Part shown: piece by piece, positions 1 through 64,000 of the stretch
Layout of the letters: each line of letters opens with the position of its first letter
How positions within the stretch are numbered: the stretch's first letter is position 1
Origin: an uncultured Candidatus Saccharibacteria bacterium
Lineage (GTDB): Bacteria > Patescibacteriota > Minisyncoccia > UBA6257 > WO2-44-18
Length of the DNA: 64,000 nt
Assembly: GCA_964637575.1 (NCBI GenBank)
Contig: CAZWVU010000001.1
Location: forward strand, 53,009 to 117,008
Reading direction: 5' to 3'
Notes under the pieces: model-generated
The model's database searches: none
Told to the model about the DNA's origin: nothing
What the model saw: only the letters and a program-made list of their open reading frames with translations
Translations under genes and position numbers: made by a program

Positions 1-297
1 ATTGGGCCGTTTGTAAAAATGCCGGACCGAGGCGAGATAATCAAATTCGTTTACCAAAGAGATACGGAGGAATTTGAAACGATCCCACAGCTTTGGATGC
101 TCCAGCGGCTTTTTTATGTAGGTCACGCCGGGCGACTGAAAATAACCGCCTGCCTTCGCGGCGGCCTCATCCAGCATCGACGTCAGCACCACCACCCGAT
201 AACGCGACGCCAGGTATTCAATATAGTGCGTGCGCAGAAGATCGGAGGTGAAGATGTAGTGGGGGATGCACAGAAAAACAGTTTTATGTGCGGCCAT
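1..297 (-). CDS. Partial CDS (N-terminus in window, continues off the left edge): fourth member of the unassigned GT-B-like paralog family
   Basis: Reverse translation from ATG at 297 gives MAAHKTVFLCIPHYIFTSDLLRTHYIEYLASRYRVVVLTS..., collinear with the N-termini of the 21940-23253 (MKTVFLFLSKEIYALDLLRGDYAKYLSDRYRVVAFV) and 7591-8946 proteins. Not in the ORF track because there is no in-window stop. Confidence 0.5.
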   Translation of the reverse strand, partial: MAAHKTVFLCIPHYIFTSDLLRTHYIEYLASRYRVVVLTSMLDEAAAKAGGYFQSPGVTYIKKPLEHPKLWDRFKFLRISLVNEFDYLASVRHFYKRPN

Positions 298-508
298 ACT
301 TTTGGAGAATTTTTTTAAGGTCCCCCACATTCTTCACTTCCGCCATGTCATTAATATCAAAACGCGTTTTATATTGTTTTTCGAGCTCCTGTATCAGGGC
401 TAGGCCGTTAAACGAATCCCAGCTCGGCGTATTTTCCGGGCTGGTCGCGTCATTGATGGCAGACGGATCGACATTAAAAACTTTTCCTAATATTTGTTCG
501 AGGGTCAT
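284..508 (-). CDS. Acyl carrier protein (phosphopantetheine attachment Ser in WDSFNGLALIQELE)
   Basis: 74 aa, acidic, DSF/DSL-type motif followed by amphipathic helix typical of ACP/PCP. Confidence 0.7.
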   Translation of the reverse strand: MTLEQILGKVFNVDPSAINDATSPENTPSWDSFNGLALIQELEKQYKTRFDINDMAEVKNVGDLKKILQKYGRT

Positions 509-512
509 AGGG

Positions 513-2234
513 TTATTTAGTGGGATTCATTTCCACATCCATCGTGGAAACGTCGCCTGTTTCCATATTCATTTCTTTAGCCCGCAGCACTCTCCGCATA
601 ATCTTGCCGCTTCTGGTCTTGGGGAGTTTTGCAACAAAATCGATTTCGCGCGGCACTTCATGCACCGAAAGATGCTGCTGCACGTATTTCATAATATCGT
701 GCTTCAATGAATCGGCGGCGAGAACGCCCGGCTTCAGAATGATGAATGCTTTAATAATGTTTCCGTAGATATCGTGCGGTTTTCCGATTACACCAGCTTC
801 CGCGACTGCCGGATGGGAAACTAGGGCGCTTTCAATTTCAAACGGACTGATCCGTTCGCCGGCACTTTTGATCATGTCGTCTTCTCTCCCCTGAAACCAG
901 AAATAACCATCCTTATCCTGATAGGCCATATCCCCGGAAATGTACCATTCTTTTTCAAAATAGGACTCGAATTTTTTCTGATTATTCCAGACTGTTTTCA
1001 TAAGCCCCGGCCACGGGATCTTCACGGCCAGACGCCCGATCTGACCCTGAGGCAACTCCTTCGCTTCGTGATCGATGATCGCGGCGGTAATTCCCGGCAA
1101 TGATCTTCCCATCGATCCCTTTTTAATCGGAAGACACCGGTAATTATTGATGAGCTGATGGCCGTTTTCGGTCATATACCAGGAGTCGTGGATGGGGATT
1201 TCCAGATGCTCCATCGTCCAATCGATAAGACTGGGATTGAGCGGCTCTCCGGCGCTGACTATGTGACGCAAATGTTTTAGATTCTCGCGGCCGATAGGAG
1301 CATTATAATAACGCAGAAGCCGGAAGGCGGTAGGCGTGCTGTACCAGACGCTGATATTCATCTTAGCCATAAACTTCACCCATTCAACGGGATGGAAGGC
1401 TCCTTCGTAAAGATGGGCAGCGACACCGAGCAGTAATGGTGCAAAAAAATTATAGACCATGCCAGTGACCCATCCGGGATCGCCCGAGTTCCAATATGCG
1501 TCGTCCGGATGGAGATCGAGGACGTATTGCGCGGTAACGAAGTGCCCGATCATTGCCCGTTGTGCCAGCAGAATTCCTTTTGGCTTGGCGGTCGAGCCGG
1601 AAGTGTAGTGAATGATAAAAGGAGTTTCCAGATCGCCGAATTTGATCACCGAAGCATCGGCCGGACCCTTCAAAAGTTCCTGAACGGGTAAATTGCGTAA
1701 GGACGGGCTGCTCAACTCTGCTGTTCCGTCCGTGACAACATTATGCAAGGTAGGAATATTTTTGAAATCGAGATTTTTCAGCAGCCTCGTATTTACGTAA
1801 ATCCATTCGGCGCCGCAGTCGCCAAGCCGGTCGGTAATGGCATCAGCGCCGAAGGCTTCGAACAAAGGCACGACGACAGCGCCGCACTTGATCGCAGCAA
1901 GCAACACCACCGCATAATCAACGGACTTGGAGGCATAGATACCGAAACGGTCACCCGGCTTGAGTCCCCTGGCCTGCAAAGCTCCGGCCATTATATTGGT
2001 ACGCTCGGCAAGCGTTCGGAACGTGATCCGCTCGACCGCGCCGTCAGCTTTTTGGGCGATCACCGCAGGACGATCTCCCCGTCCCTGGGAAACCTGATAG
2101 TCCGTTATTTCGTAGGCGTAGTTAACTTTGCCGGAAGTATGAAAAGAAAAATTTTTGTGCCATTTTTCCCAGGAAAAATTGCGGCATTCTTTTTCATAAT
2201 TGGTAAAATTCGGCTCCGGCTGCCTGATAGTCAT
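513..2234 (-). CDS. AMP-forming acyl-CoA synthetase (acetyl-CoA synthetase-like short-chain acid ligase)
   Basis: 573 aa; AMP-binding motifs YTSGSTAKPKG, YMTENG, ISGDMAYQDKDGYFWFQGREDDMIKSAGERI. Confidence 0.75.
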   Translation of the reverse strand: MTIRQPEPNFTNYEKECRNFSWEKWHKNFSFHTSGKVNYAYEITDYQVSQGRGDRPAVIAQKADGAVERITFRTLAERTNIMAGALQARGLKPGDRFGIYASKSVDYAVVLLAAIKCGAVVVPLFEAFGADAITDRLGDCGAEWIYVNTRLLKNLDFKNIPTLHNVVTDGTAELSSPSLRNLPVQELLKGPADASVIKFGDLETPFIIHYTSGSTAKPKGILLAQRAMIGHFVTAQYVLDLHPDDAYWNSGDPGWVTGMVYNFFAPLLLGVAAHLYEGAFHPVEWVKFMAKMNISVWYSTPTAFRLLRYYNAPIGRENLKHLRHIVSAGEPLNPSLIDWTMEHLEIPIHDSWYMTENGHQLINNYRCLPIKKGSMGRSLPGITAAIIDHEAKELPQGQIGRLAVKIPWPGLMKTVWNNQKKFESYFEKEWYISGDMAYQDKDGYFWFQGREDDMIKSAGERISPFEIESALVSHPAVAEAGVIGKPHDIYGNIIKAFIILKPGVLAADSLKHDIMKYVQQHLSVHEVPREIDFVAKLPKTRSGKIMRRVLRAKEMNMETGDVSTMDVEMNPTK

Positions 2235-2267
2235 ACCCTCAATAATAGTCGATTTTTAGCTTAAAAT

Positions 2268-2300
2268 CAATTAAAAAATCCACCCCCGAAAGGGTGGATT
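2268..2300 (-). terminator. Intrinsic terminator after the ketopantoate-reductase-like gene
   Basis: 8-bp stem ATCCACCC/GGGTGGAT (2278-2285 / 2292-2299), loop CCGAAA, followed on the minus strand by a U-run (plus-strand A-run 2273-2278). Confidence 0.6.
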
Positions 2301-2311
2301 AGGTGATGTAC

Positions 2312-3280
2312 TTACGACTTCCGGATATCGGACTCAATCGCCTTCATCAGAGAATAGAGCGTCGCGTTGACCGGCACGGAAATGGCATGCTTCTCGGCCA
2401 TTCTCACCACCGCGCCAACGAAACTTTCAAACTCCAGCTTCTTCTTGCGCTTGCGGATATCGTTGAGCGTCGAGCTGATGTACTCGCCGAACGATTTGGC
2501 GGAGCCCAGCACTTCCGCCGTATCCGCCCCGGAAAGACTGACGCCTTCCGCGCGGCCGACTGTCACCACTTCGGCAATCAGACGGTTCAGCATTTCCGCC
2601 GACTCCGTGCATTCGTGCATCCGATTAAAGGGAAGATTGCAGATGGCGGCCGGAATGTTCACGATGCAGTTCCAGAGGAACTTTTTCCAAAGCCGCGTGC
2701 GGATGTCGCGCGGCCGGAAATTCGGAATCCCCGCGTCATCGAACATGTGGTGCAAGGCGTGTGTCCGCTCCGACTCCTGGCCGTCCCATTCGCCGAAGTA
2801 GATCTCGCCTTTGTTCTTGTGCTGAACAATGCCCGCTTCGTCGATGGAAACACCGACGATGGTGAATCCGGGCAGCACCCTCTCAGGGCCGATCACCGCA
2901 GCGATCCGCTCGCAATTGTCGATGCCGTTCTGGAGGGTAAGGATCGCGGTCCGGTCACCGAGCACCGGAAGCATTTGTTCGGCGGCTTCGTCGGTGTCGT
3001 ACGATTTGACCGTGAACAGGACGCAATCGGCGGGCTTTAGCCCATCCATCCGGTCCTTTACGTTCACGTCGCGCACCGCAAAATCGGAATTGACGCTCTT
3101 CACCACGATGCCGTGATCCTTCAGGTGACGGAAATTCCGTCCGCGGGTAATGAATGTGACGTCATGTCCCGCGCGGGCAATCAGGCCGCCATAAAACGAT
3201 CCGATGGCGCCCGCTCCCATTACATGCACCCTCATCAATCTCTCCTTTCCAAAATAATCAAAGTACACTTGCCAGGACAC
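2312..3280 (-). CDS. 2-dehydropantoate 2-reductase family (ApbA/PanE-like 2-ketoacid reductase)
   Basis: 322 aa; N-terminal Rossmann MRVHVMGAGAIGSFYGGLIARAGHDVTFITRG and overall KPR architecture. Confidence 0.6.
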   Translation of the reverse strand: MSWQVYFDYFGKERLMRVHVMGAGAIGSFYGGLIARAGHDVTFITRGRNFRHLKDHGIVVKSVNSDFAVRDVNVKDRMDGLKPADCVLFTVKSYDTDEAAEQMLPVLGDRTAILTLQNGIDNCERIAAVIGPERVLPGFTIVGVSIDEAGIVQHKNKGEIYFGEWDGQESERTHALHHMFDDAGIPNFRPRDIRTRLWKKFLWNCIVNIPAAICNLPFNRMHECTESAEMLNRLIAEVVTVGRAEGVSLSGADTAEVLGSAKSFGEYISSTLNDIRKRKKKLEFESFVGAVVRMAEKHAISVPVNATLYSLMKAIESDIRKS

Positions 3281-3311
3281 GATACTGGATAATTACTGAA
3301 AAATCAAGTCA

Positions 3312-3347
3312 GCAAAAATAAAAACGGCCCGATTGAAATCGGGCCGA
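3312..3347 (-). terminator. Intrinsic terminator after the ICL-family gene
   Basis: 9-bp perfect stem CGGCCCGAT/ATCGGGCCG (3325-3333 / 3338-3346), loop TGAA, U-run on the minus strand from the plus A-run 3314-3324. Confidence 0.65.
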
Positions 3348-3351
3348 ATGA

Positions 3352-4356
3352 TTAGTGAGCGTCTCCTTCGCGGAAACCTTCCGACTGCTTGATCCGCTCC
3401 GCGGCTTCGGGAGAATAGGTCTTCTCCAGCTCCTGATAGTAGGGAGCGTTGCTGAGCTTGTGGTGGCTCTGGGTGGGATGGCCGTCCTTCTGGCGCTCCA
3501 GTTCCCACTGCCCGTGCTCGGCAACCCGCACCAGCGCCTGCATACCGTCCCACATCGCATGGGTAGCCGCGTGGTAGGCGAACAAAGTGATGAAGATGTA
3601 GCGGTAGCCCATCTGCGCCAGCTCTTTGAACGTCATCGGATTTTCCTGCTTGTGCCACTGGAACGAAGAAGAATAATTGAAAGCGAGCGGCAGATCCGGA
3701 TGCGTGCCGCGCACCGCGCCGGCAAACTCTTCGGCTTTCTGCCGGTCGGGAGTGCCGAATTCGCACCAGATGAGATCGGCGCCCGCGTCGGCATACGCAA
3801 TGCCGCGCTCCTTCGCCTTTTCCATACTGCCGCCGACCGCCCCAAGGGAATCGGTTCTCGCGATGACGATGAAATTCCTGTCATTCTCATCGCGGACATC
3901 CAGCGCGGCGCGCAGTTTTCCCAGCGACTCCGCCAGCGGCAGGACTCTCCGGCCCGCCATATGGCCGCAGCGTTTCGGACCCTTCTGATCCTCGATGTGC
4001 ACGCCGGCCACGCCGGTCTTCATGTACTCTTCCATCGTACGCTGCATATGGATGGCGTCGCCGTAACCGTCATCCGCGTCGGCGATCACCGGCGCCGCAT
4101 TCATGTTGTGCGCCTTGGCCGCCAGCTTCAGGGCATCCACCACCCGGTGGGCGGTGTAGACCATTTCAAAACGCTGGATGATGCCGATGTCGGTCACGCC
4201 CCACTGGGCGCTCGCGGTGGAATACCCGCTCAGGTATACCGCCTGATGACCGACCCGCTGGGCGATCTGTGCCCCGACCGCGTCGTAGACTCCCGGCGCG
4301 AACACATAGGGATCGCGCGCCAACTTTTCGCGGAACAGCCTGCTTGCCTGCTTCAT
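3352..4356 (-). CDS. Isocitrate lyase / PEP mutase superfamily C-C lyase (not a PEP mutase)
   Basis: 334 aa; YLSGY, PVIADADDGYG, GVAGVHIEDQKGPKRCGHMAG, IIARTD, YADAGADLI motifs of PF13714-type enzymes. EDQ...KRCGH rather than the PEP-mutase EDKx5NS signature. Confidence 0.65.
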   Translation of the reverse strand: MKQASRLFREKLARDPYVFAPGVYDAVGAQIAQRVGHQAVYLSGYSTASAQWGVTDIGIIQRFEMVYTAHRVVDALKLAAKAHNMNAAPVIADADDGYGDAIHMQRTMEEYMKTGVAGVHIEDQKGPKRCGHMAGRRVLPLAESLGKLRAALDVRDENDRNFIVIARTDSLGAVGGSMEKAKERGIAYADAGADLIWCEFGTPDRQKAEEFAGAVRGTHPDLPLAFNYSSSFQWHKQENPMTFKELAQMGYRYIFITLFAYHAATHAMWDGMQALVRVAEHGQWELERQKDGHPTQSHHKLSNAPYYQELEKTYSPEAAERIKQSEGFREGDAH

Positions 4357-4423
4357 GTGCGTTTCTCCTCAACACGTGAAAAGTTCTGACGGTAATGTAC
4401 CACAAAAAATCAGCCCCGGCAAC

Positions 4424-5473
4424 TCAAAATGGCCGGTCCTGATCGCCGCCGGCCTTCATCGTGTACCAGTCTTTGAGCGGCGCCGGCAGCGAACTTTTCA
4501 CCGCGAAATTCAAATGGGTGCGCTTGAAACTCACCGGGTTGAACAGTATCGGTATTTCCCGATAGGCCGGGTCGTCGCCGTGTACAAAACCCGCGGCGCG
4601 GAGGCCGGCATTGTGGAAATCGCCGCTGGAAAAATAATCGATAAAATCAATGTTCTGCCCGCGGCAATATTCCACCAGCGCGCCGAGCATATACGCCTCG
4701 GCGTCCTTTTCCGCGATGAAATCAATGATCCGCGCGGCGCGGACACCGGTCGGCTGTTCTTTTTTAACATCCTCAAAACGAAGCACGGCGAATGCCTTCA
4801 CGGCATTTCCCTGCTTCGCCACAAACATCGGATACTTCACCAGCGGATTATTCGCAAAACGCCAATTGAGATAGTCAGCGCTGCGATTCACGGTAATCGG
4901 ATAGCGGCCCCGGACTGATGTCCAAAAAACATCCATTTCCTTCCCGAAATGGTGCACCGGTTCAAACGTATAATTCCCCCGAACTGGCGCTGAAGCGGCG
5001 GACGCGGGAAGGTCGTAGAGATTGTTTTTCGGATTAATCACGTACAAAAAACGCGAAAGGTTTTCGCCCTCCCAGCCGGCTTTCATGAAAAGGGGCCAGG
5101 CGGTGTCATTAATGGTGTGATCGATGGAAAGTTCGTTGAGCTTCGCCGCCCGGTCCAAAAGAAGATAGCCATAGCCGAGTGCGCGGAGATTTTTTTTCAC
5201 GATCAGGTTGCACAGCTGGGTGGCCATCACATCCTTCCCGTAATAATTAAAGGGAGTCATGAACAATCCGAACGTCCCAAGCAGATCGCCCCGCTCCGAC
5301 CAGAGACCGAGCGTTGAATATTCTTCCTTATTCCCGTTCGTAAAGCCATCGAACTGCCAGTCGTAATAGGTTTTGTCGGCAAAGATGTGCTCCGGCTTGT
5401 ATTCGGCGGCGTTGAAAACGCGCAATTGTTCCCACTCGGACTTTTTAACCGGTCTTATTTCCATCCCACACAT
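4424..5473 (-). CDS. Unassigned 349-aa protein, candidate acyl/aminoacyl transferase (GNAT/FemAB-like fold suspected)
   Basis: No unambiguous motif. Sits between the carrier-protein gene and the ICL-family gene in the same transcription direction. Confidence 0.25.
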   Translation of the reverse strand: MCGMEIRPVKKSEWEQLRVFNAAEYKPEHIFADKTYYDWQFDGFTNGNKEEYSTLGLWSERGDLLGTFGLFMTPFNYYGKDVMATQLCNLIVKKNLRALGYGYLLLDRAAKLNELSIDHTINDTAWPLFMKAGWEGENLSRFLYVINPKNNLYDLPASAASAPVRGNYTFEPVHHFGKEMDVFWTSVRGRYPITVNRSADYLNWRFANNPLVKYPMFVAKQGNAVKAFAVLRFEDVKKEQPTGVRAARIIDFIAEKDAEAYMLGALVEYCRGQNIDFIDYFSSGDFHNAGLRAAGFVHGDDPAYREIPILFNPVSFKRTHLNFAVKSSLPAPLKDWYTMKAGGDQDRPF

Positions 5474-5528
5474 AACAAAGAGTGCGCTCCGCGCAATCTT
5501 TGCGATACATCATATTTCGACTGTTTTA

Positions 5529-5780
5529 TCATTGGCTCTTTGTTATGTGTGGGATCCATGATTCAACAATATTCGCAATGGTTTCCAGGGAATTAAAATT
5601 TTCCGGCGTGAGCGCTTCCATGCGCGGCACAATCCCGAGACTGCTCTCGATAAATCCGATCAGCTTGATCATGGTAAAGGAATCCAGAACGCCCCTCTCA
5701 ATCAGATTGACGGAAGAGTCCTCGATCTTCTGTTGGGTTTCTTTTTCCAGAAACGCTTTAATGTTTTCTTGTATATTCAT
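5529..5780 (-). CDS. Small phosphopantetheine carrier protein (DltC/PCP-like)
   Basis: 83 aa; GVLDSFTMIKLIGFIESSLGIV with DSF Ser attachment motif. Immediately downstream of an adenylation enzyme. Confidence 0.6.
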   Translation of the reverse strand: MNIQENIKAFLEKETQQKIEDSSVNLIERGVLDSFTMIKLIGFIESSLGIVPRMEALTPENFNSLETIANIVESWIPHITKSQ

Positions 5781-7251
5781 CTTTTAATTTCGGCCGGTCT
5801 ACCTTTCCCGTGCTGGTGCGCGGCAGAATGTCCCGGATCTCGATGATGTGGGGAATCATATAATGCGGCAGGAGCTTTGCCAAATCGGTCTTGATTGTTT
5901 CCGGCGTCATGCCTTTTTCTTTCAGACTGACAAACGCGGCGATTTCAACGCCGCCCGTTTCCGGCGCCTCCACCGCGATTACCCCCGCTTCTTTTATAGA
6001 GGAAAGCGAATAGAGCGCGGCCTCGATATCGCCAAGCTCGATGCGGTTTCCCATCACCTTCACCTGAAAATCTTTCCGGCCGATGAATTCGTAATTGCCG
6101 TCGGGAAGCCGGCGGACCAGATCGCCGGTCTTGTACACCATACCCGCCTTGCCCGGACGCGGATCCGGCACGAACGCTTCCGCGGTTTTTTCCGGATTAT
6201 TCCAGTAGCCCTTGCCAACTCCGGCACCGGCGACATACAGTTCTCCGTCAACGTCGAACACCTCCGCGCCACGCTGGGCTTTTCCGATCGGCACCAGCCT
6301 GGAAAGATCAGCGGGCGGCGCCGGAACGCGGTAGAACGTGCACTGGACGGTCGTCTCGGTCGGTCCATACATATTTATAAATTCTTTTTCCGGATAGGTC
6401 TTCATCCACTCCGCCAGAAACTTTGCCGGGAATCCTTCACCGTTGAAAAATATTTTCTTCACGCTCGCCATCCGTTCCGGCTTCACCAACCCGGCGTTGG
6501 AAAGATATACCATTACCGACGGAACGGAGTCCCAGATGGTAAGCCGGTGGTCTTCGATGAATTTCATGAGCTGGCCGGGAAAAAGCGAAAGCGATTCAGG
6601 CACGAGGTAGAGTGTCGCGGCGGATTTGAACGCGCAGTAGAGATCAAAGGTGGAAAGATCGAAATGGAGCGGCGGGTGCTGGGACATCCGGTCTTCATGG
6701 GTGATGTTGAATTCGTCCACCGCCCATTCGGTCGCGTTAATAACGTTCGCGTGCGTAATCATCACTCCCTTCGGCGTTCCGGTGGAGCCGGAGGTATAAA
6801 GAATGTAGGCAAGATCACCGGAAGAATTTTTGTAATCGAGCGGGGCGGAAGAAAATTCCCGGACAAATTCCCGGTCGTCATCCAGATTTAAAATTGTCCC
6901 GGCAGCGGCGACGGTAGGAAGCGTTTTATTATTGCAGATCACGATTGCCGGCCTGGCGTCGTCGATGATCTGCTTCGCCCGCGCCGCGGGCGCCTGCGGA
7001 TTGAGCGGCACATAGACCGCGTCGGCTTTCAGGATGCCGGCGAGGGCAATCAGCGAGTCGATCGATTTAAAAAGACAGAAGGCCACCCGGTCGCCGCGTG
7101 TTACGCCCAGTTTCTGCAATGCCCGCGCCATCTGATTGCTCCTTTCGTCAAAATCCTGGTAGGAAATAAGTTCGCCACCGAAAACCGCCGCCGGTTTCTC
7201 CGGAAACTTTTTCGCCGATTCGGAAATATAATCCTGAAGCAGGTTGATCAT
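5758..7251 (-). CDS. Stand-alone adenylation enzyme (amino/hydroxy-acid--carrier protein ligase, DltA/NRPS A-domain-like)
   Basis: 497 aa; core motifs YTSGSTGTPKGV (A3), FDLSTFD (A4), NMYGPTETT (A5), YKTGDL (A7), GRKDFQVKVMGNRIELGDIE (A8), PK at the C-terminus (A10). Confidence 0.75.
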   Translation of the reverse strand: MINLLQDYISESAKKFPEKPAAVFGGELISYQDFDERSNQMARALQKLGVTRGDRVAFCLFKSIDSLIALAGILKADAVYVPLNPQAPAARAKQIIDDARPAIVICNNKTLPTVAAAGTILNLDDDREFVREFSSAPLDYKNSSGDLAYILYTSGSTGTPKGVMITHANVINATEWAVDEFNITHEDRMSQHPPLHFDLSTFDLYCAFKSAATLYLVPESLSLFPGQLMKFIEDHRLTIWDSVPSVMVYLSNAGLVKPERMASVKKIFFNGEGFPAKFLAEWMKTYPEKEFINMYGPTETTVQCTFYRVPAPPADLSRLVPIGKAQRGAEVFDVDGELYVAGAGVGKGYWNNPEKTAEAFVPDPRPGKAGMVYKTGDLVRRLPDGNYEFIGRKDFQVKVMGNRIELGDIEAALYSLSSIKEAGVIAVEAPETGGVEIAAFVSLKEKGMTPETIKTDLAKLLPHYMIPHIIEIRDILPRTSTGKVDRPKLKDEYTRKH

Positions 7252-7643
7252 TGTGTTACCGCGATCGCGACCGCGTAATCATGGGTATGCGAAAGGGAAA
7301 CCAGCACCCGGGGCGCCCGGCGGATATTGCGGATTCTGGCGACCGGACGGCCGTCCTTGCGGTTTGAAATTTCAAAATTGCCGGCCTGATACACACTTGC
7401 ATTGAGCGCTTTGGCAATCGCCTCTTTGGCGGCAAAGCGGGCGGCAAAATGCGGATAGGGGTCTTTTTTGGAAAGACAATAGGCGATTTCTTTGGCGGTG
7501 AAAATGCGGCCGTAAAAAGACCGGTTCCGCTGGAATGGCAGCTTCCGGAAACGGCCGACGCTTTCTATATCTACTCCGATATTCTTCATGTTAGGCGATG
7601 CTGTCCCGCAGAAATCCGGCAATACGCTGACCGGCGTGGCCAT
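7248..7643 (-). CDS. acpS: Holo-ACP synthase (4'-phosphopantetheinyl transferase, AcpS type)
   Basis: 131 aa; MKNIGVDIESVGRF...FAAKEAIAKAL typical AcpS. 4-nt overlap with the adenylation gene. Confidence 0.7.
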   Translation of the reverse strand: MATPVSVLPDFCGTASPNMKNIGVDIESVGRFRKLPFQRNRSFYGRIFTAKEIAYCLSKKDPYPHFAARFAAKEAIAKALNASVYQAGNFEISNRKDGRPVARIRNIRRAPRVLVSLSHTHDYAVAIAVTQ

Positions 7644-8946
7644 CCAGTTCGCCGCACTGCTCGCGGACGAGGCGCGCCCGGCCTTCCTCGTCCAGCTCCG
7701 GGTGTTCCAGATAGCGCCGGATCTGGCTGATCAATTCTTCCTCCGACCGGGGATAGGCAATCCCGCCGCTGTTCACCGCATTCCGGTAATGCGTCATCTG
7801 GTAAAAATGCGTCGGTGATTTCGAGAGAAGCTGGCGCTCCTTTACTTCAAAATCAATGTTGATCACCGGCTTGTGGAATACCGCCGCGTCGATACTCATA
7901 CTGGAAGCGTAGCAGATAAAGAGATCGGCGTTGGCGAGCGTGTCGGTCAGTCCCCGGATATCGTCAAAACTCATGTCCCAATCCACGCCGCGGGTGGAGG
8001 AAAAGCGGATGCCGGGACGGTCGTATACAAGATAGGAGCGTTTCCGCAATTCCGATTCGTCCAGAAAATCATTGGGTTGAAAGCGCACGAGAAGCTGGGC
8101 GTTCGGAATCCGCCCCGCGGAAATCGCCGCGTGCAGAAGATCAACGATATCCCAGTCGGAATTGCTGTAGGTTTTTCCCATCGGCGCGTAGACGATTATC
8201 TTTTTTGCCGGATCAAGTCCTTTTTTCGCGCAAAAATCCTTCCGGCTCATCGGCGGGTAATTCACATGCCAGTCATATTGAGGAATGCCGGCCACGAAAA
8301 TATCCCCGGCCTTCATGTCGGCATGCCGGATCGCCTCTTCCTTCACCAGATCATTGAAGACGATCAGCTTGCCGGGGAGAAGCCGCATGATGCCGCGGGC
8401 GGTAAGCTTGTCCCACGAATTGATGAATCCGACCGCGGGCACGCCGCGCCGCTTTGCTTCGCGCAAAAGATCGGTTTCAGTGTCATCGAAAAGATGCGCC
8501 AGAAACACCGCGTCCGGGGAATATTTATCGAAAAATTCACCGAACAGGCCGCTTCCCCCGAAGTGGAAATCAAGCCGGCGGACGATCTGGCGGACGGACC
8601 GGCGGGCCAGCATGCGGTTCAGAAGCCAGTTCGCAGCGTATCCGAGGTAATTTCCGGTTTCCTCCAGAAGCATGCGGCGGCGGAGATCAACTGTGGCGGT
8701 CCGCAGTAAAAGGAATTTCAGATTGCTGAAAAAAGTTTCGCTCCGGCCCGGCGCGCGTTCCGGCGCTACTTCATACACGACATTCCGGCCGGAAAATTCC
8801 TTCCGGTAATATTCGGCCCGCTCCGGCGTCCGTACGAACAGCACCAGGCGCAGCTCCGGATCGGCGGCCAGCGTTTTGTAAATGTCGGTGCGGAGAATGT
8901 TCTTGGCCTCCACTCCCTGAAACAGGGTAATAAAAATAGTACGCAT
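7591..8946 (-). CDS. Unassigned GT-B-like paralog family member (451 aa, SWDKLT motif)
   Basis: Collinear similarity to the 33077-34444 protein: TIFITLFQGVEAKNILRTD / TVFITAFTNFVVRNLLDTD; GVPAVGFINSWDKLTARG / GIPVIGMVRSWDNLTTRG; VAGIPQYD / VVGIPHYD. Confidence 0.5.
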   Translation of the reverse strand: MRTIFITLFQGVEAKNILRTDIYKTLAADPELRLVLFVRTPERAEYYRKEFSGRNVVYEVAPERAPGRSETFFSNLKFLLLRTATVDLRRRMLLEETGNYLGYAANWLLNRMLARRSVRQIVRRLDFHFGGSGLFGEFFDKYSPDAVFLAHLFDDTETDLLREAKRRGVPAVGFINSWDKLTARGIMRLLPGKLIVFNDLVKEEAIRHADMKAGDIFVAGIPQYDWHVNYPPMSRKDFCAKKGLDPAKKIIVYAPMGKTYSNSDWDIVDLLHAAISAGRIPNAQLLVRFQPNDFLDESELRKRSYLVYDRPGIRFSSTRGVDWDMSFDDIRGLTDTLANADLFICYASSMSIDAAVFHKPVINIDFEVKERQLLSKSPTHFYQMTHYRNAVNSGGIAYPRSEEELISQIRRYLEHPELDEEGRARLVREQCGELDGHAGQRIAGFLRDSIA

Positions 8947-8947
8947 G

Positions 8948-9694
8948 TTATTTTACTTTATCGTAGCGGTCGGGTGTGCCGATGTCGTGCACGTAGTCGT
9001 TTACCTGAACCGGATAGCCGTAGTACGGTTCGGAGCGCTTCAGAATATCCGGCAAAAGCTGGTGATCGATCTCGTAATACCGGCCTTCCGGAATGGAGTC
9101 GAGTATTTTTTTATTGAATACGTAGATTCCCTGCATATCATAGAAATCACCCGCCGGCAGCTGCGCGTGCGGTTTCTGGTAGATAGCCTGAAACCGCATT
9201 GCGCCATCCAGCGCGGCCAGGTCGGAATCAAACGAATGTTCGGTCTTCGCGACGACATGAACTCCGAGGCAGGGCTGTTTGCTCCGGTAATATTCGATCA
9301 GCTTCCGGTAATCGACTTTGTTGAACACATCGCCGTAGACGAGAAGGAAGTCTTCCCCGAGTTGGTGTTCGAATTGTTTCAGCCCTCCGGCGGTGCCCAA
9401 GAGAACCGGTTCGTGGGAATAGGTTATCTTCACGCCAAATGCGGAACCGTCGCCGAAATACCCGGTGATCGATTCGGGGAGATAATGGAGATTGATGAAA
9501 ATTTCCCGGATTCCGTGGCGTTTCAGATGCTCGATCTGATGCCACAACAAGGGCCGGTCGCCGATGGGAGCCATCGCTTTCGGCACGGTGTTGGTCAGGG
9601 GGCGCAGCCGCGTCCCCAATCCGGCGCATAAGATAACTGCCTGCATGTGATACAAAGAATACAATAAAAAAGCTCCGATGTCTATCGGAGCCAT
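8948..9694 (-). CDS. Sugar-1-phosphate nucleotidyltransferase (HddC-like, D-glycero-D-manno-heptose 1-phosphate guanylyltransferase candidate)
   Basis: 248 aa; MQAVILCAGLGTRLRPLTNTVPKAMAPI NTP-transferase signature. Co-located with gmhA and the hddA-like kinase. Confidence 0.6.
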   Translation of the reverse strand: MAPIDIGAFLLYSLYHMQAVILCAGLGTRLRPLTNTVPKAMAPIGDRPLLWHQIEHLKRHGIREIFINLHYLPESITGYFGDGSAFGVKITYSHEPVLLGTAGGLKQFEHQLGEDFLLVYGDVFNKVDYRKLIEYYRSKQPCLGVHVVAKTEHSFDSDLAALDGAMRFQAIYQKPHAQLPAGDFYDMQGIYVFNKKILDSIPEGRYYEIDHQLLPDILKRSEPYYGYPVQVNDYVHDIGTPDRYDKVK

Positions 9695-10515
9695 TTTTCA
9701 AAATCGGTCAGGAACTGGCTGATTACTTCGTCGGTTTTGAAGTGCTGGACCATCCTGGAAAATTCGGGGAAAAACTTATACGGCACGGTCACAATGTGGA
9801 CGCCGGCAAGCATGGCGTCACGCATATCCCAGATCGTCCGGATTGAGCCGGCGATGATCTCGCAGCCGAACTTTTCCCGGTCAAACAATGCCCGGGTCCG
9901 GCCGGCCACGGAAACAGGATCGAAATCCTCTTCTCTGGCGGCGCCGCTTGCAAGGAGTTCCCGCGACTTCTGGAGCTGCGCACTGAGAAGCTCCTCGTCG
10001 CCTGGCTTTGCCTTGTTCGCCAGCGGGAAGCTGATCTTCTCCTGGATGACTTTCGGGTTTGCGTCGCGGATCCGGCCCCAGAAAAGACTGGCGTACTTCG
10101 CGCCGGCTTTCGCCGCCCACGCCGCCTGCGACACCGACATGCAGGCCGTGCAGTTCACGCTGATGCCGGACTCCGCAAAAGAACGGATGAGCGCAAGTTC
10201 GTTCCACCCAACCTGAATCTTGATGCTCAACGGATAGTCGAAGGTTTTTTTGAAATGGCGAACCTGTTCTCTGATCTGATCCGGCTCTTTCGCGAATACC
10301 TCAACGCTGAGATGGGGATACTTTCCCTGGATCCTGGAGTATTCCCGTTCGTAGTATTCCTGAAGCACGGCTACGATCTTGCCGATATGCTCCTCGAATT
10401 TGCCTTTCGGTTCTTTCGCGAGAAGCGACGGGTTGGTCGTCACGCCATCCACCCAGCCGGTTTCCAGCGCCTCCCTGATCTCGTCAAGGTTCGCGGTATC
10501 CACAAAGATTTTCAC
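9682..10515 (-). CDS. Transaldolase / fructose-6-phosphate aldolase family (sedoheptulose-7-P supply)
   Basis: MKIFVDTANLDEIREALETGWVDGVTTNPSL is a canonical TalC/FSA N-terminus. 277 aa with a C-terminal extension. Confidence 0.65.
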   Translation of the reverse strand: MKIFVDTANLDEIREALETGWVDGVTTNPSLLAKEPKGKFEEHIGKIVAVLQEYYEREYSRIQGKYPHLSVEVFAKEPDQIREQVRHFKKTFDYPLSIKIQVGWNELALIRSFAESGISVNCTACMSVSQAAWAAKAGAKYASLFWGRIRDANPKVIQEKISFPLANKAKPGDEELLSAQLQKSRELLASGAAREEDFDPVSVAGRTRALFDREKFGCEIIAGSIRTIWDMRDAMLAGVHIVTVPYKFFPEFSRMVQHFKTDEVISQFLTDFEKWLR

Positions 10516-10551
10516 GGAATCTCCTTATCAAAATATCTTCCCATAGAATAC

Positions 10552-10580
10552 ATATAAAAAAGCGGCCCGTAAAGGCCGCT
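10552..10580 (-). terminator. Intrinsic terminator after gmhA
   Basis: Stem AGCGGCC/GGCCGCT (10560-10566 / 10573-10579), loop CGTAAA, U-run on the minus strand (plus A-run 10555-10560). Confidence 0.55.
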
Positions 10581-10591
10581 TCATTGGTGAA

Positions 10592-11236
10592 TTACGAACA
10601 GGCGTTCAGGCCTTCGTAATATTCCCTGATCTTCTCCTTCAGTCCGAAGGTGATGAGGTGGCAGAGCAGGACATGAAAGGATTCCACCTGGGGTGTGTCC
10701 GACGCCGGGACGATAAGGCACACGTCGCAGATATCCTTAAACGCGCCGCCCTGATGCTTTTCGCCGACCAAGCCGATTGTCCGCCCGCCGTTATTCCTGG
10801 CATAGGTCAGCGCGCGCACCAGATTCTGGGAATAGACACCGGCTTTGTCCTGGCCGACGCCGCCGTTCACGCTGATCGCGATCACCACACCTCCCGGCTC
10901 CCAAAACGTCGCCAGCTGGGCATCGTAAACCCGGTCCCACTTCCAGTCATTCGTCAGGGCGCTGACCAGCGGGATATTGTCCACCAGTGCCGTGGCTTTG
11001 AGTCCCGCTTCGCCGGGATTCGCCACCACCGTCTTCACCAGATCGGCCGCGAGATGCGACGCCGTGGAAGCGGAGCCGCCATTGCCGACGATAAACACTG
11101 GCGACCGCTTCTGCCAGGCGGTGAAAAGAATTTCCATCGCCGCGGCGATTTCGTCCGCCCGGCTTTCCAGCATCGTGGCGATCAGCGAAGAATAGCCGAG
11201 AAAACTCTTGGCATAGGCGCGAAATTGCTCATGCAT
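10592..11236 (-). CDS. gmhA: D-sedoheptulose 7-phosphate isomerase (SIS domain)
   Basis: 214 aa; FIVGNGGSASTASHLAADL SIS motif, GmhA length. Confidence 0.7.
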   Translation of the reverse strand: MHEQFRAYAKSFLGYSSLIATMLESRADEIAAAMEILFTAWQKRSPVFIVGNGGSASTASHLAADLVKTVVANPGEAGLKATALVDNIPLVSALTNDWKWDRVYDAQLATFWEPGGVVIAISVNGGVGQDKAGVYSQNLVRALTYARNNGGRTIGLVGEKHQGGAFKDICDVCLIVPASDTPQVESFHVLLCHLITFGLKEKIREYYEGLNACS

Positions 11237-11304
11237 CGGAACTCCTCCAATTCAATGAACTAAGGAACGCCTGTACCTTAATAAAAAAACTGCCGGCGGT
11301 CAAC

Positions 11305-12093
11305 CTAGATTTTTTTGCCGCGGTCTTCCGGTTTGATACGCCGGTAGTTATAGATATCGGAAGAGGCGATCTCTTTCCGGTGCTTCGGGAATTCCCGGTA
11401 ATGATCCCAGACCGCGGAGAAAATTTTCCCGGTAAGGCCGGCGGAATCTTCAGAAACCAAAAACAGCACGAGGTCCGCGGCTTTTTGCGGGGAAACGCCT
11501 CCCTCCTTTTTTTGTTTCAGCGCCTGCTCATATTCTTTTCCCGCGGCCGCTCCCGCGCTGATGACTTCATCCAGCAACTGCGTGTTGACCGCGCCGGGCG
11601 CGATGGCGTTGACCGCGATGTTCCATTCTTTCAGCTCTTCGGCAACGGTTTCGGTAAGACGGGCGATCCCTCCCTTTGAGGACACGTATGCGGAAAAATT
11701 CGGGCGGGCTCCGTCGCCGCCGCCGACAAAATTAATGATCTTCCCGCCCCGCTCTTTCATAAGCGGCGCCATCGCCCGGATCGCGAGAAAGGTTCCGGTG
11801 AGATTGACGTCCAGCGTCTTCCGCCATTCGGCCGGATCAATGTCGGTGATTCTGCCGACAGGGCCGAGCACCGCCGCGGCGTTCACCAAGATATCCAGCT
11901 GTCCCCAGTCTTTTTTAATTCTTCCAGCCAGCGCCGCCACTGACCGTTCGTCCGCCACATCAACCGCAACCGTACCGCCGCTTCGGGAAGCAGTAAGAAC
12001 CTCGGCGCCCTGCGCCGCCAATGCCGCAGCGATTGCACTACCGATCCCGCCGTTGCCGCCGATCACCAGCGCTTTTTTTCCGGAAAGCGTCAT
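11305..12093 (-). CDS. Short-chain dehydrogenase/reductase (SDR)
   Basis: 262 aa; KALVIGGNGGIGSAIAAALAAQGAEV glycine-rich NAD(P) motif, SDR length. Confidence 0.7.
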   Translation of the reverse strand: MTLSGKKALVIGGNGGIGSAIAAALAAQGAEVLTASRSGGTVAVDVADERSVAALAGRIKKDWGQLDILVNAAAVLGPVGRITDIDPAEWRKTLDVNLTGTFLAIRAMAPLMKERGGKIINFVGGGDGARPNFSAYVSSKGGIARLTETVAEELKEWNIAVNAIAPGAVNTQLLDEVISAGAAAGKEYEQALKQKKEGGVSPQKAADLVLFLVSEDSAGLTGKIFSAVWDHYREFPKHRKEIASSDIYNYRRIKPEDRGKKI

Positions 12094-13211
12094 CGGGAAA
12101 TAATTTTTTTCTTTTTCAGATCGCTGAATGTCTTGTGAAGATACTTCTTCGCTTCGGGATACTGCCGCACCCAGGCCACATATTCGCGGACGTTGTCCGC
12201 GAATGTATATTCCGGTTTCCAGCCGAGCGCTTTCAACTTGGATACGTCCATCACCGAATGGCGCGGCGCTCCGACGCGATACTCGCCGGTAACTGGCCGG
12301 AACGGCACGCCGACTTCGCGGCAGACGGCTTTCGCGAGATCAATCACGCGCGTCGGCGTCCCACTCCCGATATTGAAGGCCTGGCCGTCCGCGCGCCGGT
12401 CTTCCAGCAAAATCAGGTGCGCGGCGGTCACGTCCTTCACATTCACGAAATCACGCGATTGCAGACCGTCCTCGTGAATACTGATCGGCTCGCCCGCGAG
12501 CGCCTGCACGGAAAAAGAACGGAGCGCGCCTGAGTAAAAATGCCGGAAAGACTGGCGCGGGCCGTGCGCGATCGAATAGCGTACGGCCACCGTCGGAATG
12601 CTGAGCAACGTTCCGAGATTGAACCCGGCTTTTTCCAGCGCCCATTTGGAAACTCCGTAGGGAATAGTTGGATTCAATTGGTCATCCTCTTCCTGCGGCA
12701 AAGGTTTGATGACTTCCCCGCCGGCCGGGCAGCGCATTTCCCATTGCCGCTGTTTGAGCTGGGTAAGCGGCCGCGGCGCCGGATAGACGATGCCGTGTTT
12801 TGGGCAGCGATATTTCCCCTCGCCATATACCGCCTGGGAGGAGGTAAGAATAATTTTTTTCACCGGCAGCTTCTGCTCGGCGATCAATTCGTAGATAAGC
12901 GCGGTACTTTTCGTGTTGGAATCGTAGTAGGTGCTGAAATCGAGATGATAATCCATGTACCCGGCGAGATGAAACACATATTCCACACCTTTCAGCGCTT
13001 TCGCCATATCCTTTTTATTTCGGACATCGCCTTTCTGGAATTCCGCGCGCGGATTGAACCAGGCGGGAAGTTTTCCGTTATGTGTCGGCGGAGCGAGATT
13101 ATCGAGTGCCCGCACCGCGTACCCGGCCTCAAGCAGGCCGTCCACCAGATGCGACCCGATAAATCCGGCGCCGCCGGTCACCAGCGCCAGACTCTTTTTA
13201 TTTCCGGCCAT
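12090..13211 (-). CDS. NAD-dependent sugar-nucleotide epimerase/dehydratase (extended SDR)
   Basis: 373 aa; ALVTGGAGFIGSHLVDGLLEAGYAVRALDNL; YxxxK region present. Confidence 0.7.
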   Translation of the reverse strand: MAGNKKSLALVTGGAGFIGSHLVDGLLEAGYAVRALDNLAPPTHNGKLPAWFNPRAEFQKGDVRNKKDMAKALKGVEYVFHLAGYMDYHLDFSTYYDSNTKSTALIYELIAEQKLPVKKIILTSSQAVYGEGKYRCPKHGIVYPAPRPLTQLKQRQWEMRCPAGGEVIKPLPQEEDDQLNPTIPYGVSKWALEKAGFNLGTLLSIPTVAVRYSIAHGPRQSFRHFYSGALRSFSVQALAGEPISIHEDGLQSRDFVNVKDVTAAHLILLEDRRADGQAFNIGSGTPTRVIDLAKAVCREVGVPFRPVTGEYRVGAPRHSVMDVSKLKALGWKPEYTFADNVREYVAWVRQYPEAKKYLHKTFSDLKKKKIISR

Positions 13212-14232
13212 AAATTGTTTCCACGATTTTCAATACTTCATACGCGTCCCGGACACCAGGCAGATTCTTCTCTCCCGACGTGAAAGCCTGGAGCTGCCGC
13301 GCGAATGATGTTTCTTTTTTTTCGTCCTTAAATATCATTATCTGCTCCGACGGCGGATTCGCAAAATCGGGATCGCGCTTCCCGATCGTTAACCGCTCCG
13401 GCCCGCGGTACCGCTGATCCAGCCCGTCAATCACCAGGTAGCCGTCGGTTCCGTAAATTTCAAAACAATGCGTCCAGTTCCAGTTCGTCCAGCTGACATG
13501 AATCGAGGCGACGTTTCCTTTCGCCGTGCGAAGCAAGGCGAATCCGTTGTCTTCGACGCCTCCTTTCCAGAACATATTTTCTGCATACCCTTCCACCTTC
13601 GGGAAGTCGCCGAGAAACCAGCGGGCGAGATCGATCATGTGCACTCCCTGGTCGATCAGCTCGCCGCCGCCGCTCATTTCTTTTTTAAAACGCCACTCCT
13701 TTTCATATCCCGGCTTGCCGCCGAACCCGTAGCGCGCCCGGACGAAAAGCAGATCGCCGATAGCACCCGCATCCGCCAGCTTTTTCGCTTCCATAAACGC
13801 GGCGTGGAAGCGGTGATTGAAGCCGATCATGTAGCGGCGTCCGGATTGTTTTTCGGCGGCGCTGATGCGCTCCATTTCTTCGGAGCTGATGGCGCCGGGC
13901 TTTTCCGAAAGTACATGCTTGCCGGCCGCGAGTGCTGCGACCGCCATCTCCGCGAGAAATGTGTGGGGGACGGCGAGAATGACCGCCTCTACTTCTTTAT
14001 CCGCGCACGCCTCCCGCCAATCCGCCACCGCGCGGCATCCGGGAACATCGGCGGCGCGCTGCTCCGCTTTTTTACGGTCAACATCGGCAATGACCCGCAA
14101 AGAATTTCCGGTTTCCCTGATCGCCGGAATCCACGAGGCGCTGATTCCTCCGGCGCCGATAAGTGCCAACTTCATTGCTTTATAGTATGTAAAAAACCCG
14201 CTGATTTCAATCAGCGGGTCAGTTTGATCCAT
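13198..14232 (-). CDS. Gfo/Idh/MocA family oxidoreductase (sugar/nucleotide-sugar dehydrogenase)
   Basis: 344 aa; MKLALIGAGGISASWIPAI N-terminal Rossmann and GFNHRFH-type region. Confidence 0.65.
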   Translation of the reverse strand: MDQTDPLIEISGFFTYYKAMKLALIGAGGISASWIPAIRETGNSLRVIADVDRKKAEQRAADVPGCRAVADWREACADKEVEAVILAVPHTFLAEMAVAALAAGKHVLSEKPGAISSEEMERISAAEKQSGRRYMIGFNHRFHAAFMEAKKLADAGAIGDLLFVRARYGFGGKPGYEKEWRFKKEMSGGGELIDQGVHMIDLARWFLGDFPKVEGYAENMFWKGGVEDNGFALLRTAKGNVASIHVSWTNWNWTHCFEIYGTDGYLVIDGLDQRYRGPERLTIGKRDPDFANPPSEQIMIFKDEKKETSFARQLQAFTSGEKNLPGVRDAYEVLKIVETIYGRK

Positions 14233-15125
14233 GTGAGCAAGTCCTGTGTCGGCTCCCAGTCGAACCAGTTCCTGGCGCGGGTGATATCCGCAAGCGTATC
14301 CGGAGGTTCTTCATAACGCGACGCCACGGATTCGGTTTCGCCTCCCACCGCCGCGGCGATCTCCGCGACGCTGTAATTTTTTCCGGCGCCGATGTTGATC
14401 ACCTCGCCGCGGCCAACGTGCGCTTCCTGATATGCCCGGAAGTTCGCCCGCGCGACATCCAGTACATACACGAAGTCGCGCCGCTGGCGGCCGTCGCCGA
14501 CGATCGTCAGCTTCTGGCCGTTTTTTTTCTGGAAGAGAAAACGTTCCGCCACGCCGGGAAAGGGAGCCCGCCCTTCCACGGCCGCGCGCGATCCATAGAC
14601 ATTGAAGTAACGCAGACAGACCGTTTCCAGCCGGCCCAGCTCGGCAAAAATCCGGCAGAGCACCTCGCCGCCGTATTTGGTGGCGGCGTAGGGATTGAGG
14701 AATTGCGGCGGAAAAATTTCCTTATGCGGCAGGGTCGGATTCTTTCCATACACCGAAGCCGATCCCGAGTAGATCACCCGACGCACGCCGGCGGCGAGCG
14801 CCGCAAGCAGGACGTTCTGGGTTCCGGCAACGTTGATCTGGAACGCGGAATCAAGATTGGCAATGCAGGCATCGATTCTGGCGTACGCGGCGCAATGAAA
14901 CACCGCCTCCGCTCCCGCGAACGCCGATTTCAAACTATCCGGATCGCGGACATCCGCCTGCCGCATTTCCACCCGAGGATTCCCTCGGAACACTTCAAGG
15001 TACGGGTTCGACTCGGCCAATACGCTGTCTACCAGCACCACGTCGGCCGGCGAAGCAATCAGCAGATACTGGCCGATGTTACTGCCGATAAATCCGGCTC
15101 CTCCGGTTACCACCAGTTTTTTCAT
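14211..15125 (-). CDS. NAD-dependent epimerase/dehydratase
   Basis: 304 aa; MKKLVVTGGAGFIGSNIGQYL. Confidence 0.7.
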   Translation of the reverse strand: MKKLVVTGGAGFIGSNIGQYLLIASPADVVLVDSVLAESNPYLEVFRGNPRVEMRQADVRDPDSLKSAFAGAEAVFHCAAYARIDACIANLDSAFQINVAGTQNVLLAALAAGVRRVIYSGSASVYGKNPTLPHKEIFPPQFLNPYAATKYGGEVLCRIFAELGRLETVCLRYFNVYGSRAAVEGRAPFPGVAERFLFQKKNGQKLTIVGDGRQRRDFVYVLDVARANFRAYQEAHVGRGEVINIGAGKNYSVAEIAAAVGGETESVASRYEEPPDTLADITRARNWFDWEPTQDLLTWIKLTR

Positions 15126-15704
15126 CTAGCACCTCCACCGGCGCCTGATAAATATTCCACTGGAAAGATGGGCAAAGATACCGGCCACGGTGGCGAGATC
15201 CTTGATCTCGCCATTCCGCACCATTTCCAGCACGCGCATCTGTCCCGCGCAATACGTCTGCACTCCCTGCACCTCGTCGCCCGCCAGTTTCTTTTTGGAA
15301 GGGCGGCAGTCAAAGGCCAGGAAAAGATGGCAGGGATTGTTCACGCGGTCGGAGAGCGGGAAAAAGTACTTGCCCACCGGCGCGATCCAGCCGGGCTCGA
15401 ACCCGGTCTCCTCGATCATCTCGCGGCAGGCCGCCTTCATCCAGGTCTCGCCTTTTTCGCGGCCGCCGGCCACCGACTCCAGTGTCAGTCCGGCCACCGG
15501 TTTGCACTGCCTGGTCAGAAGAAATGGATTCCCTGCGCCGGCCAGGCGGGCCGAAACCGACACGTATCCGTCGCTGGTGAGGCGCAGGAAGTTTTTGATC
15601 TCCCTGCCGTTGTCGAACTTCACGTCCACCACGTCAGCGGTTACCCATTTGTCGCGGTGTTTCACTTCCCGGACCGAAATTTCCCGGGTGGTCGCAATTT
15701 TCAC
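15126..15704 (-). CDS. NUDIX hydrolase (nucleotide-sugar / ADP-ribose pyrophosphatase-like)
   Basis: 192 aa; Nudix box GGREKGETWMKAACREMIEETGF. Confidence 0.65.
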   Translation of the reverse strand: MKIATTREISVREVKHRDKWVTADVVDVKFDNGREIKNFLRLTSDGYVSVSARLAGAGNPFLLTRQCKPVAGLTLESVAGGREKGETWMKAACREMIEETGFEPGWIAPVGKYFFPLSDRVNNPCHLFLAFDCRPSKKKLAGDEVQGVQTYCAGQMRVLEMVRNGEIKDLATVAGIFAHLSSGIFIRRRWRC

Positions 15705-15737
15705 AAATCCTCCTTCAATGTTCTAACGGCAAATTAC

Positions 15738-15766
15738 AATAAAAAAACCCCGACGGCAAGTCGGGG
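15738..15766 (-). terminator. Intrinsic terminator after the radical SAM gene
   Basis: Stem CCCCGAC/GTCGGGG (15748-15754 / 15760-15766), loop GGCAA, U-run on the minus strand from the plus A-run 15741-15747. Confidence 0.6.
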
Positions 15767-17299
15767 TTAGGATATGGGTTCGGCCGGATTCCAGCGGTTG
15801 CCGATGTTCTGCTTGAGCCGTTCGGCGACATAATCCCTGGGATTGACGGTCCGCCACGCCCACTCGCGCAATTCCAGCACGCGCTCGGCGGAAACGGCCG
15901 TATTCTTCATGACCGGCCGGTGCCAGTTCATCAGATCCGGATCGAAGTCCCGGGAAAGATGTCCGCCGGCGACGGCGATGTCATAGAGCGCGCTTCCGGG
16001 AAACGGGATCGGGATGAAGAAGGAGCAATATTTCGCTCCCGCATCCACCACCCGCTTCGCGTAGTCCACACTCTGCATGATTTCCGCTTCCGTCTCGTCC
16101 GGAAAACCGATCATCATGTTCACGGGACAGGTGATGCCGATCTTGGCCGCGATGCCCACCATTTCAACGATGTCCATCGTCGGCAGATGAAGCTTGCCCG
16201 TCGCATACCGGTCCAGCACCCGCTGGGAACCGGATTCCACAGGGAACGTGATCTGGTCAAATCCGGACGCGCGCAGAAGTTCCAAGTAGTCGCGGTCGGT
16301 TTCCAGCTTTCCGCTGTGTTTATTGCGGACAAGAAAATGAACAAGGTTCACGCCGTTGACGTCGGCGATCTTCAGACCGGCGCTGAGCAGGCGGCCGAAG
16401 ATATCCTTCACCCGCGACTTCTTGGCGAGAAGGCTGTCGTCTTCGAAATAGACCTTTTGCACGCCGAGATCCTTGAGGATCTGGATCTCGCGCATCACCC
16501 GGTCCACCGACTTAAGCCGGAGATTGCCGATATCTTCCTTGAACTCCCGCTCTTTGGAAATGTGGCAGTAGAGGCACTTGAACGGACAGCCGCGCGAGGT
16601 CATGATCGCCGCGTACATCAGACTTTTGTCGAGCACGGTGTCACCGTGCGGCGACGCGATGCGCGCGTACTTTTCCAGCGGCAGTTTGTGCCACGCCGGC
16701 ACCGGCAGTTCGTCCAGATCCATGCTGGTATCTTCGGGAAGGACCGGATTCCGCGCGAGAATTCCGTCCCGCCAGAAAAGCATGCCACTCACTCCGCCGA
16801 TGTCCTGCCCGCGGCTCCACAGCCGGAGCAGTTTCACGATGATCTTTTCCCCTTCAGTGGTGCAGATCGCGTCCACCAGTCCGGTCCGGAAAAACCGTTC
16901 CGGAATATTGCGGGCGTTCACGCCGCCCGCGATTACCAGAATGTCCGGACTGACCTCTTTCGCCGCCTGCGCCACTTCCAGCGCCATCCGCGTCTGCGGC
17001 GTAAAGTTGGAATGGATGGCCACCACGTTATACCCGCGCTTCGCGATCAGCTCCCGGATCATTCCGGACGTCATCCCGATGCGGGTCAGTCCGTTGGGTT
17101 GGCGCACCGCTTTGTAAAAGGTGTCTTCCAGTGTTTCCGCGGGGGAACCCACCGAAGCGTCCACCACATCATTGGCGATGCCTGCCCGATCCAGCGCCGC
17201 CGCGAGATACAGCGGGCCGAGCGAACCGTCCGGCCTTGCCGCCTCCGTCGGATTGAGCTGATTGGGCGGATACATAATAAGAACGTTGGGAGTCCGCAT
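15767..17299 (-). CDS. Cobalamin-binding (class B) radical SAM enzyme
   Basis: 510 aa; N-terminal B12-binding-like Rossmann region, then the radical SAM cluster motif CPFKCLYC (Cx3Cx2C). Confidence 0.65.
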   Translation of the reverse strand: MRTPNVLIMYPPNQLNPTEAARPDGSLGPLYLAAALDRAGIANDVVDASVGSPAETLEDTFYKAVRQPNGLTRIGMTSGMIRELIAKRGYNVVAIHSNFTPQTRMALEVAQAAKEVSPDILVIAGGVNARNIPERFFRTGLVDAICTTEGEKIIVKLLRLWSRGQDIGGVSGMLFWRDGILARNPVLPEDTSMDLDELPVPAWHKLPLEKYARIASPHGDTVLDKSLMYAAIMTSRGCPFKCLYCHISKEREFKEDIGNLRLKSVDRVMREIQILKDLGVQKVYFEDDSLLAKKSRVKDIFGRLLSAGLKIADVNGVNLVHFLVRNKHSGKLETDRDYLELLRASGFDQITFPVESGSQRVLDRYATGKLHLPTMDIVEMVGIAAKIGITCPVNMMIGFPDETEAEIMQSVDYAKRVVDAGAKYCSFFIPIPFPGSALYDIAVAGGHLSRDFDPDLMNWHRPVMKNTAVSAERVLELREWAWRTVNPRDYVAERLKQNIGNRWNPAEPIS

Positions 17300-17337
17300 A
17301 TCACCTCCGTGTATTTCTCAATGTGCGGAATTACTGT

Positions 17338-17376
17338 ACAAGAAAAAAAGAAAACTGGCAATTACATGCCAGTTTT
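17338..17376 (-). terminator. Intrinsic terminator overlapping the stop of the GHMP kinase gene
   Basis: 10-bp palindrome AAAACTGGCA / TGCCAGTTTT (17351-17360 / 17367-17376), loop ATTACA containing the stop codon, followed on the minus strand by CUUUUUUUCUUG. Confidence 0.5.
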
Positions 17377-18360
17377 GGGGGAAAAATCCGGATCAATCGC
17401 CACACTGCCCTGATAGTCGATGGCAAAATGGACGCGCCTCAGTCCGCGCGCGGCCAGCGCGAACGCCATGCGCGCCCGGTCCGTCGGATCGGGACAATAG
17501 AACATGAGGTAGCCGCCGCCACCCGCGCCGATCAGCTTGCCGCCGAGCGCGCCGCACTCCTTCGCGGTTTCGCAGGCGGCGTCAAAATCCGCCGTACTGA
17601 TTTTGGAAGACATCTTCTGCTTAATCCGCCAGTGGGCGTCAAGCAGGCGCCCGAACTGATCAAGGTCGCCTTCTTCAAACGCCCGGAGCACCGAACGGCC
17701 GATTTCCTTCGTCCGGTGTTTCAGCTCAAGCACCGCCGCCGCATCCTGCTCTTTGAGAATGTCTTTGCTCGCGCCGGGGCGCTTGATGCCGGTGTAGAAA
17801 AACAGGGTGTTGCTCAAAAAGCGCTCCGTGGTTTCGCGCGCGATCGCGGGCTTCCGCACTGCGACCCCGCCGTCACGTCCGATCTCGAGCACGGTAAATC
17901 CGCCGAACGCCGCCAGATACGGATCCTGTTTGCCTTCGTGTCCGCGGATGCGCTCGGTAATTTCAAACGATTTTTCCGCGAGAAACTCCGGCGTCTTCCG
18001 CTCCCCTTTAAGGGCGAAAAGAGTATTCAACAGGCCCAGTGCGTAACTTCCGGAGGAACCAAGCCCGGTGCCGGCCGGCGAGTCGGCGTTAAAGGTCACG
18101 CTCACCGCCCGGTCGATTCCGGCGATGCGCAGCGCCTCGCGGCCGATTTCGTGGTGAAGGGAATTCACCGAATCCACGACTTCGCAGTCCGTGTAATGGA
18201 ACTGGATGCGGTCGTCCAGCGCCAGCCGCTTGGCGAAAATGTGGACGTAGGACTGAATGGCCACGCCGAAGATGAATCCGCCGAACTTTTCGTAATACGA
18301 AGGGAGGTCGGTCGAGCCGCCTCCCAGAGGAATCCGGAACGGCGTTCTCGAAATGATCAC
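17362..18360 (-). CDS. GHMP sugar kinase (HddA-like D-glycero-D-manno-heptose 7-phosphate kinase candidate)
   Basis: 332 aa; MIISRTPFRIPLGGGSTDLPSYY (PxGSGLGSS-type GHMP motifs, GTGLGSSGSYALG). Confidence 0.65.
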   Translation of the reverse strand: MIISRTPFRIPLGGGSTDLPSYYEKFGGFIFGVAIQSYVHIFAKRLALDDRIQFHYTDCEVVDSVNSLHHEIGREALRIAGIDRAVSVTFNADSPAGTGLGSSGSYALGLLNTLFALKGERKTPEFLAEKSFEITERIRGHEGKQDPYLAAFGGFTVLEIGRDGGVAVRKPAIARETTERFLSNTLFFYTGIKRPGASKDILKEQDAAAVLELKHRTKEIGRSVLRAFEEGDLDQFGRLLDAHWRIKQKMSSKISTADFDAACETAKECGALGGKLIGAGGGGYLMFYCPDPTDRARMAFALAARGLRRVHFAIDYQGSVAIDPDFSPKTGM

Positions 18361-18409
18361 AACACTCTCTCTTTCTCAATGTAAAAAAACTATCCCAATA
18401 GTAGCCGAA

Positions 18410-19210
18410 CTATTTCTTCTTGGCAATAAAATAAAATCCGGCGGTGATCGTTTCCGCGGACCCGTACCGAGCAAACACGTAATCAAGCAGCTTGAGCGGC
18501 GAAGTAATAATCACCATCAGAATCCAGATCAGGTCTTTCAGGATTTTAATGTTGAAGGAAAGTGCCAGCGCCACCCACTCCTGCATCACCGACAGAAAGG
18601 CGCAGGTCGGGCCGACGTCCGGTTTCAGCTCCAGAATTTCAAACGCGGAGAATAATTCCCGGAGACCGTCGGCCGTCCACCGGTAATAGTCTTTGGGCGA
18701 AGGGTGGTACGGAGTGATGAAGTTGGTGGAAAGATAGAGATGGCCGCCGGGCTTCAGCACGCGGCGCATTTCTTCCGCCACCCGCACGGGATCCTTCATA
18801 TGCTCGAGCACCCAGGCAAACACAATCCCGTCCACCGAATTATCGGCGAAGGGCAGGTCATGGGCGTCCGCCAGAATATCCACGTAGTGCCACGGATGGA
18901 TGTCGACATTCACGATGTCCGGATGAATCCGCCGGTTGCCCGATCCGACTTCCACCACCAGCCCTCCCTTGGGAGCGTAATGAAAAATCGATTTGGGCGG
19001 TTTCCCCAGGAAGAGCGCGGGTGCGACGAAATAAAAAATAAATGAATACAGCCAGGGAATTTTTTTGAGGGCGGTTTTCAGCCGGTTAATGAAACCGGTG
19101 TGGAGATCGCCCCGCATTTCCTCGAATCCGGAATCGGAAATAAAGAGGGGCTTGCCGTCCACCAGCCGTTCCGGATTTTTTTTAAAACGGACCGCGTCAA
19201 GTCTGTTCAT
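18410..19210 (-). CDS. Class I SAM-dependent methyltransferase (type 11)
   Basis: 266 aa; VVEVGSGNRRIHPDIVNVDI motif I, DLPFADNSVDGIVFAWVLEHMKDP motif II/III. Confidence 0.65.
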   Translation of the reverse strand: MNRLDAVRFKKNPERLVDGKPLFISDSGFEEMRGDLHTGFINRLKTALKKIPWLYSFIFYFVAPALFLGKPPKSIFHYAPKGGLVVEVGSGNRRIHPDIVNVDIHPWHYVDILADAHDLPFADNSVDGIVFAWVLEHMKDPVRVAEEMRRVLKPGGHLYLSTNFITPYHPSPKDYYRWTADGLRELFSAFEILELKPDVGPTCAFLSVMQEWVALALSFNIKILKDLIWILMVIITSPLKLLDYVFARYGSAETITAGFYFIAKKK

Positions 19211-21045
19211 TTTTTAATTCTGTAAATTTCCACGGACGGATTTTTGTACACTAATTCTAGGTTCGGATTGTTCCCGAAGTCAACCTGGCTGAATGAACGC
19301 TCCAGCGGGCCCACGTAGACATAGTCAGCCGCAAGATCACTCCAGCGGACATCGGTCTGGCGGTAGCGCGCGAGGAGCTCCTGGATTTTTTCTTCGGGAA
19401 TCGTGGTGATGCCCAGTTTGTAGTAATAGTAGAGCTGATAGAGATGGAGCCGGTCATCCGCCAGATTGCTCGTCGCGTAGACTTTGTCGCAATCCTGGCT
19501 GCAGGGCAGCCCCTTCCCGCCTCGCAATCGCAATTCCAAAATTTTTTCCGAAACGCCGAATATCTTATTGGTTTCCAGATAGCGTTTTTCTATTTCAAAA
19601 TTGGATAACGGCGACAGGCCTCCGATCGGCATCGTCGGCCGCGCGGAACTGAAGGCCATTTCATATACGCCGGTGATGAATGAAGGCGAGACAACCCGGG
19701 GCTCTTTCAGATTGGCGTCCATCCACTGCCAGCTTGCCAGCAGATTTTCCGGCAAACGGTATTCGGAAAGAATCTGCGGGGATGGATGGATAAACCCGGC
19801 GGCGTTTACCAGTTTTTTACCGACCAGAAGCGCGATCATGAGGATCAGTCCGGCAGTAATGAATTTTTTAAGCGCCGGTTTTTTCGCGGCGGCCATTCCC
19901 GCAAGTTCGTACACCAGATCGAACGCCGCCACAAACAGCGGCATATCGATGACGCGCGGCCAGTGATCCGAATGGGGAACAAAGCCCAGCACCACCTGAA
20001 CGTTCCAGACCACCACTGCCGCCGCAAGCAACGACCAGTAGAATACCGCCTTGGATTTCTTTTCCTGAACCCGCCAGAACACGAAATAAATGAGCACCGC
20101 GGCGGCGAGATATAAAAGATAATACGGCCAGGCCGCCCAGCGGAACTGCGACCCCACCTCCAGGCCAAGCCGGTTGATATAGTCTTTGTATCCGAGCTGG
20201 CCGTTGAGCTTCACCTGGCCGAGGAAGTAGGGAATGCTCACGAGCAACACTGTCCCCATCAGCAGGATGAAATTTTTTATCAACGGACGGTTGCCGCGGA
20301 AAAACGCCAGGGCGCCCACAAACATGAAACCGCCGACTGTCACCCAGTAACTCCAGATGTGGAAATACGTGTAGAAAAGCAGGCCGGAAACAAGGCCGGC
20401 AATAATCGCCGTTGAAGGTTTCGGACGCTTCCAGAATATCAGCACCGTCGCGATTGCCGGCAGATACACCAGGCTGGTCAGAAGCGGATAATCCACCCGG
20501 GCAAAAAACAAAAGTGGCAGAAACGTTTTCACCCCGGGGTAGAAATTATTGAGGACAATCGCGGCAAACCGGTCGGGACTGAAGAACGCCTGCGAAAGCA
20601 CGAGCGCCATCGGCGTCAGCGTCCCGACAAACGCCAGGAACAGCGACCAGAGGCGGTTCCGGTCAAATATCAGCCACCCGATCCAGAAAAACAGCAGAAA
20701 GATCCCCGCGGAAAAAACCGCGAGCGCGGCCAGATACGCCGGCGTAATCTGATGAAATAAAAAGACAAAGAGAGAAAGAAGGAGTGGCGGAATTGGCGGA
20801 TAGATATTGGCAAGCGTGTGATCGAAAAACAGATCGGCCGGCGGAAAATGGCCGTCATAAATTTCCCGGGAAAACTGGAAATACGCATCGCCGCCATCAT
20901 CCAGAGTATTAAATTGCGACAATACAAATGTCCGGCCCGAACCGTCGACTGCGCGCTTGATAAGAAGCTGGGGGGCGAGATAAAGGCTGCCCACCAGCAG
21001 GGCGGAGCACGCCACGATGATCCAAAAATACCGGGAACGGCTCAT
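19207..21045 (-). CDS. Polytopic membrane protein, GT-C-like glycosyltransferase candidate (ArnT/PMT-like) with C-terminal soluble domain
   Basis: 612 aa; about 12 hydrophobic segments over 420 aa, then a roughly 180-aa hydrophilic C-terminus. Translationally coupled to the GT2 gene. Confidence 0.4.
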   Translation of the reverse strand: MSRSRYFWIIVACSALLVGSLYLAPQLLIKRAVDGSGRTFVLSQFNTLDDGGDAYFQFSREIYDGHFPPADLFFDHTLANIYPPIPPLLLSLFVFLFHQITPAYLAALAVFSAGIFLLFFWIGWLIFDRNRLWSLFLAFVGTLTPMALVLSQAFFSPDRFAAIVLNNFYPGVKTFLPLLFFARVDYPLLTSLVYLPAIATVLIFWKRPKPSTAIIAGLVSGLLFYTYFHIWSYWVTVGGFMFVGALAFFRGNRPLIKNFILLMGTVLLVSIPYFLGQVKLNGQLGYKDYINRLGLEVGSQFRWAAWPYYLLYLAAAVLIYFVFWRVQEKKSKAVFYWSLLAAAVVVWNVQVVLGFVPHSDHWPRVIDMPLFVAAFDLVYELAGMAAAKKPALKKFITAGLILMIALLVGKKLVNAAGFIHPSPQILSEYRLPENLLASWQWMDANLKEPRVVSPSFITGVYEMAFSSARPTMPIGGLSPLSNFEIEKRYLETNKIFGVSEKILELRLRGGKGLPCSQDCDKVYATSNLADDRLHLYQLYYYYKLGITTIPEEKIQELLARYRQTDVRWSDLAADYVYVGPLERSFSQVDFGNNPNLELVYKNPSVEIYRIKK

Positions 21046-21935
21046 TGTCTGATAATTTCTTTAATCTGATAGGGACGGAGATCGCGGGAGTCGTAATAAT
21101 TTCTCCATAAAAGTTCGGCGATGATTCCCAGCAAAGGGAACAGGGAAATCAGAATCAGGAAAATCCCGATCAGCACCGGCAGGATCATATTCAACCACAC
21201 TGCGAGCGCCAGAGAAGCCGCCGCCAGGGCCGCCACTCCCAATCCCAGTGCGCTGAAAAAAAGCATCGGCCGGGTGCGCGGCGCCAGAACCCGCACCATC
21301 AGCAAATCAGCGATCGCTTTGACGCCGGCGAGAAGATGATGTTTGGAAAGTCCCGATTTCCGTTCGTGGTGGGTTACTTCCACTTCGGTAATCCGGGCGC
21401 CGCGGAGAAACAGCTGGGCCGCCAGAAATACATGCTGAACTCCGGCAAGGTGTATCCCGTCCAGCCAGGATTTCCGGTAGACCTTCAGGGCGCAGGCATG
21501 GTCGTGCAGGTTCAATCCGCTGATTTTTCTTGTCAGCCAGTTGGCCATCCGCGAATGGAAACGCCGGCCGAAACTGTCGTGCCGGTCCCGGCGCCATCCG
21601 GCCACCACGTCATATCCCTCGCGCGCTTTCGCCATCATCGCGGGAATGTCGCGCGGATCGTTCTGGAGATCGCCGTCCATAATCACCACCCACTCTCCCT
21701 TGGCCGCCTTGATGCCGGCATCGAGTGCCAGTGTCTGACCGAAATTCTTCGGCAGGACGACAATGGTAACCGGGTGAAGCGTCTTCAAAATTTCCAGCGT
21801 GGCGTCGGTGGAACCGTTATCCACGACAATAATTTCGTACGGCTCCCCCATCGCGTCCAGGGTTTCCTTATTCAGGCGGTGCAATTCCTTCACATTGCCC
21901 TCTTCGTTATAGGTGGGAAAAATTACAGAAATCAT
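21042..21935 (-). CDS. GT2 polyprenyl-phosphate glycosyltransferase (DPM1/ArnC/GtrB-like) with C-terminal TM helices
   Basis: 297 aa; MISVIFPTYNEEGNV...IIVVDNGSTDAT...VVIMDGDLQNDP (DxD), two C-terminal TM segments. Confidence 0.7.
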   Translation of the reverse strand: MISVIFPTYNEEGNVKELHRLNKETLDAMGEPYEIIVVDNGSTDATLEILKTLHPVTIVVLPKNFGQTLALDAGIKAAKGEWVVIMDGDLQNDPRDIPAMMAKAREGYDVVAGWRRDRHDSFGRRFHSRMANWLTRKISGLNLHDHACALKVYRKSWLDGIHLAGVQHVFLAAQLFLRGARITEVEVTHHERKSGLSKHHLLAGVKAIADLLMVRVLAPRTRPMLFFSALGLGVAALAAASLALAVWLNMILPVLIGIFLILISLFPLLGIIAELLWRNYYDSRDLRPYQIKEIIRQ

Positions 21936-21939
21936 TTTC

Positions 21940-23253
21940 TTATTTTACTATGGTATCCAGAAAATCGACATGCCGCTTATACGACATACCATCTTTCACC
22001 GGCATGAAGACGCTGCTCAATGCCGCCCGCTTATCGGCGTCGATTGCCGGATTTTTCAGGTACATGGCGATATAATCGAGACATTCAGCTTCGGTATAGG
22101 CCATGCGGACCGCCCCCGAACGGACAATCGGCTGGTAATGTTCGTAGGTGTAGTGCTTCAGGGTCGGCTGATCCGGCCAGGCAATGTTAATAACCGGCCT
22201 GTCCAGAACGACCCCGTCGATGGAAAGAGTTGAGGTGTAATTCACGTTTACATCCGAGTACAGAAAAGACGCCTTGAGATTAAGAAGGTCGGCTTCCGGA
22301 TTCTTCGGCGCGAATTCCTCCACATGCAGATCCGGCTCCTGCAGAAATTCCCGATATCGTTCGATTGAATCTTTGTAGTGCAGGCGGACGAAAAGATTCA
22401 CATACTCGATGCGCTTTTCCTTTCGTGCCCGCAGCAGCAGGCGGAGCACTTCATCGTGATGAGGATAGACGCCGTGCGAGGTGGTGCTGAAAAAAATCGT
22501 CTTGTATTTCGGATTCAATCCTTTGCTCTTCAAAAATGCGTCGCGGGAAATAAAGTCGGGATACTTCCGGAAATAAGGATCAAGGCGCATCATACCGGAC
22601 ACGAAAATCCGCTCCGCGGGATGCTGGTACAACCGCACCAATTCATCCTGAATAATGCCGTTCCAGACGATGAAATAATCCGGCCGGCGGAACACCTTGG
22701 TCTTGGTGGTCAGATTGTCCCAACTGGCATCAATTGCCGCCGTCGGTATCCCCGCTTTTCGGCCGAACGCGATCGCTTCGGCATCGAGGTTGCTGATGCC
22801 GGGCGTCGCGGTGAGGATCGCCGCGGGCTGGTACTCCTCAGCGTAGCGCCGGAATGCCGCGTATGATGCGCGGGGCAACAGAAGACGTTCAAGAAAAAAA
22901 ATAGCGTCCACTGAAGTAAGGGGGCCGGCCCAGGCGGCAAGTTTCATGATAATTTTTCGGGGAAGCGTGGTGGCGGCTTTTTCCTTTTTAAACCGCTGGA
23001 CGCGCAGCCTATCGAATTGTCTCACCAGAAGCGCCCTCACCCGCTTGGCCATATCCCAAAAACGCGCGTTTTGCACGCGCCAGGGAATATAGATGATTCG
23101 CGGCGACTTCAGGAATCCTTTGTCGGATTCAAGAAGCTCGCTTCGCACAAAGGCGACGACGCGATACCGATCGCTGAGATACTTCGCGTAATCGCCCCGC
23201 AGAAGATCCAGCGCATAAATTTCCTTGGATAAAAATAAAAATACGGTTTTCAT
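21940..23253 (-). CDS. Unassigned GT-B-like paralog family member (437 aa, SWDNLT motif)
   Basis: GIPTAAIDASWDNLTTKTKVF, collinear with the 7591 and 33077 proteins. Confidence 0.5.
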   Translation of the reverse strand: MKTVFLFLSKEIYALDLLRGDYAKYLSDRYRVVAFVRSELLESDKGFLKSPRIIYIPWRVQNARFWDMAKRVRALLVRQFDRLRVQRFKKEKAATTLPRKIIMKLAAWAGPLTSVDAIFFLERLLLPRASYAAFRRYAEEYQPAAILTATPGISNLDAEAIAFGRKAGIPTAAIDASWDNLTTKTKVFRRPDYFIVWNGIIQDELVRLYQHPAERIFVSGMMRLDPYFRKYPDFISRDAFLKSKGLNPKYKTIFFSTTSHGVYPHHDEVLRLLLRARKEKRIEYVNLFVRLHYKDSIERYREFLQEPDLHVEEFAPKNPEADLLNLKASFLYSDVNVNYTSTLSIDGVVLDRPVINIAWPDQPTLKHYTYEHYQPIVRSGAVRMAYTEAECLDYIAMYLKNPAIDADKRAALSSVFMPVKDGMSYKRHVDFLDTIVK

Positions 23254-24065
23254 TATGGACGTTCCAAAATCGGAAATTTCTTCAGACGCTCCTCTTTATG
23301 CGCAAGAAATTCAGCAATCATGCCACTCTTGAACCGTTCCTGCATCCGCAAGATGGATTCCGGCGTAAGGTCTTTTGACCGGCAGAGTTTTCCCGGCACG
23401 GAGCGGTCCTGCGCTTCCGGCGCGATCCGGCCCTGATCGTAGAGGATCAGGCAGCGCCTGAGAAGCTCTGCCCCCGCCATCACCGTCTTGCAGTTAATAT
23501 CGTAGACAGTATCCGATTTCTTCATTTCCGGACGGACCTGGCCGAGCACGGCCCCCGCATCCACTTTCAGGATCGCCAGATGCACGGTCACGCCGACGCA
23601 TTCCGGCTCCCCGTTCACCAGCGGCCAGAAATTAGTGCCCGCGCCGCGGTAGTAAGGAGAAAGCCCGAGATGCATATTGATAATCCTGTTTTCAAAGGCC
23701 GTGAGCAGGGGGTCTTTAATAATGCTTGAACCGAATAAGAGAATGTACTTCGGCTTACGGGCAGTCACCCATTCATACACCTGTTGATCATTGGCGCCAC
23801 CCCAGGGAACTTCAAGGATATCTTCTTTCGCGATTCCATAATCCTTATACGCACCAAAATACGCCGATTCGGCTTCGGCCCGGTTTTTGTCATGCGCTTC
23901 AACTACGGCATTGGCGCCTGAATTCGGATCCTGAAACAGCGGTTTTTTCTTTTCCGTTACCACGCCCGCCACGCGGAAGGTTTCCCCAAGCTTCGTCACC
24001 ACATACCGATGGCGCGGGGCGTTGCCGGTAAATATAAGAACGGGTATTTTTTCCATGATGATCAT
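23253..24065 (-). CDS. Formyltransferase (N10-formyl-THF dependent, Fmt/PurN/ArnA-N fold), sugar N-formyltransferase candidate
   Basis: 270 aa; catalytic motif INMHLGLSPYYRGAGTNFWPLVNGE (N..H...LP..RG) and downstream KVDAGAVL Asp. Confidence 0.65.
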   Translation of the reverse strand: MIIMEKIPVLIFTGNAPRHRYVVTKLGETFRVAGVVTEKKKPLFQDPNSGANAVVEAHDKNRAEAESAYFGAYKDYGIAKEDILEVPWGGANDQQVYEWVTARKPKYILLFGSSIIKDPLLTAFENRIINMHLGLSPYYRGAGTNFWPLVNGEPECVGVTVHLAILKVDAGAVLGQVRPEMKKSDTVYDINCKTVMAGAELLRRCLILYDQGRIAPEAQDRSVPGKLCRSKDLTPESILRMQERFKSGMIAEFLAHKEERLKKFPILERP

Positions 24066-24793
24066 TATTTTTCCCGGAGTACGTAGACAACATTATAGCC
24101 GACCAGTTCCTTCGCGTTCTTTATATGCCTGAAAAGCGGCCAGCCGAGCAGGAGAAGTTTTTCCACCCAGGTCGCGCTCCGGAAAAATGCCGCGTCCCGA
24201 CGGAGAAAGTAATCCTTCCCGGCCAGGTCGAAATATTTAAGAAATGACTTTTCAAATACTCCTTTCGGAAACGCGCTGATGTGATTGTTTTTCGATTTAT
24301 AGCGCGGAAGATCCCCGTGGCGGAAGAATGTCCAACGGTGCTTGAAGGAAAAGATATTGGGCATGGAAACAAAAAAGAGGCCGCCCGGCTTTAGCACCCG
24401 CCTCACTTCGCGGAGAAGATTGTGGGGATTTTCCAGGTGCGGGAGAAGGCACCAGGCCGCCGCCGCGTCGAATGAAGCGTCCGGCCAGGGCAGTGGCTGG
24501 AGACTCAGATCGGCTGTTTTGAAATCATGAATTGCCTCTCTGCCGGCCGGTTGCCGGAAATCACCGATATCGGTGGCGGAAATACGGCCGAAACCCGCCG
24601 TTTTCAGCTGTTCCGCAAAGACGCCCCCCGCGGTGGCGAGATCCAGAACAGCCAGCCCCGACCGGTCGCCCGGATAGTAGTGCTCCACAAGGTCAATCGC
24701 GAACCGGGACTTCACCAGCCGGCCGGCCGAATAATCGGCCATCGCCTGATCGTACCGATCCGACTTCATCTCCTCTTTCGTAAGATATTTCAT
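24065..24793 (-). CDS. SAM-dependent methyltransferase (paralog group A)
   Basis: 242 aa; LDLATAGGVF motif I, FKTADLSLQPLPWPDASFDAAAAWCLLPHLENPHNLLREVRRVLKPGG shared with the 29505 and 32363 proteins. Confidence 0.6.
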   Translation of the reverse strand: MKYLTKEEMKSDRYDQAMADYSAGRLVKSRFAIDLVEHYYPGDRSGLAVLDLATAGGVFAEQLKTAGFGRISATDIGDFRQPAGREAIHDFKTADLSLQPLPWPDASFDAAAAWCLLPHLENPHNLLREVRRVLKPGGLFFVSMPNIFSFKHRWTFFRHGDLPRYKSKNNHISAFPKGVFEKSFLKYFDLAGKDYFLRRDAAFFRSATWVEKLLLLGWPLFRHIKNAKELVGYNVVYVLREK

Positions 24794-25503
24794 TTCTTCA
24801 TCTTAAGAAGGCAGCGGGCCAGCTCCAGGTCAAATACATCATTGATATCATGGGCGCTTGGCGAATCAACCGCAAAGCCCACCCGCTTTCCCGGCTCCAT
24901 CTTTTTTTCTTTCATAAAAGACTCGCGGCTAAACCAATAAATGCCCCCGAAGGCGTAACGCTTCGGATCGGACTGCCGCGTCGGATGGCTGTAGTGTTCC
25001 GCCGGATTATCATATTCCAGATATCCTTCGGATGTGACGTGCCGGACATGGTAGGGATGGAATATTCTCGGCACCTCCACCGTAGAAATGCCGGAGTCGG
25101 CTCCTTTTTCGCGCATAAGATCGAACACGGCGCGGATATGTTCAGGTTTTACAAAGGCGGAGGTAGGCTGGACTACTAATATATAGTCCGGGAGAAATGC
25201 CTCTTTCTCCTCAAGCCAGCGGACGGCATGATCGATGACCGGGGCGGTGGGCGTGGTATCCTGCGCCAGTTCAGCCGGACGGAGAAAGGGTGTTTCGGCG
25301 CCGTGCTTTCTCGCGGCTTCGGCAATGTCGGAATTGTCCGTGCTGACAAATATCCGGTCCACCAGGCCGCTTTTCCGGATCGCTTCGATGGAATAGGCGA
25401 TCAGAGGCCGGCCCTCAAGATCGATAATGTTTTTCCTTGGAATAGACTTGGAATTGCCCCGTGCGGGCACGATCGCTACGTTGTGAAGCTTGCGGGACAG
25501 CAT
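24790..25503 (-). CDS. CMP-sugar synthetase (acylneuraminate cytidylyltransferase family, NeuA/PseF/LegF-like)
   Basis: 237 aa; AIVPARGNSKSIPRKNI...LIAYSIEA...VSTDN CTP_transf_3 signature. Confidence 0.7.
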   Translation of the reverse strand: MLSRKLHNVAIVPARGNSKSIPRKNIIDLEGRPLIAYSIEAIRKSGLVDRIFVSTDNSDIAEAARKHGAETPFLRPAELAQDTTPTAPVIDHAVRWLEEKEAFLPDYILVVQPTSAFVKPEHIRAVFDLMREKGADSGISTVEVPRIFHPYHVRHVTSEGYLEYDNPAEHYSHPTRQSDPKRYAFGGIYWFSRESFMKEKKMEPGKRVGFAVDSPSAHDINDVFDLELARCLLKMKK

Positions 25504-25518
25504 AAAGTTACTACCATG

Positions 25519-26469
25519 CTATCGCGGATTGGAAGGATAGGCAATCTGATTAAGATAATCGCGCAGATGGTTCGTATCGTAACGCGGAATCATAAACGGA
25601 TCGTCTTCCACCCTGGCCGCCCGCGGTTCAATGGTTACCCCGTAATGGAACCCGGCGGCCTTCAGCAAGGGGAACATCTCGGGACGATAATGGCCGTGCG
25701 GATAGGAAAACACCTCCACAGGCCGGCCGACTATCCCGGCCAAATTTTTCTGCGAAAGCTCAAATTCCCGGCGCAAGGCGGCTTCGTCCAGGCCGCGAAG
25801 CGAATGGTGGGAGTGGGAGTGGCTGCCAATGGCCATTCCCCGGTCGGCCAGTTCCCGGATCTGTTCCCGGGTCAGAAAAAGCTGTGCCGCAATCTCTTTT
25901 TCATTTTGAAAATGACCGCGGAACGTGTCCGCGAGAAATTCCTCCCGGACACTGTTCGGTAAAAGCGCTATTACTTCCTTAAAATTCGCGGTCAGCGTCG
26001 TTTCGTACACCCGGGTCACGCTCATTTTCCGGTCGCGGGAAATCGGATACTTCCCGGCAAGGTCGGGGTGCCGGTCTTTTAAAAATTGTTCCAAAAGGCT
26101 CACGAGCTTCTCCGAAGGAATATTGGAAAGGAGAAAGTGGATTTTATGGGTCGCCGGCAGGACGCCCTCCAGCGTGGAACTTACCGGGAAAAACGTGGCG
26201 GTGGCGCGGTGGCGCATGAGCGCCGGCAGGGCGTACTGATAGTTATCCGCCAAACCGTCATCAAACGTAAGGGCGGAAAATACTCCCGCACGTTTCCCGC
26301 GCGCCGCTTCCAAAACTTCCGGAACCGAAACGATCCGCGAATGCTCCGACAAAAACCGCACCTGCCGTTCGAACTCGGCCACCGGGCAGGGATGAATTCC
26401 GGAATGGTCCGGACGCGGATCCTCCACGTAATGATAATTTACGACCAAATAACTGCCTAGGCTTTCCAT
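25519..26469 (-). CDS. Polysaccharide deacetylase (NodB-type carbohydrate esterase 4)
   Basis: 316 aa; TFDDG motif and downstream His-rich motifs (HSHSHH). Confidence 0.6.
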   Translation of the reverse strand: MESLGSYLVVNYHYVEDPRPDHSGIHPCPVAEFERQVRFLSEHSRIVSVPEVLEAARGKRAGVFSALTFDDGLADNYQYALPALMRHRATATFFPVSSTLEGVLPATHKIHFLLSNIPSEKLVSLLEQFLKDRHPDLAGKYPISRDRKMSVTRVYETTLTANFKEVIALLPNSVREEFLADTFRGHFQNEKEIAAQLFLTREQIRELADRGMAIGSHSHSHHSLRGLDEAALRREFELSQKNLAGIVGRPVEVFSYPHGHYRPEMFPLLKAAGFHYGVTIEPRAARVEDDPFMIPRYDTNHLRDYLNQIAYPSNPR

Positions 26470-27419
26470 ATTTTTTTCATCTCCGCAACCACTAATTCGC
26501 TGATATACGCCTGGGTTCGCCCGGTCGCTTCCCGCGTGGCGCCTCCGAGATGCGGGACAATGAGAAGATTCTGATGCTGCCTGGCGTACCGCACCAGAGG
26601 ATTGTTTTTCAGATGACTACCATCCGGCATCTCGCCCGCAAGCGTGTCCACCGCGGCGCCGGCAATCCATTTTTGCCGGAGTGCTTTGAGAAGCGCCCGC
26701 TCGTCGGTAATTTCACCCCGGGCCGTATTGATGAATACCGCCTCCGGCTTCATGAGCCGGAAATGTTGCTCCTGAATAAGCCGGTAGGTGCGGTCATTAT
26801 ATATAGTATGCAGGGAAACAATATCCGCCGTCCGCAGAAGCTGGCCAACGCTGACTTTACGCGCCCCGAATTTCTTCATCACGGCGGCGGAAACATATGG
26901 ATCGCAGGCGGTTACCGACATGCCGAATGCCCGACTGTAACCGGCGACCATTTTCCCCAAACGGCCAAAACCGATCAGGCCGATCGTTTTGCCGGCCAGC
27001 TCGCGTCCGCCGTATTTTTTCCTTTCCCACTCTCCCTTCTGAATCGACGAAAAGGCCCAAGGAATATTCCGGAGCAGGGCCAGCAATAACGCCATTGTTT
27101 CTTCGGCGGTGGATGGGGTATTCCGCAATACGGGAGAGTCCGCTTTGATATTCACCACAGCAATGCCCCGGCGGCGGCATTCGTCGAGGTCGAGATACCG
27201 CAGCTGGGTGGTCCGGCTGCCGATTACTTTCAGTTTCTTTGCCTTTTTCAAAAGCGCCGCATTGAATTTTATATCCAGCGCGGTGACCACCACACCGGCA
27301 GCCGGCAGGTGTTTCAAAAAATTCTTCCGGGAAGAAAAGTCCACGACCCTCCCCGCGGCGGATAGGATTTTTTTCGCATGCGCGTCGAATCCTTCTTCGG
27401 CAATAAGAATTGTAGGCAT
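26457..27419 (-). CDS. D-isomer-specific 2-hydroxyacid dehydrogenase (PGDH-like)
   Basis: 320 aa; GLIGFGRLGKMVAGYSRAFGMSV NAD motif, catalytic R/E/H region. Confidence 0.65.
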   Translation of the reverse strand: MPTILIAEEGFDAHAKKILSAAGRVVDFSSRKNFLKHLPAAGVVVTALDIKFNAALLKKAKKLKVIGSRTTQLRYLDLDECRRRGIAVVNIKADSPVLRNTPSTAEETMALLLALLRNIPWAFSSIQKGEWERKKYGGRELAGKTIGLIGFGRLGKMVAGYSRAFGMSVTACDPYVSAAVMKKFGARKVSVGQLLRTADIVSLHTIYNDRTYRLIQEQHFRLMKPEAVFINTARGEITDERALLKALRQKWIAGAAVDTLAGEMPDGSHLKNNPLVRYARQHQNLLIVPHLGGATREATGRTQAYISELVVAEMKKIWKA

Positions 27420-27477
27420 CTGGTTATGAGATTAACAAAGGTTGCCCGAACGCGCCAGTTATTTTATAATAAAGGCG

Positions 27478-28443
27478 ATGTTGAGCACCAAAACCATTCT
27501 TGTGACCGGCTGCGCGGGATTTATCGGATCGAATTTCGTTAAAAAATTCAGGCAGGATGTCCCGGCTATTACCGTAGTTGGAATCGACAATTTTTCCACG
27601 GGAAGAAGGGACGCGCTCGATAAAGGAATAGTTTTTTATGAAGGCTCGCTGCTGGACGCGCCGCTGCTGGAAAAAATATTTTCCTCACATGCGCCGGAAT
27701 ACGTGTTTCACTTCGCCGCCGTTCCCCGGGTATCCTATTCGGTGGAACATCCGCGCGACACCACCGAAAACAATATCACCGGCACCGTGGCGCTGCTGGA
27801 AGCCGCGAAAAATCACGGCGTGAAACGCGTAATCTATTCCGCCTCGTCTTCCGTCTATGGAGGAGCGGCGAAGCTGCCGACCAAGGAGTCAGAAAATGCG
27901 CCTGACCCGAAATCTCCCTACGGCCTGCAGAAATATGTCGGCGAAGTGTTTTGCAAAATATTCAGCGATCTTTATGGAATGGATACGGTTTCGCTCCGTT
28001 ATTTCAATGTGTTCGGGCCGGGACAATATGGCGACTCGCCATATGCGAGCGTTATTTCCGGCTGGCTGGACGGTCTTTTCTTTCCAAACGCCGGCCGGAA
28101 ACCTTTTCTGGAAGGCGACGGCGAACAATCCCGGGATTTTTGCTACATCGACAACGTGATCCAGGCGAACCTTTTGGCGATGCGGCATCCGCAACCGCTG
28201 AAAGGCCAGAGTTTTAATATCGCGTATGGCGGAAGAACCAGCGTCAACGAAGTGCGCCGGATGATTGAAGCGATGACCGGCAAAAGCCTGTCCCTTGAAG
28301 GGCGGCCGCCCCGGCCGGGCGACGTCAAACATTCTTATGCCGACATTTCCCGCGCCCGCGAAACACTCGGATACGATCCCCAAGTAAATTTCGAAGAAGG
28401 CCTGCGGCGCACCGTCGCCTGGTATCAGTCCCGAACGTCGTAA
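27478..28443 (+). CDS. NAD-dependent UDP-sugar 4-epimerase (GalE/WbpP-like)
   Basis: Start chosen at MLSTKTILVTGCAGFIGSNF (27478; the ORF track starts at 27442). YxxxK (YGLQKY) and SSSVYG present. Confidence 0.7.
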   Translation: MLSTKTILVTGCAGFIGSNFVKKFRQDVPAITVVGIDNFSTGRRDALDKGIVFYEGSLLDAPLLEKIFSSHAPEYVFHFAAVPRVSYSVEHPRDTTENNITGTVALLEAAKNHGVKRVIYSASSSVYGGAAKLPTKESENAPDPKSPYGLQKYVGEVFCKIFSDLYGMDTVSLRYFNVFGPGQYGDSPYASVISGWLDGLFFPNAGRKPFLEGDGEQSRDFCYIDNVIQANLLAMRHPQPLKGQSFNIAYGGRTSVNEVRRMIEAMTGKSLSLEGRPPRPGDVKHSYADISRARETLGYDPQVNFEEGLRRTVAWYQSRTS

Positions 28444-29486
28444 ATTTTTTTATACGATCGCGCCGCCTTTTCCCAGGACATCCCGTGCGCGAACACGACC
28501 GATTCCTTCGCAAAAGAAGCCTTTATTTTTTGGTCACGTAAAAGAATCCTCATCATCTCCGCCGCCGCGTTCGCGTCGCGCGCCGGCACAAGAAAACCGT
28601 TTTTCCCGTCATTGATCGCGTCTTCGGCGCCCGTGTCGCGCGTGCCGATCACCGGCAATCCGTTGGCCGCCGCCTCCAGAAAGACGAGGCCGAACCCTTC
28701 CAAATCCTTTCCGATATCCTGCGAAAGCAGCATAAAAAGCTCGGCATGCTGATACAGCGCGGCCAAAAAGTCCTGGGGAATATGCTCCAGAAAAATAATT
28801 CTGTTTTCCAATTTTAAATTCGAAATTTTAATTTTTAAATTTTGGTGTTCCGGCCCGCCGCCGACAATCACGTATTTCAAATCGGGAAATTCCCCGGCGA
28901 TTGCGGCAAATGCTTCTATTGAGTAATCAAATCCTTTCCGCTTCTTGAGCGATCCGACGCTCAATACAAACGGCTTCAGAGGATCGAGCTCCTTTTCATA
29001 TCCGGATACAATGTTCCGGAAACGGCTGACATCCACACCATGGTGGATCACTTCTATCGGCAGGCCGGGAATCACGGCAAGAATTTCCCGTTTCGTGTTA
29101 TTGCTTACCGCCACCACCCGATCCGCCCGACGGTAGGCCCACGCCATCAGCATTTTTTGGAACGGCCGGTGGAGCGGTTGAACCGCGCCGGTACCGATCG
29201 CGGTAATAATCAGCTTTTTCTTCAAGCCGATCGAGGCGAGCGCCGCCACGACACCGTAAGGCCAGCCGTCCAGCGCATGGATGACATCGCACTGCTTCAT
29301 TATTCTCCGGATCGCTGGCAGGGCGAGCAATAATTTCAATTTGTTCGGAAAGATAAGATTCTCCGAAGTCAGGATGTCAAATTCCACCCCGGGAATTACC
29401 CGCTCCACCGCCCGGGAGAAATCGTTGAAAAACCGGCCGGCGCCGGTATTAGTCCGGGTGTCGTGGTTAAGATAACAGATGCGCAT
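28425..29486 (-). CDS. GT4 (family 1) glycosyltransferase
   Basis: 353 aa; EGFGLVFLEAAANGLPVIGT EX7E-type motif. Confidence 0.7.
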   Translation of the reverse strand: MRICYLNHDTRTNTGAGRFFNDFSRAVERVIPGVEFDILTSENLIFPNKLKLLLALPAIRRIMKQCDVIHALDGWPYGVVAALASIGLKKKLIITAIGTGAVQPLHRPFQKMLMAWAYRRADRVVAVSNNTKREILAVIPGLPIEVIHHGVDVSRFRNIVSGYEKELDPLKPFVLSVGSLKKRKGFDYSIEAFAAIAGEFPDLKYVIVGGGPEHQNLKIKISNLKLENRIIFLEHIPQDFLAALYQHAELFMLLSQDIGKDLEGFGLVFLEAAANGLPVIGTRDTGAEDAINDGKNGFLVPARDANAAAEMMRILLRDQKIKASFAKESVVFAHGMSWEKAARSYKKIYDVRD

Positions 29487-29504
29487 TACTTAAACCTACC
29501 TCAA

Positions 29505-30281
29505 CTAATCGTTGTCTGTCATCTTGGAGGGTCCTGCTACCGCGGCCTTCTTTTTCAAGACGTAGACAATTTTCGGCCCCCACCGCTGATCGAGTTTTTC
29601 TTTCAGGAAAGGATGCCGGCCGGCAATCCCATAAAGAACTTTACGGATCGCCCCCTTCATGCCTTCGAAAATTCTCGGATTGATAAAATATTCCGTGCCG
29701 ATGCAATCGAAATACCGCAGAACGGTTTTTGTAAAGATCGCGGGTGTCAGAATGGCAATGTGATTATTGCGCTCGTGGTAACCGGGCAGATCGCCGTGCA
29801 TGCGAAAATAATTCCGGTGAGAAGGCGAGGTGATATTAATCGCCGAATAGATAAGCAGGCCATTTGGTTTGAGAACCCGGTGCGCTTCCCGGATAAAATT
29901 GTGCGGATTCTCCAGGTGCGGCACCACACACCAGGCGGTGATCAGGTTAAAAAAATTATCGGTCCACGGCAATTTTTCATAGCTCAAATCCGCGGTCTTA
30001 AATTCCTTCGCAATTTTTTTCGCTTCCGGCTGAAGATAGTCATCAATGTCCACGCCGTACAAGTTATGGAACCCCGCCTCTTTCAGATCAAAAAAGAATT
30101 TTCCGCTCGCGGTTCCACAGTCCAACACGTTCAATTCCGCCGGCGCAAGATTCTCCCGCGCCATCCATTTCTTCACCACGTCAATACTAAACCCGTGCCT
30201 CACGGCCGGACCCACAAACTCCCTGTTGCGCGCTTTTACTGACTGACTGTCTTTAATTTCTTCCGGCCGGAAATAATCCAT
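29505..30281 (-). CDS. SAM-dependent methyltransferase (paralog group A)
   Basis: 258 aa; FKTADLSYEKLPWTDNFFNLITAWCVVPHLENPHNFIREAHRVLKPNG. Confidence 0.6.
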   Translation of the reverse strand: MDYFRPEEIKDSQSVKARNREFVGPAVRHGFSIDVVKKWMARENLAPAELNVLDCGTASGKFFFDLKEAGFHNLYGVDIDDYLQPEAKKIAKEFKTADLSYEKLPWTDNFFNLITAWCVVPHLENPHNFIREAHRVLKPNGLLIYSAINITSPSHRNYFRMHGDLPGYHERNNHIAILTPAIFTKTVLRYFDCIGTEYFINPRIFEGMKGAIRKVLYGIAGRHPFLKEKLDQRWGPKIVYVLKKKAAVAGPSKMTDND

Positions 30282-31064
30282 TTAGGTATTTAAAATGTAA
30301 AAATTTTTAAACAATTCCACCACCAACACCGGGCCGGTACCCCCAGGAGTCGGCGTGTAAAAACCGAGAGCGTCCAGCCCGGAACTTTGGGTGTCGAGGT
30401 CGCCGGAGATTTTCCCGTTGACCATATCGAACCCGAAATCGATCACCCCAGCCCCCGGCTTCAGCATTCCCGGCTTCAGCAAGCCGGCTTTACCGGCGCC
30501 GGCAATCACAAGGTCGCAATCCTTAATTCTCGAAAAATCGGTTTTGGTGTGAAAAATGATCACCTCCCGGCATTGATTATAAAGCCATTTCGCAACCGGA
30601 TCGCCGACCAGCAATCCGCGGCCGACCACGCCGACAACTTTCTCTTTAATGTCCACTTTCGCTTCGGCCAGCACATCCTTCACCACTTCCACCGCCAGCG
30701 CAGAAACCGGCGACTCCGCCGTCAGCGCGTCCACATCCTTTTTCGGGAAAATGGCCGCGAGAATTTTCCCGCGGTTGAACTTTTCCGGCAAAGGCAGCTG
30801 AACCAGAATGCCGCCAATTTCTTTATCGACGCCCAGATGCGTGATCTCGGCAATCAATTCGGCCTGGGAAATATCCGCCGACAGGGTAATCAGCCGGAAC
30901 TCCACGCCAAGCTCTTCGGCGATTTTCCTTTTCTGCTTGAGAAAGCTCTCGGAGGCAGCGCTTTCGCCGACAAACACCGCGGCCAGCGCCTTGGTGGGCT
31001 TGGGCAGTTTCTTCAATTGCTCAATTATTTTCCGGGCAATAGATTTTCCATCGATAACAATCAT
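30282..31064 (-). CDS. folD: Bifunctional methylene-THF dehydrogenase / methenyl-THF cyclohydrolase
   Basis: 260 aa; MIVIDGKSIARKI...LAAVFVGESAASESF; overall FolD layout. Confidence 0.65.
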   Translation of the reverse strand: MIVIDGKSIARKIIEQLKKLPKPTKALAAVFVGESAASESFLKQKRKIAEELGVEFRLITLSADISQAELIAEITHLGVDKEIGGILVQLPLPEKFNRGKILAAIFPKKDVDALTAESPVSALAVEVVKDVLAEAKVDIKEKVVGVVGRGLLVGDPVAKWLYNQCREVIIFHTKTDFSRIKDCDLVIAGAGKAGLLKPGMLKPGAGVIDFGFDMVNGKISGDLDTQSSGLDALGFYTPTPGGTGPVLVVELFKNFYILNT

Positions 31065-31113
31065 GAAAAATTTTAAAGTTTAAATTTGAAATTTAAAATA
31101 AATGATTAAATTC

Positions 31114-32325
31114 TTAATAAGGCAGGGGAAATTTTTTGGCCAGCGCCGTAACTTCCTTCCGGACAAATTCCTTTTTCACAAGCGCCCGCTGGATCAATCC
31201 GGCGATTGTTTTCATCTGCGGTTCTTTCATCCCGCGGGTGGTGACCGCCGGAACGCCGATGCGGATGCCGGAAGGCTTGAAAGGGCTCTGATCGCCCGGG
31301 ATGGTGTTGCGGTTCGCAGTGATCCCGTTTTTCTCGAGCAGCTGCTCCGCGGTCATACCGTCCAGATTGACGCTCCGCATGTCGGCCAGCATTAAATGAT
31401 TGTCGGTTCCGCCGGTGACAAGCGTGAAGCCCAGGCGGACCAGTTCGGCCGCGAGCACCTTGGCATTTTTCAAAATCTGCTGCTGATATTTTTTAAAACC
31501 CGGCAGAGCCGCTTCAAAAAACATCAGCGCTTTGGCCGCGGTGAGATTATTATGCGGGCCTCCCTGCATGCCCGGAAATACCGCTTTATCGATCGCCTCC
31601 GCCAGGTTTATTTTTGAGAAGATTGCGGCGCCGCGCGGTCCGCGCAGTGTTTTATGAGTCGTCATCATCACCGCGTCGCTGTGGAGAAACGGGGATACGT
31701 GCACGCCGGCCAGCACCAGCCCGGCAATATGGGAGATGTCGGCGACATGATACGCACCGACGGAGTGGGCGATTTCGCCGAAGCGGCGGAAATTAATTTC
31801 CCGGGGATAGGCAGTGAGGCCGGAAACGATCACTTTTGGCCTGTGTTCTTTCGCAAGTTTTTCGATTTCGCCGTAATCCAGAAGTCCCGTCCGCTCATCA
31901 ACGCCGTAATGAATTACCTTATACGCCTTACCGGAAAAATTCACTTTGTGTCCGTGGGTGAGATGGCCGCCGGAAGAAAGCTTCAAGCCCATCAGCGTAT
32001 CGCCGAAATTCATGAGGGCCGCGTAGATGGCAATATTCGCCGGCGATCCGGAATAGGGCTGGACGTTCACCGCCCACTCCTCCGGTTTCAGATCGAACGC
32101 TTCCAGGCCGCGTTTCTTCGCGAGATTTTCAATTTGATCATAGTATTCATTGCCCGGGTAATATCGCCTGCCCGGATACCCCTCGGAATACTTATTGGTA
32201 AGCGGCGAGCCGATCACGGAAAGCATGTCTTGGGAAACATAATTCTCCGACGCGATCAGGTCGATGGTTTCTTTTTGCCGCTTGGTCTCCTCTTGTATTA
32301 AACGCCCGAGAATTTTATCTTTCAT
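31114..32325 (-). CDS. glyA: Serine hydroxymethyltransferase
   Basis: 403 aa; DLIASENYVSQDMLSVIGSPLTNKYSEGYPGRRYY, PLP-Lys region HKTLRGPRG. Confidence 0.85.
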   Translation of the reverse strand: MKDKILGRLIQEETKRQKETIDLIASENYVSQDMLSVIGSPLTNKYSEGYPGRRYYPGNEYYDQIENLAKKRGLEAFDLKPEEWAVNVQPYSGSPANIAIYAALMNFGDTLMGLKLSSGGHLTHGHKVNFSGKAYKVIHYGVDERTGLLDYGEIEKLAKEHRPKVIVSGLTAYPREINFRRFGEIAHSVGAYHVADISHIAGLVLAGVHVSPFLHSDAVMMTTHKTLRGPRGAAIFSKINLAEAIDKAVFPGMQGGPHNNLTAAKALMFFEAALPGFKKYQQQILKNAKVLAAELVRLGFTLVTGGTDNHLMLADMRSVNLDGMTAEQLLEKNGITANRNTIPGDQSPFKPSGIRIGVPAVTTRGMKEPQMKTIAGLIQRALVKKEFVRKEVTALAKKFPLPY

Positions 32326-32362
32326 TTTTTATGCGGTTTGGTTACACTGATTTTAACGCACC

Positions 32363-33106
32363 ATGCGCTATTTTACCACTGAAGAATTAAAGGAGAACAA
32401 CCGTGACGAGGTGGCGCGCGTCCTCAAGGATTGCGTGGGAAAAAACGTCCGCTACAACCTCGCGTTTGAACTTATTGAAGACTACGCGAAACGCGCCCCG
32501 GCGCCGCAGGAGGTAACAATTCTGGACCTCGGAGTGGCGAGCGGGTATTTTTTAAAACAACTGCACAAGAAGGGGTACCGGAATCTTTTTGCCCATGACA
32601 TCGATGAATACCTGCCGCCGGAAACAAAAAAATTATTCCGGGAGTTCAAAACCGCGGAACTGAACACGGAGAAGCTTCCCTGGCCGGATAATTCCTTTGA
32701 TTTTGTCACCGCCTGGTGCGTCCTGCCGCACCTGGAAAATCCCTTCCATGCCGCCCGCGAGGCGCACCGCGTATTAAAACCAGGCGGCATCTTTCTTTTC
32801 AGCGCGCCCCATCTGACCTCCCGGGGCAGTATCGATTTTTTTCTGAAATACGGATATTTCGCAGGATACCGGGAAACCAACAATCACATCGCGATGCTGC
32901 CGCCCAGCATTGTTAAAAAAACGCTGTCCAAATATTTTACCGTGCTCGACCTGCAATATCTGGTGGTGCCGAAAATTTTCGCCGGCCTCAAGGGCCGCAT
33001 CCGGGAAGCATTATATGGATTTTCAAAACGTTTTCCCAGGTTTCGAACGTACCTGGGAAAACGCTGGGGTTATAACCTAATTTATATCCTGCAAAAACCG
33101 CAGTAA
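32363..33106 (+). CDS. SAM-dependent methyltransferase (paralog group A)
   Basis: 247 aa; FKTAELNTEKLPWPDNSFDFVTAWCVLPHLENPFHAAREAHRVLKPGG. Confidence 0.6.
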   Translation: MRYFTTEELKENNRDEVARVLKDCVGKNVRYNLAFELIEDYAKRAPAPQEVTILDLGVASGYFLKQLHKKGYRNLFAHDIDEYLPPETKKLFREFKTAELNTEKLPWPDNSFDFVTAWCVLPHLENPFHAAREAHRVLKPGGIFLFSAPHLTSRGSIDFFLKYGYFAGYRETNNHIAMLPPSIVKKTLSKYFTVLDLQYLVVPKIFAGLKGRIREALYGFSKRFPRFRTYLGKRWGYNLIYILQKPQ

Positions 33107-34444
33107 TTCGGAAGCAAGCCGCTGGCTGGAGTTTCCGTCAGTTTTATAACAAATCTGCTCAAGCGTTTTCTCCCGCTGCTCATTGTTCCGCGTCGGATCA
33201 TTGGCGTATGCCCCAATCGATTCAATCAGATCGTCTTCATTGGACGCCACGTGGCAACCGCCCCCGCGCGTCAGTGGCTGAAGATGTTCGAGGTCTAAAA
33301 ATTTCCGGATCCCGCCAAAACCGATCAGGATCACCGGTTTTTTAAAAAGCAGGGCGTCCACCGCGATGGTCGACGGGCCCGGCAACACCACGTCGCTGTG
33401 GGCAAGCGAGTTGATAAGATGCCGGTCGGCTTCGGAGTTCAGCTCTCCTTTTCCAAAAAGTTTTGCCGGCCGGTCAAACGCCATATTGGCAGGCGGGACA
33501 AAATTCCCCAGATCAACTTCGCCGATCAGCGGAAAACGTACCAGCACCTGAAATATTCGCGGGTCCAGCCGGCGCAGTAGTTCCAAAATCCGGCGGTTGT
33601 ATTCCTCATGACGCCCGGAAAACTGCTTATGGAGAAACATATCCGCGACGGCAACAAAAAGAATGGTTTTTTTGCCTGGATCAAGGCCGGCGCTCCGGAA
33701 AAATTCCGCGCGGGAATCGGTCCGGGTATTCAGGTATTTGTCATAGTGGGGAATTCCCACCACCACGACATCCCGCGCTGGAATGTGGTTATAGACCCGG
33801 CACTCTTCTTTGATCACCTCATTCCACACCGCGATCCGATCCGGCACCTCCCGGATAACTCCGCGGGTGGTCAGGTTGTCCCAGGAACGGACCATTCCGA
33901 TCACCGGAATCCCGTTCTTTTTCGCCTCCCGAATCAGATCAATGTCGCTGTCGCCGCTGCTCCGGTCGGTAATATCCGTCGAAAATACCAGCGCCGGTTT
34001 ATAGCGTTCGAAATAAATCCGGAATCTGTCGGACGGCAGGGTGTTCCGGTCCAGCCAGCGCACGAACAGGATTGCCGGCTTCCAACCCGCGCAGACGCCG
34101 GTCACGACCCGGCTGCCATAGTAACTGAATGCGGAAAGAACATTGCGGAAATTAGTGCGCATTTTCAAAAACATCCGGCTGGTATTGGTATTGATCAGAA
34201 GCCGCGACAGGGCGCCGATCAGAATTTTCCGCCGGCTCAACGGCGCCACCGGTACGCCTTCAATAATCACTTTTGCCGAGGAAAAATTCTTTTCCAGATA
34301 TTCCCTTTCCTTTTCCGGAGCGAGGATCACGACGCGCACGTTATCCGGACGCGTGACCATGTTCAGGAAATCCGTGTCCAGAAGATTGCGGACAACAAAG
34401 TTGGTAAAGGCCGTTATGAAAACGGTTTTCTGTTCCTGATTCAT
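33077..34444 (-). CDS. Unassigned GT-B-like paralog family member (455 aa, SWDNLT motif)
   Basis: GIPVIGMVRSWDNLTTRGVI; start overlaps (ATGA-type, 4 nt) the stop of the upstream CMP-sugar synthetase gene. Confidence 0.5.
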   Translation of the reverse strand: MNQEQKTVFITAFTNFVVRNLLDTDFLNMVTRPDNVRVVILAPEKEREYLEKNFSSAKVIIEGVPVAPLSRRKILIGALSRLLINTNTSRMFLKMRTNFRNVLSAFSYYGSRVVTGVCAGWKPAILFVRWLDRNTLPSDRFRIYFERYKPALVFSTDITDRSSGDSDIDLIREAKKNGIPVIGMVRSWDNLTTRGVIREVPDRIAVWNEVIKEECRVYNHIPARDVVVVGIPHYDKYLNTRTDSRAEFFRSAGLDPGKKTILFVAVADMFLHKQFSGRHEEYNRRILELLRRLDPRIFQVLVRFPLIGEVDLGNFVPPANMAFDRPAKLFGKGELNSEADRHLINSLAHSDVVLPGPSTIAVDALLFKKPVILIGFGGIRKFLDLEHLQPLTRGGGCHVASNEDDLIESIGAYANDPTRNNEQREKTLEQICYKTDGNSSQRLASELLRFLQDIN

Positions 34445-35166
34445 TTTTTGAATGCCAATGGCAGAAGCGCTTCCGCCATTTCCAGATCTTCCGCCGAATC
34501 AAGATCGAACGCGCTCAACCCGCTGATGATCAGGGGAAGGCACCGGTCGCCGATCGGTATATTTTTTTCCCGGATTACTTTCGGTGTAAAGACCCATAAA
34601 TTTCCGATCGCGTACCGCTTCGGCTTGGACTGGCGCGTGATATATTTGGCCCTCGCCTCCGGATCAACGAACTGAAGATAGCCATTTTCGTTGATCAGAC
34701 GGAGATTGATCGGATGGAAATCGTTCGGCACTTCCACTACGCTGGTAACCGAATCGGCCTCGGAATGCGCCTTGATTAACTCCAGCGCCGCGTCAATTTC
34801 GGCTGTTTTAATGAAAGGCGACGTAGCCTGGACCAGTATGATGTAATCAGGGATATACGATTCATGCGCTTCCAGCCATTCCAGCGTCTGACGGAGCACG
34901 GGCATGGTCGGAGTGCTGTCAGTGGCGAGCGCTGCCGGTCTCACATATGGAACTTCCGCGCCGAATTGTTTCGCCACGTCGGCAATTTCCCGGTCATCAG
35001 TGTTCACGATCAGCCGCGAAATGTGCCGGCTTTTTTTGACCGCTTCGATCGCGTAGGCGATGAGCGGTTTCCCGCCCAGCGGGACAATATTCTTTCCCGG
35101 TATCGATTTGGATCCTCCTCTGGCCGGAATGATCGCAAGGGTCCGCGGGGTTTCTGACATAACCAT
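34441..35166 (-). CDS. CMP-sugar synthetase (acylneuraminate cytidylyltransferase family), second copy
   Basis: 241 aa; AIIPARGGSKSIPGKNIVPLGGKPLIAYAIEA. Confidence 0.7.
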   Translation of the reverse strand: MVMSETPRTLAIIPARGGSKSIPGKNIVPLGGKPLIAYAIEAVKKSRHISRLIVNTDDREIADVAKQFGAEVPYVRPAALATDSTPTMPVLRQTLEWLEAHESYIPDYIILVQATSPFIKTAEIDAALELIKAHSEADSVTSVVEVPNDFHPINLRLINENGYLQFVDPEARAKYITRQSKPKRYAIGNLWVFTPKVIREKNIPIGDRCLPLIISGLSAFDLDSAEDLEMAEALLPLAFKK

Positions 35167-35202
35167 AAAATAACAGCAACAATGGGTTTTGGCAATTTCC
35201 GG

Positions 35203-35230
35203 TAATAAAAACCCCTCGAAAAGAGGGGTT
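35203..35230 (-). terminator. Intrinsic terminator after the SQD1-like gene
   Basis: Stem AACCCCTC/GAGGGGTT (35210-35217 / 35223-35230), loop GAAAA, U-run on the minus strand. Confidence 0.6.
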
Positions 35231-35235
35231 AGTAC

Positions 35236-36393
35236 TTAGCTTCTGCGCCACTTGATCCTGGGATTGATGATGTCCGGATCGATCTTCTGCTTCGCCTCAA
35301 CGACTTTGAGCAGCATCGAATTTACGAGGTCTTCGGAAAGGTTGATCGGTTTGAGACCGAGATTGAGAAGGTTCCGGTTGACCGCCTCGTAGTAGTGCTC
35401 TTCCTTTTCCACCCGGGGGTTCGGAATGTTGGCGATGTTCACGTCGAGGTTGAGTTTCTCGCCGGCCTCCTTGACCTTGCGCGCGAGCTCAAGAATCGTG
35501 AATGTTTCCGTGAACTGATTGAACACGCGGAACTCTCCGGGCTTCGCGGGATTGGTGACCGCGAGCTCCACGCACCTGATGGTATCGCGGATATTGAGGA
35601 ACCCGCGGGTCTGGCCGCCCTTCCCGTACACCGTGAGAGGAATGCCGGCCGCGGCCTGCACGCAAAACCGGTTCAGCGCGGTGCCGAAGACCTCGTCATA
35701 ATGGAAGCTGGTGAGAAGGTCGGGATGCAGTTCGGTACAGTCCGTCTCGATTCCATACACCACGCCCTGGTTCAGGTCGGTGGCCCGGATGTCCCAGAAG
35801 CGGCAGGCCGCTTCGATATTGGTGCTGTCGGCCACCTTGCTCGCGTGGTAGAACGAAGCCGGACGCTTCGGATAGAGCATGCGATCGGCGCGTCCTTTGT
35901 GAACCACGTCGATCCAGCCTTCTTCGATGGCGATGTTCGGCGTGCCGTACTCGCCCATCGTTCCAAGTTTGACCAGATGCGAATCGGGCATGTAACGCTT
36001 CATCGCGAAGAGCACGTTCATCGTTCCGATGATGTTGTTCTTCATGGTGTCGCACGCCTTCCGGGGACTGGCCATCGAATACGGCGCGGAGGGCTGCTCG
36101 GCATAGTGGATGATCGCCTCCGGCCGGAACTGCTCGAAGATCTCGAACAGAAACCGGTCATTTTCAGCGATGTCGCAGATCCGGTATTCGATGCCCTTGC
36201 CCGTAACTTTTTTCCAGGTCTTGATGCGCACCTGCAGCGTCGGCACCGCCCAGAGCGGCGTGGAGCTGTACTCCGCCTCCCACCGCCGCTTGATCATGTT
36301 GTCCACGATCATCACGTCGTGTCCGGCATTCGAAAAATGCATCGCCGTCGGCCAGCCGAGGTATCCGTCGCCACCCAGCACAAGAACCTTCAT
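35236..36393 (-). CDS. UDP-sulfoquinovose synthase (SQD1/Agl3)-like NAD-dependent epimerase/dehydratase
   Basis: 385 aa; MKVLVLGGDGYLGWPTAMHFSNAGHDVMIVDN resembles the SQD1-family N-terminus; AAGGAGG SD upstream. Confidence 0.5.
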   Translation of the reverse strand: MKVLVLGGDGYLGWPTAMHFSNAGHDVMIVDNMIKRRWEAEYSSTPLWAVPTLQVRIKTWKKVTGKGIEYRICDIAENDRFLFEIFEQFRPEAIIHYAEQPSAPYSMASPRKACDTMKNNIIGTMNVLFAMKRYMPDSHLVKLGTMGEYGTPNIAIEEGWIDVVHKGRADRMLYPKRPASFYHASKVADSTNIEAACRFWDIRATDLNQGVVYGIETDCTELHPDLLTSFHYDEVFGTALNRFCVQAAAGIPLTVYGKGGQTRGFLNIRDTIRCVELAVTNPAKPGEFRVFNQFTETFTILELARKVKEAGEKLNLDVNIANIPNPRVEKEEHYYEAVNRNLLNLGLKPINLSEDLVNSMLLKVVEAKQKIDPDIINPRIKWRRS

Positions 36394-36461
36394 GTCGCCT
36401 CCTTGGTTGTTCTGTAAAAATTACTACCCATATAGTCGCAAAAAATGGCACGTTAGTCAAC

Positions 36462-36496
36462 GCCAATAAAAAATCCCGGACACCTCCGGGATTTTA
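36462..36496 (-). terminator. Intrinsic terminator after the UDP-GlcNAc 2-epimerase gene
   Basis: Perfect palindrome ATCCCGGA / TCCGGGAT (36473-36480 / 36485-36492), extendable by A:T pairs, loop CACC, U-run on the minus strand. Confidence 0.65.
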
Positions 36497-37657
36497 ACTT
36501 TTCCTTAACAGACGATCATTCAACGGGATATACGCGATGACCTGGAAAACTTTTTCCGAGGAGTGCCCGTCGCCGAGCCGGTAGCCGCATCCGTCAAGCG
36601 TTCCGGAATCAAGCGAAAGCGCTTCGTCAATTGTTTCGCTGATCGAAGAAAGGGAAGTGTTGGCATCAAGCACATTGTCTTCCCGATCCCTCCCGCGCTG
36701 GCGGTTTCCGATGTTGACGGCCGGCACATGAAGATACGGCGCCTCCACTAAGGCGCACGAAGAATTCCCGATGATGAGGCGCGCCTCCTTGAGCAGGCCG
36801 AGAAAGTCCTGGTTGTCGATGTTCTTCCGCACCAGAAAAGTCTCGGGGTCTTTTCTCTGCCACGACTCGATGACGTTGATGATGCCTTCATAGCCGGGAT
36901 CGGAACAGGGGTAGACCATCAGCGCCTTCCAACCCTCTACACGCGCGCGGGCAGCCACCGCTGCCATCATATTATGCGCAGCCTGCCAGTTGGCTTCGGG
37001 CGTTTCCAGCGTGTCGGGATGGAGCAGGCCGATGATATAGCGCTGCTCTTTGCCGAAGCCAAACTTCTCCCGGGCAACCGCCGGAGGGGTGTACATTCCC
37101 GCCACAATCCGGTCGATGTACAGAGAGCCGACTTCGTGAATCCGCCAGGCCGGTTCGCCGATCGCCTTCAGCCGTCCGGCCGCCACCGTGGTTTCCGGAA
37201 AATGGAGATGGGCGAGTTTCGAAATGGCGTTCCGAAGCACGTCATCCACGTTGCCGGAAATCTCACCGCCCTGGGTATGCGTCACCGGAATATTGAAATG
37301 CGCGGCCGCCATCGCCATCGCCAGATGTTCGCCGCGGTCGGCATGCACCATCAGGAGATCGGGCTTGAGCCGCCCCAGAATTTCACCCGCTTTATACAGG
37401 CAGGTGCCGAGATTTTCCGTCCGGATCCGTTGCGAATCGCCCCGGCCGGCGCCCATTTCGATGAGCTCGATCCGGGCCTCCGGGAAAAAACTTTTTGCCT
37501 CGTTCGCCGTCGAACCGAACTCTGCCGACGCATGCATGTCCCCGAGGACCATCTGCAGCTCCAAATCCTTGTCGGCTTGGATGCGCCGCATGAGCGGCAG
37601 GTAGGCGCCAAAGCCGCCCCGCTTGCCGGAAAACACGCATATTGTCCTTCTTGCCAT
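36494..37657 (-). CDS. UDP-N-acetylglucosamine 2-epimerase, hydrolysing type (NeuC/LegG-like)
   Basis: 387 aa; VHADRGEHLA and GNSSCALVEAPYLHVPAVNIGNRQRGRD match the NeuC-family signature. Confidence 0.65.
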   Translation of the reverse strand: MARRTICVFSGKRGGFGAYLPLMRRIQADKDLELQMVLGDMHASAEFGSTANEAKSFFPEARIELIEMGAGRGDSQRIRTENLGTCLYKAGEILGRLKPDLLMVHADRGEHLAMAMAAAHFNIPVTHTQGGEISGNVDDVLRNAISKLAHLHFPETTVAAGRLKAIGEPAWRIHEVGSLYIDRIVAGMYTPPAVAREKFGFGKEQRYIIGLLHPDTLETPEANWQAAHNMMAAVAARARVEGWKALMVYPCSDPGYEGIINVIESWQRKDPETFLVRKNIDNQDFLGLLKEARLIIGNSSCALVEAPYLHVPAVNIGNRQRGRDREDNVLDANTSLSSISETIDEALSLDSGTLDGCGYRLGDGHSSEKVFQVIAYIPLNDRLLRKS

Positions 37658-37728
37658 AGTACCCTCTCAATGTTCTGGCTAAACTCTACAAAGGGATTGC
37701 GTGCCGGTCAAGCCGGTGGAAGACCGCG

Positions 37729-39123
37729 CTACTTGAGACGCGGCATGATTGTTTTCACGCTGAACCAAAATCTCTTAAGAATATTTATCAAAAATTCTTT
37801 ATCGTATTCATTGAATACAAATAAACTTCTGATTTTTATCCTGAATTGTTCGTATTTCCTGACTAGCCGGGAATACAGGAACCAGCTCCGCACGATGCAG
37901 CCAAAAATGTAGTCGAACGCGATGCCGGGCAGCTGAAAGAGCGGCATAAACATTACCGCCGAAACCGGGTCGATCAGAAAATCGAGAATCACTCGCGCAC
38001 TGAGCGCTTTGTATTCCCGCAAATTGGTCAGGATCGCGCGCGTTACTTTCCAGGTGGCGTATACGGGCATGGCGAGCACCAGTATCCTGAATAGAAATAT
38101 CGCCGGAGCGTAATTCGGGAAAAGAAAAGTAATGATTACCGGCACGAAAATAAATCCGCCGATGGCAAACAAGACTCCCAGCCAGAACATGTATTTCATT
38201 GAGCGCTTGAATAAGAACGCCAGTTCCTCCAGGTGGCCGATCCGTACAAAGAAAAGCTGGGCGATCCCGTCAATCGGCACGAGGTTCTGCAAAGTTGCCA
38301 CCAGATTTACCGCCAGACTGTAAAACGCGACCGCTTCGGTATTGATAAACAGCTTGATGAACCAGGGCGTGGTATTGGATGAAACATTCACCAGGGCGTA
38401 ATTCAAAAACATCCATTTCCCGTGTGTTTTCACAAAATCAACCATCATAATCCGATTATAAGCCCTGATCCTTCCCAGTGTTTTCAAATAGGGGATAAGG
38501 GAAAGCACAAGCACCAGGATGAACACTTCAATCGCCATGCCCATCATATGCGCGATCGCGACATGCAAAATATCCAGCGTGGAAAAACGCACAAAAAACA
38601 AAATGAAGATCAGCTTGGCGAATTCGCGGATCGCAGGAGCTGCCCAGTAGGAAAACCGGACGATGGATTTTAAAAAAATACTGGCCAGGGATTCCAGCCC
38701 GGACAGGAAAAAGTAAGGGCTGATGATTTTGATCAGCAATCCAATGTCCTTGCCGTACCAGTGGGCGATGATATTCGCGCCGAAAAACACCGCGAGACTG
38801 ATCAGCGCGGTAAGCGGCAGGCGCCATGCGGCCATTTCCCAGAATATTCTTTTGGCCTTTTCCGGCTCTTTGTTATTGAAATGATGCCGCATCTCCGTGG
38901 CGATCGGACCGTCCAGATTATTAATGTCCAAACTGTCCAAAAGAGAAACGAATGCCAGTACGAGCTGGAAGGTGCCGAACTGGAAAATGCTTAACAGGCG
39001 AATCGTAAAAAAGGAACTCACATATCCGATCAGGGATGCCGACATGTCGAAAAACCGGCGCATGCCTTCGCCTTTAAAAAAATAGTATCCCAGCGGTTTT
39101 TTTCTCAATGCCTCGTCGTTCAT
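37729..39123 (-). CDS. Wzx-like oligosaccharide/polysaccharide flippase (MOP superfamily)
   Basis: 464 aa, about 12-14 predicted TM helices, polysaccharide_biosynth-type layout. Confidence 0.55.
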   Translation of the reverse strand: MNDEALRKKPLGYYFFKGEGMRRFFDMSASLIGYVSSFFTIRLLSIFQFGTFQLVLAFVSLLDSLDINNLDGPIATEMRHHFNNKEPEKAKRIFWEMAAWRLPLTALISLAVFFGANIIAHWYGKDIGLLIKIISPYFFLSGLESLASIFLKSIVRFSYWAAPAIREFAKLIFILFFVRFSTLDILHVAIAHMMGMAIEVFILVLVLSLIPYLKTLGRIRAYNRIMMVDFVKTHGKWMFLNYALVNVSSNTTPWFIKLFINTEAVAFYSLAVNLVATLQNLVPIDGIAQLFFVRIGHLEELAFLFKRSMKYMFWLGVLFAIGGFIFVPVIITFLFPNYAPAIFLFRILVLAMPVYATWKVTRAILTNLREYKALSARVILDFLIDPVSAVMFMPLFQLPGIAFDYIFGCIVRSWFLYSRLVRKYEQFRIKIRSLFVFNEYDKEFLINILKRFWFSVKTIMPRLK

Positions 39124-41270
39124 TGTAAAAGCGCGGCGGACAGCTTTTCCATTAACCCGGACAGGCTGTGTTTTTCCTGAATAAGGATACGCATGGTGCG
39201 GCCGATTGCCTCCCGCTCGGAAGGAGCCAGGGCAACAAATTCCCGGATTTTTGCCGCCAGATCATCATAGTCCTTTTCACTGAACATCAGCAATGAACGC
39301 AGCTCCGGAGGAAATATGTCCCGGAACGCCCCGTTACTCACGAGTACGGGAATTCCGCAGGCCATTGCCTCAAGGGTGCTCTTATCAAAACTGCCGGTGT
39401 CCGTGAGATTGATGAAGAGATCGTGCTGATGATACATACCTGGCGTATCCTGGTTTGGAACCGAGTCGCGGAGCTCTATTCTGCCGCGCGCGTCCGACTC
39501 TGCTGCAAGACTCCTGATCCGCGCATAATAATCCGCCTCCACCGGCTTGCCCGCCGTGGGGCTGCCGACAATAGTCAAAGATGCGTTGCCGATTGAAGGT
39601 AGCGCGGCCGCGAATGCCTGGAGCAACCCGTCGACATGTTTTACCGGAGCGATTCTTCCTAAGAATAAAATTTTAAAATGGCTGCCGTCCGCCTGCCGTT
39701 TGTCGTCCGGCCGGAAGCGGTCCGTGTCAATTCCCTGCTGCAATACTCTAAGCTTGCGGCTTGCAAACGGATAGGCCTGCCGCACCGATGTGACAATCGC
39801 TTCGGGGAAAAGCGCGGCGACCCGGAGCTTCCAGGTGCCAAGGTAATGGGCATACCACAACACCAGCCGCTTATGCCAAAGCCTCCAAAGCCATCCGGCG
39901 AGAATGACGTATTCGGGATTCATGTGGACAAAGACCGTGTCATAGTTTTTCCGAAGTCCCCATACATACCGGTAAAAATTCCAAAGGTATTTGATCCGGC
40001 TTTTCCCGCGCTCTTTGCCAAGCGAGTATATGGAAACATTTTCTGGAAGATCGGTTTTCCCCTGATACAGACAGATCACTGAAATGTGGTCGAAATGCGC
40101 CGCCAGTCCCCTGATCCACTGGTGGTAGACGCCAAGCACATCGTCGCGCAGATCGACTTTCTGGGTAATCATCAAAAGTTTTTTGGCGCGCGGAAACCGC
40201 AGGGACGCGGCATAGTCCCGGAGATATTCCTCCCGGCATTCCGGCAACGCTGCCAGAAATTCCCGCTGACGGTGTAATGTTGCCTGCCGCACCCCGGGAT
40301 TGCTGATCAGGCGGTCGACGGCTTCGATAAGCGCCATGACACTGCCGACGGGAATCACCTCGCCGAGGGCGACGCCGACATCGGTCATGATCACCGGCAC
40401 ATTGGCGGCGGCGGCTTCCACGGCGACACGTCCATATCCTTCATAATTTGAGGTCAATAAAAAAATATCGGCGGACTGGTAATAAGCGGCAAGATTGTTT
40501 GTCTGCGGCTCAAGCAGGACGTGCTGATCCAGTTTTAAATGGGCGATGCGGGCTTTAAGATTGTCGCGTTCCGGACCGTCGCCGACGATCACCAGAACGG
40601 CATGGGGATGTTTTTGAATAATGACCGGCATCATTTCAACCGCCATCCCAATATTTTTTTCTCTGGTCAGACGCGAAGCCATAAGCATCACGGGGTGCTT
40701 TCCGGGAAACATTTTTGCGTTCGGTGCCGCAGTCGCCGCGCGATCGGTAAAAATCGGCAAAACAGTAATCCGCTTCTCATCGACAAGATGGCGCCCGATC
40801 AAAGAAGTCCGTATCCGATCGGACACTACGCGCACGCCGTCCGCCTTCGGAAGAATCCGCCGGGCAATCGCGAGCCGGATTTTATTTTTCCAGGATTCCG
40901 CCACAAAAAACGGACTGAAAAGATCCGTGTGCACCTGTAACTGCAAGGGGTAGCCGAACCTGCGCGAAAGCCGGTATGCCGCGAGGCCATTTTCAAAAGG
41001 ATCCTGGGCGGTAATCGTCCATTCCCCGCCGGAAACAAACAGCTGCCTGGCAATGACGTCCGCGCGCCAGAGGGCGCCCACGCCCGTCCACGCAATGGCC
41101 GGATGCGCAGTAACTTTTTCAGAAACGACAACACTGGCTGCAGAATGATCTCGCGTGGGAATAATGATGTGGAGCTCATCAAAAAACGCCCCATATTCCG
41201 CCATTCTTCGCCGCGCCTCCGAATGTTCTTTCAAAATGGCGGCGTCAGTTGAGATCATTAATACTTTCAT
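39120..41270 (-). CDS. Tandem two-domain GT4 glycosyltransferase
   Basis: 716 aa; two GT-B units each with an E..E/Gly-rich acceptor motif (VAVEAAAANVPVIMT; LEAMACGIPVLVS). Confidence 0.6.
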   Translation of the reverse strand: MKVLMISTDAAILKEHSEARRRMAEYGAFFDELHIIIPTRDHSAASVVVSEKVTAHPAIAWTGVGALWRADVIARQLFVSGGEWTITAQDPFENGLAAYRLSRRFGYPLQLQVHTDLFSPFFVAESWKNKIRLAIARRILPKADGVRVVSDRIRTSLIGRHLVDEKRITVLPIFTDRAATAAPNAKMFPGKHPVMLMASRLTREKNIGMAVEMMPVIIQKHPHAVLVIVGDGPERDNLKARIAHLKLDQHVLLEPQTNNLAAYYQSADIFLLTSNYEGYGRVAVEAAAANVPVIMTDVGVALGEVIPVGSVMALIEAVDRLISNPGVRQATLHRQREFLAALPECREEYLRDYAASLRFPRAKKLLMITQKVDLRDDVLGVYHQWIRGLAAHFDHISVICLYQGKTDLPENVSIYSLGKERGKSRIKYLWNFYRYVWGLRKNYDTVFVHMNPEYVILAGWLWRLWHKRLVLWYAHYLGTWKLRVAALFPEAIVTSVRQAYPFASRKLRVLQQGIDTDRFRPDDKRQADGSHFKILFLGRIAPVKHVDGLLQAFAAALPSIGNASLTIVGSPTAGKPVEADYYARIRSLAAESDARGRIELRDSVPNQDTPGMYHQHDLFINLTDTGSFDKSTLEAMACGIPVLVSNGAFRDIFPPELRSLLMFSEKDYDDLAAKIREFVALAPSEREAIGRTMRILIQEKHSLSGLMEKLSAALLQ

Positions 41271-41899
41271 TTTTCTAAAATGAAAAAGTAATGATAATGA
41301 TTGAATGCCGGCCGGACTTCTTTCAGGATATTGAATTGTTTCTTAATTTCGGCACGCACCCGGGAAAGCCGGTAATTTCGCGCGTCAATTTCCCAGTAAT
41401 GTTGGCCGGAAACCTTGATCCCGCCGAATTTCAGGGGAATTCTTACAAAGAAATCCAGGAATAATCTCTTGAATAAGGTGCGGACTCCCGGAAATTTAAA
41501 CGCAAATTCGAATCCGGTCGATTTATACGGGAGCGACAGAACCACATGCCGCCTGGCCACGCGCTTCAGTTGCGCGAGCGCTTTCGGGAAATCCTCGAAC
41601 GGCAGATGCTCGAGCACCTCAAACGCCGTTACCACGTCAAAGCTGTTGTCGGCAAGCGGCAGCGAACGGACGTCAGCCACCACGTCCGGATTCAGACTCG
41701 CGTCAAAGTCACAGGCAGTAACCTGATAGCCGAATTTCTTCATGTAATCAGAAAAGGTGCCGTTACCCTTGCCGATTTCCAAAATAGTTTTCGGGTCCAG
41801 GGAGCCGACGAGGTCGGTTTGATAGAAATAGGAAATAAAACGATTGAGATCGTCGTACTTTTTGCGGAAATAATGCTGCGTATCAACCTGTGGCTTCAT
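41267..41899 (-). CDS. Class I SAM-dependent methyltransferase
   Basis: 210 aa; ILEIGKGNGTF motif I, LPLADNSFDVVTAFEVLEHLP. Confidence 0.6.
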   Translation of the reverse strand: MKPQVDTQHYFRKKYDDLNRFISYFYQTDLVGSLDPKTILEIGKGNGTFSDYMKKFGYQVTACDFDASLNPDVVADVRSLPLADNSFDVVTAFEVLEHLPFEDFPKALAQLKRVARRHVVLSLPYKSTGFEFAFKFPGVRTLFKRLFLDFFVRIPLKFGGIKVSGQHYWEIDARNYRLSRVRAEIKKQFNILKEVRPAFNHYHYFFILEK

Positions 41900-44129
41900 T
41901 GATTAAGTTTACTAAATTATCGACGGTTCGTTGTATGGAGAATTCTTGAGCCTTAGAATGAGCCGCGTGTCCGATATCGCGCCGGAACCCGAAATCGTCT
42001 CTGATTTTCTTTATGGCGGACAATATCTGATCTTTATTATTCGGCTCAACCAATATTCCTTCCTTGCCGTCTTCAATTAGTTCCGGGATGCTTCCTATTT
42101 TTGTGGCAATTACAGGAACATGGGCATTCATCGCTTCAACAATTGCAAATGAGAAACTTTCAAAACTCGTATTGAGGATAAAAATGCCCGCATTATGTAA
42201 ATAGTTGCTCAGCATCTTCTCTCTGCCAATCTCGCCCACCAGCGTAACTCTGTTCTCCAGCTTATATTCTCTAATAATCTCCTCTAATCTTGTTCGATCG
42301 GGACCTTCGCCGACAATAAAAAGTTTGGACTCAACCATTTCCGGATCGGCCATAAGTTTTATTAGGTAATCAAAGCCTTTCCAGGGAACCAGCCGACCGA
42401 CTGACAGTAATACATTATTATTGCGCACCGCCATCACTCCCCCTCTCAATTCAATGCCGTTATATATCGTCTTCACCTTCTCTGGCTGGGCGACCCATCC
42501 TCCCACCAATTTCTGAAAATACCTGCTTGGCGTGATCACTAAGTCCGCCCGGCCCACTACCAGGCGCTGAATCCGCCGGAGCAATTCGGTTTTCCATCCA
42601 TAGCGTCGGTGCTGGAACTCATCAATCGAATCCGATACGCCAAAACGCTGGGTCGCCTGCTCCCAGGCATAGTCGCCGGCGACGCGGATAAAAAACTTCC
42701 TACCGCGCAATTTCGCCGCCAGCATCGCGGGCAATCCCACGCTCACCGGGTCCTGTGCGTAGACAGCGTCAAAATTGTTCAGCATGCTCCAGCACCGCCG
42801 GAAATACGCGAAATGCCTGATGATGGTCGGTTTTTTCCTGAACGGCGTAAATGCCAGAACGCCCACAGACAATCCGCGTTTCGGCAGCTCTTTTTCCAGC
42901 AGGACGGTATAGGTGGCGGGGCCGCCGATATCCGGCGGATAGATGCCGGTGGCAATCAAGATGCGCGGCGCCCGATCCGGGGCATGCATCATCGAAAAGA
43001 TATTTTTCATTCTGGAGGCGATACCGTCCCAAGAATAGTTTCCGCGGGCCAGCGTGCGGCCATTGGCGGCGATCCGGCGCGCCGCGTCCGGATTATCCAA
43101 AAGATAGGTAATTTTTTCAGCGAGATCTTTGGGATTATCTATTTCACAAAAAAGACCGGTCTCTCCGTCTTTAAGAAAATCGGGGATACCGCCCGCCCGG
43201 GTGCCGATAACCGGCAGCCCCGCCGCCATCGCTTCCAGAAAAGAATTTCCCAATCCTTCCGACCGCGACGGCCTGACAAACACATCAGCGCCTGACAAAT
43301 AATCGGGGATTCGCTCCGGCTCAACATGGCCGAGAAATTCCATATTTTCCGCGACCCCAAGCTCCGCTGCCAGATTTTTCAACGATTGTTCATCAGGCCC
43401 GCTCCCGACGACTTGCATTGAGAATCGCGCGCCGCGAGTCTTTTTCAATTCCGCTGCCGCGCGGATTACAATATCAATTCCGTTTTTGTGAACCAATCGC
43501 GACGTGGTAATGATTACCGGTTTTTTGCCGGCATTTTTTGGTTTTTGATTTTCAGTTTTAAATTTACCGAAGTCCACTCCGTTGGGAACCATATCAATGG
43601 GGCATGACGCTCCGTGACGCCGGGCAAAGTCGCCAAGATAGTTGCTGATCACCTGGATGCGATCCGCTTTTGTAAAAATCAACTTCCACAAAGGATAGAA
43701 AATTCCAACCCGGTGAAGGATGTGCTCCTCCGAATCACCCTCCTGAAGGGTAAGCAGCATCGGCACATCAGGGTGGCGCAATTTAAAAAGAAGCGCTGCA
43801 ATTCCGGCATAGGAAGCCATCATCGCCCACGTGGCTGCGAAAGGCCGCTGTCGGTGTTCACGCTCCGCCGCGCGCCATGCCCGGATCACGTAGACGATCT
43901 TTTCCAAAAAACGGCCGTAGTAGTTTCCTCCGCTCCGCCCCTTTCCCACCCGGATTACTTCGGCGTTGCCGGACATTTCCCGCTCCGGCCATGTGGCATC
44001 AAAACGGGAGGTAAAGAGCACAAATTGGGCATCGGGAATCCGTCGGGAAATTTCTTCAATCGCAATTTCCGCTCCACCGACAAACGGCCGGTACGCGAGC
44101 GTAAACACGCCGATGACTTCTTTTGACAT
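41883..44129 (-). CDS. Tandem two-domain GT4 glycosyltransferase
   Basis: Start chosen at MSKEVIGVFTLAYRPFVGGAEI (44129; the ORF track extends to 44267). Two EX7E-type regions: EGLGNSFLEAMAAGLPVIGT and ESFSFAIVEAMNAHVPVIAT. Confidence 0.6.
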   Translation of the reverse strand: MSKEVIGVFTLAYRPFVGGAEIAIEEISRRIPDAQFVLFTSRFDATWPEREMSGNAEVIRVGKGRSGGNYYGRFLEKIVYVIRAWRAAEREHRQRPFAATWAMMASYAGIAALLFKLRHPDVPMLLTLQEGDSEEHILHRVGIFYPLWKLIFTKADRIQVISNYLGDFARRHGASCPIDMVPNGVDFGKFKTENQKPKNAGKKPVIITTSRLVHKNGIDIVIRAAAELKKTRGARFSMQVVGSGPDEQSLKNLAAELGVAENMEFLGHVEPERIPDYLSGADVFVRPSRSEGLGNSFLEAMAAGLPVIGTRAGGIPDFLKDGETGLFCEIDNPKDLAEKITYLLDNPDAARRIAANGRTLARGNYSWDGIASRMKNIFSMMHAPDRAPRILIATGIYPPDIGGPATYTVLLEKELPKRGLSVGVLAFTPFRKKPTIIRHFAYFRRCWSMLNNFDAVYAQDPVSVGLPAMLAAKLRGRKFFIRVAGDYAWEQATQRFGVSDSIDEFQHRRYGWKTELLRRIQRLVVGRADLVITPSRYFQKLVGGWVAQPEKVKTIYNGIELRGGVMAVRNNNVLLSVGRLVPWKGFDYLIKLMADPEMVESKLFIVGEGPDRTRLEEIIREYKLENRVTLVGEIGREKMLSNYLHNAGIFILNTSFESFSFAIVEAMNAHVPVIATKIGSIPELIEDGKEGILVEPNNKDQILSAIKKIRDDFGFRRDIGHAAHSKAQEFSIQRTVDNLVNLINEATG

Positions 44130-44161
44130 TGCCGTTATCTTATCGTACTGTGTACTCAATG

Positions 44162-45295
44162 GCAACCCGGAAAATTGTCTATCTGGTAACCAAAGATGAC
44201 GTGGGCGGCGCGCAAAAGTATGTTCAGGATCTCTGTGAAAATCTCGACAAAAGCCGGTTTGAAGCAAAAATAGTCACCGGCGGGAAAAAGGGGATCCGTT
44301 TTCTTTCCAACGCCTTTCTTCCCTACGCGCTTTTTATGAATGACTGGCTGGCGCTCACCGAGCTGGTGTTGTTTTTCCGCAAAGAAAAACCGGATATCGT
44401 TCATCTGAACAGCTCCAAAGCCGGCGTGGTGGGCGCCATCGCAGCGAAAATTGCCGGGGTTCCCCATGTGGTGTTTACCGCTCACGGCTGGGTATTCAAT
44501 CCCGACAGCCAGCTCGGTGCAGCCCGCAGAACATTCTATATAGCGCTCCATAAGCTGGCGGCGAAATTCCAGGACCGGATCATCAACGTGTCTGAATATG
44601 ACCGCCGTCTCGCGCTTACCCACCGGATCGCGCCTGCCCACAAATTGGCGACTGTATATAACGGCATCGACCGGGAAAAAGCAAAATTCCTGGATAAAAA
44701 AACGGCGCGAAGCGCCTTATCCCAAATGACCGGCCGCCGCATTCCCCTTACCGGCACCTGGATCGGATCCATCGGCCGGCTTGTAAAAGAAAAAAGTTAC
44801 GGTGATTTTATTGAGGCCGCCACCATGGTCAGCGACCCCTCCGCTCAATTTTTTATCATCGGAAGCGGAACGCTTAAAAAAGATCTGGAAATAAGGATCA
44901 GGGAGGCAGGGCTGGCGGAGCGGTTTTTCATCATAGAAAATGTTTCTCCGGCCGCGGCCTATATCCAGGCGTTTGACGTGTTCGCGTTGTCGTCTATCAA
45001 AGAAGGCATGCCCTACACCCTTATTGAAGCCATGGCCGCCGGACTTCCGATTGTTGTCACCCGCGTGGGCGGCATGCCGGAAATTATTGACGCGCTTGAT
45101 GAGGCGAAACGCGGCCTGGCTATGCCGCCCCGGTCTCCGGAAGAACTGGCCCGGGCAATTAATTATTTTCTGGAAAACAAGAAGGAGGCGGTCCGCTACG
45201 GCAGGAACGCACAACAGTATCAAAAGTCCCGGTTGGCGCTTTCCTCGATGGTCGCCCAGACGGAGGCGGCGTACCAGCTTACTGAAGCTTCTTAA
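44162..45295 (+). CDS. GT4 glycosyltransferase
   Basis: Start chosen at MATRKIVYLVTKDDVGGAQKYV (44162; the ORF track starts at 44123). KEGMPYTLIEAMAAGLPIVVTRVGGMPE. Confidence 0.65.
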   Translation, partial: ATRKIVYLVTKDDVGGAQKYVQDLCENLDKSRFEAKIVTGGKKGIRFLSNAFLPYALFMNDWLALTELVLFFRKEKPDIVHLNSSKAGVVGAIAAKIAGVPHVVFTAHGWVFNPDSQLGAARRTFYIALHKLAAKFQDRIINVSEYDRRLALTHRIAPAHKLATVYNGIDREKAKFLDKKTARSALSQMTGRRIPLTGTWIGSIGRLVKEKSYGDFIEAATMVSDPSAQFFIIGSGTLKKDLEIRIREAGLAERFFIIENVSPAAAYIQAFDVFALSSIKEGMPYTLIEAMAAGLPIVVTRVGGMPEIIDALDEAKRGLAMPPRSPEELARAINYFLENKKEAVRYGRNAQQYQKSRLALSSMVAQTEAAYQLTEAS

Positions 45296-46049
45296 TTTCG
45301 TCCTGAATCAATGCTTGTTGAGTCCCGGTAATTTCGGGGTTTTGCAGGACAAGCTCAAAATAAGTGATCGCATCTGCCTTGTCTCCCACCGATCTGTAGT
45401 ATGAGGCGAGCTCCAGGGCTAAATTGGGGTTATTTTTTATATGATCCAACCCGGAAAGCAGTACCTTGGGAATTTCCGCAGATTTTTCAGGATAAAAATC
45501 CCGGTAAAAATCCGCCAGGCCAAGATACGTAAATTCTTCATATGAATCCAGTTGAACTGCTTTGACAAAATTCAGCTCTGCGCTCTTATTATCCCGCAGA
45601 AAACTCGCATACAAGTCTCCCAGATCGTAATAGATTGTCGGATTATTCGGCGCGAGGTGTTTCGTATATTCCAAAACATCCCGAGCTCCCGCATAATTTT
45701 CGACGGACTTTTTGATGATCGCAAGGCCAATCCAGGCATCGATATTATTTCGGTCATCCCCGATCAGTTTTAATTCCGCGGCAAAACGATCCTTTTGCTG
45801 TTGAAGATAGGCCACGGGATACTTACCGGCTACTTTTTCGGCGCCAAGATAGGAAAGTGTCTGACCCTGATATCCTGTACGGGCTGGATTCGTTGAGGGG
45901 GTTTTTGGAAAAAGATCATCGGCTTTTTCATTCGCCGGAGATGTCTGAGCAACGCTTGGAGTTTCTTTATGCAAAAAACGAACGCCCGCAAATGTTGCGG
46001 CCCCCGCGAGCAACACTGCCCCGAAAACAATAAGGATACCTCTCTTCAT
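45279..46049 (-). CDS. TPR-repeat protein with N-terminal membrane anchor/signal
   Basis: Start chosen at MKRGILIVFGAVLLAGAATFAG (46049, AGGA 6 nt upstream). The longer ORF (to 46121) would run through the terminator hairpin. TPR-like helical repeats (YYDLGDLYASF, YLGLADFYRDF). Confidence 0.5.
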   Translation of the reverse strand: MKRGILIVFGAVLLAGAATFAGVRFLHKETPSVAQTSPANEKADDLFPKTPSTNPARTGYQGQTLSYLGAEKVAGKYPVAYLQQQKDRFAAELKLIGDDRNNIDAWIGLAIIKKSVENYAGARDVLEYTKHLAPNNPTIYYDLGDLYASFLRDNKSAELNFVKAVQLDSYEEFTYLGLADFYRDFYPEKSAEIPKVLLSGLDHIKNNPNLALELASYYRSVGDKADAITYFELVLQNPEITGTQQALIQDEIKKLQ

Positions 46050-46059
46050 AATCCTCATT

Positions 46060-46100
46060 AATACCAAAAAACCAAAACCCCCGCAAGAGCGGGGGTTTTT
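46060..46100 (-). terminator. Strong intrinsic terminator after the giant surface-protein gene
   Basis: Perfect 7-bp GC stem CCCCCGC/GCGGGGG (46078-46084 / 46089-46095), loop AAGA, followed on the minus strand by UUUUGGUUUUUUGG. Confidence 0.7.
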
Positions 46101-46123
46101 GGCATCTGCAATAAATCTCAAGT

Positions 46124-49100
46124 TTATTGCAAGGTGATCGTTTCCTGCAATCCAGCATCGCTGTTGGAGAGACCAGGAACGAGGAAACCGTTGTACCAGG
46201 TGAAGTCCACAATGCTCTGGGTCGTCGAAGTCGGGTTGCCGCTCCAGATGAAGTCATTGTCATCCCAGCCATCGGCATTCGCAGCAGTGGTCGCGAAGAT
46301 GTACCGGCCGTTCACAAAGTCATCACCTTGTGCCGTCGGATCATAGCTCGCGCCAACACCGTTTCCGTTGCCGGCTGAACCTAACTGACCTGCATCGAAA
46401 GTAGCATCGCCGTCCATCTTGGTTGTGACGTTCGGAGAGCTGGAAGCACCTGTGATGTCACCGACGAGGGCGAAGTATAACGTCTGACCGGCGCTGACGC
46501 GCACCGTGTCCTTGGTAGAACCACCTGTGCTATCGGTCGGGTTGAAGTATACCGTCACCAGAGTCGGGTTAGTCGTGCTGCCACCTGGGTGCAACGCACG
46601 GCCGGATCCTCCATTGTTCACGGTCGCATTCGCGAGACCACCCTGGTTCAAGAGACCGGAGTTGTCGAAGGCGTTGCAAGCCGCGTTGCTGAAGGCCGCA
46701 TCGGAGTAGCAATACACACGGAAGTTCGTAACTTGGAAGTTGCAAGTGTGTCCCGCAACACCGCTGTTATCGCAACCCTGTGTCGTGCTCGTAGAGACTT
46801 CGAAAGCGTACTTGTACAAGCTGACGCCGTTCGTTCCCGCCGGGGCGCTTACGCTGAAGCGATAAAGCGTCTGGCCGGAAGTGTTGGCGAACTTGCCGCT
46901 CGTTGAAATCTTGGTGATCGTCGGATTGGCACGTGTGATTCTCACGCCGTTCGAGGCAGTGTTGCTGCCACCGGAAGCGATCGTGGAACCAGACGACATA
47001 CCGACACCTACCGCACCGCGGTTGCTGTTGTCAGTGCTGCTCTGGGAATCATAGTTCACAAGAACCAGATGACCAGGCTTGGCCGGCTGACCAACACCAA
47101 TCGGAGCGATATCTCCCTTGATGGTCAAGAGAATCTGGCTGTCCTTCGGAACAGTGACACCACTCAAGCTGACCGTGGCGAAATCACCGCTGAAGACCGC
47201 GCTACCAACCTGCTGGGAACCCACCCAAAGAGTAACCTGGCTGAGATCCTGCGGGGTGTTGGAAGCGTTGCCATAGGCATATGCAGCATTGCCGGAAGTG
47301 GTAGCGAGCGTGAGGCCGATGGTATCCACCCGGATGTCTTCATAGGTAGAGGTCAGAGAGAAGACCGCAAGAGTGTTGCCGGTCGTTCCCGACTGAGCCC
47401 ACCGCAAAGACGGGCTGGAGGAATCCAAAGCCAAGCTCAATGTACCAGCTGTGCGGGCAGTGATGGTGCGGCCGTTATCCGCCGTTCCACCAGGAGTAAC
47501 TGTGGTACCGGAAGTAATACCGGTCGCCACTACGTTCGTGGTGGAAGGAGTCGCAAGGCCCCAACCATATGTCTGTCCAGACAACGCCTGAGCCGTCAGG
47601 TTGCAATACAATCCCAATGTCTTCACCGTTCCTTTCGGAATGATCAAGCTTGAGTCAAACGTGAAGGCAACCGCGTCGGCACTCGCAACCGAGTTGCCCG
47701 GGTTCACGATATTGGAACCGCTGTTCAACGCAGTCGTGCCATCTTTCAATTGGCAGTTGGTCATATCGTCTGCGGTATTCGCAGTGCCGATCGCCACGCG
47801 CAATTGCATCTGGGTAAGACGAATGTCTTCGCCGGAGTTCGAGGCATCGAGTACGTAGTTCGTGAAGAGGTAGTTATTCGTACCTGCTACAACGTTCTGA
47901 GCAGCCGCAGCTGAACCCGTTCCAGGCGCAACGGTTACCGACAACGCGGCCGCTTTCACGGTCATCGTGTTCATAGTAATCGTACCGCCAGTCGGCGTAA
48001 TGGACTGGGAAGAAACCAAGCCCTTGACAGTGGTCCACTGGGAGCTCGGGGTGGTAGAAGCCGAAACCGTATCGTTATTCGCGAAATCGGTGCCCAGTTT
48101 ACCTTTCAAGGTGTAAACGTGGCGGCCAACTTTCAAAGTAACGGTATCGGTGAATTTAATGGCGTTCTTGCCGCCCGCTGCACCATCAACCGGACCGGCG
48201 ACTACATTGCCGTTCTCGTCGTACAAGCTGACATTGGTAATGTCGTTCGAATCAATCGCACGGCTACCAGTGCTCGGCTTCACGAGAGAAAGATCAAAGT
48301 TCATCGCGGCAACCGTGACATCTTCACCCTTCACATCAGCCAAGAAACCGCCCAACACCTGGTTGGAAAGGTTGATAGCAATGTTCTGGGCAGCAACCGT
48401 TACGGCTTTTTCAACAGTCAGCGTACCAGCGCCAATGGTGACTTGGAAGCCATCAAAGTTCGGCTGGGAGCTCTGAAGAGTGCCGTTATGGTTGGTGGAA
48501 GAATCACCGGAATCAGTTGCGGTCGGAGCAAGCGTATAACCGTAAGTCAAACCAACGACCTGGATATCGTTGTAGCGATAGAGGTCAAAGCTGACGGTAC
48601 GATTCGTGCCGCTCACGACATCTCCCTTGATAGAAGCTTCCTTGGAAAGACCCTTTTGAATGGTCAAAGGCGGGTTGAAGACGGCGGTATAGTACTTACC
48701 ATCAGAGCTGACGGTAGTATCATACGCGGTTCCATCAACATATACCTTTACATTCGCAAGGTCAGTCGCGCTCGCAGAGCCGGACTGATACCAGCGGAAG
48801 GACTTCAGAGAAACATCTTCATTGGAACCAGCGGTCAACTTGAGGGAAGAGAACGTGTACCCAGTGGTACCGATCTGTTCAGTCAAAGAAGTACCCGGAT
48901 CCAAAGGACCACGAGTGATCGTGACGTTTCCAATAGAAAGCGTGTCGTTTACGGTCATCACGTTTCCGGTCAGAGGGAAACTGGCACCTACATGGGCGGC
49001 TCCCGCATCGACGCCGATCAAGCTCAAGCTGACAAGCTGTCCAGCCTGGTTGGTCTGGCTCGCCGGGGAATCACCGGCCAATGTAATGATCCGGGACTGG

Positions 49101-49885
49101 CCTGCCTTAACTACGAACGGATTCGAAAGTTTCAGGGTGTGGTCAGAACCGAAGGTCTTGGAATCGCCGAGGCGGATTCCATTCTCATCCAAAGCTACAA
49201 CGCCGCTGAATGCAGCATCGGCGCCCTGGCCAGTTCTCTGAACGGTCAAGCTATTTACCGTAACATCGCCATCAGCAGAGGCCGAGAACACCAATTTGGT
49301 GAACGGGCGGCTCGCAAATGACTTGCCGAAAAGACCAGCAGCTGGCTGATCAGCGGCCAAATTAACAGAAAGTCCGCTTCCAGACGGTACTGGAGTCGGG
49401 CTTGGGGTCGGGACCGGAGCAGGAGTAGTGCCAGCGACAAGCACGGCATACTTCGCTCGTGATTTCGGACCAAAATAACCGACAGCCGGGGAAAGGCCAT
49501 TGGCAGCTTGCCACTTGGCTACCGCAGCAGCGGTCCTTGAACCGAAATACATAGATTCATTGCCTCTTGATCCCGCGCCGCTGGCAGATACCATCGAGTT
49601 GCCACCATCATTCAAGTACTGCTGCAGGCACATAACGTCATTGCCAGTTACACCCACGGTGAGGTCGCGGGTAAACGTGCAATGAACGGCAGAGCCGGAG
49701 CCACCTGTCTGATTAGCAAGCTGTGATTGTAACGCAGCGATTTGGGATAACAAGGCATTGATCTGGGTTTGCAAATCCGTAACGGATTGCGCGTTGGCAA
49801 CCGGTACGAACATCGCAAAGCTAGAAAGCCATACAGCGGTAGTTGCGGTAAGCAATACCGATGTAATTTTATTTGTTATGTTCAT
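46124..49885 (-). CDS. Giant secreted cell-surface protein with peptidoglycan-binding domain and Thr/Ser/Gly/Asn-rich beta-repeat region (S-layer-like, probable glycoprotein)
   Basis: 1253 aa; signal peptide ending VANA-QS, short coiled coil, PG_binding_1-like segment (CLQQYLNDGG...FGSRTAAAVAKWQAANGLSPAVGYFGPKSRAKY), Pro/Thr linker TTPAPVPTPSPTPVP, then repeated beta-domain-like units. Confidence 0.6.
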   Translation of the reverse strand: MNITNKITSVLLTATTAVWLSSFAMFVPVANAQSVTDLQTQINALLSQIAALQSQLANQTGGSGSAVHCTFTRDLTVGVTGNDVMCLQQYLNDGGNSMVSASGAGSRGNESMYFGSRTAAAVAKWQAANGLSPAVGYFGPKSRAKYAVLVAGTTPAPVPTPSPTPVPSGSGLSVNLAADQPAAGLFGKSFASRPFTKLVFSASADGDVTVNSLTVQRTGQGADAAFSGVVALDENGIRLGDSKTFGSDHTLKLSNPFVVKAGQSRIITLAGDSPASQTNQAGQLVSLSLIGVDAGAAHVGASFPLTGNVMTVNDTLSIGNVTITRGPLDPGTSLTEQIGTTGYTFSSLKLTAGSNEDVSLKSFRWYQSGSASATDLANVKVYVDGTAYDTTVSSDGKYYTAVFNPPLTIQKGLSKEASIKGDVVSGTNRTVSFDLYRYNDIQVVGLTYGYTLAPTATDSGDSSTNHNGTLQSSQPNFDGFQVTIGAGTLTVEKAVTVAAQNIAINLSNQVLGGFLADVKGEDVTVAAMNFDLSLVKPSTGSRAIDSNDITNVSLYDENGNVVAGPVDGAAGGKNAIKFTDTVTLKVGRHVYTLKGKLGTDFANNDTVSASTTPSSQWTTVKGLVSSQSITPTGGTITMNTMTVKAAALSVTVAPGTGSAAAAQNVVAGTNNYLFTNYVLDASNSGEDIRLTQMQLRVAIGTANTADDMTNCQLKDGTTALNSGSNIVNPGNSVASADAVAFTFDSSLIIPKGTVKTLGLYCNLTAQALSGQTYGWGLATPSTTNVVATGITSGTTVTPGGTADNGRTITARTAGTLSLALDSSSPSLRWAQSGTTGNTLAVFSLTSTYEDIRVDTIGLTLATTSGNAAYAYGNASNTPQDLSQVTLWVGSQQVGSAVFSGDFATVSLSGVTVPKDSQILLTIKGDIAPIGVGQPAKPGHLVLVNYDSQSSTDNSNRGAVGVGMSSGSTIASGGSNTASNGVRITRANPTITKISTSGKFANTSGQTLYRFSVSAPAGTNGVSLYKYAFEVSTSTTQGCDNSGVAGHTCNFQVTNFRVYCYSDAAFSNAACNAFDNSGLLNQGGLANATVNNGGSGRALHPGGSTTNPTLVTVYFNPTDSTGGSTKDTVRVSAGQTLYFALVGDITGASSSPNVTTKMDGDATFDAGQLGSAGNGNGVGASYDPTAQGDDFVNGRYIFATTAANADGWDDNDFIWSGNPTSTTQSIVDFTWYNGFLVPGLSNSDAGLQETITLQ

Positions 49886-50044
49886 TGATTAATTTTTGTA
49901 ATTACTGAATTCTTTTTTAATTTCTCGTCCAAAATCGTTCTCCATCTTTCTGCCACGTAAAGTGCTGCAGAAATCGACCTTGATAGAAAACCTATCTCAA
50001 TAGCTTATTCTGGTAATGACTCTGCTCGGATATTTTTTTATTTG

Positions 50045-50080
50045 TGAGGAATAAAAAAAGTCTCCCAAATGTGGGAGGCT
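50045..50080 (-). terminator. Intrinsic terminator after the regulator gene, upstream of the surface-protein promoter region
   Basis: Stem TCTCCCA/TGGGAGG (50061-50067 / 50072-50078), loop AATG, U-run on the minus strand from the plus A-run 50052-50059. Confidence 0.5.
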
Positions 50081-50203
50081 GCAAAGCAATGTCGCAATCG
50101 ACAAGAGATCAACATTGCTAATGACTAAGCCTCACACAAAGCCACTACATAGAGTATAACGACCGTATGGGCTATTTATTACGGCAATTATATGCGGCAA
50201 ACA

Positions 50204-50827
50204 CTATCCCTTAAGGGCGTAGTAGCTTCCAGGTCCCCCATTGCCGATTCGTTCAATAAGGCCCTGTAAGCAGAGCTTTTGAAGATCGTAGCGCATGGTT
50301 CTTTCGCTCACTTCAGGAAATGCGGCAATAATGTCTTTAAGCTGGGCTTGCCGGTTTTCGGATTGCCGTATTTTATCTAAAATTGCCGATTGCCGAATTG
50401 TGGATGCCATTCCATTTCCGTTTCCATCTATTGCTACCATTGGCGCAGAATTGCCGTTTTCTTTTTTTGCAAGATCGTCACTTATGATAGTAGGGACCTT
50501 AGAAAAAATCGGCGCAACATCGGAAGTGTTTTGAGATTCAGATTCTATTCCGGTGATTTGTTCAAGTGACTCCTTTACTGACCGCAACTCGCCAATTATT
50601 ATCTTGGCATTCACTGGTTCGATTTCATACATTAACTTTCCAAGACTGATCAAAGACTCCAAAACAACGATTGATTTTAAAGCGTCCTCGAAATTTTGCA
50701 TGCCTACATTTTCCAAAAGCTGAAAGGCATATTTTTCGAGACGTTGCCGAAGTTCCACCCGCCGAATGTAGGGGGCAATGCGGGTCAGTGCATAGCTAAT
50801 TTCCTGCGTTTTCTGATTCACAAACAT
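50204..50827 (-). CDS. Putative DNA-binding regulator with C-terminal DeoR-like winged HTH
   Basis: 207 aa; C-terminus AAFPEVSERTMRYDLQKLCLQGLIERIGNGGPGSYY is HTH-like. N-terminal domain unassigned. Confidence 0.35.
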   Translation of the reverse strand: MFVNQKTQEISYALTRIAPYIRRVELRQRLEKYAFQLLENVGMQNFEDALKSIVVLESLISLGKLMYEIEPVNAKIIIGELRSVKESLEQITGIESESQNTSDVAPIFSKVPTIISDDLAKKENGNSAPMVAIDGNGNGMASTIRQSAILDKIRQSENRQAQLKDIIAAFPEVSERTMRYDLQKLCLQGLIERIGNGGPGSYYALKG

Positions 50828-50853
50828 TAGAAATTAATCTAGAATAAAAATGT

Positions 50854-51678
50854 ATGGAAGTCAAAGTTGCTGTATTGCCGGTTGCCGGATTAGGAACAAG
50901 AGTAATGCCGCTTACCCTGCACCAACCAAAAGCAATGATTGGCATTGTGGACAGGCCAATGATCCATTATGTCATTGATGAGATAGCTGCCGCGGGCATC
51001 CGGCGGATAATAATTGTTGCCGGACCGCAACAGCACGAGTTCAAAAGATACGTAGAGCATCTTGAGAAAAGCTGGGATAAAAAATACAAAATTCAATTTC
51101 AGTTTGCCGTTCAAAAAAACCAATGGGGCAATGGCGATGCCATCTATGCGGCAAGGCATCTTCTGAAAAATGAGCCGTTTCTGGTTTGTTTTTCGGATGA
51201 CCTGCTTGTCGATGCTGTCCCGCCAATGCAGACCCTGGTCAAGCTTTTTCATAAAACCCAGTCACCGATTGTTACGCTGGAACGCGTGCCGAAATCGCGT
51301 GTCTCCTCTTATGGCGTGGTAAAGGCCACAAAGCATGGGGTGTCGGAGCATGCCTATCGCATCAGCGACGTCGTAGAAAAGCCCAAAATAAGCGAAGCGC
51401 CTTCTAATCTGACTATTATTGGAAGGTACGTGCTGACTCCGGAAATACTCGCCCACATTGGAAATCTTTACCCTTATCGAGGCCGTGAGATCGGCCTCGC
51501 CGATGCGCTCAAAAATTACGCTCGTGCCGGAAACGAGCTCTGCGGCTGGCTTTTTCAGGGAACACGCTTTGATGCAGGATCCAAGCTGGGAATATTAAAG
51601 GCACAGGCTTATTTCGGAACGCATCATAAGGAGTTTGGGGCTGAATTTGTCCGCTATCTCAAAAACCTGCGGAGCTAA
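50854..51678 (+). CDS. galU: UTP--glucose-1-phosphate uridylyltransferase
   Basis: 274 aa; AVLPVAGLGTRVMPLTLHQPKAMIGIVDRPMIHYVIDE. Confidence 0.7.
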   Translation: MEVKVAVLPVAGLGTRVMPLTLHQPKAMIGIVDRPMIHYVIDEIAAAGIRRIIIVAGPQQHEFKRYVEHLEKSWDKKYKIQFQFAVQKNQWGNGDAIYAARHLLKNEPFLVCFSDDLLVDAVPPMQTLVKLFHKTQSPIVTLERVPKSRVSSYGVVKATKHGVSEHAYRISDVVEKPKISEAPSNLTIIGRYVLTPEILAHIGNLYPYRGREIGLADALKNYARAGNELCGWLFQGTRFDAGSKLGILKAQAYFGTHHKEFGAEFVRYLKNLRS

Positions 51679-52376
51679 ACTCCCCAACGGGAAAACACGA
51701 ATACCAGGAGCGTGAGCGTCGTAAGAAGCGTGCCATGAATTAATACTGTTCTTTTGGTGAGCTTGTGTTCCTGATGATAGTAGGCGATATCGGCAAGGAG
51801 TATCCAAGAAAGAGCGGCTAAGCCGGATTGGCTGAGAAAGCCGATAGGTAATAATGAGATAGCCCAGGCGATTTGAAGTCCGAGAAAGCTGACTAACCAG
51901 CGGGCGGCCCTATGGACAATGACCTGCTTCATAAGAATTACAAAGCCTATAAAAATCCCGAAAAGTCGCAGGAACTCGCTTGTGCCGGGATAGTAAAAAA
52001 ACATGATAAAAAGCGGGTAGGACAACAAGAGCACCAGCACTCTCTGCCAGCTTTCCCGGTCAACAAGCGCCAGATCCTTTATGCCCAGAATCAGATAGAA
52101 CAGAACGGCAAAATAGAGCATCGGAACGATTCCTGAAGAAAATGTCTGCACGGTCATAATTACCTCCGCTAAAAGAAGAATAAAGGGCCCGCCCAGCTCA
52201 AACGTGCGGAAAAAAGGAATTGCATATAAAAACCCGGCGCATATTCCAAAAAACAGTATCGGGAAAAAACCGAGGCGCCCGGACGAGAGCGTTCCCAACA
52301 GGAACGCGAACACCAGGGTTTTAACTGCTAACCGTAATTTGGGATTCTGAAAAACCAATTTTAACTTTGTCTCCAT
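51675..52376 (-). CDS. Integral membrane protein of unknown function (start may lie downstream of 52376)
   Basis: 233 aa, 6-7 hydrophobic segments. The annotated start overlaps the clpB 3' end by 56 nt. Confidence 0.35.
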   Translation of the reverse strand: METKLKLVFQNPKLRLAVKTLVFAFLLGTLSSGRLGFFPILFFGICAGFLYAIPFFRTFELGGPFILLLAEVIMTVQTFSSGIVPMLYFAVLFYLILGIKDLALVDRESWQRVLVLLLSYPLFIMFFYYPGTSEFLRLFGIFIGFVILMKQVIVHRAARWLVSFLGLQIAWAISLLPIGFLSQSGLAALSWILLADIAYYHQEHKLTKRTVLIHGTLLTTLTLLVFVFSRWGV

Positions 52377-54936
52377 TGTTCAGTTCTCCGCCGATAATTT
52401 TATCGGCTAATTTGTCCAGGATTGCTTTTTGAATGAGGCGCTTGATCGGCCGCGCGCCATACTCCGGATCGAAACCGTTATCAACAATGTACTTTTTCGC
52501 GGCGGGATCGATAGTAATTTTAATATCGCGCTCTTTGAGCTTCTCCTTCACCAATTCTAATTGCAAATCCACGATCTTTTCAATTTCCTTCTTGTGAAGC
52601 GGGTTAAAAATGATGATTTCATCGAGACGGTTCAGAAATTCCGGCTTGAATGTCCGGCGAAGCGAATCCATGATCTTATCCTTATAATTCCCCTCCTGGG
52701 CCTGTGCCTCTCCGTCGAAAAGCGAGGCAAAGCCGATGTTGGAGATCTGCTTGAAGAAGTGACTCCCCGCATTTGAGGTCAAAAGGATAATTGAATTTTT
52801 AAAGTTAATCACCTTCCCTTTGCCGTCGGTAAGGCGGCCGTTATCCAATATCTGGAGCAAGATATTAAACACTTCCGGATGAGCTTTTTCTATTTCATCA
52901 AACAAAATCAAACTGTAGGGACGATGGCGAACCATCTCCGTAAGCTGGCCCCCTTCTTCAAATCCCACATATCCCGGAGGCGATCCGATCAGGCGGGCGA
53001 CGGAGTGCTTTTCCATGTATTCGGACATATCAATGCGGACCAGCGCTTTCTCGTCATTAAACATAAACTCCGCAAGCGCCCGGGCCAGCGCAGTCTTTCC
53101 CACGCCGGTTGGCCCTAAAAATATGAAGGATCCGAGCGGCCGGTGTTCATCGGCCAATCCGGCGCGCGCCCGCCGGAGCGCGTTCGCAACTGAGCCGATC
53201 GCCTCTTCCTGGCCGACTACCCGGCTCTGCAGAGCCTCTTCAATTCTTGTCAGTTTTTTCGCTTCCGACTCCAGCATCCGGTTCACCGGAATTCCCGTCC
53301 AGCGCGAAACCACCGTCGCGATATCTTCCGCGTCAACTGCTTCCTTAATAAAACCATGGTCCTTGGCCTGCTTCTTTTCAAGATTTTTATAATCTTTTTC
53401 CGCTTGCGGCAGACTGCCGTACAAAATTTCCGCCACCCGCTCCAGATCGCCCTCCCGCTCCGCCACTTCGGCGTCACGACGCAAATCCTCTATTTTTTTC
53501 CGAAGATTGTGAAGATTTTCAAAGGCGATTTTTTCCGCATGCCACGTCGCGGACAATTCGTCATTGCGCGCTTTTAATTTCTCAATCTGGCCGCCTACTT
53601 CCTTAATCCTGGCTTTATTTTTGGTGACGCCCTCTTTTTGCAATGCGGAGCGTTCAATTTCCAATCGGGTCATTTCCCGGCGAAGTTTTTCTATTTCAGC
53701 GGGCAGACTTTCTGTTTCCAGCCGCCGGGCCGCCGCCGCTTCATCAATCAAATCCACTGCCTTATCAGGCAAAAAGCGGTCGGTAATATAACGGGCGGAA
53801 AGATTCACCGCTTCGGTAATTGCCTCGTCGCTGATACGCAGTCCGTGATGAGTCTCGTATTTTTCCTTCAGGCCGCGCAAAATCGCGATCGTGTCCTCAA
53901 CGGTCGGCTCTTCAACCATAATCGGCTGAAAGCGGCGTTCCAGCGCCGGATCCTTTTCAATATGCCGCTGGTATTCCCTGATTGTTGTGGCGCCGACCGC
54001 ATGCAATTCTCCGCGCGCCAATGGGGGTTTCAGCAAATTAGAGGCATCCACCGCTCCCTCCGCGGCGCCGGCTCCTACAATCATATGTATTTCGTCGATA
54101 AATAAGATCAATCTGCCGGCCGCGTTCTGTATCTCCCGGACAAATGCCTTCAGTCGGTCTTCAAATTCGCCGCGGAATTTCGTTCCCGCGATCAGCGATC
54201 CAAGATCAAGCATGATTATTTCCTTACCCTTCAGGGTCTCCGGGACATCTCCGGAAATAATCCGCTGGGCCAGTCCTTCCACGATTGCGGTCTTTCCGAC
54301 GCCGGGCTCTCCGATCAATACGGGATTATTTTTGGTGCGGCGGCTCAACACCTGAATCAGGCGGCGCAATTCTTCGTCCCTGCCGATTACCGGATCAAGC
54401 TTCCCTTCGCGCGCCCGATCAGTAAGATTGATGGCGTATTTTTCCAGAACCTGAAATTTGCTTTCCGGGGTCTCGTCAGTAACGCGCGTGGATCCGCGGA
54501 GCTGGGCCAGCGCCCGAAACGCAACATCTCTCCGCAATCCCGCCTTCTCCAGAAGTTTCTGGGCGGCGGAAGAGGAATCCAGGACACTGAGCAACAGGTG
54601 CTCGCAGGAAATATATTCATCCTTCTGCTGAAGGGCAATTTTTCCCGCGCGATCCAGCACCTGCATCAGCTCAGGCGAAAGATAAAGCTGGCCGACGCTG
54701 GAAGCCCCGAAAATTTTCGGCATTTTTTTAAGTTCACCTTCCACTTCCCCATGAAGCGTGTCGATATTGACTCCGGCTTTTACGAGCATCGGACGGACCA
54801 GCGTCTGCTCGTCTTCAATGAGCGTGTACAAAAGATGGAGGACTTTGAACTCTCCGTGATTCCACTGACCGGCAAGCTCCTGCGCCTGCTGGAGCGCTTC
54901 CTGGGCGCGGATGGTAAAACGATTAAATGATGGCAT
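52321..54936 (-). CDS. clpB: ATP-dependent chaperone ClpB
   Basis: 871 aa; two AAA+ modules ([16 protein letters not shown]), ClpN N-domain, middle coiled coil. Confidence 0.9.
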
Positions 54937-54970
54937 GGTGGTTTATATTAATTTCCGCAGAATTTTATCA

Positions 54971-56212
54971 TTATATTTTTCTTTCAGCAAGAGTGACCGA
55001 CACTGTCATCTCTTTTCCTGCGTGCAAAAGAGTAATTGACACGGTATCGCCGACAGAAAAGCTCTGCAATAACTCCGCCGGCGTGTGATCGGCATCCACT
55101 GTCCGGCCGTTGATCGCGATAATAATGTCCCCGGCCTGGATGCCGGCATTCGCGGCCGGAGATTGTGGAATAACTGCCGGACCACCCGCGCCGCCGCGCA
55201 CAATCACGCCTTTATCGGTGGGAAGTTTGTCCCGTTTCGCAATATCGGAAGAATTCAGGACGTAGCGGATGCCGAGAAATGGCGTCTGGATTTTTCCGGT
55301 AGCCTTTACGGAATTAATGTCGCGTTTGGCAAGATTGATCGGCAGGGCAAATCCGATATTTTGCGCGCCCTCGGCGGTAGCGGTGTTGATACCGATCACC
55401 TCTCCCCGCAAATTCAGAAGCGGCCCGCCGGAATTGCCGAGATTGATAGCCGCATCGGTCTGAATAATCCCCTTCAGTTCTTCCTCAAAACCGCTCTGTT
55501 CCCCTGCGGTAATTTTCCTGGAAAGTCCGGAGATAATTCCCACTGATACGGTGTTTCGGAATTCCCCGAGCGCATTGCCGATGGCAATTGCAGTCTGTCC
55601 AAGCTTGATCGAGTCGGAATCGCCCAAAGTGATCACCGGCAACCCGCCGGCGGGGGCTTCAATTTTTACTACTGCGAGATCCTGGACGGAATCGCGGGCG
55701 ACTACCTTGGCGGAATATTTTTTCCCGTCATTGGTAAACACCGTGTAAGAAGCGTTGGTGTCCTGCACCACGTGTTTGTTGGTTAAAATCAGTCCGTCGC
55801 CGGAAATAATGAATCCGCTGCCGCCGCCCACTTCCTGAAGTTTAGTGCCTTTCTGGCACGGCTGGGAAAATTGGACATTCCCGAAAAATTGCTGGAATTC
55901 CGGCGGAAGATCACCGAACGGATTAACAGGGCAGTTTTCTATAATAGGAACGTTTTTGCTGATGACGATAGACACTACTGACGGCGAGGCCTGCTGGACC
56001 GCGTCAATAATATGCTGTTCGTAATCGACCGGCGCCCGGTATTCCGGCGCAGGCGAGGTTTGCACATTTGGCGTGCTCGAGCCAACTCCGAAAAGATTAT
56101 GAAGAAAATCCTGGAAAAAACTTGCATGCGCGGAAGGACTCGCAAACACCAGGAGCGCCGCTACGACGACTACGGCACCCCCGCCAAGCCATAGAGTGCG
56201 GTGTTGTTTCAT
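54971..56212 (-). CDS. HtrA/DegP-family serine protease with PDZ domain
   Basis: 413 aa; N-terminal TM/signal, catalytic GNSGGPLLN, C-terminal PDZ. Confidence 0.8.
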   Translation of the reverse strand: MKQHRTLWLGGGAVVVVAALLVFASPSAHASFFQDFLHNLFGVGSSTPNVQTSPAPEYRAPVDYEQHIIDAVQQASPSVVSIVISKNVPIIENCPVNPFGDLPPEFQQFFGNVQFSQPCQKGTKLQEVGGGSGFIISGDGLILTNKHVVQDTNASYTVFTNDGKKYSAKVVARDSVQDLAVVKIEAPAGGLPVITLGDSDSIKLGQTAIAIGNALGEFRNTVSVGIISGLSRKITAGEQSGFEEELKGIIQTDAAINLGNSGGPLLNLRGEVIGINTATAEGAQNIGFALPINLAKRDINSVKATGKIQTPFLGIRYVLNSSDIAKRDKLPTDKGVIVRGGAGGPAVIPQSPAANAGIQAGDIIIAINGRTVDADHTPAELLQSFSVGDTVSITLLHAGKEMTVSVTLAERKI

Positions 56213-56217
56213 ATTCT

Positions 56218-57375
56218 TTATTTTAATACGTTTCTGATGATTTTGACCACATAATTTATATCTGTCTTCCGGATCCCGCGGCCAACGCTGAAGCGAAGGC
56301 TGCCGCCAGCCCGACTCTTGGAAAATCCGAGCGCCTCCAAAACGTATGATGTTTTGGAAACACGGGTGGAACAGGCCGCCCCCGGGGACGCCGCAATGCC
56401 GGCAAGATCCAATTTGATCTGAAGATCATGAGCCGTCTGTCCGGGGAAATAAATATTCAGATTATTCGGCAGGCGGTTTTCCCAGGATCCGTTTAGTTTC
56501 AGCGAAGGCACGGCGTCGTGCAAAGCATCCCAAAAATAATTGCGGATCGCGGCCACCCGCATCCCCTCCGATGCGCGCTGCGCTGCGGCTATTTCCACCG
56601 CCCTTGCGAATCCCGCCAGGTACGGCACGTTTTCAGTTCCGGAACGCCGCCCCGCTTCCTGACCGGAGCCGGTAATGATCGGGCTGAGGCCTACGCCCTT
56701 TCGCACATACAAAGCGCCGACGCCTTTGGGTCCGTAGATTTTATGGGCGGAGATAGTAAGAAGGTCAACGCCAAGATGTTTCGGCACGCACTCCAGATAT
56801 TGAAACGACTGCACCGCGTCGCTGTGAAATAACGGATAGGGCGAACCGGGCGCGCGACGCGAAGCCAAGAGCCTGGCAATTTCCTGGACAGGCTGAATGG
56901 TGCCAATTTCATTATTGGCATGCATCACCGAAACAAGGATGGTCCATTCATTCAGCGCAGAAGCAACTTTTTGAGGATCAACGATTCCTTCTTCCCCCAC
57001 CGGAACATATACCACCTCCGCCAATCCTTCTCGCTCCAGATCGCGGCACGTCTCCAATACTGATTCATGCTCGATGGCGGTAGTAATAATTCTCGGCATG
57101 CCTCCTGCATTGTTATATGCCTTCACCGCTCCCCTGATTGCCAGATTGTTGGCTTCCGTGGCGGACCCGGTAAAAATAATCTCCCGGTAATCAGCGCCGA
57201 GCGCGGCGGCTACCGCCCGCCGGGCGGCAAATACCGCGGCGGACGCTTCCTGGCCGAACCGGTGCAGAGCGCTTGGATTGCCGTATACCGCTCCGAAATA
57301 AGGAGCCATCGCCCGCTCCACCCGCCGGTCTACCGGAGTCGAGGCCGCATAATCAAGATAGATTCGTTTAGGCAT
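56218..57375 (-). CDS. Cysteine desulfurase (class V aminotransferase, IscS/NifS-like)
   Basis: Start chosen at MPKRIYLDYAASTP (57375; the ORF track runs to 57438); SAHKIYGPKGVGALY PLP-Lys motif. Confidence 0.75.
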   Translation of the reverse strand: MPKRIYLDYAASTPVDRRVERAMAPYFGAVYGNPSALHRFGQEASAAVFAARRAVAAALGADYREIIFTGSATEANNLAIRGAVKAYNNAGGMPRIITTAIEHESVLETCRDLEREGLAEVVYVPVGEEGIVDPQKVASALNEWTILVSVMHANNEIGTIQPVQEIARLLASRRAPGSPYPLFHSDAVQSFQYLECVPKHLGVDLLTISAHKIYGPKGVGALYVRKGVGLSPIITGSGQEAGRRSGTENVPYLAGFARAVEIAAAQRASEGMRVAAIRNYFWDALHDAVPSLKLNGSWENRLPNNLNIYFPGQTAHDLQIKLDLAGIAASPGAACSTRVSKTSYVLEALGFSKSRAGGSLRFSVGRGIRKTDINYVVKIIRNVLK

Positions 57376-57436
57376 TTTAGTCTCACCTACTATAATAGTA
57401 GACAAAGTTTCCGTAAAGTTGTACTTTATTAGCAAC

Positions 57437-57934
57437 ATGAGTGCATCTTCGGAACTGTTATTTTTTAATAGCTCGCTGGGAATACAATTAAACGCCGAAC
57501 AGGTCAGCCGGGAAATTGTGAACTTTATGAACGAAAAGCCCGACTATGAATATAAAGTCACGCTGGGCACCGATTCCGAAAAAGATCCGGACAATCATGC
57601 CGACTTTGTGACCGCCATCGTGGTGCATCGGGTGGGCAACGGGGGCCGCTACTTCTGGCGCCGGATTGACGGATCAGAAAAATACCACACCCTCCGCAAC
57701 CGGATTACCCAGGAAGTGCTTATTTCCCTGGACATCGCCAAATATTTTCTCGAAGTGATGAAACATGTCGGCGCGCCGAAATTCGATTTTGAAATTCATG
57801 TGGACGTCGGCGAAAACGGGGCCACGCGAATGCTTATCCAGGAACTGGTCGGCATGATCCGGGCCAACAATTTTGAAGTCCGCACCAAGCCGGACAGTTA
57901 TGCCGCCTCCAAAGTGGCGGACCGGCACGTGTAA
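57437..57934 (+). CDS. YkuK/DUF458-like RNase H-fold protein
   Basis: About 165 aa; KVTLGTDSEK...HADFVTAIVVHRVGNGGRYFW pattern reminiscent of the YkuK family. Confidence 0.35.
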   Translation: MSASSELLFFNSSLGIQLNAEQVSREIVNFMNEKPDYEYKVTLGTDSEKDPDNHADFVTAIVVHRVGNGGRYFWRRIDGSEKYHTLRNRITQEVLISLDIAKYFLEVMKHVGAPKFDFEIHVDVGENGATRMLIQELVGMIRANNFEVRTKPDSYAASKVADRHV

Positions 57935-57950
57935 CGACATATCGCATCCG

Positions 57951-58514
57951 ATGGACAAACTTGTAATTGATATCGAAACAAAAAATACGTTCGCCGAAGT
58001 CGGCGGACAAAGCAATATCCACAAGCTGGACGCTTCCTTTGTAGGCGTCTACTCCTATAACAAAGATCGGTATTTCTCGTTTTACGAACACCAGTTTGCC
58101 GAACTGGGGGCGCTTTTTCAGACGGCCGGCCTGATTATCGGCTTCAGCATCAACCGGTTTGATATTCCGGTCATGGAAAAATATTTCAAATTCAATCTGA
58201 AGGCGATTCCCTGCCTGGATCTGCTTGAAGAAATTGAACTTGGCCTCGGCCAGCGCATCAGCCTGGATATTCTCGCGAAAACCAATCTTGGCATCGGCAA
58301 AACCCATCACGGATTGGATGCGATCAAATTCTACCGCGAGGGCAATCTGGAAGAACTGAAAAACTACTGCTTGCACGACGTGAAAATCACCAAAGATCTT
58401 TATGATCTCGCGAAAAAGCAGGGGCATTTGCTGGTTCCCCGCAAATATTCCGATGAAATCGTAAAGGTTTCTTTTGACTGGAAAGAACAGATCCTGCCCG
58501 CGACATTATTTTAA
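57951..58514 (+). CDS. RNase H-like 3'-5' exonuclease domain protein
   Basis: Start chosen at MDKLVIDIETKN (Exo motif I D-x-E; the ORF track starts at 57873); later YCLHDV motif III-like. Confidence 0.4.
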   Translation: MDKLVIDIETKNTFAEVGGQSNIHKLDASFVGVYSYNKDRYFSFYEHQFAELGALFQTAGLIIGFSINRFDIPVMEKYFKFNLKAIPCLDLLEEIELGLGQRISLDILAKTNLGIGKTHHGLDAIKFYREGNLEELKNYCLHDVKITKDLYDLAKKQGHLLVPRKYSDEIVKVSFDWKEQILPATLF

Positions 58515-58542
58515 AAAAACGCCTCCGGTTTGCCGGAGGCGT
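58513..58542. terminator. Bidirectional-looking intrinsic terminator between convergent genes (the U-run favours the minus-strand lipoprotein gene)
   Basis: Perfect 10-bp stem ACGCCTCCGG/CCGGAGGCGT (58519-58528 / 58533-58542), loop TTTG, A-run 58513-58519. Confidence 0.6.
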
Positions 58543-58546
58543 TGGG

Positions 58547-58771
58547 CTAGTCCTTATCCTTGTCGCCCTTGTTCTTTCCCTTTCCCTTGCCGTGATCGTC
58601 GTTGTCGTCGCCGCTGTGTCCGTGGCCGTTGCTGTTGCCCGGCGGATCGTTCTGACCCGGCGGATTGGTCACGGTGGTGTTGATCACCGTGTAATCATTG
58701 CGATGGCTGCGATGGCAGCCGCTGAACACCAGCACGCAAAGAAGCGCGAGAGCGAATCCGAAACGCCGCAT
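58547..58771 (-). CDS. Small secreted/lipoprotein-like peptide with His/Gly/Asp/Lys-rich tail
   Basis: 74 aa; signal MRRFGFALALLCVLVFSGC then ...NGHGHSGDDNDDHGKGKGKNKGDKDKD. Confidence 0.4.
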   Translation of the reverse strand: MRRFGFALALLCVLVFSGCHRSHRNDYTVINTTVTNPPGQNDPPGNSNGHGHSGDDNDDHGKGKGKNKGDKDKD

Positions 58772-58805
58772 GTATCACCTCACAAAAATCTAAAGGCAGT
58801 CTAGA

Positions 58806-59699
58806 TTATATTTCAGAGAAAATCAAGCGCCGGAGTTCGGAAAATCGATCCTTAAAAACCTGCTCACGCGTCGCTTCCATGTTCAGGCGGATCAGATTTT
58901 CCGTGTTGGAAGCGCGGACGTTGAACCACCAATCCGGAAATTCCATGGAGAGTCCGTCCAGCTCCTGTATCCGTGACGCCTGGCTCGCATAGGCCAGATG
59001 CAATTGTTTCAATTTCTTTTCTTTATCGGCAACTTCAAAATTTACCTCGCCGGATATCCAATGCGGCGGAAGCTGCCGGATCCATTCGGAAAGAGGCATG
59101 GGAAGGGCGCTGACGGCATTTGCGAATTGGATTGCCGCAAAAATTCCCGAATCAAAATAAAAAAAGTTTTTAAAATAGTAATGGCCGGACTGCTCCGCCG
59201 CAAATTCCATCCCTCCTGCCCGCATTGCTTGTTTCACGAAATGGTGCCCGACGCGGACATCCACCGCGGCTCTCCCCTGCTGCAAAAGTTGGCTTCTGAC
59301 GAAAGGGCCGATGTTTACCGGTAAAAGGACATCCCCGCGGAAACAATTGGCCAGAAAAAGAATCGCCGCCGCGGGCTCCAAAGAATTTCCTTTTTCATCG
59401 ACAAAAAAAACCCGGTCGCCATCGGCGTCAAAAATGACTCCGGCATCCGCATGGACGCGAATGACGGTCCGGCGGAGCTCCTCTTGGGCTCCTTCCGCCA
59501 GGGGATTAGGGCCGTGCGCGGGGAAATTCCCATCCGGACGGTCATGTAGCATCTGGACGGTAAGATGTGGAATACCGGCGAATAATTCTTTGAGTACCAG
59601 GCCCGCGGTGCCATTTGAACAGTCGCAGACCAGCGAAATTGGCCGCGAGGGATGAAGGTTCTTTTTCAGGAAATCCGCGTACAGTCGTATGTAGTTCAT
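58806..59699 (-). CDS. Phosphomannomutase/phosphoglucomutase, C-terminal part (domains II-IV) of a split gene
   Basis: Begins MNYIRLYADFL...DCSNGTAG (domain II start). Its ATG overlaps the stop of the N-terminal part (ATGA). Confidence 0.55.
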   Translation of the reverse strand: MNYIRLYADFLKKNLHPSRPISLVCDCSNGTAGLVLKELFAGIPHLTVQMLHDRPDGNFPAHGPNPLAEGAQEELRRTVIRVHADAGVIFDADGDRVFFVDEKGNSLEPAAAILFLANCFRGDVLLPVNIGPFVRSQLLQQGRAAVDVRVGHHFVKQAMRAGGMEFAAEQSGHYYFKNFFYFDSGIFAAIQFANAVSALPMPLSEWIRQLPPHWISGEVNFEVADKEKKLKQLHLAYASQASRIQELDGLSMEFPDWWFNVRASNTENLIRLNMEATREQVFKDRFSELRRLIFSEI

Positions 59700-60085
59700 A
59701 GAGAAGCGACCAGCTCCGCAACCGCGGTGCCGCTCATGGTTTCAGTCTTTGCCCCGACTATTTTGAAGCCGTTGTACTCTTTGGGATTGTGCGAGGCCGT
59801 CACCATGATTCCTCCGGCCGCCGCCCGTTCGTGCGCCAAAAAATAAAACATCGGAGTAGTTGCCAGATCAATTTTTTCCACAGTGATAGCGGGATTGGTC
59901 GCAAGACCTTCTATTACCGCGGCATAGAGCATCGGGGAGCTTAGCCGCGCATCGTGCGCGACCAGCACCGTGCCCCGCCTCCAATACCGCGCCAACGCTT
60001 TGCCGATAATCCGCGCGGAATCCTCATCAAGCTCTTCGGGATACCGCCCGCGGATGTCGTATGCTTTAAAAATAGCGGTATTCAT
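59696..60085 (-). CDS. Phosphomannomutase/phosphoglucomutase, N-terminal part (domain I with active-site Ser)
   Basis: MNTAIFKAYDIRG...GGIMVTASHNPKEYNGFK (TASHNP phosphoserine loop). Start chosen at the M of MNTAIF (60085). Confidence 0.55.
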   Translation of the reverse strand: MNTAIFKAYDIRGRYPEELDEDSARIIGKALARYWRRGTVLVAHDARLSSPMLYAAVIEGLATNPAITVEKIDLATTPMFYFLAHERAAAGGIMVTASHNPKEYNGFKIVGAKTETMSGTAVAELVASL

Positions 60086-60086
60086 A

Positions 60087-60674
60087 TCAGATAACTTGGG
60101 CGAGAAATTCACTCCAGCTTGCGACGCAGGTCTGCGCCGGGGACGAACCTTTGAAATTACCGAATTGGTCCAGTAAAAATTTTCTCGGCACGCTTGTTAT
60201 GTGCTCCAGCACGCTCGCCTGATCGTCAAAATACACCGTCACGCCAAGCGCGCGGGCTTGGATATTTTTCTCCTGGGCAGTTTCAACAAAAAAAACGTTC
60301 TCTTCATTAAAGTATGACGCCCAGAGGCCGTGCTTTTTCAGAATTGCCTTGGGAATGTCGGCATCTTTCCGCCGGGAAATAAGATAGAAGGGGATGCCTT
60401 TGGTTTTCAGGGCGGCAAGCCCGTTTTTCGCGCCATCAATAATACCGGCGCGAAGCGCGGTTGCGGGATTTTGATACAAAAGAAATTTTAATGTATCCAG
60501 GTCTTCCGGAGAAACGATCTCGCCTATGCGGTCAGCCGCGGTATCTTCAGGGGTGAGCTGGTAGCCGAGTTTCTTGGCGAAGGCGATCTTGGATCGGGTA
60601 TTGTCGATAATCACGCCATCCATGTCCAAACCCACTATTAACAAGTTATCCACATTTTTAGCTTTCGCAACCAT
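60087..60674 (-). CDS. HAD-superfamily hydrolase (phosphatase)
   Basis: 195 aa; motif I LDMDGVIID, later K and DD motifs. Confidence 0.55.
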   Translation of the reverse strand: MVAKAKNVDNLLIVGLDMDGVIIDNTRSKIAFAKKLGYQLTPEDTAADRIGEIVSPEDLDTLKFLLYQNPATALRAGIIDGAKNGLAALKTKGIPFYLISRRKDADIPKAILKKHGLWASYFNEENVFFVETAQEKNIQARALGVTVYFDDQASVLEHITSVPRKFLLDQFGNFKGSSPAQTCVASWSEFLAQVI

Positions 60675-60754
60675 CTACTTCATATTACTTTTAAAATAGC
60701 TCGTCACACAATAGAATCGCGCAGGTTACTCACCGTTTGCGAGAGGAGAGGCCT

Positions 60755-61480
60755 ATGAAGTGCGCGGTGAGTGAGGGTTGCTTTGAGCAGAGGTCAAAAC
60801 GGATCCAAAAGTATCTTTGCACGGACATCCGCTACAATAAGAAAATTCTCAAGCGGCCGTTTTTCTTTGAATTCACCGGAACGCCATCGGCGGGAAAAAC
60901 AACCACCATCACCGAACTCGACAAATTCTTGAGGAAGATGGATTTCCGGGTATACCGGCCTCCGGAAGGCGCCGAGGTGATCAGGCACATTACCCGGGAC
61001 ACGCCCCTCTTCAATATCCGGACGGGAAATTACTCGGTTGACCTGCTCATGGACCTTTCTCAGGGCCACCAATATGATATCGTCCTCCTTGATCGCGGTC
61101 CTTATGACGCGTATTGCTGGATGATTCATTGGCGCGAGAAGGGATTGCTGACTCCACACGACCAGCGTCTCTATCAGCGTTACTATCTTTCCAGGCTCTG
61201 GACGCAATACATAGACGTTGCCTACTTCATGGTATGCAGCGCCGAAGCGGCGATCCAGCGGGAATTGAAGAACGCTCCGACACGAAAACTTGGTTCGACC
61301 ACCAATCCGGAATCAATTCAGATTCTGGAAACCCGGTACCGACAAGCCTTCCGCCAGTTGCGGCAAAAACACCCGCAATTACGATTCTTTGACACCACCC
61401 GATTTGATGAACGCAGCATGGTCGACGAAATCGCCAACCAACTGCTCGTCATTATGGAGAAAAAAGCCGCCAACCGCTAA
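60755..61480 (+). CDS. P-loop kinase-like protein (dNK/NMP-kinase fold), function unknown
   Basis: Walker A GTPSAGKTT, later LLDRGPYD (Walker B-like). Start at MKCAV with GGAGAGG SD (the ORF track starts at 60737). Confidence 0.35.
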   Translation: MKCAVSEGCFEQRSKRIQKYLCTDIRYNKKILKRPFFFEFTGTPSAGKTTTITELDKFLRKMDFRVYRPPEGAEVIRHITRDTPLFNIRTGNYSVDLLMDLSQGHQYDIVLLDRGPYDAYCWMIHWREKGLLTPHDQRLYQRYYLSRLWTQYIDVAYFMVCSAEAAIQRELKNAPTRKLGSTTNPESIQILETRYRQAFRQLRQKHPQLRFFDTTRFDERSMVDEIANQLLVIMEKKAANR

Positions 61481-61495
61481 GGCGGTATTTTTTTA
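61473..61495 (+). terminator. Weak intrinsic terminator after the P-loop gene
   Basis: 5-bp stem ACCGC/GCGGT with TAAG loop, then ATTTTTTTAT. Confidence 0.3.
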
Positions 61496-61509
61496 TATAT
61501 TTGGGTATA

Positions 61510-63648
61510 ATGAGGAGTATACAAACAGGCATGGCAAAAAAAGATAAGCAGAAACAAAGCTTTCTTATAAATCCGGAAACAAAAAACAGCATTGTCGCTA
61601 TTTTTTTAATTGGCATTGCGGCAATCCTGATCCTTGCGGCCTTTGAAAAAGCGGGTCCGGTCGGAATTTTTATTCATAGCATTCTCAATAATCTTTTTGG
61701 CTGGGGATATTATCTTCTTCCCACCATCGCGCTTCTTATCGCGGCGTTTTTTCTTTTTTCCCGCCAACGCGTCCTGATCGGAACGAGTATGATCGGCGCG
61801 CTTATGTTTATCGTGTTTGGCCTTGGCCTTATCGACATCGCCCTGTCGGGACACGGCGGAATAGTCGGAAAAGTTATTGGGTTTCTGCAGGTACCATTCG
61901 GCTACACTGCTTCGATGGTACTTACTTTTATTCTCTTATTGGTATCTCTTCTCATAACGTTTAATGCTTCGATCAAATTCAGGAAAGTGGAGAAGAATGA
62001 AAAAGAAACAGGGCAGCGCGCGTCCGATGAAGATTTGGACAAAGCGGTGATTGCCGCGTCGGAAGAAAAAGCCGCACCAATTCACCTTAAAAAGGATAGG
62101 GACAGCGAAGTTCAGAAAAAAGAAATCATTGAAGAATCGCCCGACTTTACGGCAGCGCTTCCCGCGGCAAGTAAAAAATCATTTAAAGTAAAAGCACCGG
62201 CGAATTACGTGGCGCCGCCCTCTGATCTTTTGAAATCCTCCGTGGAAAAGCCTACTTCCGGCGATCTTCGCGCAAACGCCAACATTATCAAACGCACCCT
62301 GGAAAGTTTCGGCATCCCGGTGGAAATGGGAGAAATCAATATCGGGCCGAAGGTCACGCGCTATACCCTGAAACCGGCCGAAGGGGTGAAGCTGAGCAAG
62401 ATCCTCGCGCTCAATTCCGATCTGGCGCTGGCCTTGGCCGCACATCCAATCAGGATCGAAGCGCCAATTCCTGGAAAATCCCTGGTGGGTATCGAGGTGC
62501 CGAATAAATCAGCGGCGATTGTTCGCCTTGGCAGCCTGATCGCCTATCCGGAATTCCGCGAATCAGGACCCCTGGCATTTGTACTGGGACGGGGCGTAAG
62601 CGGAGAACCGATTATGGGTGATATTGAGAAAATGCCCCACTTGCTGGTAGCAGGAGCGACGGGAAGCGGTAAAAGCGTGGCAATTCATGGATTGATTGTT
62701 TCGCTGCTTTACAAAAACTCTCCGGACACCTTACGGCTGGCGATGATCGACCCGAAACGCGTGGAGCTTTCGATATATAACAACGTTCCCCATCTCATTG
62801 CTCCGGTGATCACGGATGGGAAAAAATCGATCGGGCTTTTCCGTTGGGCGATTAAAGAAATGGAACGGCGCTATGAGGTCCTCCTTGGCGCGGGGGCCCG
62901 CGATATCCGTTCATATAACCAGCGCAGCAAAGAAGCACTTCCCTATCTTGTAATTATCGTGGATGAAATGGCGGATTTAATGGCCGCGTACGGCAAAGAA
63001 ATCGAAGGTTCCATTGTCCGGCTTGCCCAAATGGCTCGCGCAACCGGAATTCATCTTGTTCTCGCGACGCAGCGTCCGTCGGTGGAAGTAATCACCGGCC
63101 TGATCAAGGCAAATATTACCGCCCGGATGGCGCTCCAAGTGGCCAGCCAGATTGATTCCCGAACAATCCTGGATGCCGCAGGAGCGGAGAAACTTCTTGG
63201 CGGCGGAGATATGCTTTTTATATCGTCAGAATTTTCCAAACCGAAACGCATTCAAGGCGCGTACATTTCGGAGGATGAAATCAGTAAGGTCTCTTCTTTT
63301 ATCAGCGACAATAATGAGAGCGCTGGCTGGGCAAGCGGCGCCACCAGCGAAAACATTCCTCTCCCGATGAAATCAGATGATGGAAAAACGAGTTCAGATT
63401 TTCTTGACGAACTCAGCGGCGACGGGGAAATCGATGATGAGATGTTTGAAGAGGCAGTGAAGGTGGTGACGGAAGCTCAAAAAGCATCTGCTTCTTTGCT
63501 TCAGCGCCGCCTTAAAGTCGGGTATGCACGAGCCGCCCGGCTTCTCGATCTCATGGAAGAAAAAGGGTTGATCGGTCCTGGCGAAGGAGCTAAGCCGCGC
63601 GAAGTCTTCCTAAATCAAAGTAGTAGTGATACAATTGAGGGCGTATAA
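61510..63648 (+). CDS. ftsK: DNA translocase FtsK/SpoIIIE
   Basis: N-terminal TM helices, Walker A VAGATGSGKSV, Walker B LVIIVDEMADL, C-terminal gamma wHTH; TATAAT hexamer at 61506-61511 just upstream. Start could also be 61531 (MAKKDKQ). Confidence 0.85.
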   Translation: MRSIQTGMAKKDKQKQSFLINPETKNSIVAIFLIGIAAILILAAFEKAGPVGIFIHSILNNLFGWGYYLLPTIALLIAAFFLFSRQRVLIGTSMIGALMFIVFGLGLIDIALSGHGGIVGKVIGFLQVPFGYTASMVLTFILLLVSLLITFNASIKFRKVEKNEKETGQRASDEDLDKAVIAASEEKAAPIHLKKDRDSEVQKKEIIEESPDFTAALPAASKKSFKVKAPANYVAPPSDLLKSSVEKPTSGDLRANANIIKRTLESFGIPVEMGEINIGPKVTRYTLKPAEGVKLSKILALNSDLALALAAHPIRIEAPIPGKSLVGIEVPNKSAAIVRLGSLIAYPEFRESGPLAFVLGRGVSGEPIMGDIEKMPHLLVAGATGSGKSVAIHGLIVSLLYKNSPDTLRLAMIDPKRVELSIYNNVPHLIAPVITDGKKSIGLFRWAIKEMERRYEVLLGAGARDIRSYNQRSKEALPYLVIIVDEMADLMAAYGKEIEGSIVRLAQMARATGIHLVLATQRPSVEVITGLIKANITARMALQVASQIDSRTILDAAGAEKLLGGGDMLFISSEFSKPKRIQGAYISEDEISKVSSFISDNNESAGWASGATSENIPLPMKSDDGKTSSDFLDELSGDGEIDDEMFEEAVKVVTEAQKASASLLQRRLKVGYARAARLLDLMEEKGLIGPGEGAKPREVFLNQSSSDTIEGV

Positions 63649-63655
63649 CGCCCCA

Positions 63656-64000
63656 ATGAATCCCGATCAAAAATCTCTTAAAGAACTTTTACTGGAACGC
63701 TTGGAAGGGAAAAATTTAAACGTTGAGAAAATTTTCCAGGCCACGGAAATCCCGAAGCATTATTTAGAATCAATGATGCGCGGGGATTGGAAAAAACTTC
63801 CCGCTGCTCCTTATACGCGGGGGTATTTTAAAAAACTGGCCGGCCTTCTGGATTGGAGCGACGGAGAGATGTGGCTTCTGTATCAAAACGAGGTAGACAC
63901 TTTGAAAGTCTCCGGCGCAACTGACAGGCTGCCGGAAAATCGCTTTGCCATTAAAAGGAAGGCGCGCGCCTGGACTTGGCCGGTGATCGCAGTCGTGCTG
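63656..64000 (+). CDS. Partial CDS: HTH-domain protein (RodZ-like), continues past the window end
   Basis: MNPDQKSLKELLLERLEGKNLNVEKIFQATEIPKHYLESMMRGDWKKLPAAPYTRGYFKKLAG resembles the HTH_25 / RodZ N-terminus. No stop before 64000. Confidence 0.45.
   Translation, partial: MNPDQKSLKELLLERLEGKNLNVEKIFQATEIPKHYLESMMRGDWKKLPAAPYTRGYFKKLAGLLDWSDGEMWLLYQNEVDTLKVSGATDRLPENRFAIKRKARAWTWPVIAVVL

What the first reader, a model, noticed from the sequence alone, without database searches (positions are those of the whole stretch)
15767..17299. B12-binding radical SAM enzyme inside a GDP-heptose-type nucleotide-sugar operon
A 510-aa protein has an N-terminal cobalamin-binding-like Rossmann region followed by a CPFKCLYC radical SAM cluster motif. 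It lies between the HddA-like kinase and NUDIX/epimerase genes and is followed by its own terminator. Class B radical SAM enzymes in sugar pathways (GenK, Fom3-type) perform C-methylation or unusual rearrangements on unactivated carbons. Here the likely substrate is a GDP-heptose or related nucleotide sugar. That implies a C-methylated or otherwise radical-modified heptose in the surface glycan.
Basis: partly seen in the sequence, partly recalled or inferred. Interest (0 to 1): 0.6.

Follow-up and report, generated by a model that had tools for sequence, protein, structure and literature searches.

The report
Uncharacterised B12 radical-SAM sugar-tailoring enzyme
A real, highly conserved gene for a vitamin-B12-type radical enzyme of unknown reaction travels with genes that build a seven-carbon-type sugar, load it on a membrane lipid and attach it to the cell surface of ultra-small bacteria and archaea, which points to a modified envelope sugar nobody has described.

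Summary
The 510-aa ORF carries CPFKCLYC and passes the Pfam cut-offs for Radical_SAM and B12-binding. It lies between an HddA-like GHMP kinase and NUDIX/SDR genes, and hairpin+T-run elements bracket it. Its model (pLDDT 86) matches class B radical SAM enzymes, and the N-terminal domain alone best matches corrinoid-binding domains.

No curated family contains it: the best hit, Sden_1168, scores 152 bits against a 575-bit cut-off. It belongs to a tight unnamed clade of 55-81% identity, mostly Patescibacteria plus some DPANN archaea.

In 32 related loci the clade co-occurs with an ArnC-like GT2 (30), GHMP kinase (28), transaldolase (27), GmhA-like isomerase (26), sugar-1-P nucleotidyltransferase (25) and HAD phosphatase (22). 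The usual order is NTP-transferase, rSAM, GT2. The sister clade lacks these sugar genes. A conserved 612-aa neighbour with no Pfam domain has a GT-C fold.

In 34 kinase-anchored control loci the sugar-activation genes occur without the rSAM. The rSAM is therefore an accessory tailoring enzyme tied to the lipid-phosphate/GT-C route.

C-methylation of the heptose-type sugar is the most likely reaction but is unproven. An AprD4-like dehydration or an HpnJ/OxsB-like rearrangement is not excluded. The heptose identity is also only inferred.

The parts
15767..17299 (-). B12-binding/radical SAM protein, 510 aa (the finding)
   Evidence: ORF and translation. Pfam PF04055 64 bits and PF02310 38.5 bits, both above cut-off. 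AF2 model pLDDT 86.4, pTM 0.87. Fold matches to MgmA, TsrM, CysS, TokK, OxsB and AprD4.
16730..17299 (-). N-terminal Rossmann-type cobalamin-binding-like domain (about aa 1-190)
16568..16591 (-). CPFKCLYC = CxxxCxxC radical SAM [4Fe-4S] motif (aa 237-244)
   Evidence: Translation. C237, C241 and C244 are the only invariant Cys in the family alignment.
15746..15768 (-). Terminator-like hairpin + T7 starting at the rSAM stop codon
   Evidence: A positional equivalent is present in L002.
17333..17376 (-). Hairpin + T-run over the kinase stop codon, overlapping a promoter-like site upstream of the rSAM start
   Evidence: Positional equivalents, including an 11/12 promoter match, are present in L002.
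17362..18360 (-). GHMP sugar kinase, HddA-like
   Evidence: Pfam GHMP_kinases_N/C. NCBIfam best hit HddA, 115.5 bits, cut-off 600. Present in 28 of 32 clade-A loci.
18410..19210 (-). Class I SAM methyltransferase (Methyltransf_11)
   Evidence: Present in 14 of 32 clade-A loci and 1 of 34 control loci.
19207..21045 (-). 612-aa polytopic membrane protein with a GT-C glycosyltransferase fold and no Pfam family
   Evidence: No Pfam hit. About 10 TM segments plus a soluble C-terminal domain. AF2 model pLDDT 90.1. All 24 significant Foldseek hits are GT-C enzymes. Natural GT2 fusions P0162 and P0164.
21042..21935 (-). GT2, ArnC-like polyprenyl-phosphate glycosyltransferase
   Evidence: Pfam Glycos_transf_2 117 bits. 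NCBIfam best hit ArnC, 152 bits, below its cut-off. Present in 30 of 32 clade-A loci and immediately downstream of the rSAM in 13.
15126..15704 (-). NUDIX hydrolase
   Evidence: Pfam NUDIX. Weak NudE and NudK hits. Adjacent to the rSAM in the window, L008 and L014 variants, which lack a HAD phosphatase.
14211..15125 (-). Extended SDR NDP-sugar epimerase/dehydratase
13198..14232 (-). GFO/IDH/MocA sugar oxidoreductase
   Evidence: A GFO, DAO or GFO-DAO fusion is present in 19 of 32 clade-A loci.
12090..13211 (-). Extended SDR epimerase/dehydratase
11305..12093 (-). Classical short-chain dehydrogenase
10592..11236 (-). SIS-domain ketose-phosphate isomerase, GmhA-like
   Evidence: Pfam SIS_2. NCBIfam GmhA 83.5 bits, cut-off 209. 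Present in 26 of 32 clade-A loci and 0 of 19 clade-B loci.
9682..10515 (-). Transaldolase/fructose-6-phosphate aldolase family (TalC/Fsa type)
   Evidence: Present in 27 of 32 clade-A loci and 0 of 19 clade-B loci.
8948..9694 (-). Sugar-1-phosphate nucleotidyltransferase (ManC-, MurU- or HddC-like)
   Evidence: Present in 25 of 32 clade-A loci and immediately upstream of the rSAM in 15.

Best explanation
The gene encodes a class B (cobalamin-binding domain + radical SAM) enzyme. It belongs to a tight, uncharacterised orthologous clade that acts as an accessory tailoring enzyme for a heptose-type sugar on its way to the cell surface.

Proposed route:
1. A transaldolase and a GmhA-like isomerase supply an aldose 7-phosphate.
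2. The HddA-like GHMP kinase makes the 1-phosphate. A HAD phosphatase acts in most genomes; the window has none and has a NUDIX gene instead.
3. The nucleotidyltransferase makes the NDP-sugar.
4. The ArnC-like GT2 moves the sugar onto polyprenyl phosphate.
5. The 612-aa GT-C-fold enzyme transfers it to an extracytoplasmic acceptor.

The radical SAM enzyme acts on the sugar either as the NDP-sugar or as the polyprenyl-phosphate sugar. It most likely installs a C-methyl group on an unactivated carbon by the standard class B mechanism: the 5'-deoxyadenosyl radical abstracts a hydrogen, methyl is transferred from methylcobalamin, and a second SAM re-methylates the cobalamin.

Shown here: the gene, its motifs, its fold, the conserved and clade-specific gene neighbourhood, and the GT-C fold of the partner.
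Inferred: cobalamin binding, the identity of the sugar, the substrate stage and the reaction type.

My confidence in the general part (a sugar-tailoring class-B-type rSAM of this module) is about 0.8. For C-methylation specifically it is about 0.4-0.45.
For: Architecture:
- Both Pfam domains are above their cut-offs, and all 120 listed homologues carry both.
- The CxxxCxxC cysteines are invariant and are the only invariant cysteines.
- The AF2 model has pLDDT 86.4.
- Foldseek hits: MgmA 5.5e-20, then TsrM, OxsB, CysS, TokK.
- The profile search aligns the N-terminal domain with the Cbl domains of OxsB, TokK, CysS and TsrM. The target's GGVNARN aligns with TokK GGPHVPD and CysS GGPQVMN.

Context in clade A (n=32 loci): GT2 30, GHMP 28, TAL 27, SIS 26, NTP-transferase 25, HAD 22. 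In clade B (n=19) the same genes score 7, 1, 0, 0, 0, 0. Fisher p ranges from 1e-9 to 2e-5.

Gene order: the upstream neighbour is the NTP-transferase in 15 of 32 loci and the downstream neighbour is GT2 in 13 of 32.

Reverse control: 34 GHMP-anchored loci have SIS 25, HAD 21, NTP-transferase 27 and TAL 19. They have 0 clade-A rSAMs, 0 DAO, 1 MT11, 0 GT-C-like proteins and only 7 weak GT2 hits.

Partner proteins: the 612-aa protein has a GT-C fold, and natural GT2-GT-C fusions exist.

Precedents: GenD1 is a cobalamin-dependent rSAM that C-methylates a sugar after GenD2 (oxidoreductase), GenS2 (transaminase) and GenN (N-methyltransferase) have acted (PMC4340712). Related loci carry GFO/DAO, DegT and MT11 genes beside the rSAM. 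Every functionally characterised group of B12-rSAMs includes C-methyltransferases (PMC12931638).

Sugar chemistry also surrounds sister-clade members: GT2-YdjC-GT4-rSAM in Yanofskybacteria, a macrolide-type BGC with sugar O-methyltransferases, a GT1 and an adjacent GFO in Micromonospora, and NDP-sugar SDRs in Actinoplanes.
Against: - There is no biochemical evidence of any kind. No curated family contains the protein: Sden_1168 scores 151.6 against a cut-off of 575, HpnJ 91.7 against 577.6, BchE 80.6 against 481.
- The physiological function of SD_1168 is itself unknown (PMC9204698).
- Methylases cannot be told from non-methylases by sequence or structure (PMC12931638).
- Most carriers are Patescibacteria and DPANN archaea, which are not known to make cobalamin (own knowledge). 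No cobalamin riboswitch or B12 gene is in the window.
- GmhA-, HddA- and HddC-like assignments are all below their equivalog cut-offs, and the window lacks a GmhB-type phosphatase.
- The loci are phylogenetically related, so the Fisher p-values overstate independence.
Confidence: 0.45

Rival explanations
1. A cobalamin-dependent but non-methylating radical rearrangement of the sugar, in the manner of HpnJ (proposed six- to five-membered ring contraction of a lipid-linked glucosamine) or OxsB (oxidative ring contraction). It would act on the polyprenyl-phosphate-linked heptose and yield a ring-contracted, branched or carbocyclic unit.
For: HpnJ is the second-best NCBIfam hit (91.7 bits) and OxsB is the best PDB profile hit (46 bits, aa 72-396). 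The most conserved neighbour is a lipid-phosphate GT2 (30 of 32 loci). The sister clade shows GT2-YdjC-GT4-rSAM, which resembles the hopanoid HpnI (GT2) / HpnK (YdjC deacetylase) / HpnJ trio; the HpnJ role is from PMC9204698 and the HpnI/K roles are from my own knowledge. Non-methylating members lie in the same large sequence cluster as methylases.
Against: Scores to HpnJ and OxsB are far below family level. Most characterised class B enzymes are methyltransferases. The GT2 here is ArnC-like, with no HpnI or HpnB hit. No YdjC gene is in the window or in the clade-A core.
Confidence: 0.2
2. An AprD4-like, cobalamin-independent radical SAM 1,2-diol dehydratase. It would remove a hydroxyl from the heptose, and a neighbouring NAD(P)-dependent oxidoreductase (GFO, DAO or SDR) would reduce the resulting ketone, giving a deoxy-heptose. 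The N-terminal Rossmann domain would be a vestigial B12 fold.
Against: Sequence similarity to AprD4 is confined to the radical SAM barrel: aa 230-468 against PDB, and NCBIfam AprD4 38 bits over aa 230-471 against a cut-off of 500. The N-terminal domain, by contrast, aligns with genuine Cbl domains, passes the Pfam B12-binding cut-off and keeps the SxL...GG spacing. Strong conservation of the N-terminal blocks NFTPQT, GGVNAR and TEGE argues for a functional cofactor or ligand site.
Confidence: 0.15
3. The substrate is not the sugar. The enzyme would modify something else made or used nearby, such as the polyprenyl carrier, an acceptor polymer or protein, or a phosphinate/phosphonate group as the 'P-methyltransferase' label of the nearest NCBIfam family suggests.
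For: The best curated hit is the Sden_1168 'P-methyltransferase' family. A PEP_mutase/ICL-superfamily gene lies at 3352-4356. HpnP and HpnR show that class B enzymes can methylate lipids.
Against: The 3352-4356 protein scores best as methylisocitrate or isocitrate lyase (157 bits), while PEP mutase scores only 79.8 against a cut-off of 319.55. It is 11 kb away and occurs in 0 of 32 clade-A loci. No other phosphonate genes were seen. The conserved partners are all sugar-pathway enzymes. The native role of SD_1168 is unknown.
Confidence: 0.07

Closest known systems
GenK, GenD1 (gentamicin) and MoeK5 (moenomycin): cobalamin-dependent radical SAM sugar C-methyltransferases
   Same: They share the two-domain class B architecture and act on unactivated sugar carbons. 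GenD1 works alongside an oxidoreductase, a transaminase and a SAM methyltransferase (PMC4340712), and the same enzyme classes accompany this clade.
   Different: Those enzymes tailor antibiotic pseudo-oligosaccharides in actinomycetes. This one sits in a cell-envelope glycan module (NDP-heptose-type pathway, then polyprenyl-P, then GT-C) in Patescibacteria and DPANN.
Sden_1168 (SD_1168) family, NCBIfam NF038361
   Same: It is the best curated sequence match, aligned almost full length (aa 2-478; 151.6 bits, E 2.8e-44).
   Different: The score is about a quarter of the family cut-off (575). SD_1168 methylates a phosphinate analogue in vitro, but its physiological substrate is unknown (PMC9204698). 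There is no phosphonate context here.
HpnJ (hopanoid cyclitol-ether formation) and OxsB (oxetanocin)
   Same: Both are class B enzymes that rearrange a sugar ring rather than methylating it. HpnJ acts on a lipid-linked sugar made by a GT2. HpnJ is the second-best NCBIfam hit and OxsB is the best PDB profile hit.
   Different: The scores are far below family level, the pathway and carrier lipid differ, and the clade-A core has no YdjC deacetylase.
AprD4 (apramycin C3' deoxygenation)
   Same: It ties for the best structural match and also acts on a sugar with a reductase partner.
   Different: AprD4 binds no cobalamin. Its sequence similarity to the target is restricted to the radical SAM barrel.
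[quoted passage not shown]
   Same: The surrounding genes are the same enzyme types: isomerase, GHMP kinase, HAD phosphatase and nucleotidyltransferase. As in lincomycin, a dedicated transaldolase is also present.
   Different: All scores are below the equivalog cut-offs and the window lacks the phosphatase. To my knowledge, and in the literature searches done here, neither known pathway contains a radical SAM enzyme.
ArnC/ArnT and Gtr-type three-component glycan modification
   Same: An ArnC-like GT2 plus a GT-C-fold transferase, with GtrA-like proteins in some related loci, implies a polyprenyl-phosphate sugar intermediate and extracytoplasmic transfer.
   Different: The GT-C protein belongs to no Pfam family. 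A radical SAM enzyme is not part of the known Arn or Gtr systems.

Membership tests
Radical SAM superfamily | CxxxCxxC motif ligating the [4Fe-4S] cluster | tested here: met
   C237-x3-C241-x2-C244 is present and invariant in 16 family members.
Radical SAM superfamily | Pfam PF04055 above the gathering score, and a partial TIM-barrel fold | tested here: met
   64 bits against 29.5. The model aligns with many radical SAM structures.
Class B (cobalamin-dependent) radical SAM enzymes | N-terminal Rossmann-type B12-binding domain preceding the radical SAM domain | tested here: met
Class B (cobalamin-dependent) radical SAM enzymes | Actual binding of, and dependence on, cobalamin | not testable with these tools
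   AprD4 shows that the fold can exist without the cofactor. This needs purified protein.
Class B C-methyltransferases (GenK, GenD1, Fom3, TokK type) | Methyl transfer from methylcobalamin to a substrate radical, giving SAH and 5'-dA as co-products | not testable with these tools
   No sequence or structural marker separates methylases from non-methylases (PMC12931638).
Sden_1168 family P-methyltransferase (NF038361) | Whole-protein score at or above the curated cut-off of 575 bits | tested here: not met
   151.6 bits.
HpnJ (TIGR03471) | Score at or above 577.6 bits, and a hopanoid gene context | tested here: not met
   91.7 bits. No hopanoid genes are in the window.
BchE anaerobic cyclase (TIGR02026), the name some databases give to homologues | Score at or above 481 bits | tested here: not met
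   80.6 bits. The JGI 'BchE' and 'YgiQ' names are therefore over-annotations.
AprD4 radical SAM diol-dehydratase (NF033070) | Score at or above 500 bits over the full length | tested here: not met
   38.1 bits, covering aa 230-471 only. The fold similarity is nevertheless high.
SPASM/twitch radical SAM sugar enzymes (BtrN or HygY type) | Extra conserved cysteines for an auxiliary Fe-S cluster | tested here: not met
   Only the three CxxxCxxC cysteines are invariant.
GDP-D-glycero-D-manno-heptose pathway (context) | GmhA, HddA and HddC equivalogs | tested here: inconclusive
   These are the best or near-best hits but fall below their cut-offs: GmhA 83.5 against 209, HddA 115.5 against 600, HddC 91 against 300.
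GDP-D-glycero-D-manno-heptose pathway (context) | GmhB-type HAD phosphatase | tested here: not met
   None lies in the window's gene train. One is present in 22 of 32 related loci.
GT-C glycosyltransferases (the 612-aa neighbour) | Polytopic N-terminal membrane domain plus a soluble C-terminal domain, fold match to known GT-C enzymes, and a conserved acidic residue in the first external loop | tested here: met
   About 10 TM segments. The model has pLDDT 90.1. All 24 significant hits are GT-C enzymes. D49 is nearly invariant.

The most novel reading that the evidence does not exclude
The clade catalyses a reaction not yet known for radical SAM enzymes in primary metabolism: a cobalamin-assisted carbon-skeleton change (ring contraction, carbocyclisation or branching) or C-alkylation of a polyprenyl-phosphate-linked heptose or octose. 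This would create a new monosaccharide class that a previously unrecognised GT-C family installs on the envelopes of CPR bacteria and DPANN archaea. It would also make the envelopes of these organisms, which are not known to make cobalamin, depend on scavenged B12.
Probability: 0.2. Interest if true: 0.8.

Novelty: new variant of a known kind. Interest (0 to 1): 0.55.

Why it matters
Class B radical SAM enzymes number more than 200,000, yet only a few dozen are characterised, almost all from antibiotic, cofactor or pigment pathways (PMC12931638). This clade would be a class B enzyme embedded in a cell-envelope glycan pathway built on the HddA/HddC-type heptose route. The held literature yielded no precedent for that.

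It is most common in Patescibacteria and DPANN, whose surface chemistry is essentially unknown and whose lifestyle is thought to depend on cell-cell contact. A B12-dependent step there would tie envelope biogenesis to a scavenged cofactor.

The module is compact, with about ten genes of predictable roles, so both the reaction and the product sugar are directly testable by heterologous reconstitution. The work also turned up a GT-C-fold family with no Pfam model, which is useful in its own right.

Tried and rejected
- Phosphonate or P-methylation reading, prompted by the Sden_1168 label and the PEP_mutase-superfamily gene at 3352-4356: rejected. That gene scores as an isocitrate/methylisocitrate lyase, not PEP mutase. 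It is absent from related loci.
- Twitch/SPASM sugar epimerase or dehydrogenase (HygY or BtrN type): rejected, because there are no auxiliary-cluster cysteines.
- Database names 'BchE' and 'YgiQ': rejected on NCBIfam scores.
- Cobalamin riboswitch or other RNA element near the gene: none. There were 0 Rfam hits in the whole window, and the intergenic gaps are only about 60 nt.
- Octose instead of heptose (lincomycin LmbR logic): could not be resolved. The control set shows the transaldolase belongs to the sugar-activation module whether or not the rSAM is present (19 of 34 loci), so it says nothing about the rSAM reaction.
- AFDB fold search for named structural neighbours: the library was unavailable.
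- Phylogeny against GenK, Fom3, MoeK5 and HpnJ sequences: not possible, because those sequences were not retrievable with these tools. NCBIfam scores and PDB profile hits served as proxies.
- Literature searches for radical SAM + heptose/HddA/HddC, B12-rSAM + nucleotide sugar/capsule, and CPR + radical SAM + heptose found nothing relevant.
- Fisher tests are reported but are inflated by shared ancestry of the loci.
Full report
OBSERVATION

The ORF at 15767..17299 is real but lies on the minus strand: 510 aa, ATG at 17299, TAA at 15769-15767. The + strand reading of these coordinates is meaningless.

The protein contains C237-PFK-C241-LY-C244. It passes the Pfam gathering cut-offs for Radical_SAM (64 bits against 29.5, aa 234-413) and B12-binding (38.5 against 32.1, aa 69-156).

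It is flanked upstream by a GHMP kinase whose best NCBIfam match is HddA. Downstream are a NUDIX hydrolase and an SDR epimerase.

The 'own terminator' is CCCCGAC-TTGCC-GTCGGGG followed by T7, starting at the stop codon. A second hairpin+T-run encloses the kinase stop codon. It is followed by a promoter-like site and a GGAGG ribosome-binding site before the ATG. The 74%-identical orthologue in a Parcubacteria MAG has hairpins and an 11/12 promoter match at the same positions but with different sequences. The gene therefore looks like an insulated transcription unit inside the cluster.

An identical protein and more than 120 cluster representatives at 55-81% identity exist in public data.

WHAT THE PROTEIN IS

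The AlphaFold model is confident (pLDDT 86.4, pTM 0.87).

- Foldseek against the PDB returns the class B enzymes MgmA/QCMT, TsrM, OxsB, CysS and TokK (E 5e-20 to 1e-16), and also AprD4.

At sequence level a family profile aligns the N-terminal domain with the cobalamin domains of OxsB (aa 72-396), TokK (99-250), CysS (117-276) and TsrM (118-414). AprD4 and MgmA align only from about aa 224 onward. The family conserves NFTPQT, GGVNAR and TEGE blocks. It also keeps an S-x-F...(28)...G-G spacing like the SxL...GG signature of cobalamin domains (the signature is from my own knowledge). Only the three radical SAM cysteines are invariant, so there is no auxiliary cluster.

No curated family contains the protein. 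Sden_1168 scores 151.6 bits (cut-off 575), HpnJ 91.7 (577.6), BchE 80.6 (481), PhpK 77.5 (600) and AprD4 38.1 (500). The physiological function of SD_1168 is itself unknown (PMC9204698).

In a search of 1.84 billion 50%-identity representatives, the target's clade collapses to one representative (842 bits). About twenty sister representatives follow at 400-585 bits, and then the broad class B continuum (3,458 representatives at E<=1e-30).

CONTEXT, TESTED IN BOTH DIRECTIONS

Eighty loci were fetched from species-representative genomes. They split by identity into clade A (>=49% identity to the target; 32 loci with adequate flanks) and clade B (36-49%; 19 loci). Unbiased ORF clustering gave these counts (consistent):

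| Neighbour | Clade A (n=32) | Clade B (n=19) |
|---|---|---|
| GT2 | 30 | 7 |
| GHMP kinase | 28 | 1 |
| Transaldolase | 27 | 0 |
| SIS isomerase | 26 | 0 |
| Sugar-1-P nucleotidyltransferase | 25 | 0 |
| HAD phosphatase | 22 | 0 |

Other recurrent clade-A partners are a Methyltransf_11 enzyme (14 loci), DegT aminotransferases (12), GFO, DAO or GFO-DAO oxidoreductases (19) and membrane proteins of about 560-615 aa (at least 20).

The commonest order is NTP-transferase, rSAM, GT2, (GFO-)DAO, HAD, GHMP, SIS, TAL, MT11, membrane protein. The NTP-transferase is immediately upstream in 15 of 32 loci and the GT2 immediately downstream in 13 of 32.

The window shares a rearranged variant with two other genomes: GT2, membrane protein, MT11, GHMP, rSAM, NUDIX, SDR, GFO, SDR, SDR, SIS, TAL, NTP-transferase. 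This variant has no HAD phosphatase.

Carriers are mainly Patescibacteria of many lineages. MAGs labelled Woesearchaeota, Pelagibacteraceae, Nitrospirae, Deltaproteobacteria, Elusimicrobiota and Dehalococcoidales also carry it. MAG labels should be treated with caution.

For the reverse test, 80 metagenome loci were anchored on the GHMP kinase. Of the 34 that are at least 9 kb long, SIS (25), HAD (21), NTP-transferase (27) and transaldolase (19) are common. None has a clade-A rSAM, none has the DAO or the membrane protein, one has the MT11, and GT2 hits are few and weak (7 loci, 21-32% identity).

The sugar-activation module therefore exists widely on its own. The rSAM belongs to a second sub-module together with the ArnC-like GT2, the oxidoreductase, the methyltransferase and the membrane protein.

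THE MEMBRANE PARTNER

The 612-aa protein at 19207..21045 has no Pfam hit. It has about ten hydrophobic segments followed by a 190-aa soluble domain. Its 44 homologues are all 'hypothetical', and two of them are fused to a GT2 domain.

Its model (pLDDT 90.1) matches only GT-C glycosyltransferases at E<=1e-3: STT3, PglB, AglB, DPY19, AftA, ArnT and AftD. An acidic residue in the first external loop (D49) is nearly invariant.

The GT2 is ArnC-like (152 bits). Together these imply that the sugar passes through a polyprenyl-phosphate intermediate and is transferred outside the membrane.

MECHANISM

The best-supported reading is an accessory, cobalamin-type radical SAM tailoring step on the heptose-type sugar. 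It would act either on the NDP-sugar, as the gene order NTP-transferase, rSAM, GT2 suggests, or on the lipid-linked sugar, as the co-variation with GT2 and GT-C suggests.

C-methylation is the default for three reasons. First, every characterised group of B12-rSAMs includes C-methyltransferases. Second, GenK, GenD1 and MoeK5 show that sugars are substrates. Third, the gentamicin set GenD2/GenS2/GenN/GenD1 is mirrored by the GFO/DAO, DegT, MT11 and rSAM genes in related loci.

The reaction type is nevertheless inference, not demonstration. The same review states that no feature separates methylases from non-methylases. Two rivals remain open:

- An HpnJ/OxsB-like rearrangement. It is supported by the hit order and by the GT2-YdjC-GT4-rSAM arrangement in the sister clade.
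- An AprD4-like cobalamin-independent dehydration paired with a reductase. It is supported by the tie in structural similarity and by the frequent oxidoreductase partner. It is weakened because the N-terminal domain shows no sequence similarity to AprD4.

The sugar is 'heptose-type' only by nearest family. GmhA-, HddA- and HddC-like scores are all below their equivalog cut-offs. The same five enzyme types with a transaldolase make GDP-octose in lincomycin biosynthesis (PMC4351081).

COMPARISON AND NOVELTY

The protein is a member of the radical SAM superfamily. By architecture and fold it belongs to the class B group, although cofactor binding is untestable here. It is not a member of any curated class B family.

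It works most like the sugar C-methylases GenK, GenD1 and MoeK5, but in a different biological setting. The setting is a cell-envelope glycan module combining an HddA/HddC-type pathway, an ArnC-like GT2 and a new GT-C family, mostly in CPR and DPANN organisms.

Four literature searches found no description of a radical SAM enzyme in this pathway or in these organisms' glycan clusters. The 2026 review's list of known B12-rSAMs contains nothing comparable.

VERDICT

The architecture and the sugar-pathway link are solid. C-methylation, GDP-heptose and the nucleotide-sugar stage are plausible but unproven.
- This is a new variant of a known kind of enzyme. It is of moderate-to-good interest because the clade is large, tightly conserved, uncharacterised and directly testable.

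Noticed in passing
window 19207-21045 (-): A 612-aa membrane protein with no Pfam or NCBIfam family is predicted with high confidence (pLDDT 90) to have a GT-C glycosyltransferase fold. All of its homologues are annotated 'hypothetical', and two (P0162, P0164) are natural fusions with a GT2 domain. It looks like an undescribed GT-C family.
   Followed up: yes
window 23253-26469 (-) and 30282-32325 (-): An ArnA-like formyltransferase, a polysaccharide deacetylase (ArnD-like?) and the ArnC-like GT2 lie in the same gene train as SHMT and FolD. This suggests an Arn-like N-formyl-aminosugar branch with its own one-carbon supply. No aminotransferase was seen in the window.
   Followed up: partly
window about 5.7-44.3 kb: About 40 kb of almost uninterrupted minus-strand surface-glycan genes. 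It holds three TagF-like Glyphos_transf genes, two CTP_transf_3 cytidylyltransferases (one PseF-like), a UDP-GlcNAc 2-epimerase, a Wzx-type flippase, two giant double-GT4 proteins (716 and 794 aa) and several methyltransferases. That would be a large share of the genome if, as the synteny suggests, the organism is a small-genome Patescibacterium.
   Followed up: partly
window 5758-7589 (-) and 4424-5473 (-): An AMP-binding enzyme (497 aa), a 4'-phosphopantetheinyl transferase (ACPS, about 7248-7589; from the gene calls of the identical contig L001) and a small 83-aa ORF follow the last TagF-like gene, with a GNAT-like protein nearby. This may be a carrier-protein-dependent acylation (D-alanylation-like) of the polymer.
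   Followed up: no
window 15126-15704 (-), and the absence of a HAD gene: The window variant of the module, shared with L008 and L014, has a NUDIX hydrolase right after the rSAM and no GmhB-type HAD phosphatase. Most other loci have the HAD, and some have both. How the 7-phosphate is removed here, and what the NUDIX enzyme does, is unexplained.
   Followed up: partly
L059, L062, L064, L067, L071 (Yanofskybacteria, sister clade B): There is a conserved order: membrane protein (no Pfam), GT2, YdjC-family deacetylase, GT4, B12-rSAM. It parallels the hopanoid HpnI/HpnK/HpnJ trio, but in organisms and contexts without hopanoid genes.
   Followed up: partly
L055 (Micromonospora sp. NBS 11-29) and L058 (Actinoplanes sp. 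NPDC049599): These are 41%-identical homologues in cultured actinomycetes. In Micromonospora the gene lies inside a type I PKS cluster next to a GFO oxidoreductase, TylF- and MycE-type sugar O-methyltransferases, an EryCIII-like glycosyltransferase and a P450. In Actinoplanes it precedes NDP-sugar SDRs. Both are tractable entry points for biochemistry of the wider family.
   Followed up: partly
L003/L013 3015-4742 and L007/L025 18505-20004: Several related loci carry a second, different B12-binding radical SAM gene (575 aa and 499 aa) in the same glycan cluster.
   Followed up: no
window 3352-4356 (-): A PEP_mutase/ICL-superfamily protein scores best as methylisocitrate or isocitrate lyase (157 bits) and is below the cut-off for every equivalog, including PEP mutase. 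It is flanked by PanE and two acyl-CoA-ligase-like genes, and its role is unclear.
   Followed up: partly
window 15920-17413 (+), 14418-15770 (+), 17323-18384 (+): Long antisense 'shadow' ORFs (497, 450 and 353 aa) overlap the real minus-strand genes in this 59% GC stretch. They can mislead strand assignment and naive ORF pickers: my own longest-ORF filter dropped the kinase for this reason.
   Followed up: yes
window 46124-49885 (-): A 1253-aa protein whose only Pfam hit is an N-terminal peptidoglycan-binding domain (PG_binding_1). The rest is unannotated.
   Followed up: no

Follow-up and report, generated by a model that had tools for sequence, protein, structure and literature searches.

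Does a glyA-folD pair that lies inside a surface-glycan island supply formyl groups to a sugar N-formyltransferase encoded nearby? The question is raised by the core of a ~45-kb surface-glycan island from an ultra-small bacterium of the Patescibacteria (CPR), contained in the 64-kb stretch of DNA that was analysed (the window). An earlier annotation, made from the letters alone (the sequence-only reading), had described here a formyltransferase (FT), glyA, folD, a cytidylyltransferase, GT-B-like paralogs, and three paralogous plus two distant methyltransferases (MTs), and we found all of these genes in the places given for them.

Layout of the island

The genes of the region studied are as follows.

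19207-21045, minus strand: 612-aa polytopic membrane protein, ~10 TM segments and a C-terminal soluble domain by hydropathy
21042-21935, minus strand: GT2 polyprenyl-phosphate glycosyltransferase, ArnC-like (top PDB matches ArnC)
21940-23253, minus strand: GT-B-like transferase paralog 2 (PF04464; weak TagF/BFO_1060-type similarity)
23253-24065, minus strand: FT, stand-alone N10-formyl-THF-dependent N-formyltransferase, 270 aa (PF00551 only)
24065-24793, minus strand: SAM methyltransferase paralog A, MT-A (PF08241)
24790-25503, minus strand: CMP-sugar synthetase (cytidylyltransferase), PseF/NeuA-like (PF02348)
25519-26469, minus strand: NodB-family (polysaccharide) deacetylase (PF01522)
26457-27419, minus strand: D-2-hydroxyacid dehydrogenase, phosphoglycerate-dehydrogenase-like (PGDH-like; PF02826)
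27442-28443, plus strand: NAD-dependent sugar epimerase, TviC/GalE-like (PF01370), convergent with the GT4 gene
28425-29486, minus strand: GT4 glycosyltransferase (PF00534), closing the glyA-folD-MT-GT4 unit
29505-30281, minus strand: SAM methyltransferase paralog B, MT-B (PF08241)
30282-31064, minus strand: folD, short Patescibacteria-type methylene-THF dehydrogenase/methenyl-THF cyclohydrolase, 260 aa (PF00763 and PF02882)
31114-32325, minus strand: glyA, serine hydroxymethyltransferase (SHMT), 403 aa (PF00464, 513.8 bits)
32363-33106, plus strand: SAM methyltransferase paralog C, MT-C (PF08241), divergent from glyA across a 37-bp spacer
33077-34444, minus strand: GT-B-like transferase paralog 3 (PF04464, weak)
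34441-35166, minus strand: second CMP-sugar synthetase, PseF/NeuA-like (PF02348)
35236-36393, minus strand: UDP-sulfoquinovose-synthase-like SDR, 385 aa, a conserved nonulosonic-acid (NulO) module member (NF041015)
36494-37657, minus strand: NeuC-type hydrolysing UDP-GlcNAc 2-epimerase, entry step of a NulO pathway (TIGR03568; PF02350)

From the cytidylyltransferase through MT-A and the FT to the GT-B-like gene, each gene either abuts the next or shares 1-4 nt with it, which bears out the earlier claim that they form an operon; the GT-B-like gene (21940-23253) is the last of the four, and the PGDH-like dehydrogenase is the first gene of the FT operon. These operon calls draw on gene spacing and on weak matches to promoter consensus sequences (18, with 13.7 expected). 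Positions 513-7643 encode AMP-binding enzymes and a PPTase, and also contain an ORF of 83 aa that is a candidate carrier. Those island genes that were scanned with Pfam include no aminotransferase.

The formyltransferase and its deacetylase partner

The FT carries the motif N130-M-H132-LGLSPYYRG together with D169, and every position is invariant across 53 homologs. The N..H..LP..RG pattern reported before holds for N130, H132 and RG, whereas its 'LP' reads 'LSP'. With this Asn/His/Asp triad and without a tRNA-binding domain, the protein is a stand-alone enzyme of the N10-formyl-THF type. Its top NCBIfam match is the ArnA model (56 bits, cut-off 777), and ArnA is also its joint-best PDB sequence match. 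The structure comparison that had been suggested for assigning it to the sugar N-formyltransferases did not do so: the FT was no closer to them than to the catalytic cores of Fmt or ArnA.

FT and deacetylase are coupled. We counted neighbourhoods of 38 FT-centred loci, each of at least 5 kb, and a NodB deacetylase homolog was present in 35, in most cases as an immediate neighbour on the same strand and with a gap of <100 nt; fusions occur in both orders (deacetylase::FT and FT::deacetylase; proteins P0387 and P0389). Two loci with an FT (L015 and L018) gave no deacetylase match. The deacetylase of the window, which the sequence-only reading had overlooked, keeps the TFDDG and HSHSHH metal-site motifs. 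A NodB-type deacetylase is thus a near-obligate partner of the FT, and the pair usually belongs to NeuC/NeuB/cytidylyltransferase clusters: CTP_transf_3 was found in 19 of the 38 loci, Epimerase_2 in 18 and NeuB in 17. The NeuC-type epimerase of the window scored 294 bits against TIGR03568, over the cut-off of 235.9. We propose that the NodB deacetylase is the de-N-acetylase of an activated sugar; with the FT it would probably replace an acetyl group of a sialic-acid-like sugar with a formyl group.

Related products have been reported. The CMP-NulOs made by Ca. Kuenenia stuttgartiensis bear a single free amine, a single formylated amine and +14 Da/O-methylation, and the NulO cluster of this bacterium includes a deacetylase and a formyltransferase (2026 preprint, bioRxiv 10.64898/2026.04.20.719630); Halorubrum makes 5-N-formyl-legionaminic acid and has a leg cluster with a predicted FT gene (PMC6137143). 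Of the two N-formylated, methylated products predicted earlier, an amino sugar or a NulO, the NulO agrees with the Kuenenia preprint and with the presence of the FT family in NulO clusters, but no NeuB-type synthase was found in the 64-kb window.

Methyltransferases and other island genes

MT-A, MT-B and MT-C are 35-46% identical and share the motif FKTA[DE]L..LPW.D..F...AWC..PHLENP. With two more distant MTs at 18410-19210 and 41267-41899 they make five MTs in total, as had been described. MT-C orthologs occupy the same position in three loci (L009, L010 and L170), and O-methylation of the sugar is proposed for MT-A. The idea that the one-carbon supply is wired to these MTs is not supported: GlyA and FolD do not feed SAM-dependent methyltransferases, no link from the folate enzymes to SAM methylation was found, and MetF, MetH and MetK are absent from the window.

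The two cytidylyltransferases are 45% identical to each other and scored 154.5 bits (24790-25503) and 159.6 bits (34441-35166) against TIGR03584 (PseF), under its cut-off of 205.7. The PGDH-like dehydrogenase, with 226 bits against TIGR01327 (cut-off 454), has orthologs beside cytidylyltransferases in L001, L003, L012 and L015. Matches of the epimerase (27442-28443) to NCBIfam TviC and GalE stayed under their cut-offs, and its orthologs in L005, L010 and L014 are 69-71% identical; GT4 orthologs (49-68% identical) lie downstream of folD in L005, L007, L010 and L014. The UDP-sulfoquinovose-synthase-like SDR matched NF041015 over its full length (436 bits, cut-off 575) and has orthologs that are 61-65% identical in L001, L009 and L010. 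GT-B-like paralogs 2 and 3 scored 54.8 and 63 bits against NF046086 (cut-off 200). Orthologs of paralog 3 are present in L009 and L010 (51-52% identical), and a gene of the GT-B-like family comes immediately after the FT in L015, L018 and L096 and stands before it in L001, L090 and L093; paralog 2 is our proposed transferase for the CMP-activated sugar. The 612-aa membrane protein has no match in Pfam or NCBIfam, has homologs in L010, L017, L018, L088 and L096, and is possibly a GT-C-type transferase.

Proposed pathway

We propose, with a probability of roughly 0.6, that the operon running from 27419 to 19207 modifies a CMP-activated NulO-type sugar and that the neighbouring glyA-folD unit supplies the formyl group. 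The cytidylyltransferase (24790-25503) would activate the sugar, the NodB deacetylase (25519-26469) would remove its N-acetyl group, the FT (23253-24065) would transfer formyl from N10-formyl-THF to the freed amine, MT-A would then add a methyl group, and the GT-B-like enzyme (21940-23253) would transfer the sugar. On the folate side, SHMT would pass C3 of serine to THF, giving glycine and 5,10-methylene-THF, which FolD would oxidise and hydrolyse to N10-formyl-THF; the FT would return free THF and close the serine-to-formyl cycle. In this scheme glyA and folD would be co-transcribed with island genes. The gene identities, the coupling of FT and deacetylase and the recurrent linkage of FT with SHMT/FolD are observed; we infer the substrate, the sequence of the steps and the co-regulation.

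Type, origin and linkage of the glyA-folD pair

The SHMT scored 518 bits against NF000586 (cut-off 335), its PLP-lysine motif TTHKTLRGPRG is legible in the DNA, and glyA is 67-73% identical to the folD-adjacent glyA of related Patescibacteria loci. For FolD, PF00763 and PF02882 both exceeded their cut-offs, and the NCBIfam FolD equivalogs gave only 164 bits (cut-offs 333-559). The protein retains K45, Q89 and D110/D112, has Phe in place of the Tyr of YxxxK, and lacks the loop after KDVD; it has the clade-invariant SxSFLKQK and FYTPTPGGT and a length of ~260 aa. About 80% of CPR genomes have glyA and folD (PMC11974145), and glyA lies directly upstream of folD (gap <400 nt) in 30 of 74 loci with sufficient upstream sequence. 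As claimed before, folD and glyA are embedded in the island a few kb from the FT, with folD 6.2 kb away in a neighbouring transcription unit.

This position may be meaningless for the FT. The glyA-folD pair could be the sole housekeeping pair, serving fMet-tRNA and thymidylate, with variable glycan genes accreted around it. We consider this possible, though clearly less probable than formyl supply by the pair. In its favour, the short FolD is of the ordinary Patescibacteria type: the best 80 genome matches are all from Patescibacteria (CPR), 72 of them have no island genes nearby, and only two of the eight island-type loci have an FT within 10 kb. In more distant genomes the same type occurs in housekeeping contexts, adjoining RecA, MreB, aaRS or CofD-like genes (L016, L027, L036 and L068). 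Across contigs matched by length, FolD identity appears to follow ClpB identity (FolD/ClpB pairs 87/71, 81/60 and 72/55), and MAGs related to the window have one FolD locus each among the best 80 loci. Folate genes are also generally missing from FT loci: FolD was found in none and SHMT in one of the 38 FT-centred loci, leaving 37 with neither; most FT loci outside the window's lineage have no folD or glyA in reach, and both are absent from L001 and L088 too.

Against chance placement, FT-SHMT/FolD linkage recurs elsewhere in independent operons and fusions, with the folate enzymes adjacent or fused to FT or glycan genes in varied arrangements. Two FolD types are involved: the orders glyA-folD-FT-transferase (L018), folD-x-FT (L015) and glyA-deacetylase-FT (L100) belong to the CPR type, and an operon next to NeuB (L169) reads [5-formyl-THF cyclo-ligase (MTHFS)::FT]-deacetylase-SHMT-canonical FolD. 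In one MAG, FolD and GT4 are fused in a single ORF (FolD::GT4, L021). In the window the folD stop codon abuts the MT-B start codon, and the folD-MT adjacency is kept, within a syntenic glyA-folD-MT-GT4 block, in at least five loci (L005, L007, L009, L010 and L170).

Judged by the FolD type and its housekeeping contexts elsewhere, the genes look like the lineage's ordinary Patescibacteria-type pair set in an island rather than a special paralog, and a dedicated separate FolD/GlyA copy, as first suggested, is unsupported. The pair is probably the lineage's own, vertically inherited, and used for fMet as well. The formyl-donor route is backed by the recurrent linkage and weakened by the 37 FT loci without folD or glyA. 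Overall, the earlier interpretation is partly supported.

Alternative roles of the formyltransferase

The formylation could also be transient, as in the Arn pathway: the FT would act on a nucleotide amino sugar, the ArnC-like GT2 would move it to polyprenyl phosphate, the NodB protein would act as deformylase, and the 612-aa protein would transfer the free-amine sugar outside the cell, leaving a final glycan with an amine and no formyl. ArnD is a member of the NodB fold family and acts as a deformylase. ArnC is the best PDB and NCBIfam match of the GT2 (21042-21935; full length, E 3e-41), and ArnA is the best NCBIfam and joint-best PDB match of the FT. The window and L088 (FT-GT2-MT-606-aa) share the collinear order FT, GT2, polytopic membrane protein, GT2 and a homolog of the 612-aa protein (unk612) lie upstream of the FT in L096, and a free amine is also found on the Kuenenia NulOs (bioRxiv 10.64898/2026.04.20.719630). 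However, the equivalog cut-offs are widely missed (152 bits vs 529 for ArnC, NF007986; 56 vs 777 for ArnA), the NodB protein has no ArnD match in NCBIfam, and an ArnB-type aminotransferase and the ArnA decarboxylase domain are absent. Most FT loci pair deacetylase-FT with NeuB/NeuC/cytidylyltransferase genes, GT2 being present in 3 of the 38 and the 612-aa protein in one, and the deacetylase::FT fusions are easier to reconcile with two successive reactions on a single soluble substrate than with steps split by lipid transfer. We hold an Arn-like role to be improbable.

Still less credit is due to the suggestion that the FT formylates an amino-acyl group on or from the island's carrier-protein module, like the LgrA F domain, to give an N-formyl-aminoacyl decoration. 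The AMP-binding enzymes, PPTase and candidate carrier ORF of the window fit it, and the FT adjoins AMP-binding, PPTase or GNAT-like genes in L015 and L096, but 16 kb separate the module from the FT, Pfam gave no match for the 83-aa ORF, and the family is generally partnered by the NodB deacetylase, with a PPTase in 1 of 38 loci. That the FT serves the cell as methionyl-tRNA formyltransferase (Fmt), a check raised by the sequence-only reading, can practically be dismissed: the 270-aa protein lacks PF02911 and the OB-fold C-terminal tRNA-binding domain and is therefore not Fmt, scores 44 bits against TIGR00460 (cut-off 201.5), aligns over only ~200 core residues, and invariably sits among glycan genes with its NodB partner.

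Comparison with known systems

The FT shares its catalytic core fold, Asn/His/Asp triad and N10-formyl-THF donor with the ArnA N-domain, WbkC, WlaRD, FdtF, VioF and PseJ. Like the characterised sugar N-formyltransferases, it is a stand-alone protein (~240-300 aa in that group) sited in a glycan cluster, but it is only 15-27% identical to them and misses every NCBIfam equivalog cut-off. Their amine is made by an aminotransferase on a UDP-, dTDP- or GDP-sugar, whereas the window family is coupled, sometimes fused, to a deacetylase among CMP-sugar enzymes. We know of no characterised sugar N-formyltransferase cluster that contains glyA or folD.

Like the Arn system of polymyxin resistance (ArnA-FT, ArnC, ArnD, ArnT), the window brings an FT and a NodB-fold enzyme together with a GT2-type polyprenyl-phosphate transferase and a large, polytopic membrane protein. 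It differs in missing the ArnB aminotransferase, the UDP-GlcA decarboxylase domain and the equivalog cut-offs, and the deacetylase-FT pair usually occurs without GT2. To our knowledge, lipid A is not known from CPR cells.

The window FolD resembles that of housekeeping Patescibacteria glyA-folD pairs in both motifs and length, but in the window and its nearest relatives glycan genes flank the pair and, judged by spacing, are transcriptionally joined to it, besides the GT4 fusion in one MAG.

The Kuenenia cluster (bioRxiv 10.64898/2026.04.20.719630) differs in having LegB/LegC (dehydratase, aminotransferase) and NeuB, none of which is in the window, and in having no reported folate enzymes; the FTs are likened by description. 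In both, NulO genes (cytidylyltransferase, NeuB/NeuC-like) accompany a formyltransferase and a deacetylase of the NodB type, and the free amine, formylated amine and O-methylation reported for Kuenenia are the three modification types that the window operon could encode with its deacetylase, FT and MT beside a cytidylyltransferase.

The formyltransferase lies in a glycan-biosynthesis island

Pfam and NCBIfam scans of the window showed a glycan-biosynthesis island of about 45 kb (roughly 500-46,000), nearly all on the minus strand, with ClpB, HtrA, cysteine desulfurase, phosphoglucomutase and FtsK genes beyond it. The sequence-only reading had described a formyltransferase (FT), folD, glyA and three paralogous SAM methyltransferases (MT-A, MT-B and MT-C) here. 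This gene content and the paralogy were confirmed, and 23253-32325 was found to open exactly where the FT gene ends and to close where glyA starts. In unit B, neighbouring genes abut or overlap by 1-4 nt, and in unit A the start codon of MT-B directly follows the stop codon of folD.

Genes of units A and B and the epimerase between them
31114-32325, unit A, glyA (serine hydroxymethyltransferase, SHMT)
30282-31064, unit A, folD
29505-30281, unit A, methyltransferase MT-B
28425-29486, unit A, GT4 glycosyltransferase
27442-28443, plus strand, epimerase, convergent, between the units
26457-27419, unit B, PGDH-like dehydrogenase
25519-26469, unit B, NodB deacetylase
24790-25503, unit B, cytidylyltransferase
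24065-24793, unit B, methyltransferase MT-A
23253-24065, unit B, FT
21940-23253, unit B, GT-B-like transferase
21042-21935, unit B, ArnC-like GT2
19207-21045, unit B, 612-aa membrane protein
18410-19210, unit B, distant methyltransferase

On the upstream side of glyA, divergent MT-C comes first, followed by a third GT-B-like paralog, a second cytidylyltransferase, an SQD1-like SDR, a NeuC-type epimerase and a Wzx-like flippase. Operon boundaries were inferred from gene spacing and weak promoter matches; the promoter and terminator scan of the window gave a count barely above shuffled expectation and serves as weak support. The Rfam scan of the window gave zero matches.

Several other features were observed. 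A heptose-like nucleotide-sugar module (8948-18360, minus strand) encodes a GmhA-like SIS isomerase, a transaldolase, an NTP-transferase, an HddA-like GHMP kinase, several SDR and GFO oxidoreductases and a NUDIX protein. It also encodes a B12-binding radical SAM enzyme; the NCBIfam families closest to this enzyme are P-methyltransferases (152 bits versus a cut-off of 575). At the island border, a 1253-aa protein (46124-49885, minus strand) has an N-terminal peptidoglycan-binding domain as its sole domain, and a giant homolog stands at the island border of the related locus L021. Two ORFs with a 4-nt overlap make up the phosphoglucomutase/phosphomannomutase (58806-60112, minus strand): 59696-60112 encodes domain I, and 58806-59699 encodes domains II-IV. 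The split reflects a frameshift or misassembly, or else the gene is genuinely divided.

The FT belongs to a subfamily of its own

The FT is a 270-aa protein with Formyl_trans_N as its single Pfam domain, and the catalytic core fold of this domain was found to be present. Residues N130, H132 and D169 match the ArnA triad region and are invariant in 53 aligned homologs, and AlphaFold models the protein with high confidence (pLDDT 94.6). Methionyl-tRNA formyltransferase (Fmt), the competing identity that the sequence-only reading had named, was rejected, because Pfam found no PF02911 and thus no tRNA-binding OB-fold C-domain, the C-terminal 65 residues are helical in the model, and the TIGR00460 (Fmt) score is 44.4 bits against a cut-off of 201.5. 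The FT scored 24.8 bits with the dTDP-Qui4N formyltransferase model NF005755 (cut-off 238) and 55.6 bits with the ArnA model NF005998 (cut-off 777). Judged by sequence, it belongs to a subfamily separate from the curated sugar formyltransferases of the WlaRD/FdtF/VioF/WbkC/PseJ type; structural comparison with characterised sugar formyltransferases, which had been proposed for placing it, assigns it no place among them by structure alone. The family comprises 145 clusters (50% identity) at E ≤ 1e-30, and glycan and nonulosonic acid (NulO) genes surround it in nearly all loci. From gene context, its predicted substrate is the amino group of a nucleotide-activated sugar.

The FT and a NodB deacetylase form one functional unit

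We surveyed 80 FT-centred metagenome loci and counted homologs of the window genes in the 38 that were at least 5 kb long. The NodB deacetylase was present in 35/38, the cytidylyltransferase in 19/38, a NeuC-like epimerase in 18/38, NeuB in 17/38 and the GT-B-like transferase in 13/38. The deacetylase mostly adjoins the FT on the same strand with a gap below 100 nt, and the two are fused in both orders, as deacetylase::FT in the representative protein P0387 (612 aa) and as FT::deacetylase in P0389 (481 aa). It was not detected in the FT loci L015 and L018. The NodB metal-site motifs, TFDDG and HSHSHH, are intact in the window deacetylase. Based on the co-occurrence, the same-strand adjacency, the fusions in both directions and the kept metal-site motifs, we consider the FT and the deacetylase to be one functional unit.

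The most economical chemistry would be removal of an N-acetyl group and then formylation of the amine so freed, and this fits the Pfam scan, which turned up no aminotransferase in the island genes that it covered. The NodB-coupled FT subfamily points to an exchange of N-acetyl for N-formyl (or free amine) on activated sialic-acid-like sugars.

The island carries predicted nonulosonic acid genes

The NeuC-type hydrolysing 2-epimerase (36494-37657) scored 294 bits with TIGR03568, above the cut-off of 235.9, and the two PF02348 cytidylyltransferases of the window, candidate CMP-NulO synthetases, scored 154.5 and 159.6 bits with TIGR03584 (PseF; cut-off 205.7). A search of the window for a NeuB-type synthase gave no tblastn match to a NeuB homolog at E 1e-3 and no PF03102 in the scanned ORFs; the source contig (170.7 kb) extends past the window. 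NeuB was found in the related loci L001, L003, L005, L007 and L018.

The neighbouring UDP-sulfoquinovose-synthase (SQD1/Agl3)-like enzyme (35236-36393, minus strand) matched NF041015 over its full length with 436 bits (cut-off 575). It recurs with the NeuC/NeuB/cytidylyltransferase module in L001 (2687-3844), L113, L132 and L169 (14367-16972), and in L169 the neighbouring cytidylyltransferase is itself fused to a PAPS-reductase domain, a would-be sulfite source. This suggests a sulfonated (C-SO3) nonulosonic acid precursor; we know of no report of such a sugar.

The glyA-folD pair is the clade's own

FolD contains both Pfam domains (PF00763, 98.8 bits; PF02882, 90.7 bits), and K45, Q89 and D110/D112 are invariant in its clade. 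SHMT scored 518 bits with NF000586, above the cut-off of 335, and carries the PLP-lysine motif TTHKTLRGPRG. The best NCBIfam score of FolD was 164 bits versus cut-offs of 333-559. FolD has an invariant Phe where YxxxK has its Tyr and is missing the loop that follows KDVD, and this holds across the whole Patescibacteria FolD clade, which therefore falls far below every NCBIfam FolD cut-off, so that equivalog-based naming would not assign FolD. A special island paralog is ruled out, since the whole clade has the same features.

A genome scan found 172 FolD relatives with these features, and the best 80 of the 172 are all from Patescibacteria MAGs, the top match being 71% identical. Exact sequence look-up found the window FolD in Logan sample SRR8931233, at the same locus, and gave no contig for the FT. 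Among the loci of these best 80, glyA was found in 56, and it lies directly upstream of folD (gap below 400 nt) in 30 of the 74 with enough upstream sequence. FolD neighbours in L016, L027, L036 and L068 include RecA, MreB, aminoacyl-tRNA synthetase, M50 protease or CofD-like genes. The window ClpB is 72-91% identical to ClpB of Patescibacteria, Parcubacteria and Harrisonbacteria, and ClpB and FolD identities appear to fall together (87/71, 81/60 and 72/55, on contigs paired by length). Across 4,581 CPR (Patescibacteria) genomes, glyA occurs in 81% and folD in 80% (PMC11974145). The shared FolD features, the housekeeping contexts, the identity trend and the CPR-wide occurrence indicate that the window glyA-folD is the clade's own, vertically inherited pair. 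Related MAGs have one FolD locus each among the best 80 of the 172, weakly favouring a single shared pair. The MAG JAUYHP01 has two: in the island locus L021 FolD is fused to GT4, and in L027 (4039-4833) it lies in a housekeeping context near M50 protease, aaRS and MreB. The two are sisters in a neighbour-joining tree.

Folate enzymes are repeatedly joined to the FT and glycan genes

The glyA-folD pair sits in the same island in its closest relatives, whose FolD is 54% or more identical. L009, L010 and L170 share the syntenic order Wzx-NeuC-SQD1-like-cytidylyltransferase-GT-B-MT-glyA-folD-MT-GT4, and L005 has it in part. Folate genes are also joined to FT or glycan genes in more distinct arrangements.

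Arrangements of folate genes in homologous loci
L018, glyA-folD-FT-transferase
L015, AMP-ligase-folD-x-FT-transferase
L100, transferase-glyA-deacetylase-FT
L169, 8001-12430, 5-formyl-THF cyclo-ligase::FT fusion-NodB deacetylase-SHMT (417 aa)-FolD (279 aa), tightly packed
L021 (MAG JAUYHP01), 9920-11911, 663-aa ORF of short-type FolD fused to GT4, glyA upstream

The L169 operon, on a contig of 36% GC, has NeuB, cytidylyltransferase and B12-radical SAM genes as neighbours, and its FolD is of the canonical type, 36% identical to the window FolD. In L021, a 1215-aa PG-binding protein like that at 46124-49885 also lies upstream of FolD::GT4.

Together, FT, SHMT and FolD would close a cofactor cycle from THF through CH2-THF and 10-CHO-THF back to THF. 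Incidental placement of glyA-folD in the island is the main rival and appears rather unlikely. In its favour, SHMT was found in one and FolD in none of the 38 FT loci, and 72 of the best 80 FolD loci (of 172) are without island genes; on the other side, the repeated joining arrangements and the closed cofactor cycle led us to regard the FT and SHMT/FolD as functionally linked. The proposal that the FT is wired to a glyA/folD supply thus stands for the functional link, through the arrangements in L018, L015, L100, L169 and L021, and falls for methyl groups. The idea of a dedicated second glyA-folD copy in this genome is not adopted.

The three methyltransferase paralogs are 35-46% identical and carry the motif FKTA[DE]L..LPW.D..F...AWC..PHLENP. 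Feeding of these enzymes by the folate pair was rejected, because they belong to the ordinary class-I SAM type, because GlyA and FolD lead to formyl and not methyl, and because MetF, MetH and MetK are absent from the window. The folD-MT adjacency is conserved across loci and probably reflects co-expression in the glycan pathway, not methyl supply. A serine supply in the window (PGDH-like protein with SerC and SerB) was likewise rejected, since the class-V aminotransferase encoded at 56218-57438 is a cysteine desulfurase of the NifS/IscS type and no family matched the HAD protein. In the tabulated CPR MAGs, serA/B/C are absent (PMC11974145).

Alternative roles of the FT

Formylation of a carrier-protein-linked substrate by the FT is very improbable. 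The island contains a module (513-7643, minus strand) with AMP-binding, PPTase and candidate-carrier genes, and such a module adjoins the FT in L015.

Genes of the carrier module (minus strand) and between them
513-2234, AMP-binding protein
2312-3280, 2-dehydropantoate-reductase-family protein, between carrier genes
3352-4356, PEP-mutase/isocitrate-lyase-superfamily protein, between carrier genes
4424-5473, 349-aa protein, sub-threshold GNAT (PF00583), no NCBIfam match
5529-5780, 83-aa ORF, LDS motif, no Pfam match
5758-7251, AMP-binding protein
7248-7643, PPTase

The module is partly conserved in L015, L088 and L096.

An Arn-like logic (Arn, the polymyxin-resistance pathway), in which the FT would act with the ArnC-like GT2 and the polytopic membrane protein, is improbable. 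In its favour, ArnC is the best PDB match of the GT2 (21042-21935; E 3e-41, full length), the next gene encodes a 612-aa protein of about 10 TM segments that matches no known family, L088 has a similar trio, and in L096 a GT2 and a membrane-protein homolog lie near the FT. Against it, the GT2 is present in 3/38 FT loci, most deacetylase-FT pairs are without it, the deacetylase-FT fusion argues for consecutive soluble steps, the NCBIfam models of ArnC and ArnA gave 152 bits versus 529 and 56 versus 777 with no match for ArnD and ArnT, and the scanned island genes lack the aminotransferase. The 612-aa protein (19207-21045, minus strand; compare L088 10834-14304 and L096 918-4431) has a soluble C-terminal domain besides its TM segments. 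It matched none of the Pfam or NCBIfam families and is a candidate for a new Patescibacteria transferase of the GT-C type.

A proposed formyl supply for nonulosonic acids

The earlier idea was partly right: the island holds a deacetylase-coupled sugar FT module co-localised with the Patescibacteria's own formyl-THF-generating enzymes. A more far-reaching reading, to which we give a probability of roughly 0.35, is that in a clade of Patescibacteria the retained glyA-folD pair was drawn into the island as a formyl supply for deacetylase/FT acyl exchange on CMP-activated NulOs. If true, the fusions deacetylase::FT, 5-formyl-THF cyclo-ligase::FT and FolD::GT4 mark an undescribed 'serine to N-formyl sugar' unit, and glycan formylation is one reason why minimal genomes keep glyA and folD. 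The result is open to direct enzymology with between two and four recombinant enzymes together with serine, NADP+, THF and a CMP-NulO. It also gives a genomic marker by which formylated or cationic surface sugars may be predicted for uncultivated bacteria.

Both sugar N-formyltransferases and N-formyl nonulosonic acids have been described before. Apparently new are the large FT subfamily with its NodB deacetylase partner, to which it is in some cases fused; the repeated joining of SHMT, FolD and 5-formyl-THF cyclo-ligase to this module; and its occurrence in minimal Patescibacteria genomes, about 80% of which keep glyA and folD (PMC11974145). Our literature search found, among the papers covered, no report of folD/glyA in a glycan cluster with an FT, nor of NulO pathways in CPR. 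N-formyl-legionaminic acid has been described in Halorubrum, whose cluster contains a gene predicted to encode an FT (PMC6137143). Direct precedent comes from a 2026 preprint on Ca. Kuenenia: one amine of its CMP-NulOs is free, another is formylated, and the mass is raised by 14 Da. Its leg-type cluster has a deacetylase and a formyltransferase, and the authors place these steps at the CMP-sugar level (bioRxiv 10.64898/2026.04.20.719630). These activities are matched by the deacetylase-cytidylyltransferase-MT-FT-transferase order of the window.

Follow-up and report, generated by a model that had tools for sequence, protein, structure and literature searches.

The window, as we call the whole 64-kb stretch of DNA analysed here, encodes an SQD1/SqdB-like protein on its minus strand, next to genes of the sialic-acid type and others of glycan assembly. 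The best named matches of the window's ClpB lie in Parcubacteria, Paceibacterota and Harrisonbacteria (71–81% identity); judged from these homologues, the host belongs to the CPR bacteria and is of the Parcubacteria/Paceibacterota type. The features that enter the argument are these:

37729..39123, minus strand: Wzx-like polysaccharide flippase (Pfam Polysacc_synt, E = 3e-10)
36494..37657, minus strand: NeuC-like, UDP-hydrolysing UDP-sugar 2-epimerase ('NeuC-A' clade), directly upstream of the sqdB-like gene (Pfam Epimerase_2, E = 7e-60)
36462..36495, minus strand: intrinsic-terminator-like hairpin ending the NeuC-like gene (stem 36470-36495, 11 bp, then TTTTTTATT)
36432..36460, minus strand: weak sigma-70-like promoter candidate, TTGACT-17 nt-GACTAT (8/12 matches, read from the sequence)
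36398..36404, minus strand: Shine-Dalgarno sequence AAGGAGG, with the ATG 4 nt downstream (direct sequence reading)
35236..36393, minus strand: SQD1/SqdB-family extended SDR, a 'P101-type' UDP-6-sulfo-hexose synthase candidate (385-aa ORF)
35202..35230, minus strand: intrinsic-terminator-like hairpin, 5 nt past the stop codon of the sqdB-like gene (stem 35210-35230, then TTTTTATT)
35167..35195, minus strand: promoter-like site TTGCCA-17 nt-TATTTT with TG, ahead of the cytidylyltransferase gene (promoter scan and sequence)
34441..35166, minus strand: CMP-sugar (ulosonic acid) cytidylyltransferase of the PseF/NeuA/KdsB family, directly downstream of the sqdB-like gene (Pfam CTP_transf_3, E = 5e-31)
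33077..34444, minus strand: TagB/TagF-like GT-B, related to the Tannerella BFO_1060 nonulosonic acid (NulO) transferases (Pfam Glyphos_transf, E = 4e-8; BFO_1060_trans, E = 2e-17, below its cut-off)
24790..27419, minus strand: second part of the module, displaced by ~8 kb (Pfam and NCBIfam), made up of the next three genes
26457-27419, minus strand: D-2-hydroxyacid dehydrogenase (Pfam and NCBIfam)
25519-26469, minus strand: polysaccharide deacetylase (Pfam and NCBIfam)
24790-25503, minus strand: second CMP-transferase (Pfam and NCBIfam)

The 385-aa reading frame, its N-terminus (MKVLVLGGDGYLGWPTAMHFSNAGHDVMIVDN) and its own AAGGAGG Shine-Dalgarno sequence are as given in the preliminary description of this DNA, which had also called the protein SQD1-like. 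The searches agree with that identity. The best PDB match found with phmmer is Arabidopsis SQD1 (1qrr, E = 8e-145, residues 2-384), to which the protein is 56% identical by BLASTP, close enough to a solved structure to fix its fold; the next family, UDP-glucuronate decarboxylase, matches over 73 residues only (E = 8e-12). Pfam Epimerase covers residues 3-292 (E = 1e-21), and the NAD-binding GxxGxxG motif expected of an extended SDR is present as GGDGYLG at residues 7-13. The NCBIfam equivalog for UDP-sulfoquinovose synthase (UDPsulfquin_syn, NF041015) aligns end to end (protein 1-383 against model 1-384), with 436.2 bits where the cut-off is 575. The catalytic loop has the sequence T145-M146-G147-E148-Y149 and is accompanied by S180, Y182, H183 and K186; H96 and Q209 are also conserved. 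T145-M146-G147, Y182 and K186 carry the same numbers as in SQD1 and are invariant across all 81 aligned homologues. SQD1 and Agl3 are marked by the fingerprint [ST]MG...Yx3K, and 4,6-dehydratases by [ST]DE (PMC8987622, Table 1). The T145-M-G...Y182-H-x-x-K186 arrangement is thus the SQD1/Agl3 fingerprint and not that of the GalE or dehydratase type, so that the comparison of Thr145/Tyr182/Lys186 proposed in the preliminary description leaves the identity unrefuted. Mutagenesis of Agl3 showed His95, Met145, Glu147, Tyr148, Ser180, Tyr182 and Lys186 to be important (PMC4388408), and these residues are kept here as H96, M146, E148, Y149, S180, Y182 and K186. Judged by its sequence, the gene is a genuine SQD1 relative. 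Its G+C content is unremarkable, and in two relatives, L082 and L085, the island shares a contig with a ClpB homologue; recent acquisition of the gene was considered and dropped on these grounds.

The protein departs from SQD1 at Arg101, which is replaced by proline (AEQ-P-SAP instead of AEQ-R-SAP). The arginine is present in SQD1 and in the SqdB proteins of S. meliloti and Marinovum (sqdB-sqdD-sqdC-type operon), and its replacement by alanine inactivates Agl3 (PMC4388408). Proline occupies the position in 118 of the 120 closest homologues and in all 84 homologues from the loci that we collected; among representatives of 50%-identity clusters of the SqdB family, 59 have proline and 19 arginine. 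The split divides the family into two types, and the window protein is not singled out by it. The idea that R101P is a private defect of this gene was accordingly abandoned, proline being common to the close homologues and to most family representatives. No characterised enzyme of the P101 type was found.

The flanking genes are of the kind used for NulO sugars. NeuC-A (36494-37657) scores 294 bits against the NCBIfam NeuC_NnaA equivalog TIGR03568 (cut-off 235.9), and its nearest solved structure is LegG (5xvs, E = 2e-50). Both CMP-transferases (34441-35166 and 24790-25503) exceed the Pfam CTP_transf_3 threshold, and their best NCBIfam family is PseF, at 160 and 155 bits against a cut-off of 205.7. 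The TagB-like GT-B at 33077..34444 has paralogues at 21940-23253 and 7591-8946. The three proteins (437-455 aa) match the BFO_1060 domain with E = 6e-12 to 2e-17, at 45-63 bits where the cut-off is 200; BFO_1060 is a homologue of the Tannerella forsythia Pse/Leg transferase (PMC5420450). We had also considered that the TagF-like proteins use CDP-glycerol and that the CMP-transferases make a CDP-alcohol, a reading dropped because the best families are PseF and the Tannerella NulO transferase. The island further holds GT4 and GT2 genes and methyl- and formyl-transferases. Together with the Wzx-like flippase and the NulO transferases, the GT4/GT2 genes fit a destination in a glycan, as proposed in the preliminary description, rather than in a lipid. 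A specific sulfoquinovosyl-transferase could not be identified among these genes. tblastn with the NeuB proteins of relatives gave no NeuB in the 64-kb window. A NeuB of the same island lies ~9 kb past the left edge of the window (L087), ~45 kb from sqdB; it is of a subtype that is not linked to SqdB and adjoins a second, type-B NeuC.

Comparison with related loci shows that this neighbourhood is conserved. The SqdB proteins found in a NulO context form one monophyletic group (20 sequences against 64). Flanks of sufficient length are available for 17 loci of this clade; each of them has NeuC-like, CMP-transferase or NeuB genes, and in each a CMP-transferase gene neighbours SqdB. The closest relatives (L082, L084 and L085) have the order SqdB, CTP_transf_3, 2-Hacid_dh, TagF-like and deacetylase, without the displacement seen in the window. 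NeuB belongs to the SqdB module of at least 10 related loci; neither the window nor any of these three relatives has one less than 10 kb away from sqdB. The most compact case, L105, is a tight NeuB-NeuC-CTP-SqdB operon with overlapping stop and start codons, in which a GT4-like gene also overlaps the sqdB stop codon. L098 and L100 read NeuB-NeuC-HDH-CTP-SqdB, L094 reads NeuC-MTase-CTP-CysH-SqdB-NeuB, and L017, a cyanobacterial single-cell genome, reads NeuC-CTP-SqdB-NeuB. The usual 4,6-dehydratase and DegT aminotransferase are absent from the CPR loci; DegT occurs only in L017 and L057. We scanned metagenomes for NeuC-like proteins with an alignment (A1) as query, a single-protein query having given no match. 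SqdB was present in 11 of 15 loci whose NeuC-like protein is at least 37% identical to that of the window, versus 1 of 32 for the others (Fisher p = 8e-7, uncorrected for phylogeny). Changes peculiar to the NeuC-A clade (T/S to K12, D/E to G15, M to R79) make its proteins more positively charged, and the SqdB-linked NeuB proteins form a subtype of their own, with a shortened loop and Q..M changed to W..R. The SqdB clade itself has three specific substitutions only (G98A, D223H and H339N).

Genes for sulfite supply recur in the same loci. Twelve CPR loci were taken from genomes (L002-L005, L008-L011, L061, L082, L084 and L085). Seven of them encode a 225-aa PAPS_reduct protein no more than 1.6 kb from sqdB, in most cases immediately upstream. 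These proteins carry CC...CxxC and a C-terminal ECGLH, the hallmarks of APS reductase. L089, otherwise arranged as L094, has CysH, CysD and CysN immediately ahead of SqdB, and the Chloroflexi homologues adjoin an MBL-rhodanese fusion. Such neighbours of P101-clade genes, be it APS reductase alone, APS reductase together with CysDN or the rhodanese-MBL protein, are hard to account for unless sulfite is used. In the window itself tblastn with the CysH of relatives found no CysH, and no APS/PAPS reductase or other sulfite source was found in the window plus 10 kb past its left edge (~74 kb). The preliminary description had overlooked the change of Arg101 to proline, the conservation of the sialic-acid-type neighbours as a module across phyla and the APS reductase beside sqdB in relatives. 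The arrangement of the module hints at a sulfonated surface sugar that has not been described.

The observed sequence identity, catalytic fingerprint, hairpins and conserved neighbourhood make it probable that the gene encodes an SQD1/SqdB/Agl3-family enzyme providing a UDP-6-sulfo-hexose for a surface glycan, within a NulO-linked module in which hairpins act as punctuation. The enzyme would oxidise C4 of a UDP-hexose in an NAD-dependent manner, eliminate the 6-OH, place sulfite on C6 and re-reduce C4, giving a UDP-6-deoxy-6-sulfo-hexose, by default UDP-sulfoquinovose. Its product would enter the cell-surface glycan made by the >50-kb island around the gene, and not a sulfolipid. The P101-type clade appears to have been inherited together with the NulO module, which comprises the NeuC-like gene upstream, the CMP-transferase and Tannerella-type transferases downstream and the 2-hydroxyacid dehydrogenase; the module of the relatives adds NeuB and the APS reductase with or without CysDN, the latter presumably supplying sulfite. 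The use of sulfite and the destination in a glycan, like the transcriptional behaviour of the gene, are what we infer from sequence and context. Against this explanation stand the proline at a position where R101A inactivates Agl3, the equivalog score of 436 against 575, the missing sulfite source in the window and 10 kb to its left, and the lack of an identifiable sulfoquinovosyl-transferase.

A more specific reading, which we regard as possible and hold only tentatively, is that P101-SqdB, NeuC-A, the W..R NeuB, the PseF-like CMP-transferase and the APS reductase, with or without CysDN, together make a 9-deoxy-9-sulfo NulO. SqdB would take the place of the 4,6-dehydratase of the legionaminic acid pathway and convert UDP-GlcNAc (or UDP-Glc) and sulfite to a UDP-6-sulfo-6-deoxy sugar; NeuC-A would strip the UDP and epimerise C2; the dedicated NeuB subtype would condense the product with PEP to the 9-deoxy-9-sulfo nonulosonic acid; the adjacent CMP-transferase would activate it; and the BFO_1060-like GT-B would transfer it. 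Several of the above observations favour this route: the tight operons of varied gene order across phyla (L105, L098, L100, L094, L089 and L017), the co-occurrence of NeuC-A with SqdB (11/15 versus 1/32), the positive charge gained by NeuC-A through the K12, G15 and R79 changes, the separate W..R subtype of the SqdB-linked NeuB, the action of LegG, the nearest structure to NeuC-A, on a 6-deoxy sugar, and the CPR loci devoid of the usual 4,6-dehydratase and DegT. Other observations weigh against it. The 10 kb around sqdB hold no NeuB in the window and the three closest relatives, and the only NeuB seen in the genome, at a distance of ~45 kb, belongs to the other subtype and has the type-B NeuC as its neighbour. 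NeuC-A passes the ordinary NeuC equivalog model and could simply make ManNAc. With three clade-specific substitutions only, SqdB displays no visible remodelling for a 2-acetamido substrate. The GT4-like gene overlapping sqdB in L105 could be a plain sulfoquinovosyl-transferase, and mixed pathways for several sugars are common in glycan clusters. Such a sugar is also undescribed: our literature search found no paper joining sulfoquinovose with NulO terms, and none linking it to Patescibacteria or to pseudaminic, legionaminic or neuB topics. Should it exist, which we likewise put below even chances, the sulfonated NulO would be a surface sugar in CPR bacteria and in scattered representatives of other phyla.

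The preliminary description had portrayed the sqdB-like gene as a monocistronic unit, uniquely isolated by terminators on both sides and separately regulated, possibly by sulfite availability. The hairpins themselves hold up by sequence and folding as real hairpin-plus-T-run sites. The upstream one (36470-36495) starts within the stop codon of the preceding NeuC-like gene and folds with -16.4 kcal/mol (z = -3.3; none of 200 shuffles folds equally well); being palindromic with A- and T-tracts, the site at 36462..36495 is terminator-like on the plus strand too. The downstream one (35210-35230) has an 8-bp G+C stem (-15.3 kcal/mol, z = -2.9). As G+C-rich hairpins that run straight into a U-tract behind a stop codon, both are predicted Rho-independent terminators. 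Counted strictly, with a perfect stem of 7 bp or more, four or more G-C pairs and a T-rich tail, such sites number 13 in the window against 0.15 expected from mononucleotide shuffles, far beyond chance; 11 are on the coding (minus) strand, every one at a gene end. Equally good hairpins with T-runs follow the genes at 2312-3280, 3352-4356, 10592-11236, 15767-17299, 7591-8946 and 46124-49885, and nearly all minus-strand gaps of 60-100 nt contain such a site. With at least 10 other genes ending in hairpins, and the gene at 2312-3280 bracketed by them on both sides, the claim of uniqueness was wrong. Most hairpins of the island leave only 40-50 nt to the next start codon and hence no room for a promoter, so that read-through is likely and a monocistronic unit is not established. 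These hairpins would be general punctuation, most probably attenuating transcription or stabilising transcripts.

The sqdB-like gene may nevertheless own a weak promoter. Its 76-nt spacer between hairpin and start codon is the only one in the island that fits a promoter plus leader, and it holds the TTGACT-17 nt-GACTAT candidate, which stays under the threshold of the promoter scan; that scan listed nothing upstream of the gene. The cytidylyltransferase gene has no Shine-Dalgarno sequence, and its second ATG (35160) lies 7 nt past the -10 element of its promoter-like site; a leaderless mRNA is therefore possible. Rfam, applied with gathering thresholds to the full 64 kb and with E values of up to 1 to 35100-36600, gave no credible RNA element in the leader or spacers, which, with an upstream site only weakly promoter-like, leaves the proposed separate or sulfite-dependent regulation unsupported. 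The hairpins recur in relatives, on both sides of sqdB in L084 and L085 and only downstream in L082 and L061; the downstream sites in these four loci have unrelated sequences. More distant relatives keep sqdB in tight operons without any hairpin. A strictly monocistronic gene, insulated by full terminators and switched by sulfite, would draw on the flanking hairpins, their equal presence in L084 and L085, and the 76-nt spacer with its promoter candidate and strong Shine-Dalgarno sequence. We consider it unlikely in view of the hairpins after at least 10 other window genes, the second gene bracketed in the same way, the sub-threshold promoter, the failure to detect a riboswitch, leader or regulator, and the hairpin-free operons of the distant relatives.

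Still less probable is that the P101-type protein, having lost Arg101, serves NulO synthesis without sulfite, solely as a UDP-hexose 5,6-dehydratase or as some other SDR, in the manner of Pen. R101A abolishes Agl3 activity (PMC4388408), Agl3 without sulfite yields UDP-Glc-5,6-ene, the 5,6-dehydratase Pen is a known opening step of a Pse pathway (PMC8987622), and no sulfite source was found in the window. Against this, the gene in relatives of the same P101 clade has a rhodanese-MBL fusion or an APS reductase, alone or with CysDN, as its neighbour, all remaining catalytic and fingerprint residues are intact, and proline is the majority state among family cluster representatives (59 versus 19).

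The SQDG synthase expected of a sulfolipid locus (SqdX, GT4, or SqdD, GT8) is not found beside the sqdB-like gene, the nearest GT4 being 3-6 kb away in a polysaccharide context. Classically, enzymes of the family provide UDP-sulfoquinovose for sulfoquinovosyl-diacylglycerol, as they do in chloroplasts, cyanobacteria and rhizobia. This role would suit the 56% identity to plant SQD1 and the GT4 enzymes of the island (the family of cyanobacterial SqdX), but it is highly improbable here: no glycosyltransferase adjoins the gene in the way seen in the S. meliloti and Marinovum operons, the sulfolipid-type enzymes of those operons have Arg101 in place of proline, the flippase, NulO genes and tailoring enzymes are typical of polysaccharide or protein glycan synthesis, and the host is a CPR bacterium, a group known for a general lack of de novo lipid synthesis.

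Known occurrences of sulfoquinovose are photosynthetic sulfolipids and a few archaeal N-glycans. The present locus places an SQD1 homologue in an island for surface glycans in a CPR bacterium. Hardly anything is known of the cell-surface chemistry of this group. The sqdB clade of the locus travels with sialic-acid-type genes and a private supply of sulfite. Read conservatively, this would extend sulfoquinovose glycans to bacteria and provide a marker module for metagenome searches. It also draws attention to the uncharacterised Pro101 branch, to which most cluster representatives of the SqdB family belong. A sulfonated NulO, if true, would be a new class of anionic sugar, a monosaccharide not yet described. 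A new sink for assimilated sulfur might follow, with possible relevance to host-epibiont recognition.

Among known systems, the window protein aligns with SQD1 of Arabidopsis thaliana (PDB 1qrr/1i24) over its full length without large gaps, and the two have in common GxxGxxG, T145/Y182/K186, H183 and TMG(E)Y. The window protein differs from SQD1 in Pro101, in being bacterial and cytoplasmic, and in its glycan/NulO island as against a sulfolipid role. Agl3 of Sulfolobus acidocaldarius, which serves the S-layer N-glycan (PMC4388408), is a precedent for a sulfoquinovose synthase that works for a protein-linked glycan and not a lipid; its essential Arg101 is replaced in the window protein, and it lacks a link to genes of the NeuC/NeuB/NeuA type. 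In bacterial sulfolipid operons the same enzyme family performs the first step, but there (sqdB-sqdX in cyanobacteria; sqdB-sqdD-sqdC in Rhodobacter and Sinorhizobium) the transferase gene comes right after sqdB, where the window has NulO genes, and the sulfolipid SqdB proteins of S. meliloti and Marinovum, with Arg101, are only ~42% identical to the window protein. The legionaminic/neuraminic pathway (LegB, LegG/NeuC, LegI/NeuB, LegF/NeuA) is matched by a NeuC_NnaA hit above cut-off, by LegG (5xvs) as the closest structure, by the PseF-like CMP-transferase and by NeuB, found in relatives and elsewhere in the island of the window. It is not matched in that the module has an SQD1 homologue for its SDR instead of a 4,6-dehydratase and that DegT is missing from the CPR loci; the APS reductase and D-2-hydroxyacid dehydrogenase of the module fall outside any described NulO pathway. 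The three GT-Bs of the window resemble the T. forsythia NulO transferases Tanf_01245/BFO_1060 (PMC5420450) in matching the family domain, with scores far under 200 bits. Pen/Pal, the UDP-GlcNAc 5,6-dehydratase route to pseudaminic acid in Bacillus thuringiensis (PMC8987622), is a precedent for an SDR that opens a NulO pathway through a 5,6-ene. Pen has the motif [ST]DK rather than the TMG of the window protein and is independent of sulfite, yet the 5,6-ene intermediate is one that it shares with the SQD1-type enzymes.

The sqdB-like open reading frame (35236..36393, minus strand) encodes 385 amino acids, starts exactly as quoted in the preliminary description, and has the reported Shine-Dalgarno sequence of its own, AAGGAGG, 4 nt ahead of the ATG. 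A phmmer search of all PDB chains returned Arabidopsis SQD1 as the top match (E=8e-145, residues 2-384), the families ranked after it being weaker by over 130 orders of magnitude, and BLASTP aligned the two proteins at 56% identity with one single-residue gap. The residue numbering is the same as in SQD1 for T145-M146-G147-E148-Y149, S180, Y182-H183, K186, H96 and Q209, all of them invariant in 81/81 aligned homologues. The fingerprint of SQD1 and Agl3 is [ST]MG...Yx3K, that of dehydratases [ST]DE or [ST]DK (nucleotide-sugar SDR review, PMC8987622). Mutation of His95, Met145, Glu147, Tyr148, Ser180, Tyr182 or Lys186 abolishes or impairs the activity of Agl3 (PMC4388408), and the equivalents of all of these are retained. 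The preliminary description had called the protein SQD1-like, an identity to be abandoned if the catalytic loop resembled that of an epimerase or dehydratase; the residues proved to be the SQD1 set. As both the fingerprint and the catalytic residues are present, the comparison favors SQD1. At the level of sequence, the protein has both the fold signature and the catalytic residues of SQD1. Its relatives are named only "NAD-dependent epimerase/dehydratase family protein" at NCBI, and UDP-sulfoquinovose synthase at JGI.

The best named matches of the window's ClpB (71-81% identity) are from Parcubacteria, Paceibacterota and Harrisonbacteria, and the nearest SqdB homologues (65-71%) likewise come from Patescibacteria MAGs. 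From position 1 to about 45 kb, nearly all of the window is a single minus-strand glycan island, in which the sqdB-like protein is embedded. The island contains GT4 genes (two of them double-length fusions), one GT2 gene, a Wzx-like flippase, many methyltransferases, SHMT, FolD, a formyltransferase, a radical-SAM/B12 enzyme, adenylating enzymes, a PEP-mutase/ICL-family gene, and a heptose-type set (SIS isomerase, transaldolase, GHMP kinase and nucleotidyltransferase). The immediate neighbors, in transcription order, are:

37729-39123, minus strand, Wzx-like flippase
36494-37657, minus strand, NeuC-like UDP-hydrolysing 2-epimerase, directly before the sqdB-like gene
34441-35166, minus strand, PseF/NeuA-like CMP-transferase, directly after the sqdB-like gene
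33077-34444, minus strand, TagB-like GT-B, with a match, under the cut-off, to the Pse/Leg transferase family of Tannerella forsythia

The NeuC-like protein scores over its NCBIfam equivalog cut-off, and LegG is the solved structure nearest to it. The 64-kb window yielded no NeuB and no APS/PAPS reductase. On the same contig (L087 11905-21722, window position 1 being L087 position 12234), the island runs at least 9.5 kb past the window's left edge. This stretch holds two more TagB-like glycosyltransferases, a GNAT protein, a TylF methyltransferase, an EamA transporter and a NeuB, together with a further NeuC-like gene sharing 27% identity with the one next to sqdB, one more CMP-transferase (the third) and another 2-hydroxyacid dehydrogenase (the second). 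Gene counts over the window and L087 thus give about five paralogues resembling nonulosonic acid (NulO) transferases, and three CMP-transferases, in the genome.

Elsewhere in the island, an acyl-tailoring block (513-7589, minus strand) may supply the glycan with an unusual substituent, hydroxy-acyl or phosphonate. It consists of:

513-2234 and 5758-7251, minus strand, AMP-binding enzymes
2312-3280, minus strand, ApbA-type 2-ketoacid reductase
3352-4356, minus strand, PEP-mutase/isocitrate-lyase-family protein
4424-5473, minus strand, GNAT-like protein
about 7248-7589, minus strand, phosphopantetheinyl transferase
about 284-508 and 5529-5780, minus strand, small carrier-like ORFs

SHMT and FolD, with the formyltransferase and a polysaccharide deacetylase (23253-24065 and 30282-32325), look like a dedicated source of one-carbon units for an N-formylated sugar; the window showed no aminotransferase of the DegT type. 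The heptose-type nucleotide-sugar set (8948-11236 and 15126-18360) includes an SIS isomerase, a transaldolase/FSA-family protein, an NTP-transferase, a GHMP kinase and a NUDIX protein, and a B12-binding radical-SAM enzyme is encoded at 15767-17299 (minus strand). Two glycosyltransferases (39120-41270, 716 aa; 41883-44267, 794 aa) have two GT4 modules each and are fused double transferases, while a 612-aa ORF in mid-island (19207-21045) is without any Pfam match. The 1253-aa protein at the island edge (46124-49885), in which a peptidoglycan-binding domain is the sole domain recognised, is a candidate for a protein of the surface or a target of glycosylation; the window's strongest hairpin (-24 kcal/mol) comes after its gene.

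The comparison drew on 80 genome loci that contain SqdB homologues, on three contigs from the nearest relatives, and on 80 metagenome loci retrieved with an alignment of the NeuC-like protein; ORFs in the fetched loci were called mechanically. In a neighbor-joining tree, rooted on SQD1 and without support values, the SqdB homologues fall into two groups, of 20 (including that of the window) and 64. Within the clade of 20, NeuC-like, CMP-transferase, NeuB or TagB-like genes lie within a few kb in 17/17 loci with usable flanks. The order in the closest relatives (69-71% identity) is [APS reductase], NeuC-like, SqdB, CMP-transferase, 2-hydroxyacid dehydrogenase, TagB-like glycosyltransferase and deacetylase; more distant loci have the same genes packed as compact operons:

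L105, NeuB-NeuC-CMP-transferase-SqdB, with overlapping stop and start codons
L098 and L100, NeuB-NeuC-2-hydroxyacid dehydrogenase-CMP-transferase-SqdB
L094, NeuC-methyltransferase-CMP-transferase-CysH-SqdB-NeuB
L089, as L094, but with CysH-CysD-CysN ahead of SqdB
L017 ("Prochlorococcus" single-cell genome), NeuC-CMP-transferase-SqdB-NeuB

CC...CxxC together with ECGLH at the C-terminus identifies the CysH-like neighbors as sulfite producers of the APS-reductase type. These neighborhoods tie the SqdB clade genetically to sulfite-producing genes and to the NulO module.

The partner proteins NeuC and NeuB, compared by sequence, split the same way as SqdB. Among adequately flanked loci, SqdB is present for 11/15 NeuC-like proteins at least 37% identical to that of the window (the clade NeuC-A), compared to 1/32 for the rest (Fisher p = 8e-7, for cases that are not phylogenetically independent and uncorrected for shared ancestry). 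NeuC-A has invariant clade-specific residues (K12 for T/S, G15 for D/E, R79 for M) and further ones at D40, C251, Y256 and Y308, several of the changes adding positive charge. The NeuBs adjoining SqdB form a separate subtype, with a shortened loop and W..R replacing Q..M. Only three conserved differences (G98A, D223H, H339N) set the SqdB clade of 20 apart from the other clade. We found no description, in the literature searched, of a module of SqdB, NeuC-A and CMP-transferase (with NeuB, APS reductase and 2-hydroxyacid dehydrogenase as further members).

In L098, L100, L082, L084, L085, L087 and the window, the CMP-transferase consistently comes with a D-2-hydroxyacid dehydrogenase (PGDH/glyoxylate-reductase-like; window 26457-27419), in NulO modules both with and without SqdB. 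One NulO-type locus (L012, a Syntrophaceae MAG) holds two SqdB paralogues, at 3399-4565 and 8856-10037, sharing 62% and 46% identity with the protein of the window. The clade of 64 comprises Chloroflexi and Terriglobia, with a GalE/TviC-like SDR, Wzx, GT4/GT2 and a metallo-beta-lactamase-rhodanese fusion as neighbors. The fusion, possibly an enzyme of sulfite or persulfide, adjoins the SqdB homologue in L021, L027 and about 20 further Chloroflexi loci, which also hold the GalE/TviC-like SDR, Wzx flippase and GT4/GT2 genes. This is a second, distinct conserved context of SqdB of the Pro101 type (Pro where SQD1 and Agl3 have Arg101). The GalE/TviC-like SDR adjoins sqdB in 49/80 loci.

We infer that the SqdB-like enzyme would add sulfite to C6 of a UDP-hexose by way of a 4-keto-5,6-ene, as SQD1 and Agl3 are described to do, and that the product would go to a surface glycan and not to lipid. 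On a conservative reading, an island glycosyltransferase would use UDP-sulfoquinovose directly, and the NulO genes would produce a different sugar for that glycan. A bolder proposal, which we advance tentatively and consider somewhat improbable, is that the product is converted by the NulO genes to a 9-deoxy-9-sulfo nonulosonic acid. NeuC-A would hydrolyse and epimerise the sulfo-sugar nucleotide, NeuB would then condense the result with PEP, and the acid would be activated by the CMP-transferase and transferred by the TagB-like glycosyltransferase. In favor of this proposal, there are operons with translational coupling, the NeuC-A and NeuB subtypes co-vary and have gained basic residues, and CPR loci are without the usual dehydratase and aminotransferase genes. 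Against it, there is no NeuB near sqdB in the window or its three closest relatives, NeuC-A scores like ordinary NeuC, the SqdB active site is barely altered, sqdB in L105 is coupled to a GT4-like gene, and no report of such an acid was found in the literature searched.

The sqdB-like gene is flanked by two hairpins, each with a T-run:

36470-36495, minus strand, upstream, 11-bp stem overlapping the stop codon of the preceding gene (-16.4 kcal/mol, z = -3.3)
35210-35230, minus strand, downstream, 8-bp G+C stem (-15.3 kcal/mol, z = -2.9)

A strict scan of the whole window (perfect stems of 7 bp or longer with no fewer than 4 G-C pairs and a T-rich tail) gave 13 such sites, compared to 0.15 expected from mononucleotide shuffles, and 11/13 were on the island's coding strand, all at gene ends. 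The excess and the positions show that the hairpins are real. The hairpins described earlier as two strong terminators unique to this gene therefore exist, but they are not unique: comparable sites come after genes 2312-3280 (itself bracketed by hairpins), 3352-4356, 7591-8946, 10592-11236, 15767-17299 and 46124-49885. The G+C-rich perfect hairpins with T-runs at many gene ends include:

2277-2300, 3325-3346, 10560-10581, 15746-15768 and 17351-17376, minus strand
14196-14219, 9672-9691, 46074-46099 and 58518-58543, minus strand, further sites of this kind

At the other sites, the spacer from hairpin to next start is usually 40-50 nt. A promoter plus leader would not fit into this length, so that the probable role of these hairpins is to attenuate transcription or to stabilise transcripts, without ending them completely. 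They look like general intercistronic punctuation of this genome, not full stops. The sqdB spacer (76 nt) is the sole longer one and contains TTGACT, 17 nt, GACTAT, a weak promoter match under the scan threshold. Hairpins of unrelated sequence lie on both sides of sqdB in the relatives L084 and L085, and only downstream in L082 and L061; the bracketing is absent in the tight operons of L003, L004, L009 and L010. Given the promoter-like site and the recurrence in some relatives, a semi-autonomous unit is plausible; the dependence on sulfite suggested earlier found no support. In the region 35158-35195 (minus strand), a better promoter-like site (TTGCCA, 17 nt, TATTTT, with TG) precedes the cytidylyltransferase gene; it ends 1 nt ahead of the first ATG and 7 nt ahead of another ATG in the same frame. 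As that gene has no Shine-Dalgarno sequence ahead of it and the second ATG is 7 nt past the -10 box, its transcript is possibly leaderless.

The sqdB-like protein has Pro in place of Arg101, a position at which the R101A variant of Agl3 is inactive (PMC4388408). A change private to this gene is ruled out, as Pro101 is found in 84/84 locus homologues and in 118/120 of the closest database homologues, and Pro to Arg stands at 59:19 among the family's 50%-identity cluster representatives. Our search for a characterised Pro101-type enzyme found none. The NCBIfam UDP-sulfoquinovose synthase equivalog aligns end-to-end at 436 bits, under its cut-off of 575. Because one experimentally important residue differs and the score is below one curated cut-off, we do not claim the term "equivalog"; the enzyme is predicted to be SQD1/Agl3-like in its working, and we class it within that family as a variant of the Pro101 type. 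SQD1, the SqdB of S. meliloti and that of a Marinovum sqdB-GT8-sqdC operon all keep Arg101, whereas the sqdB-like protein has Pro; its gene differs also in context from the sqdB of sulfolipid.
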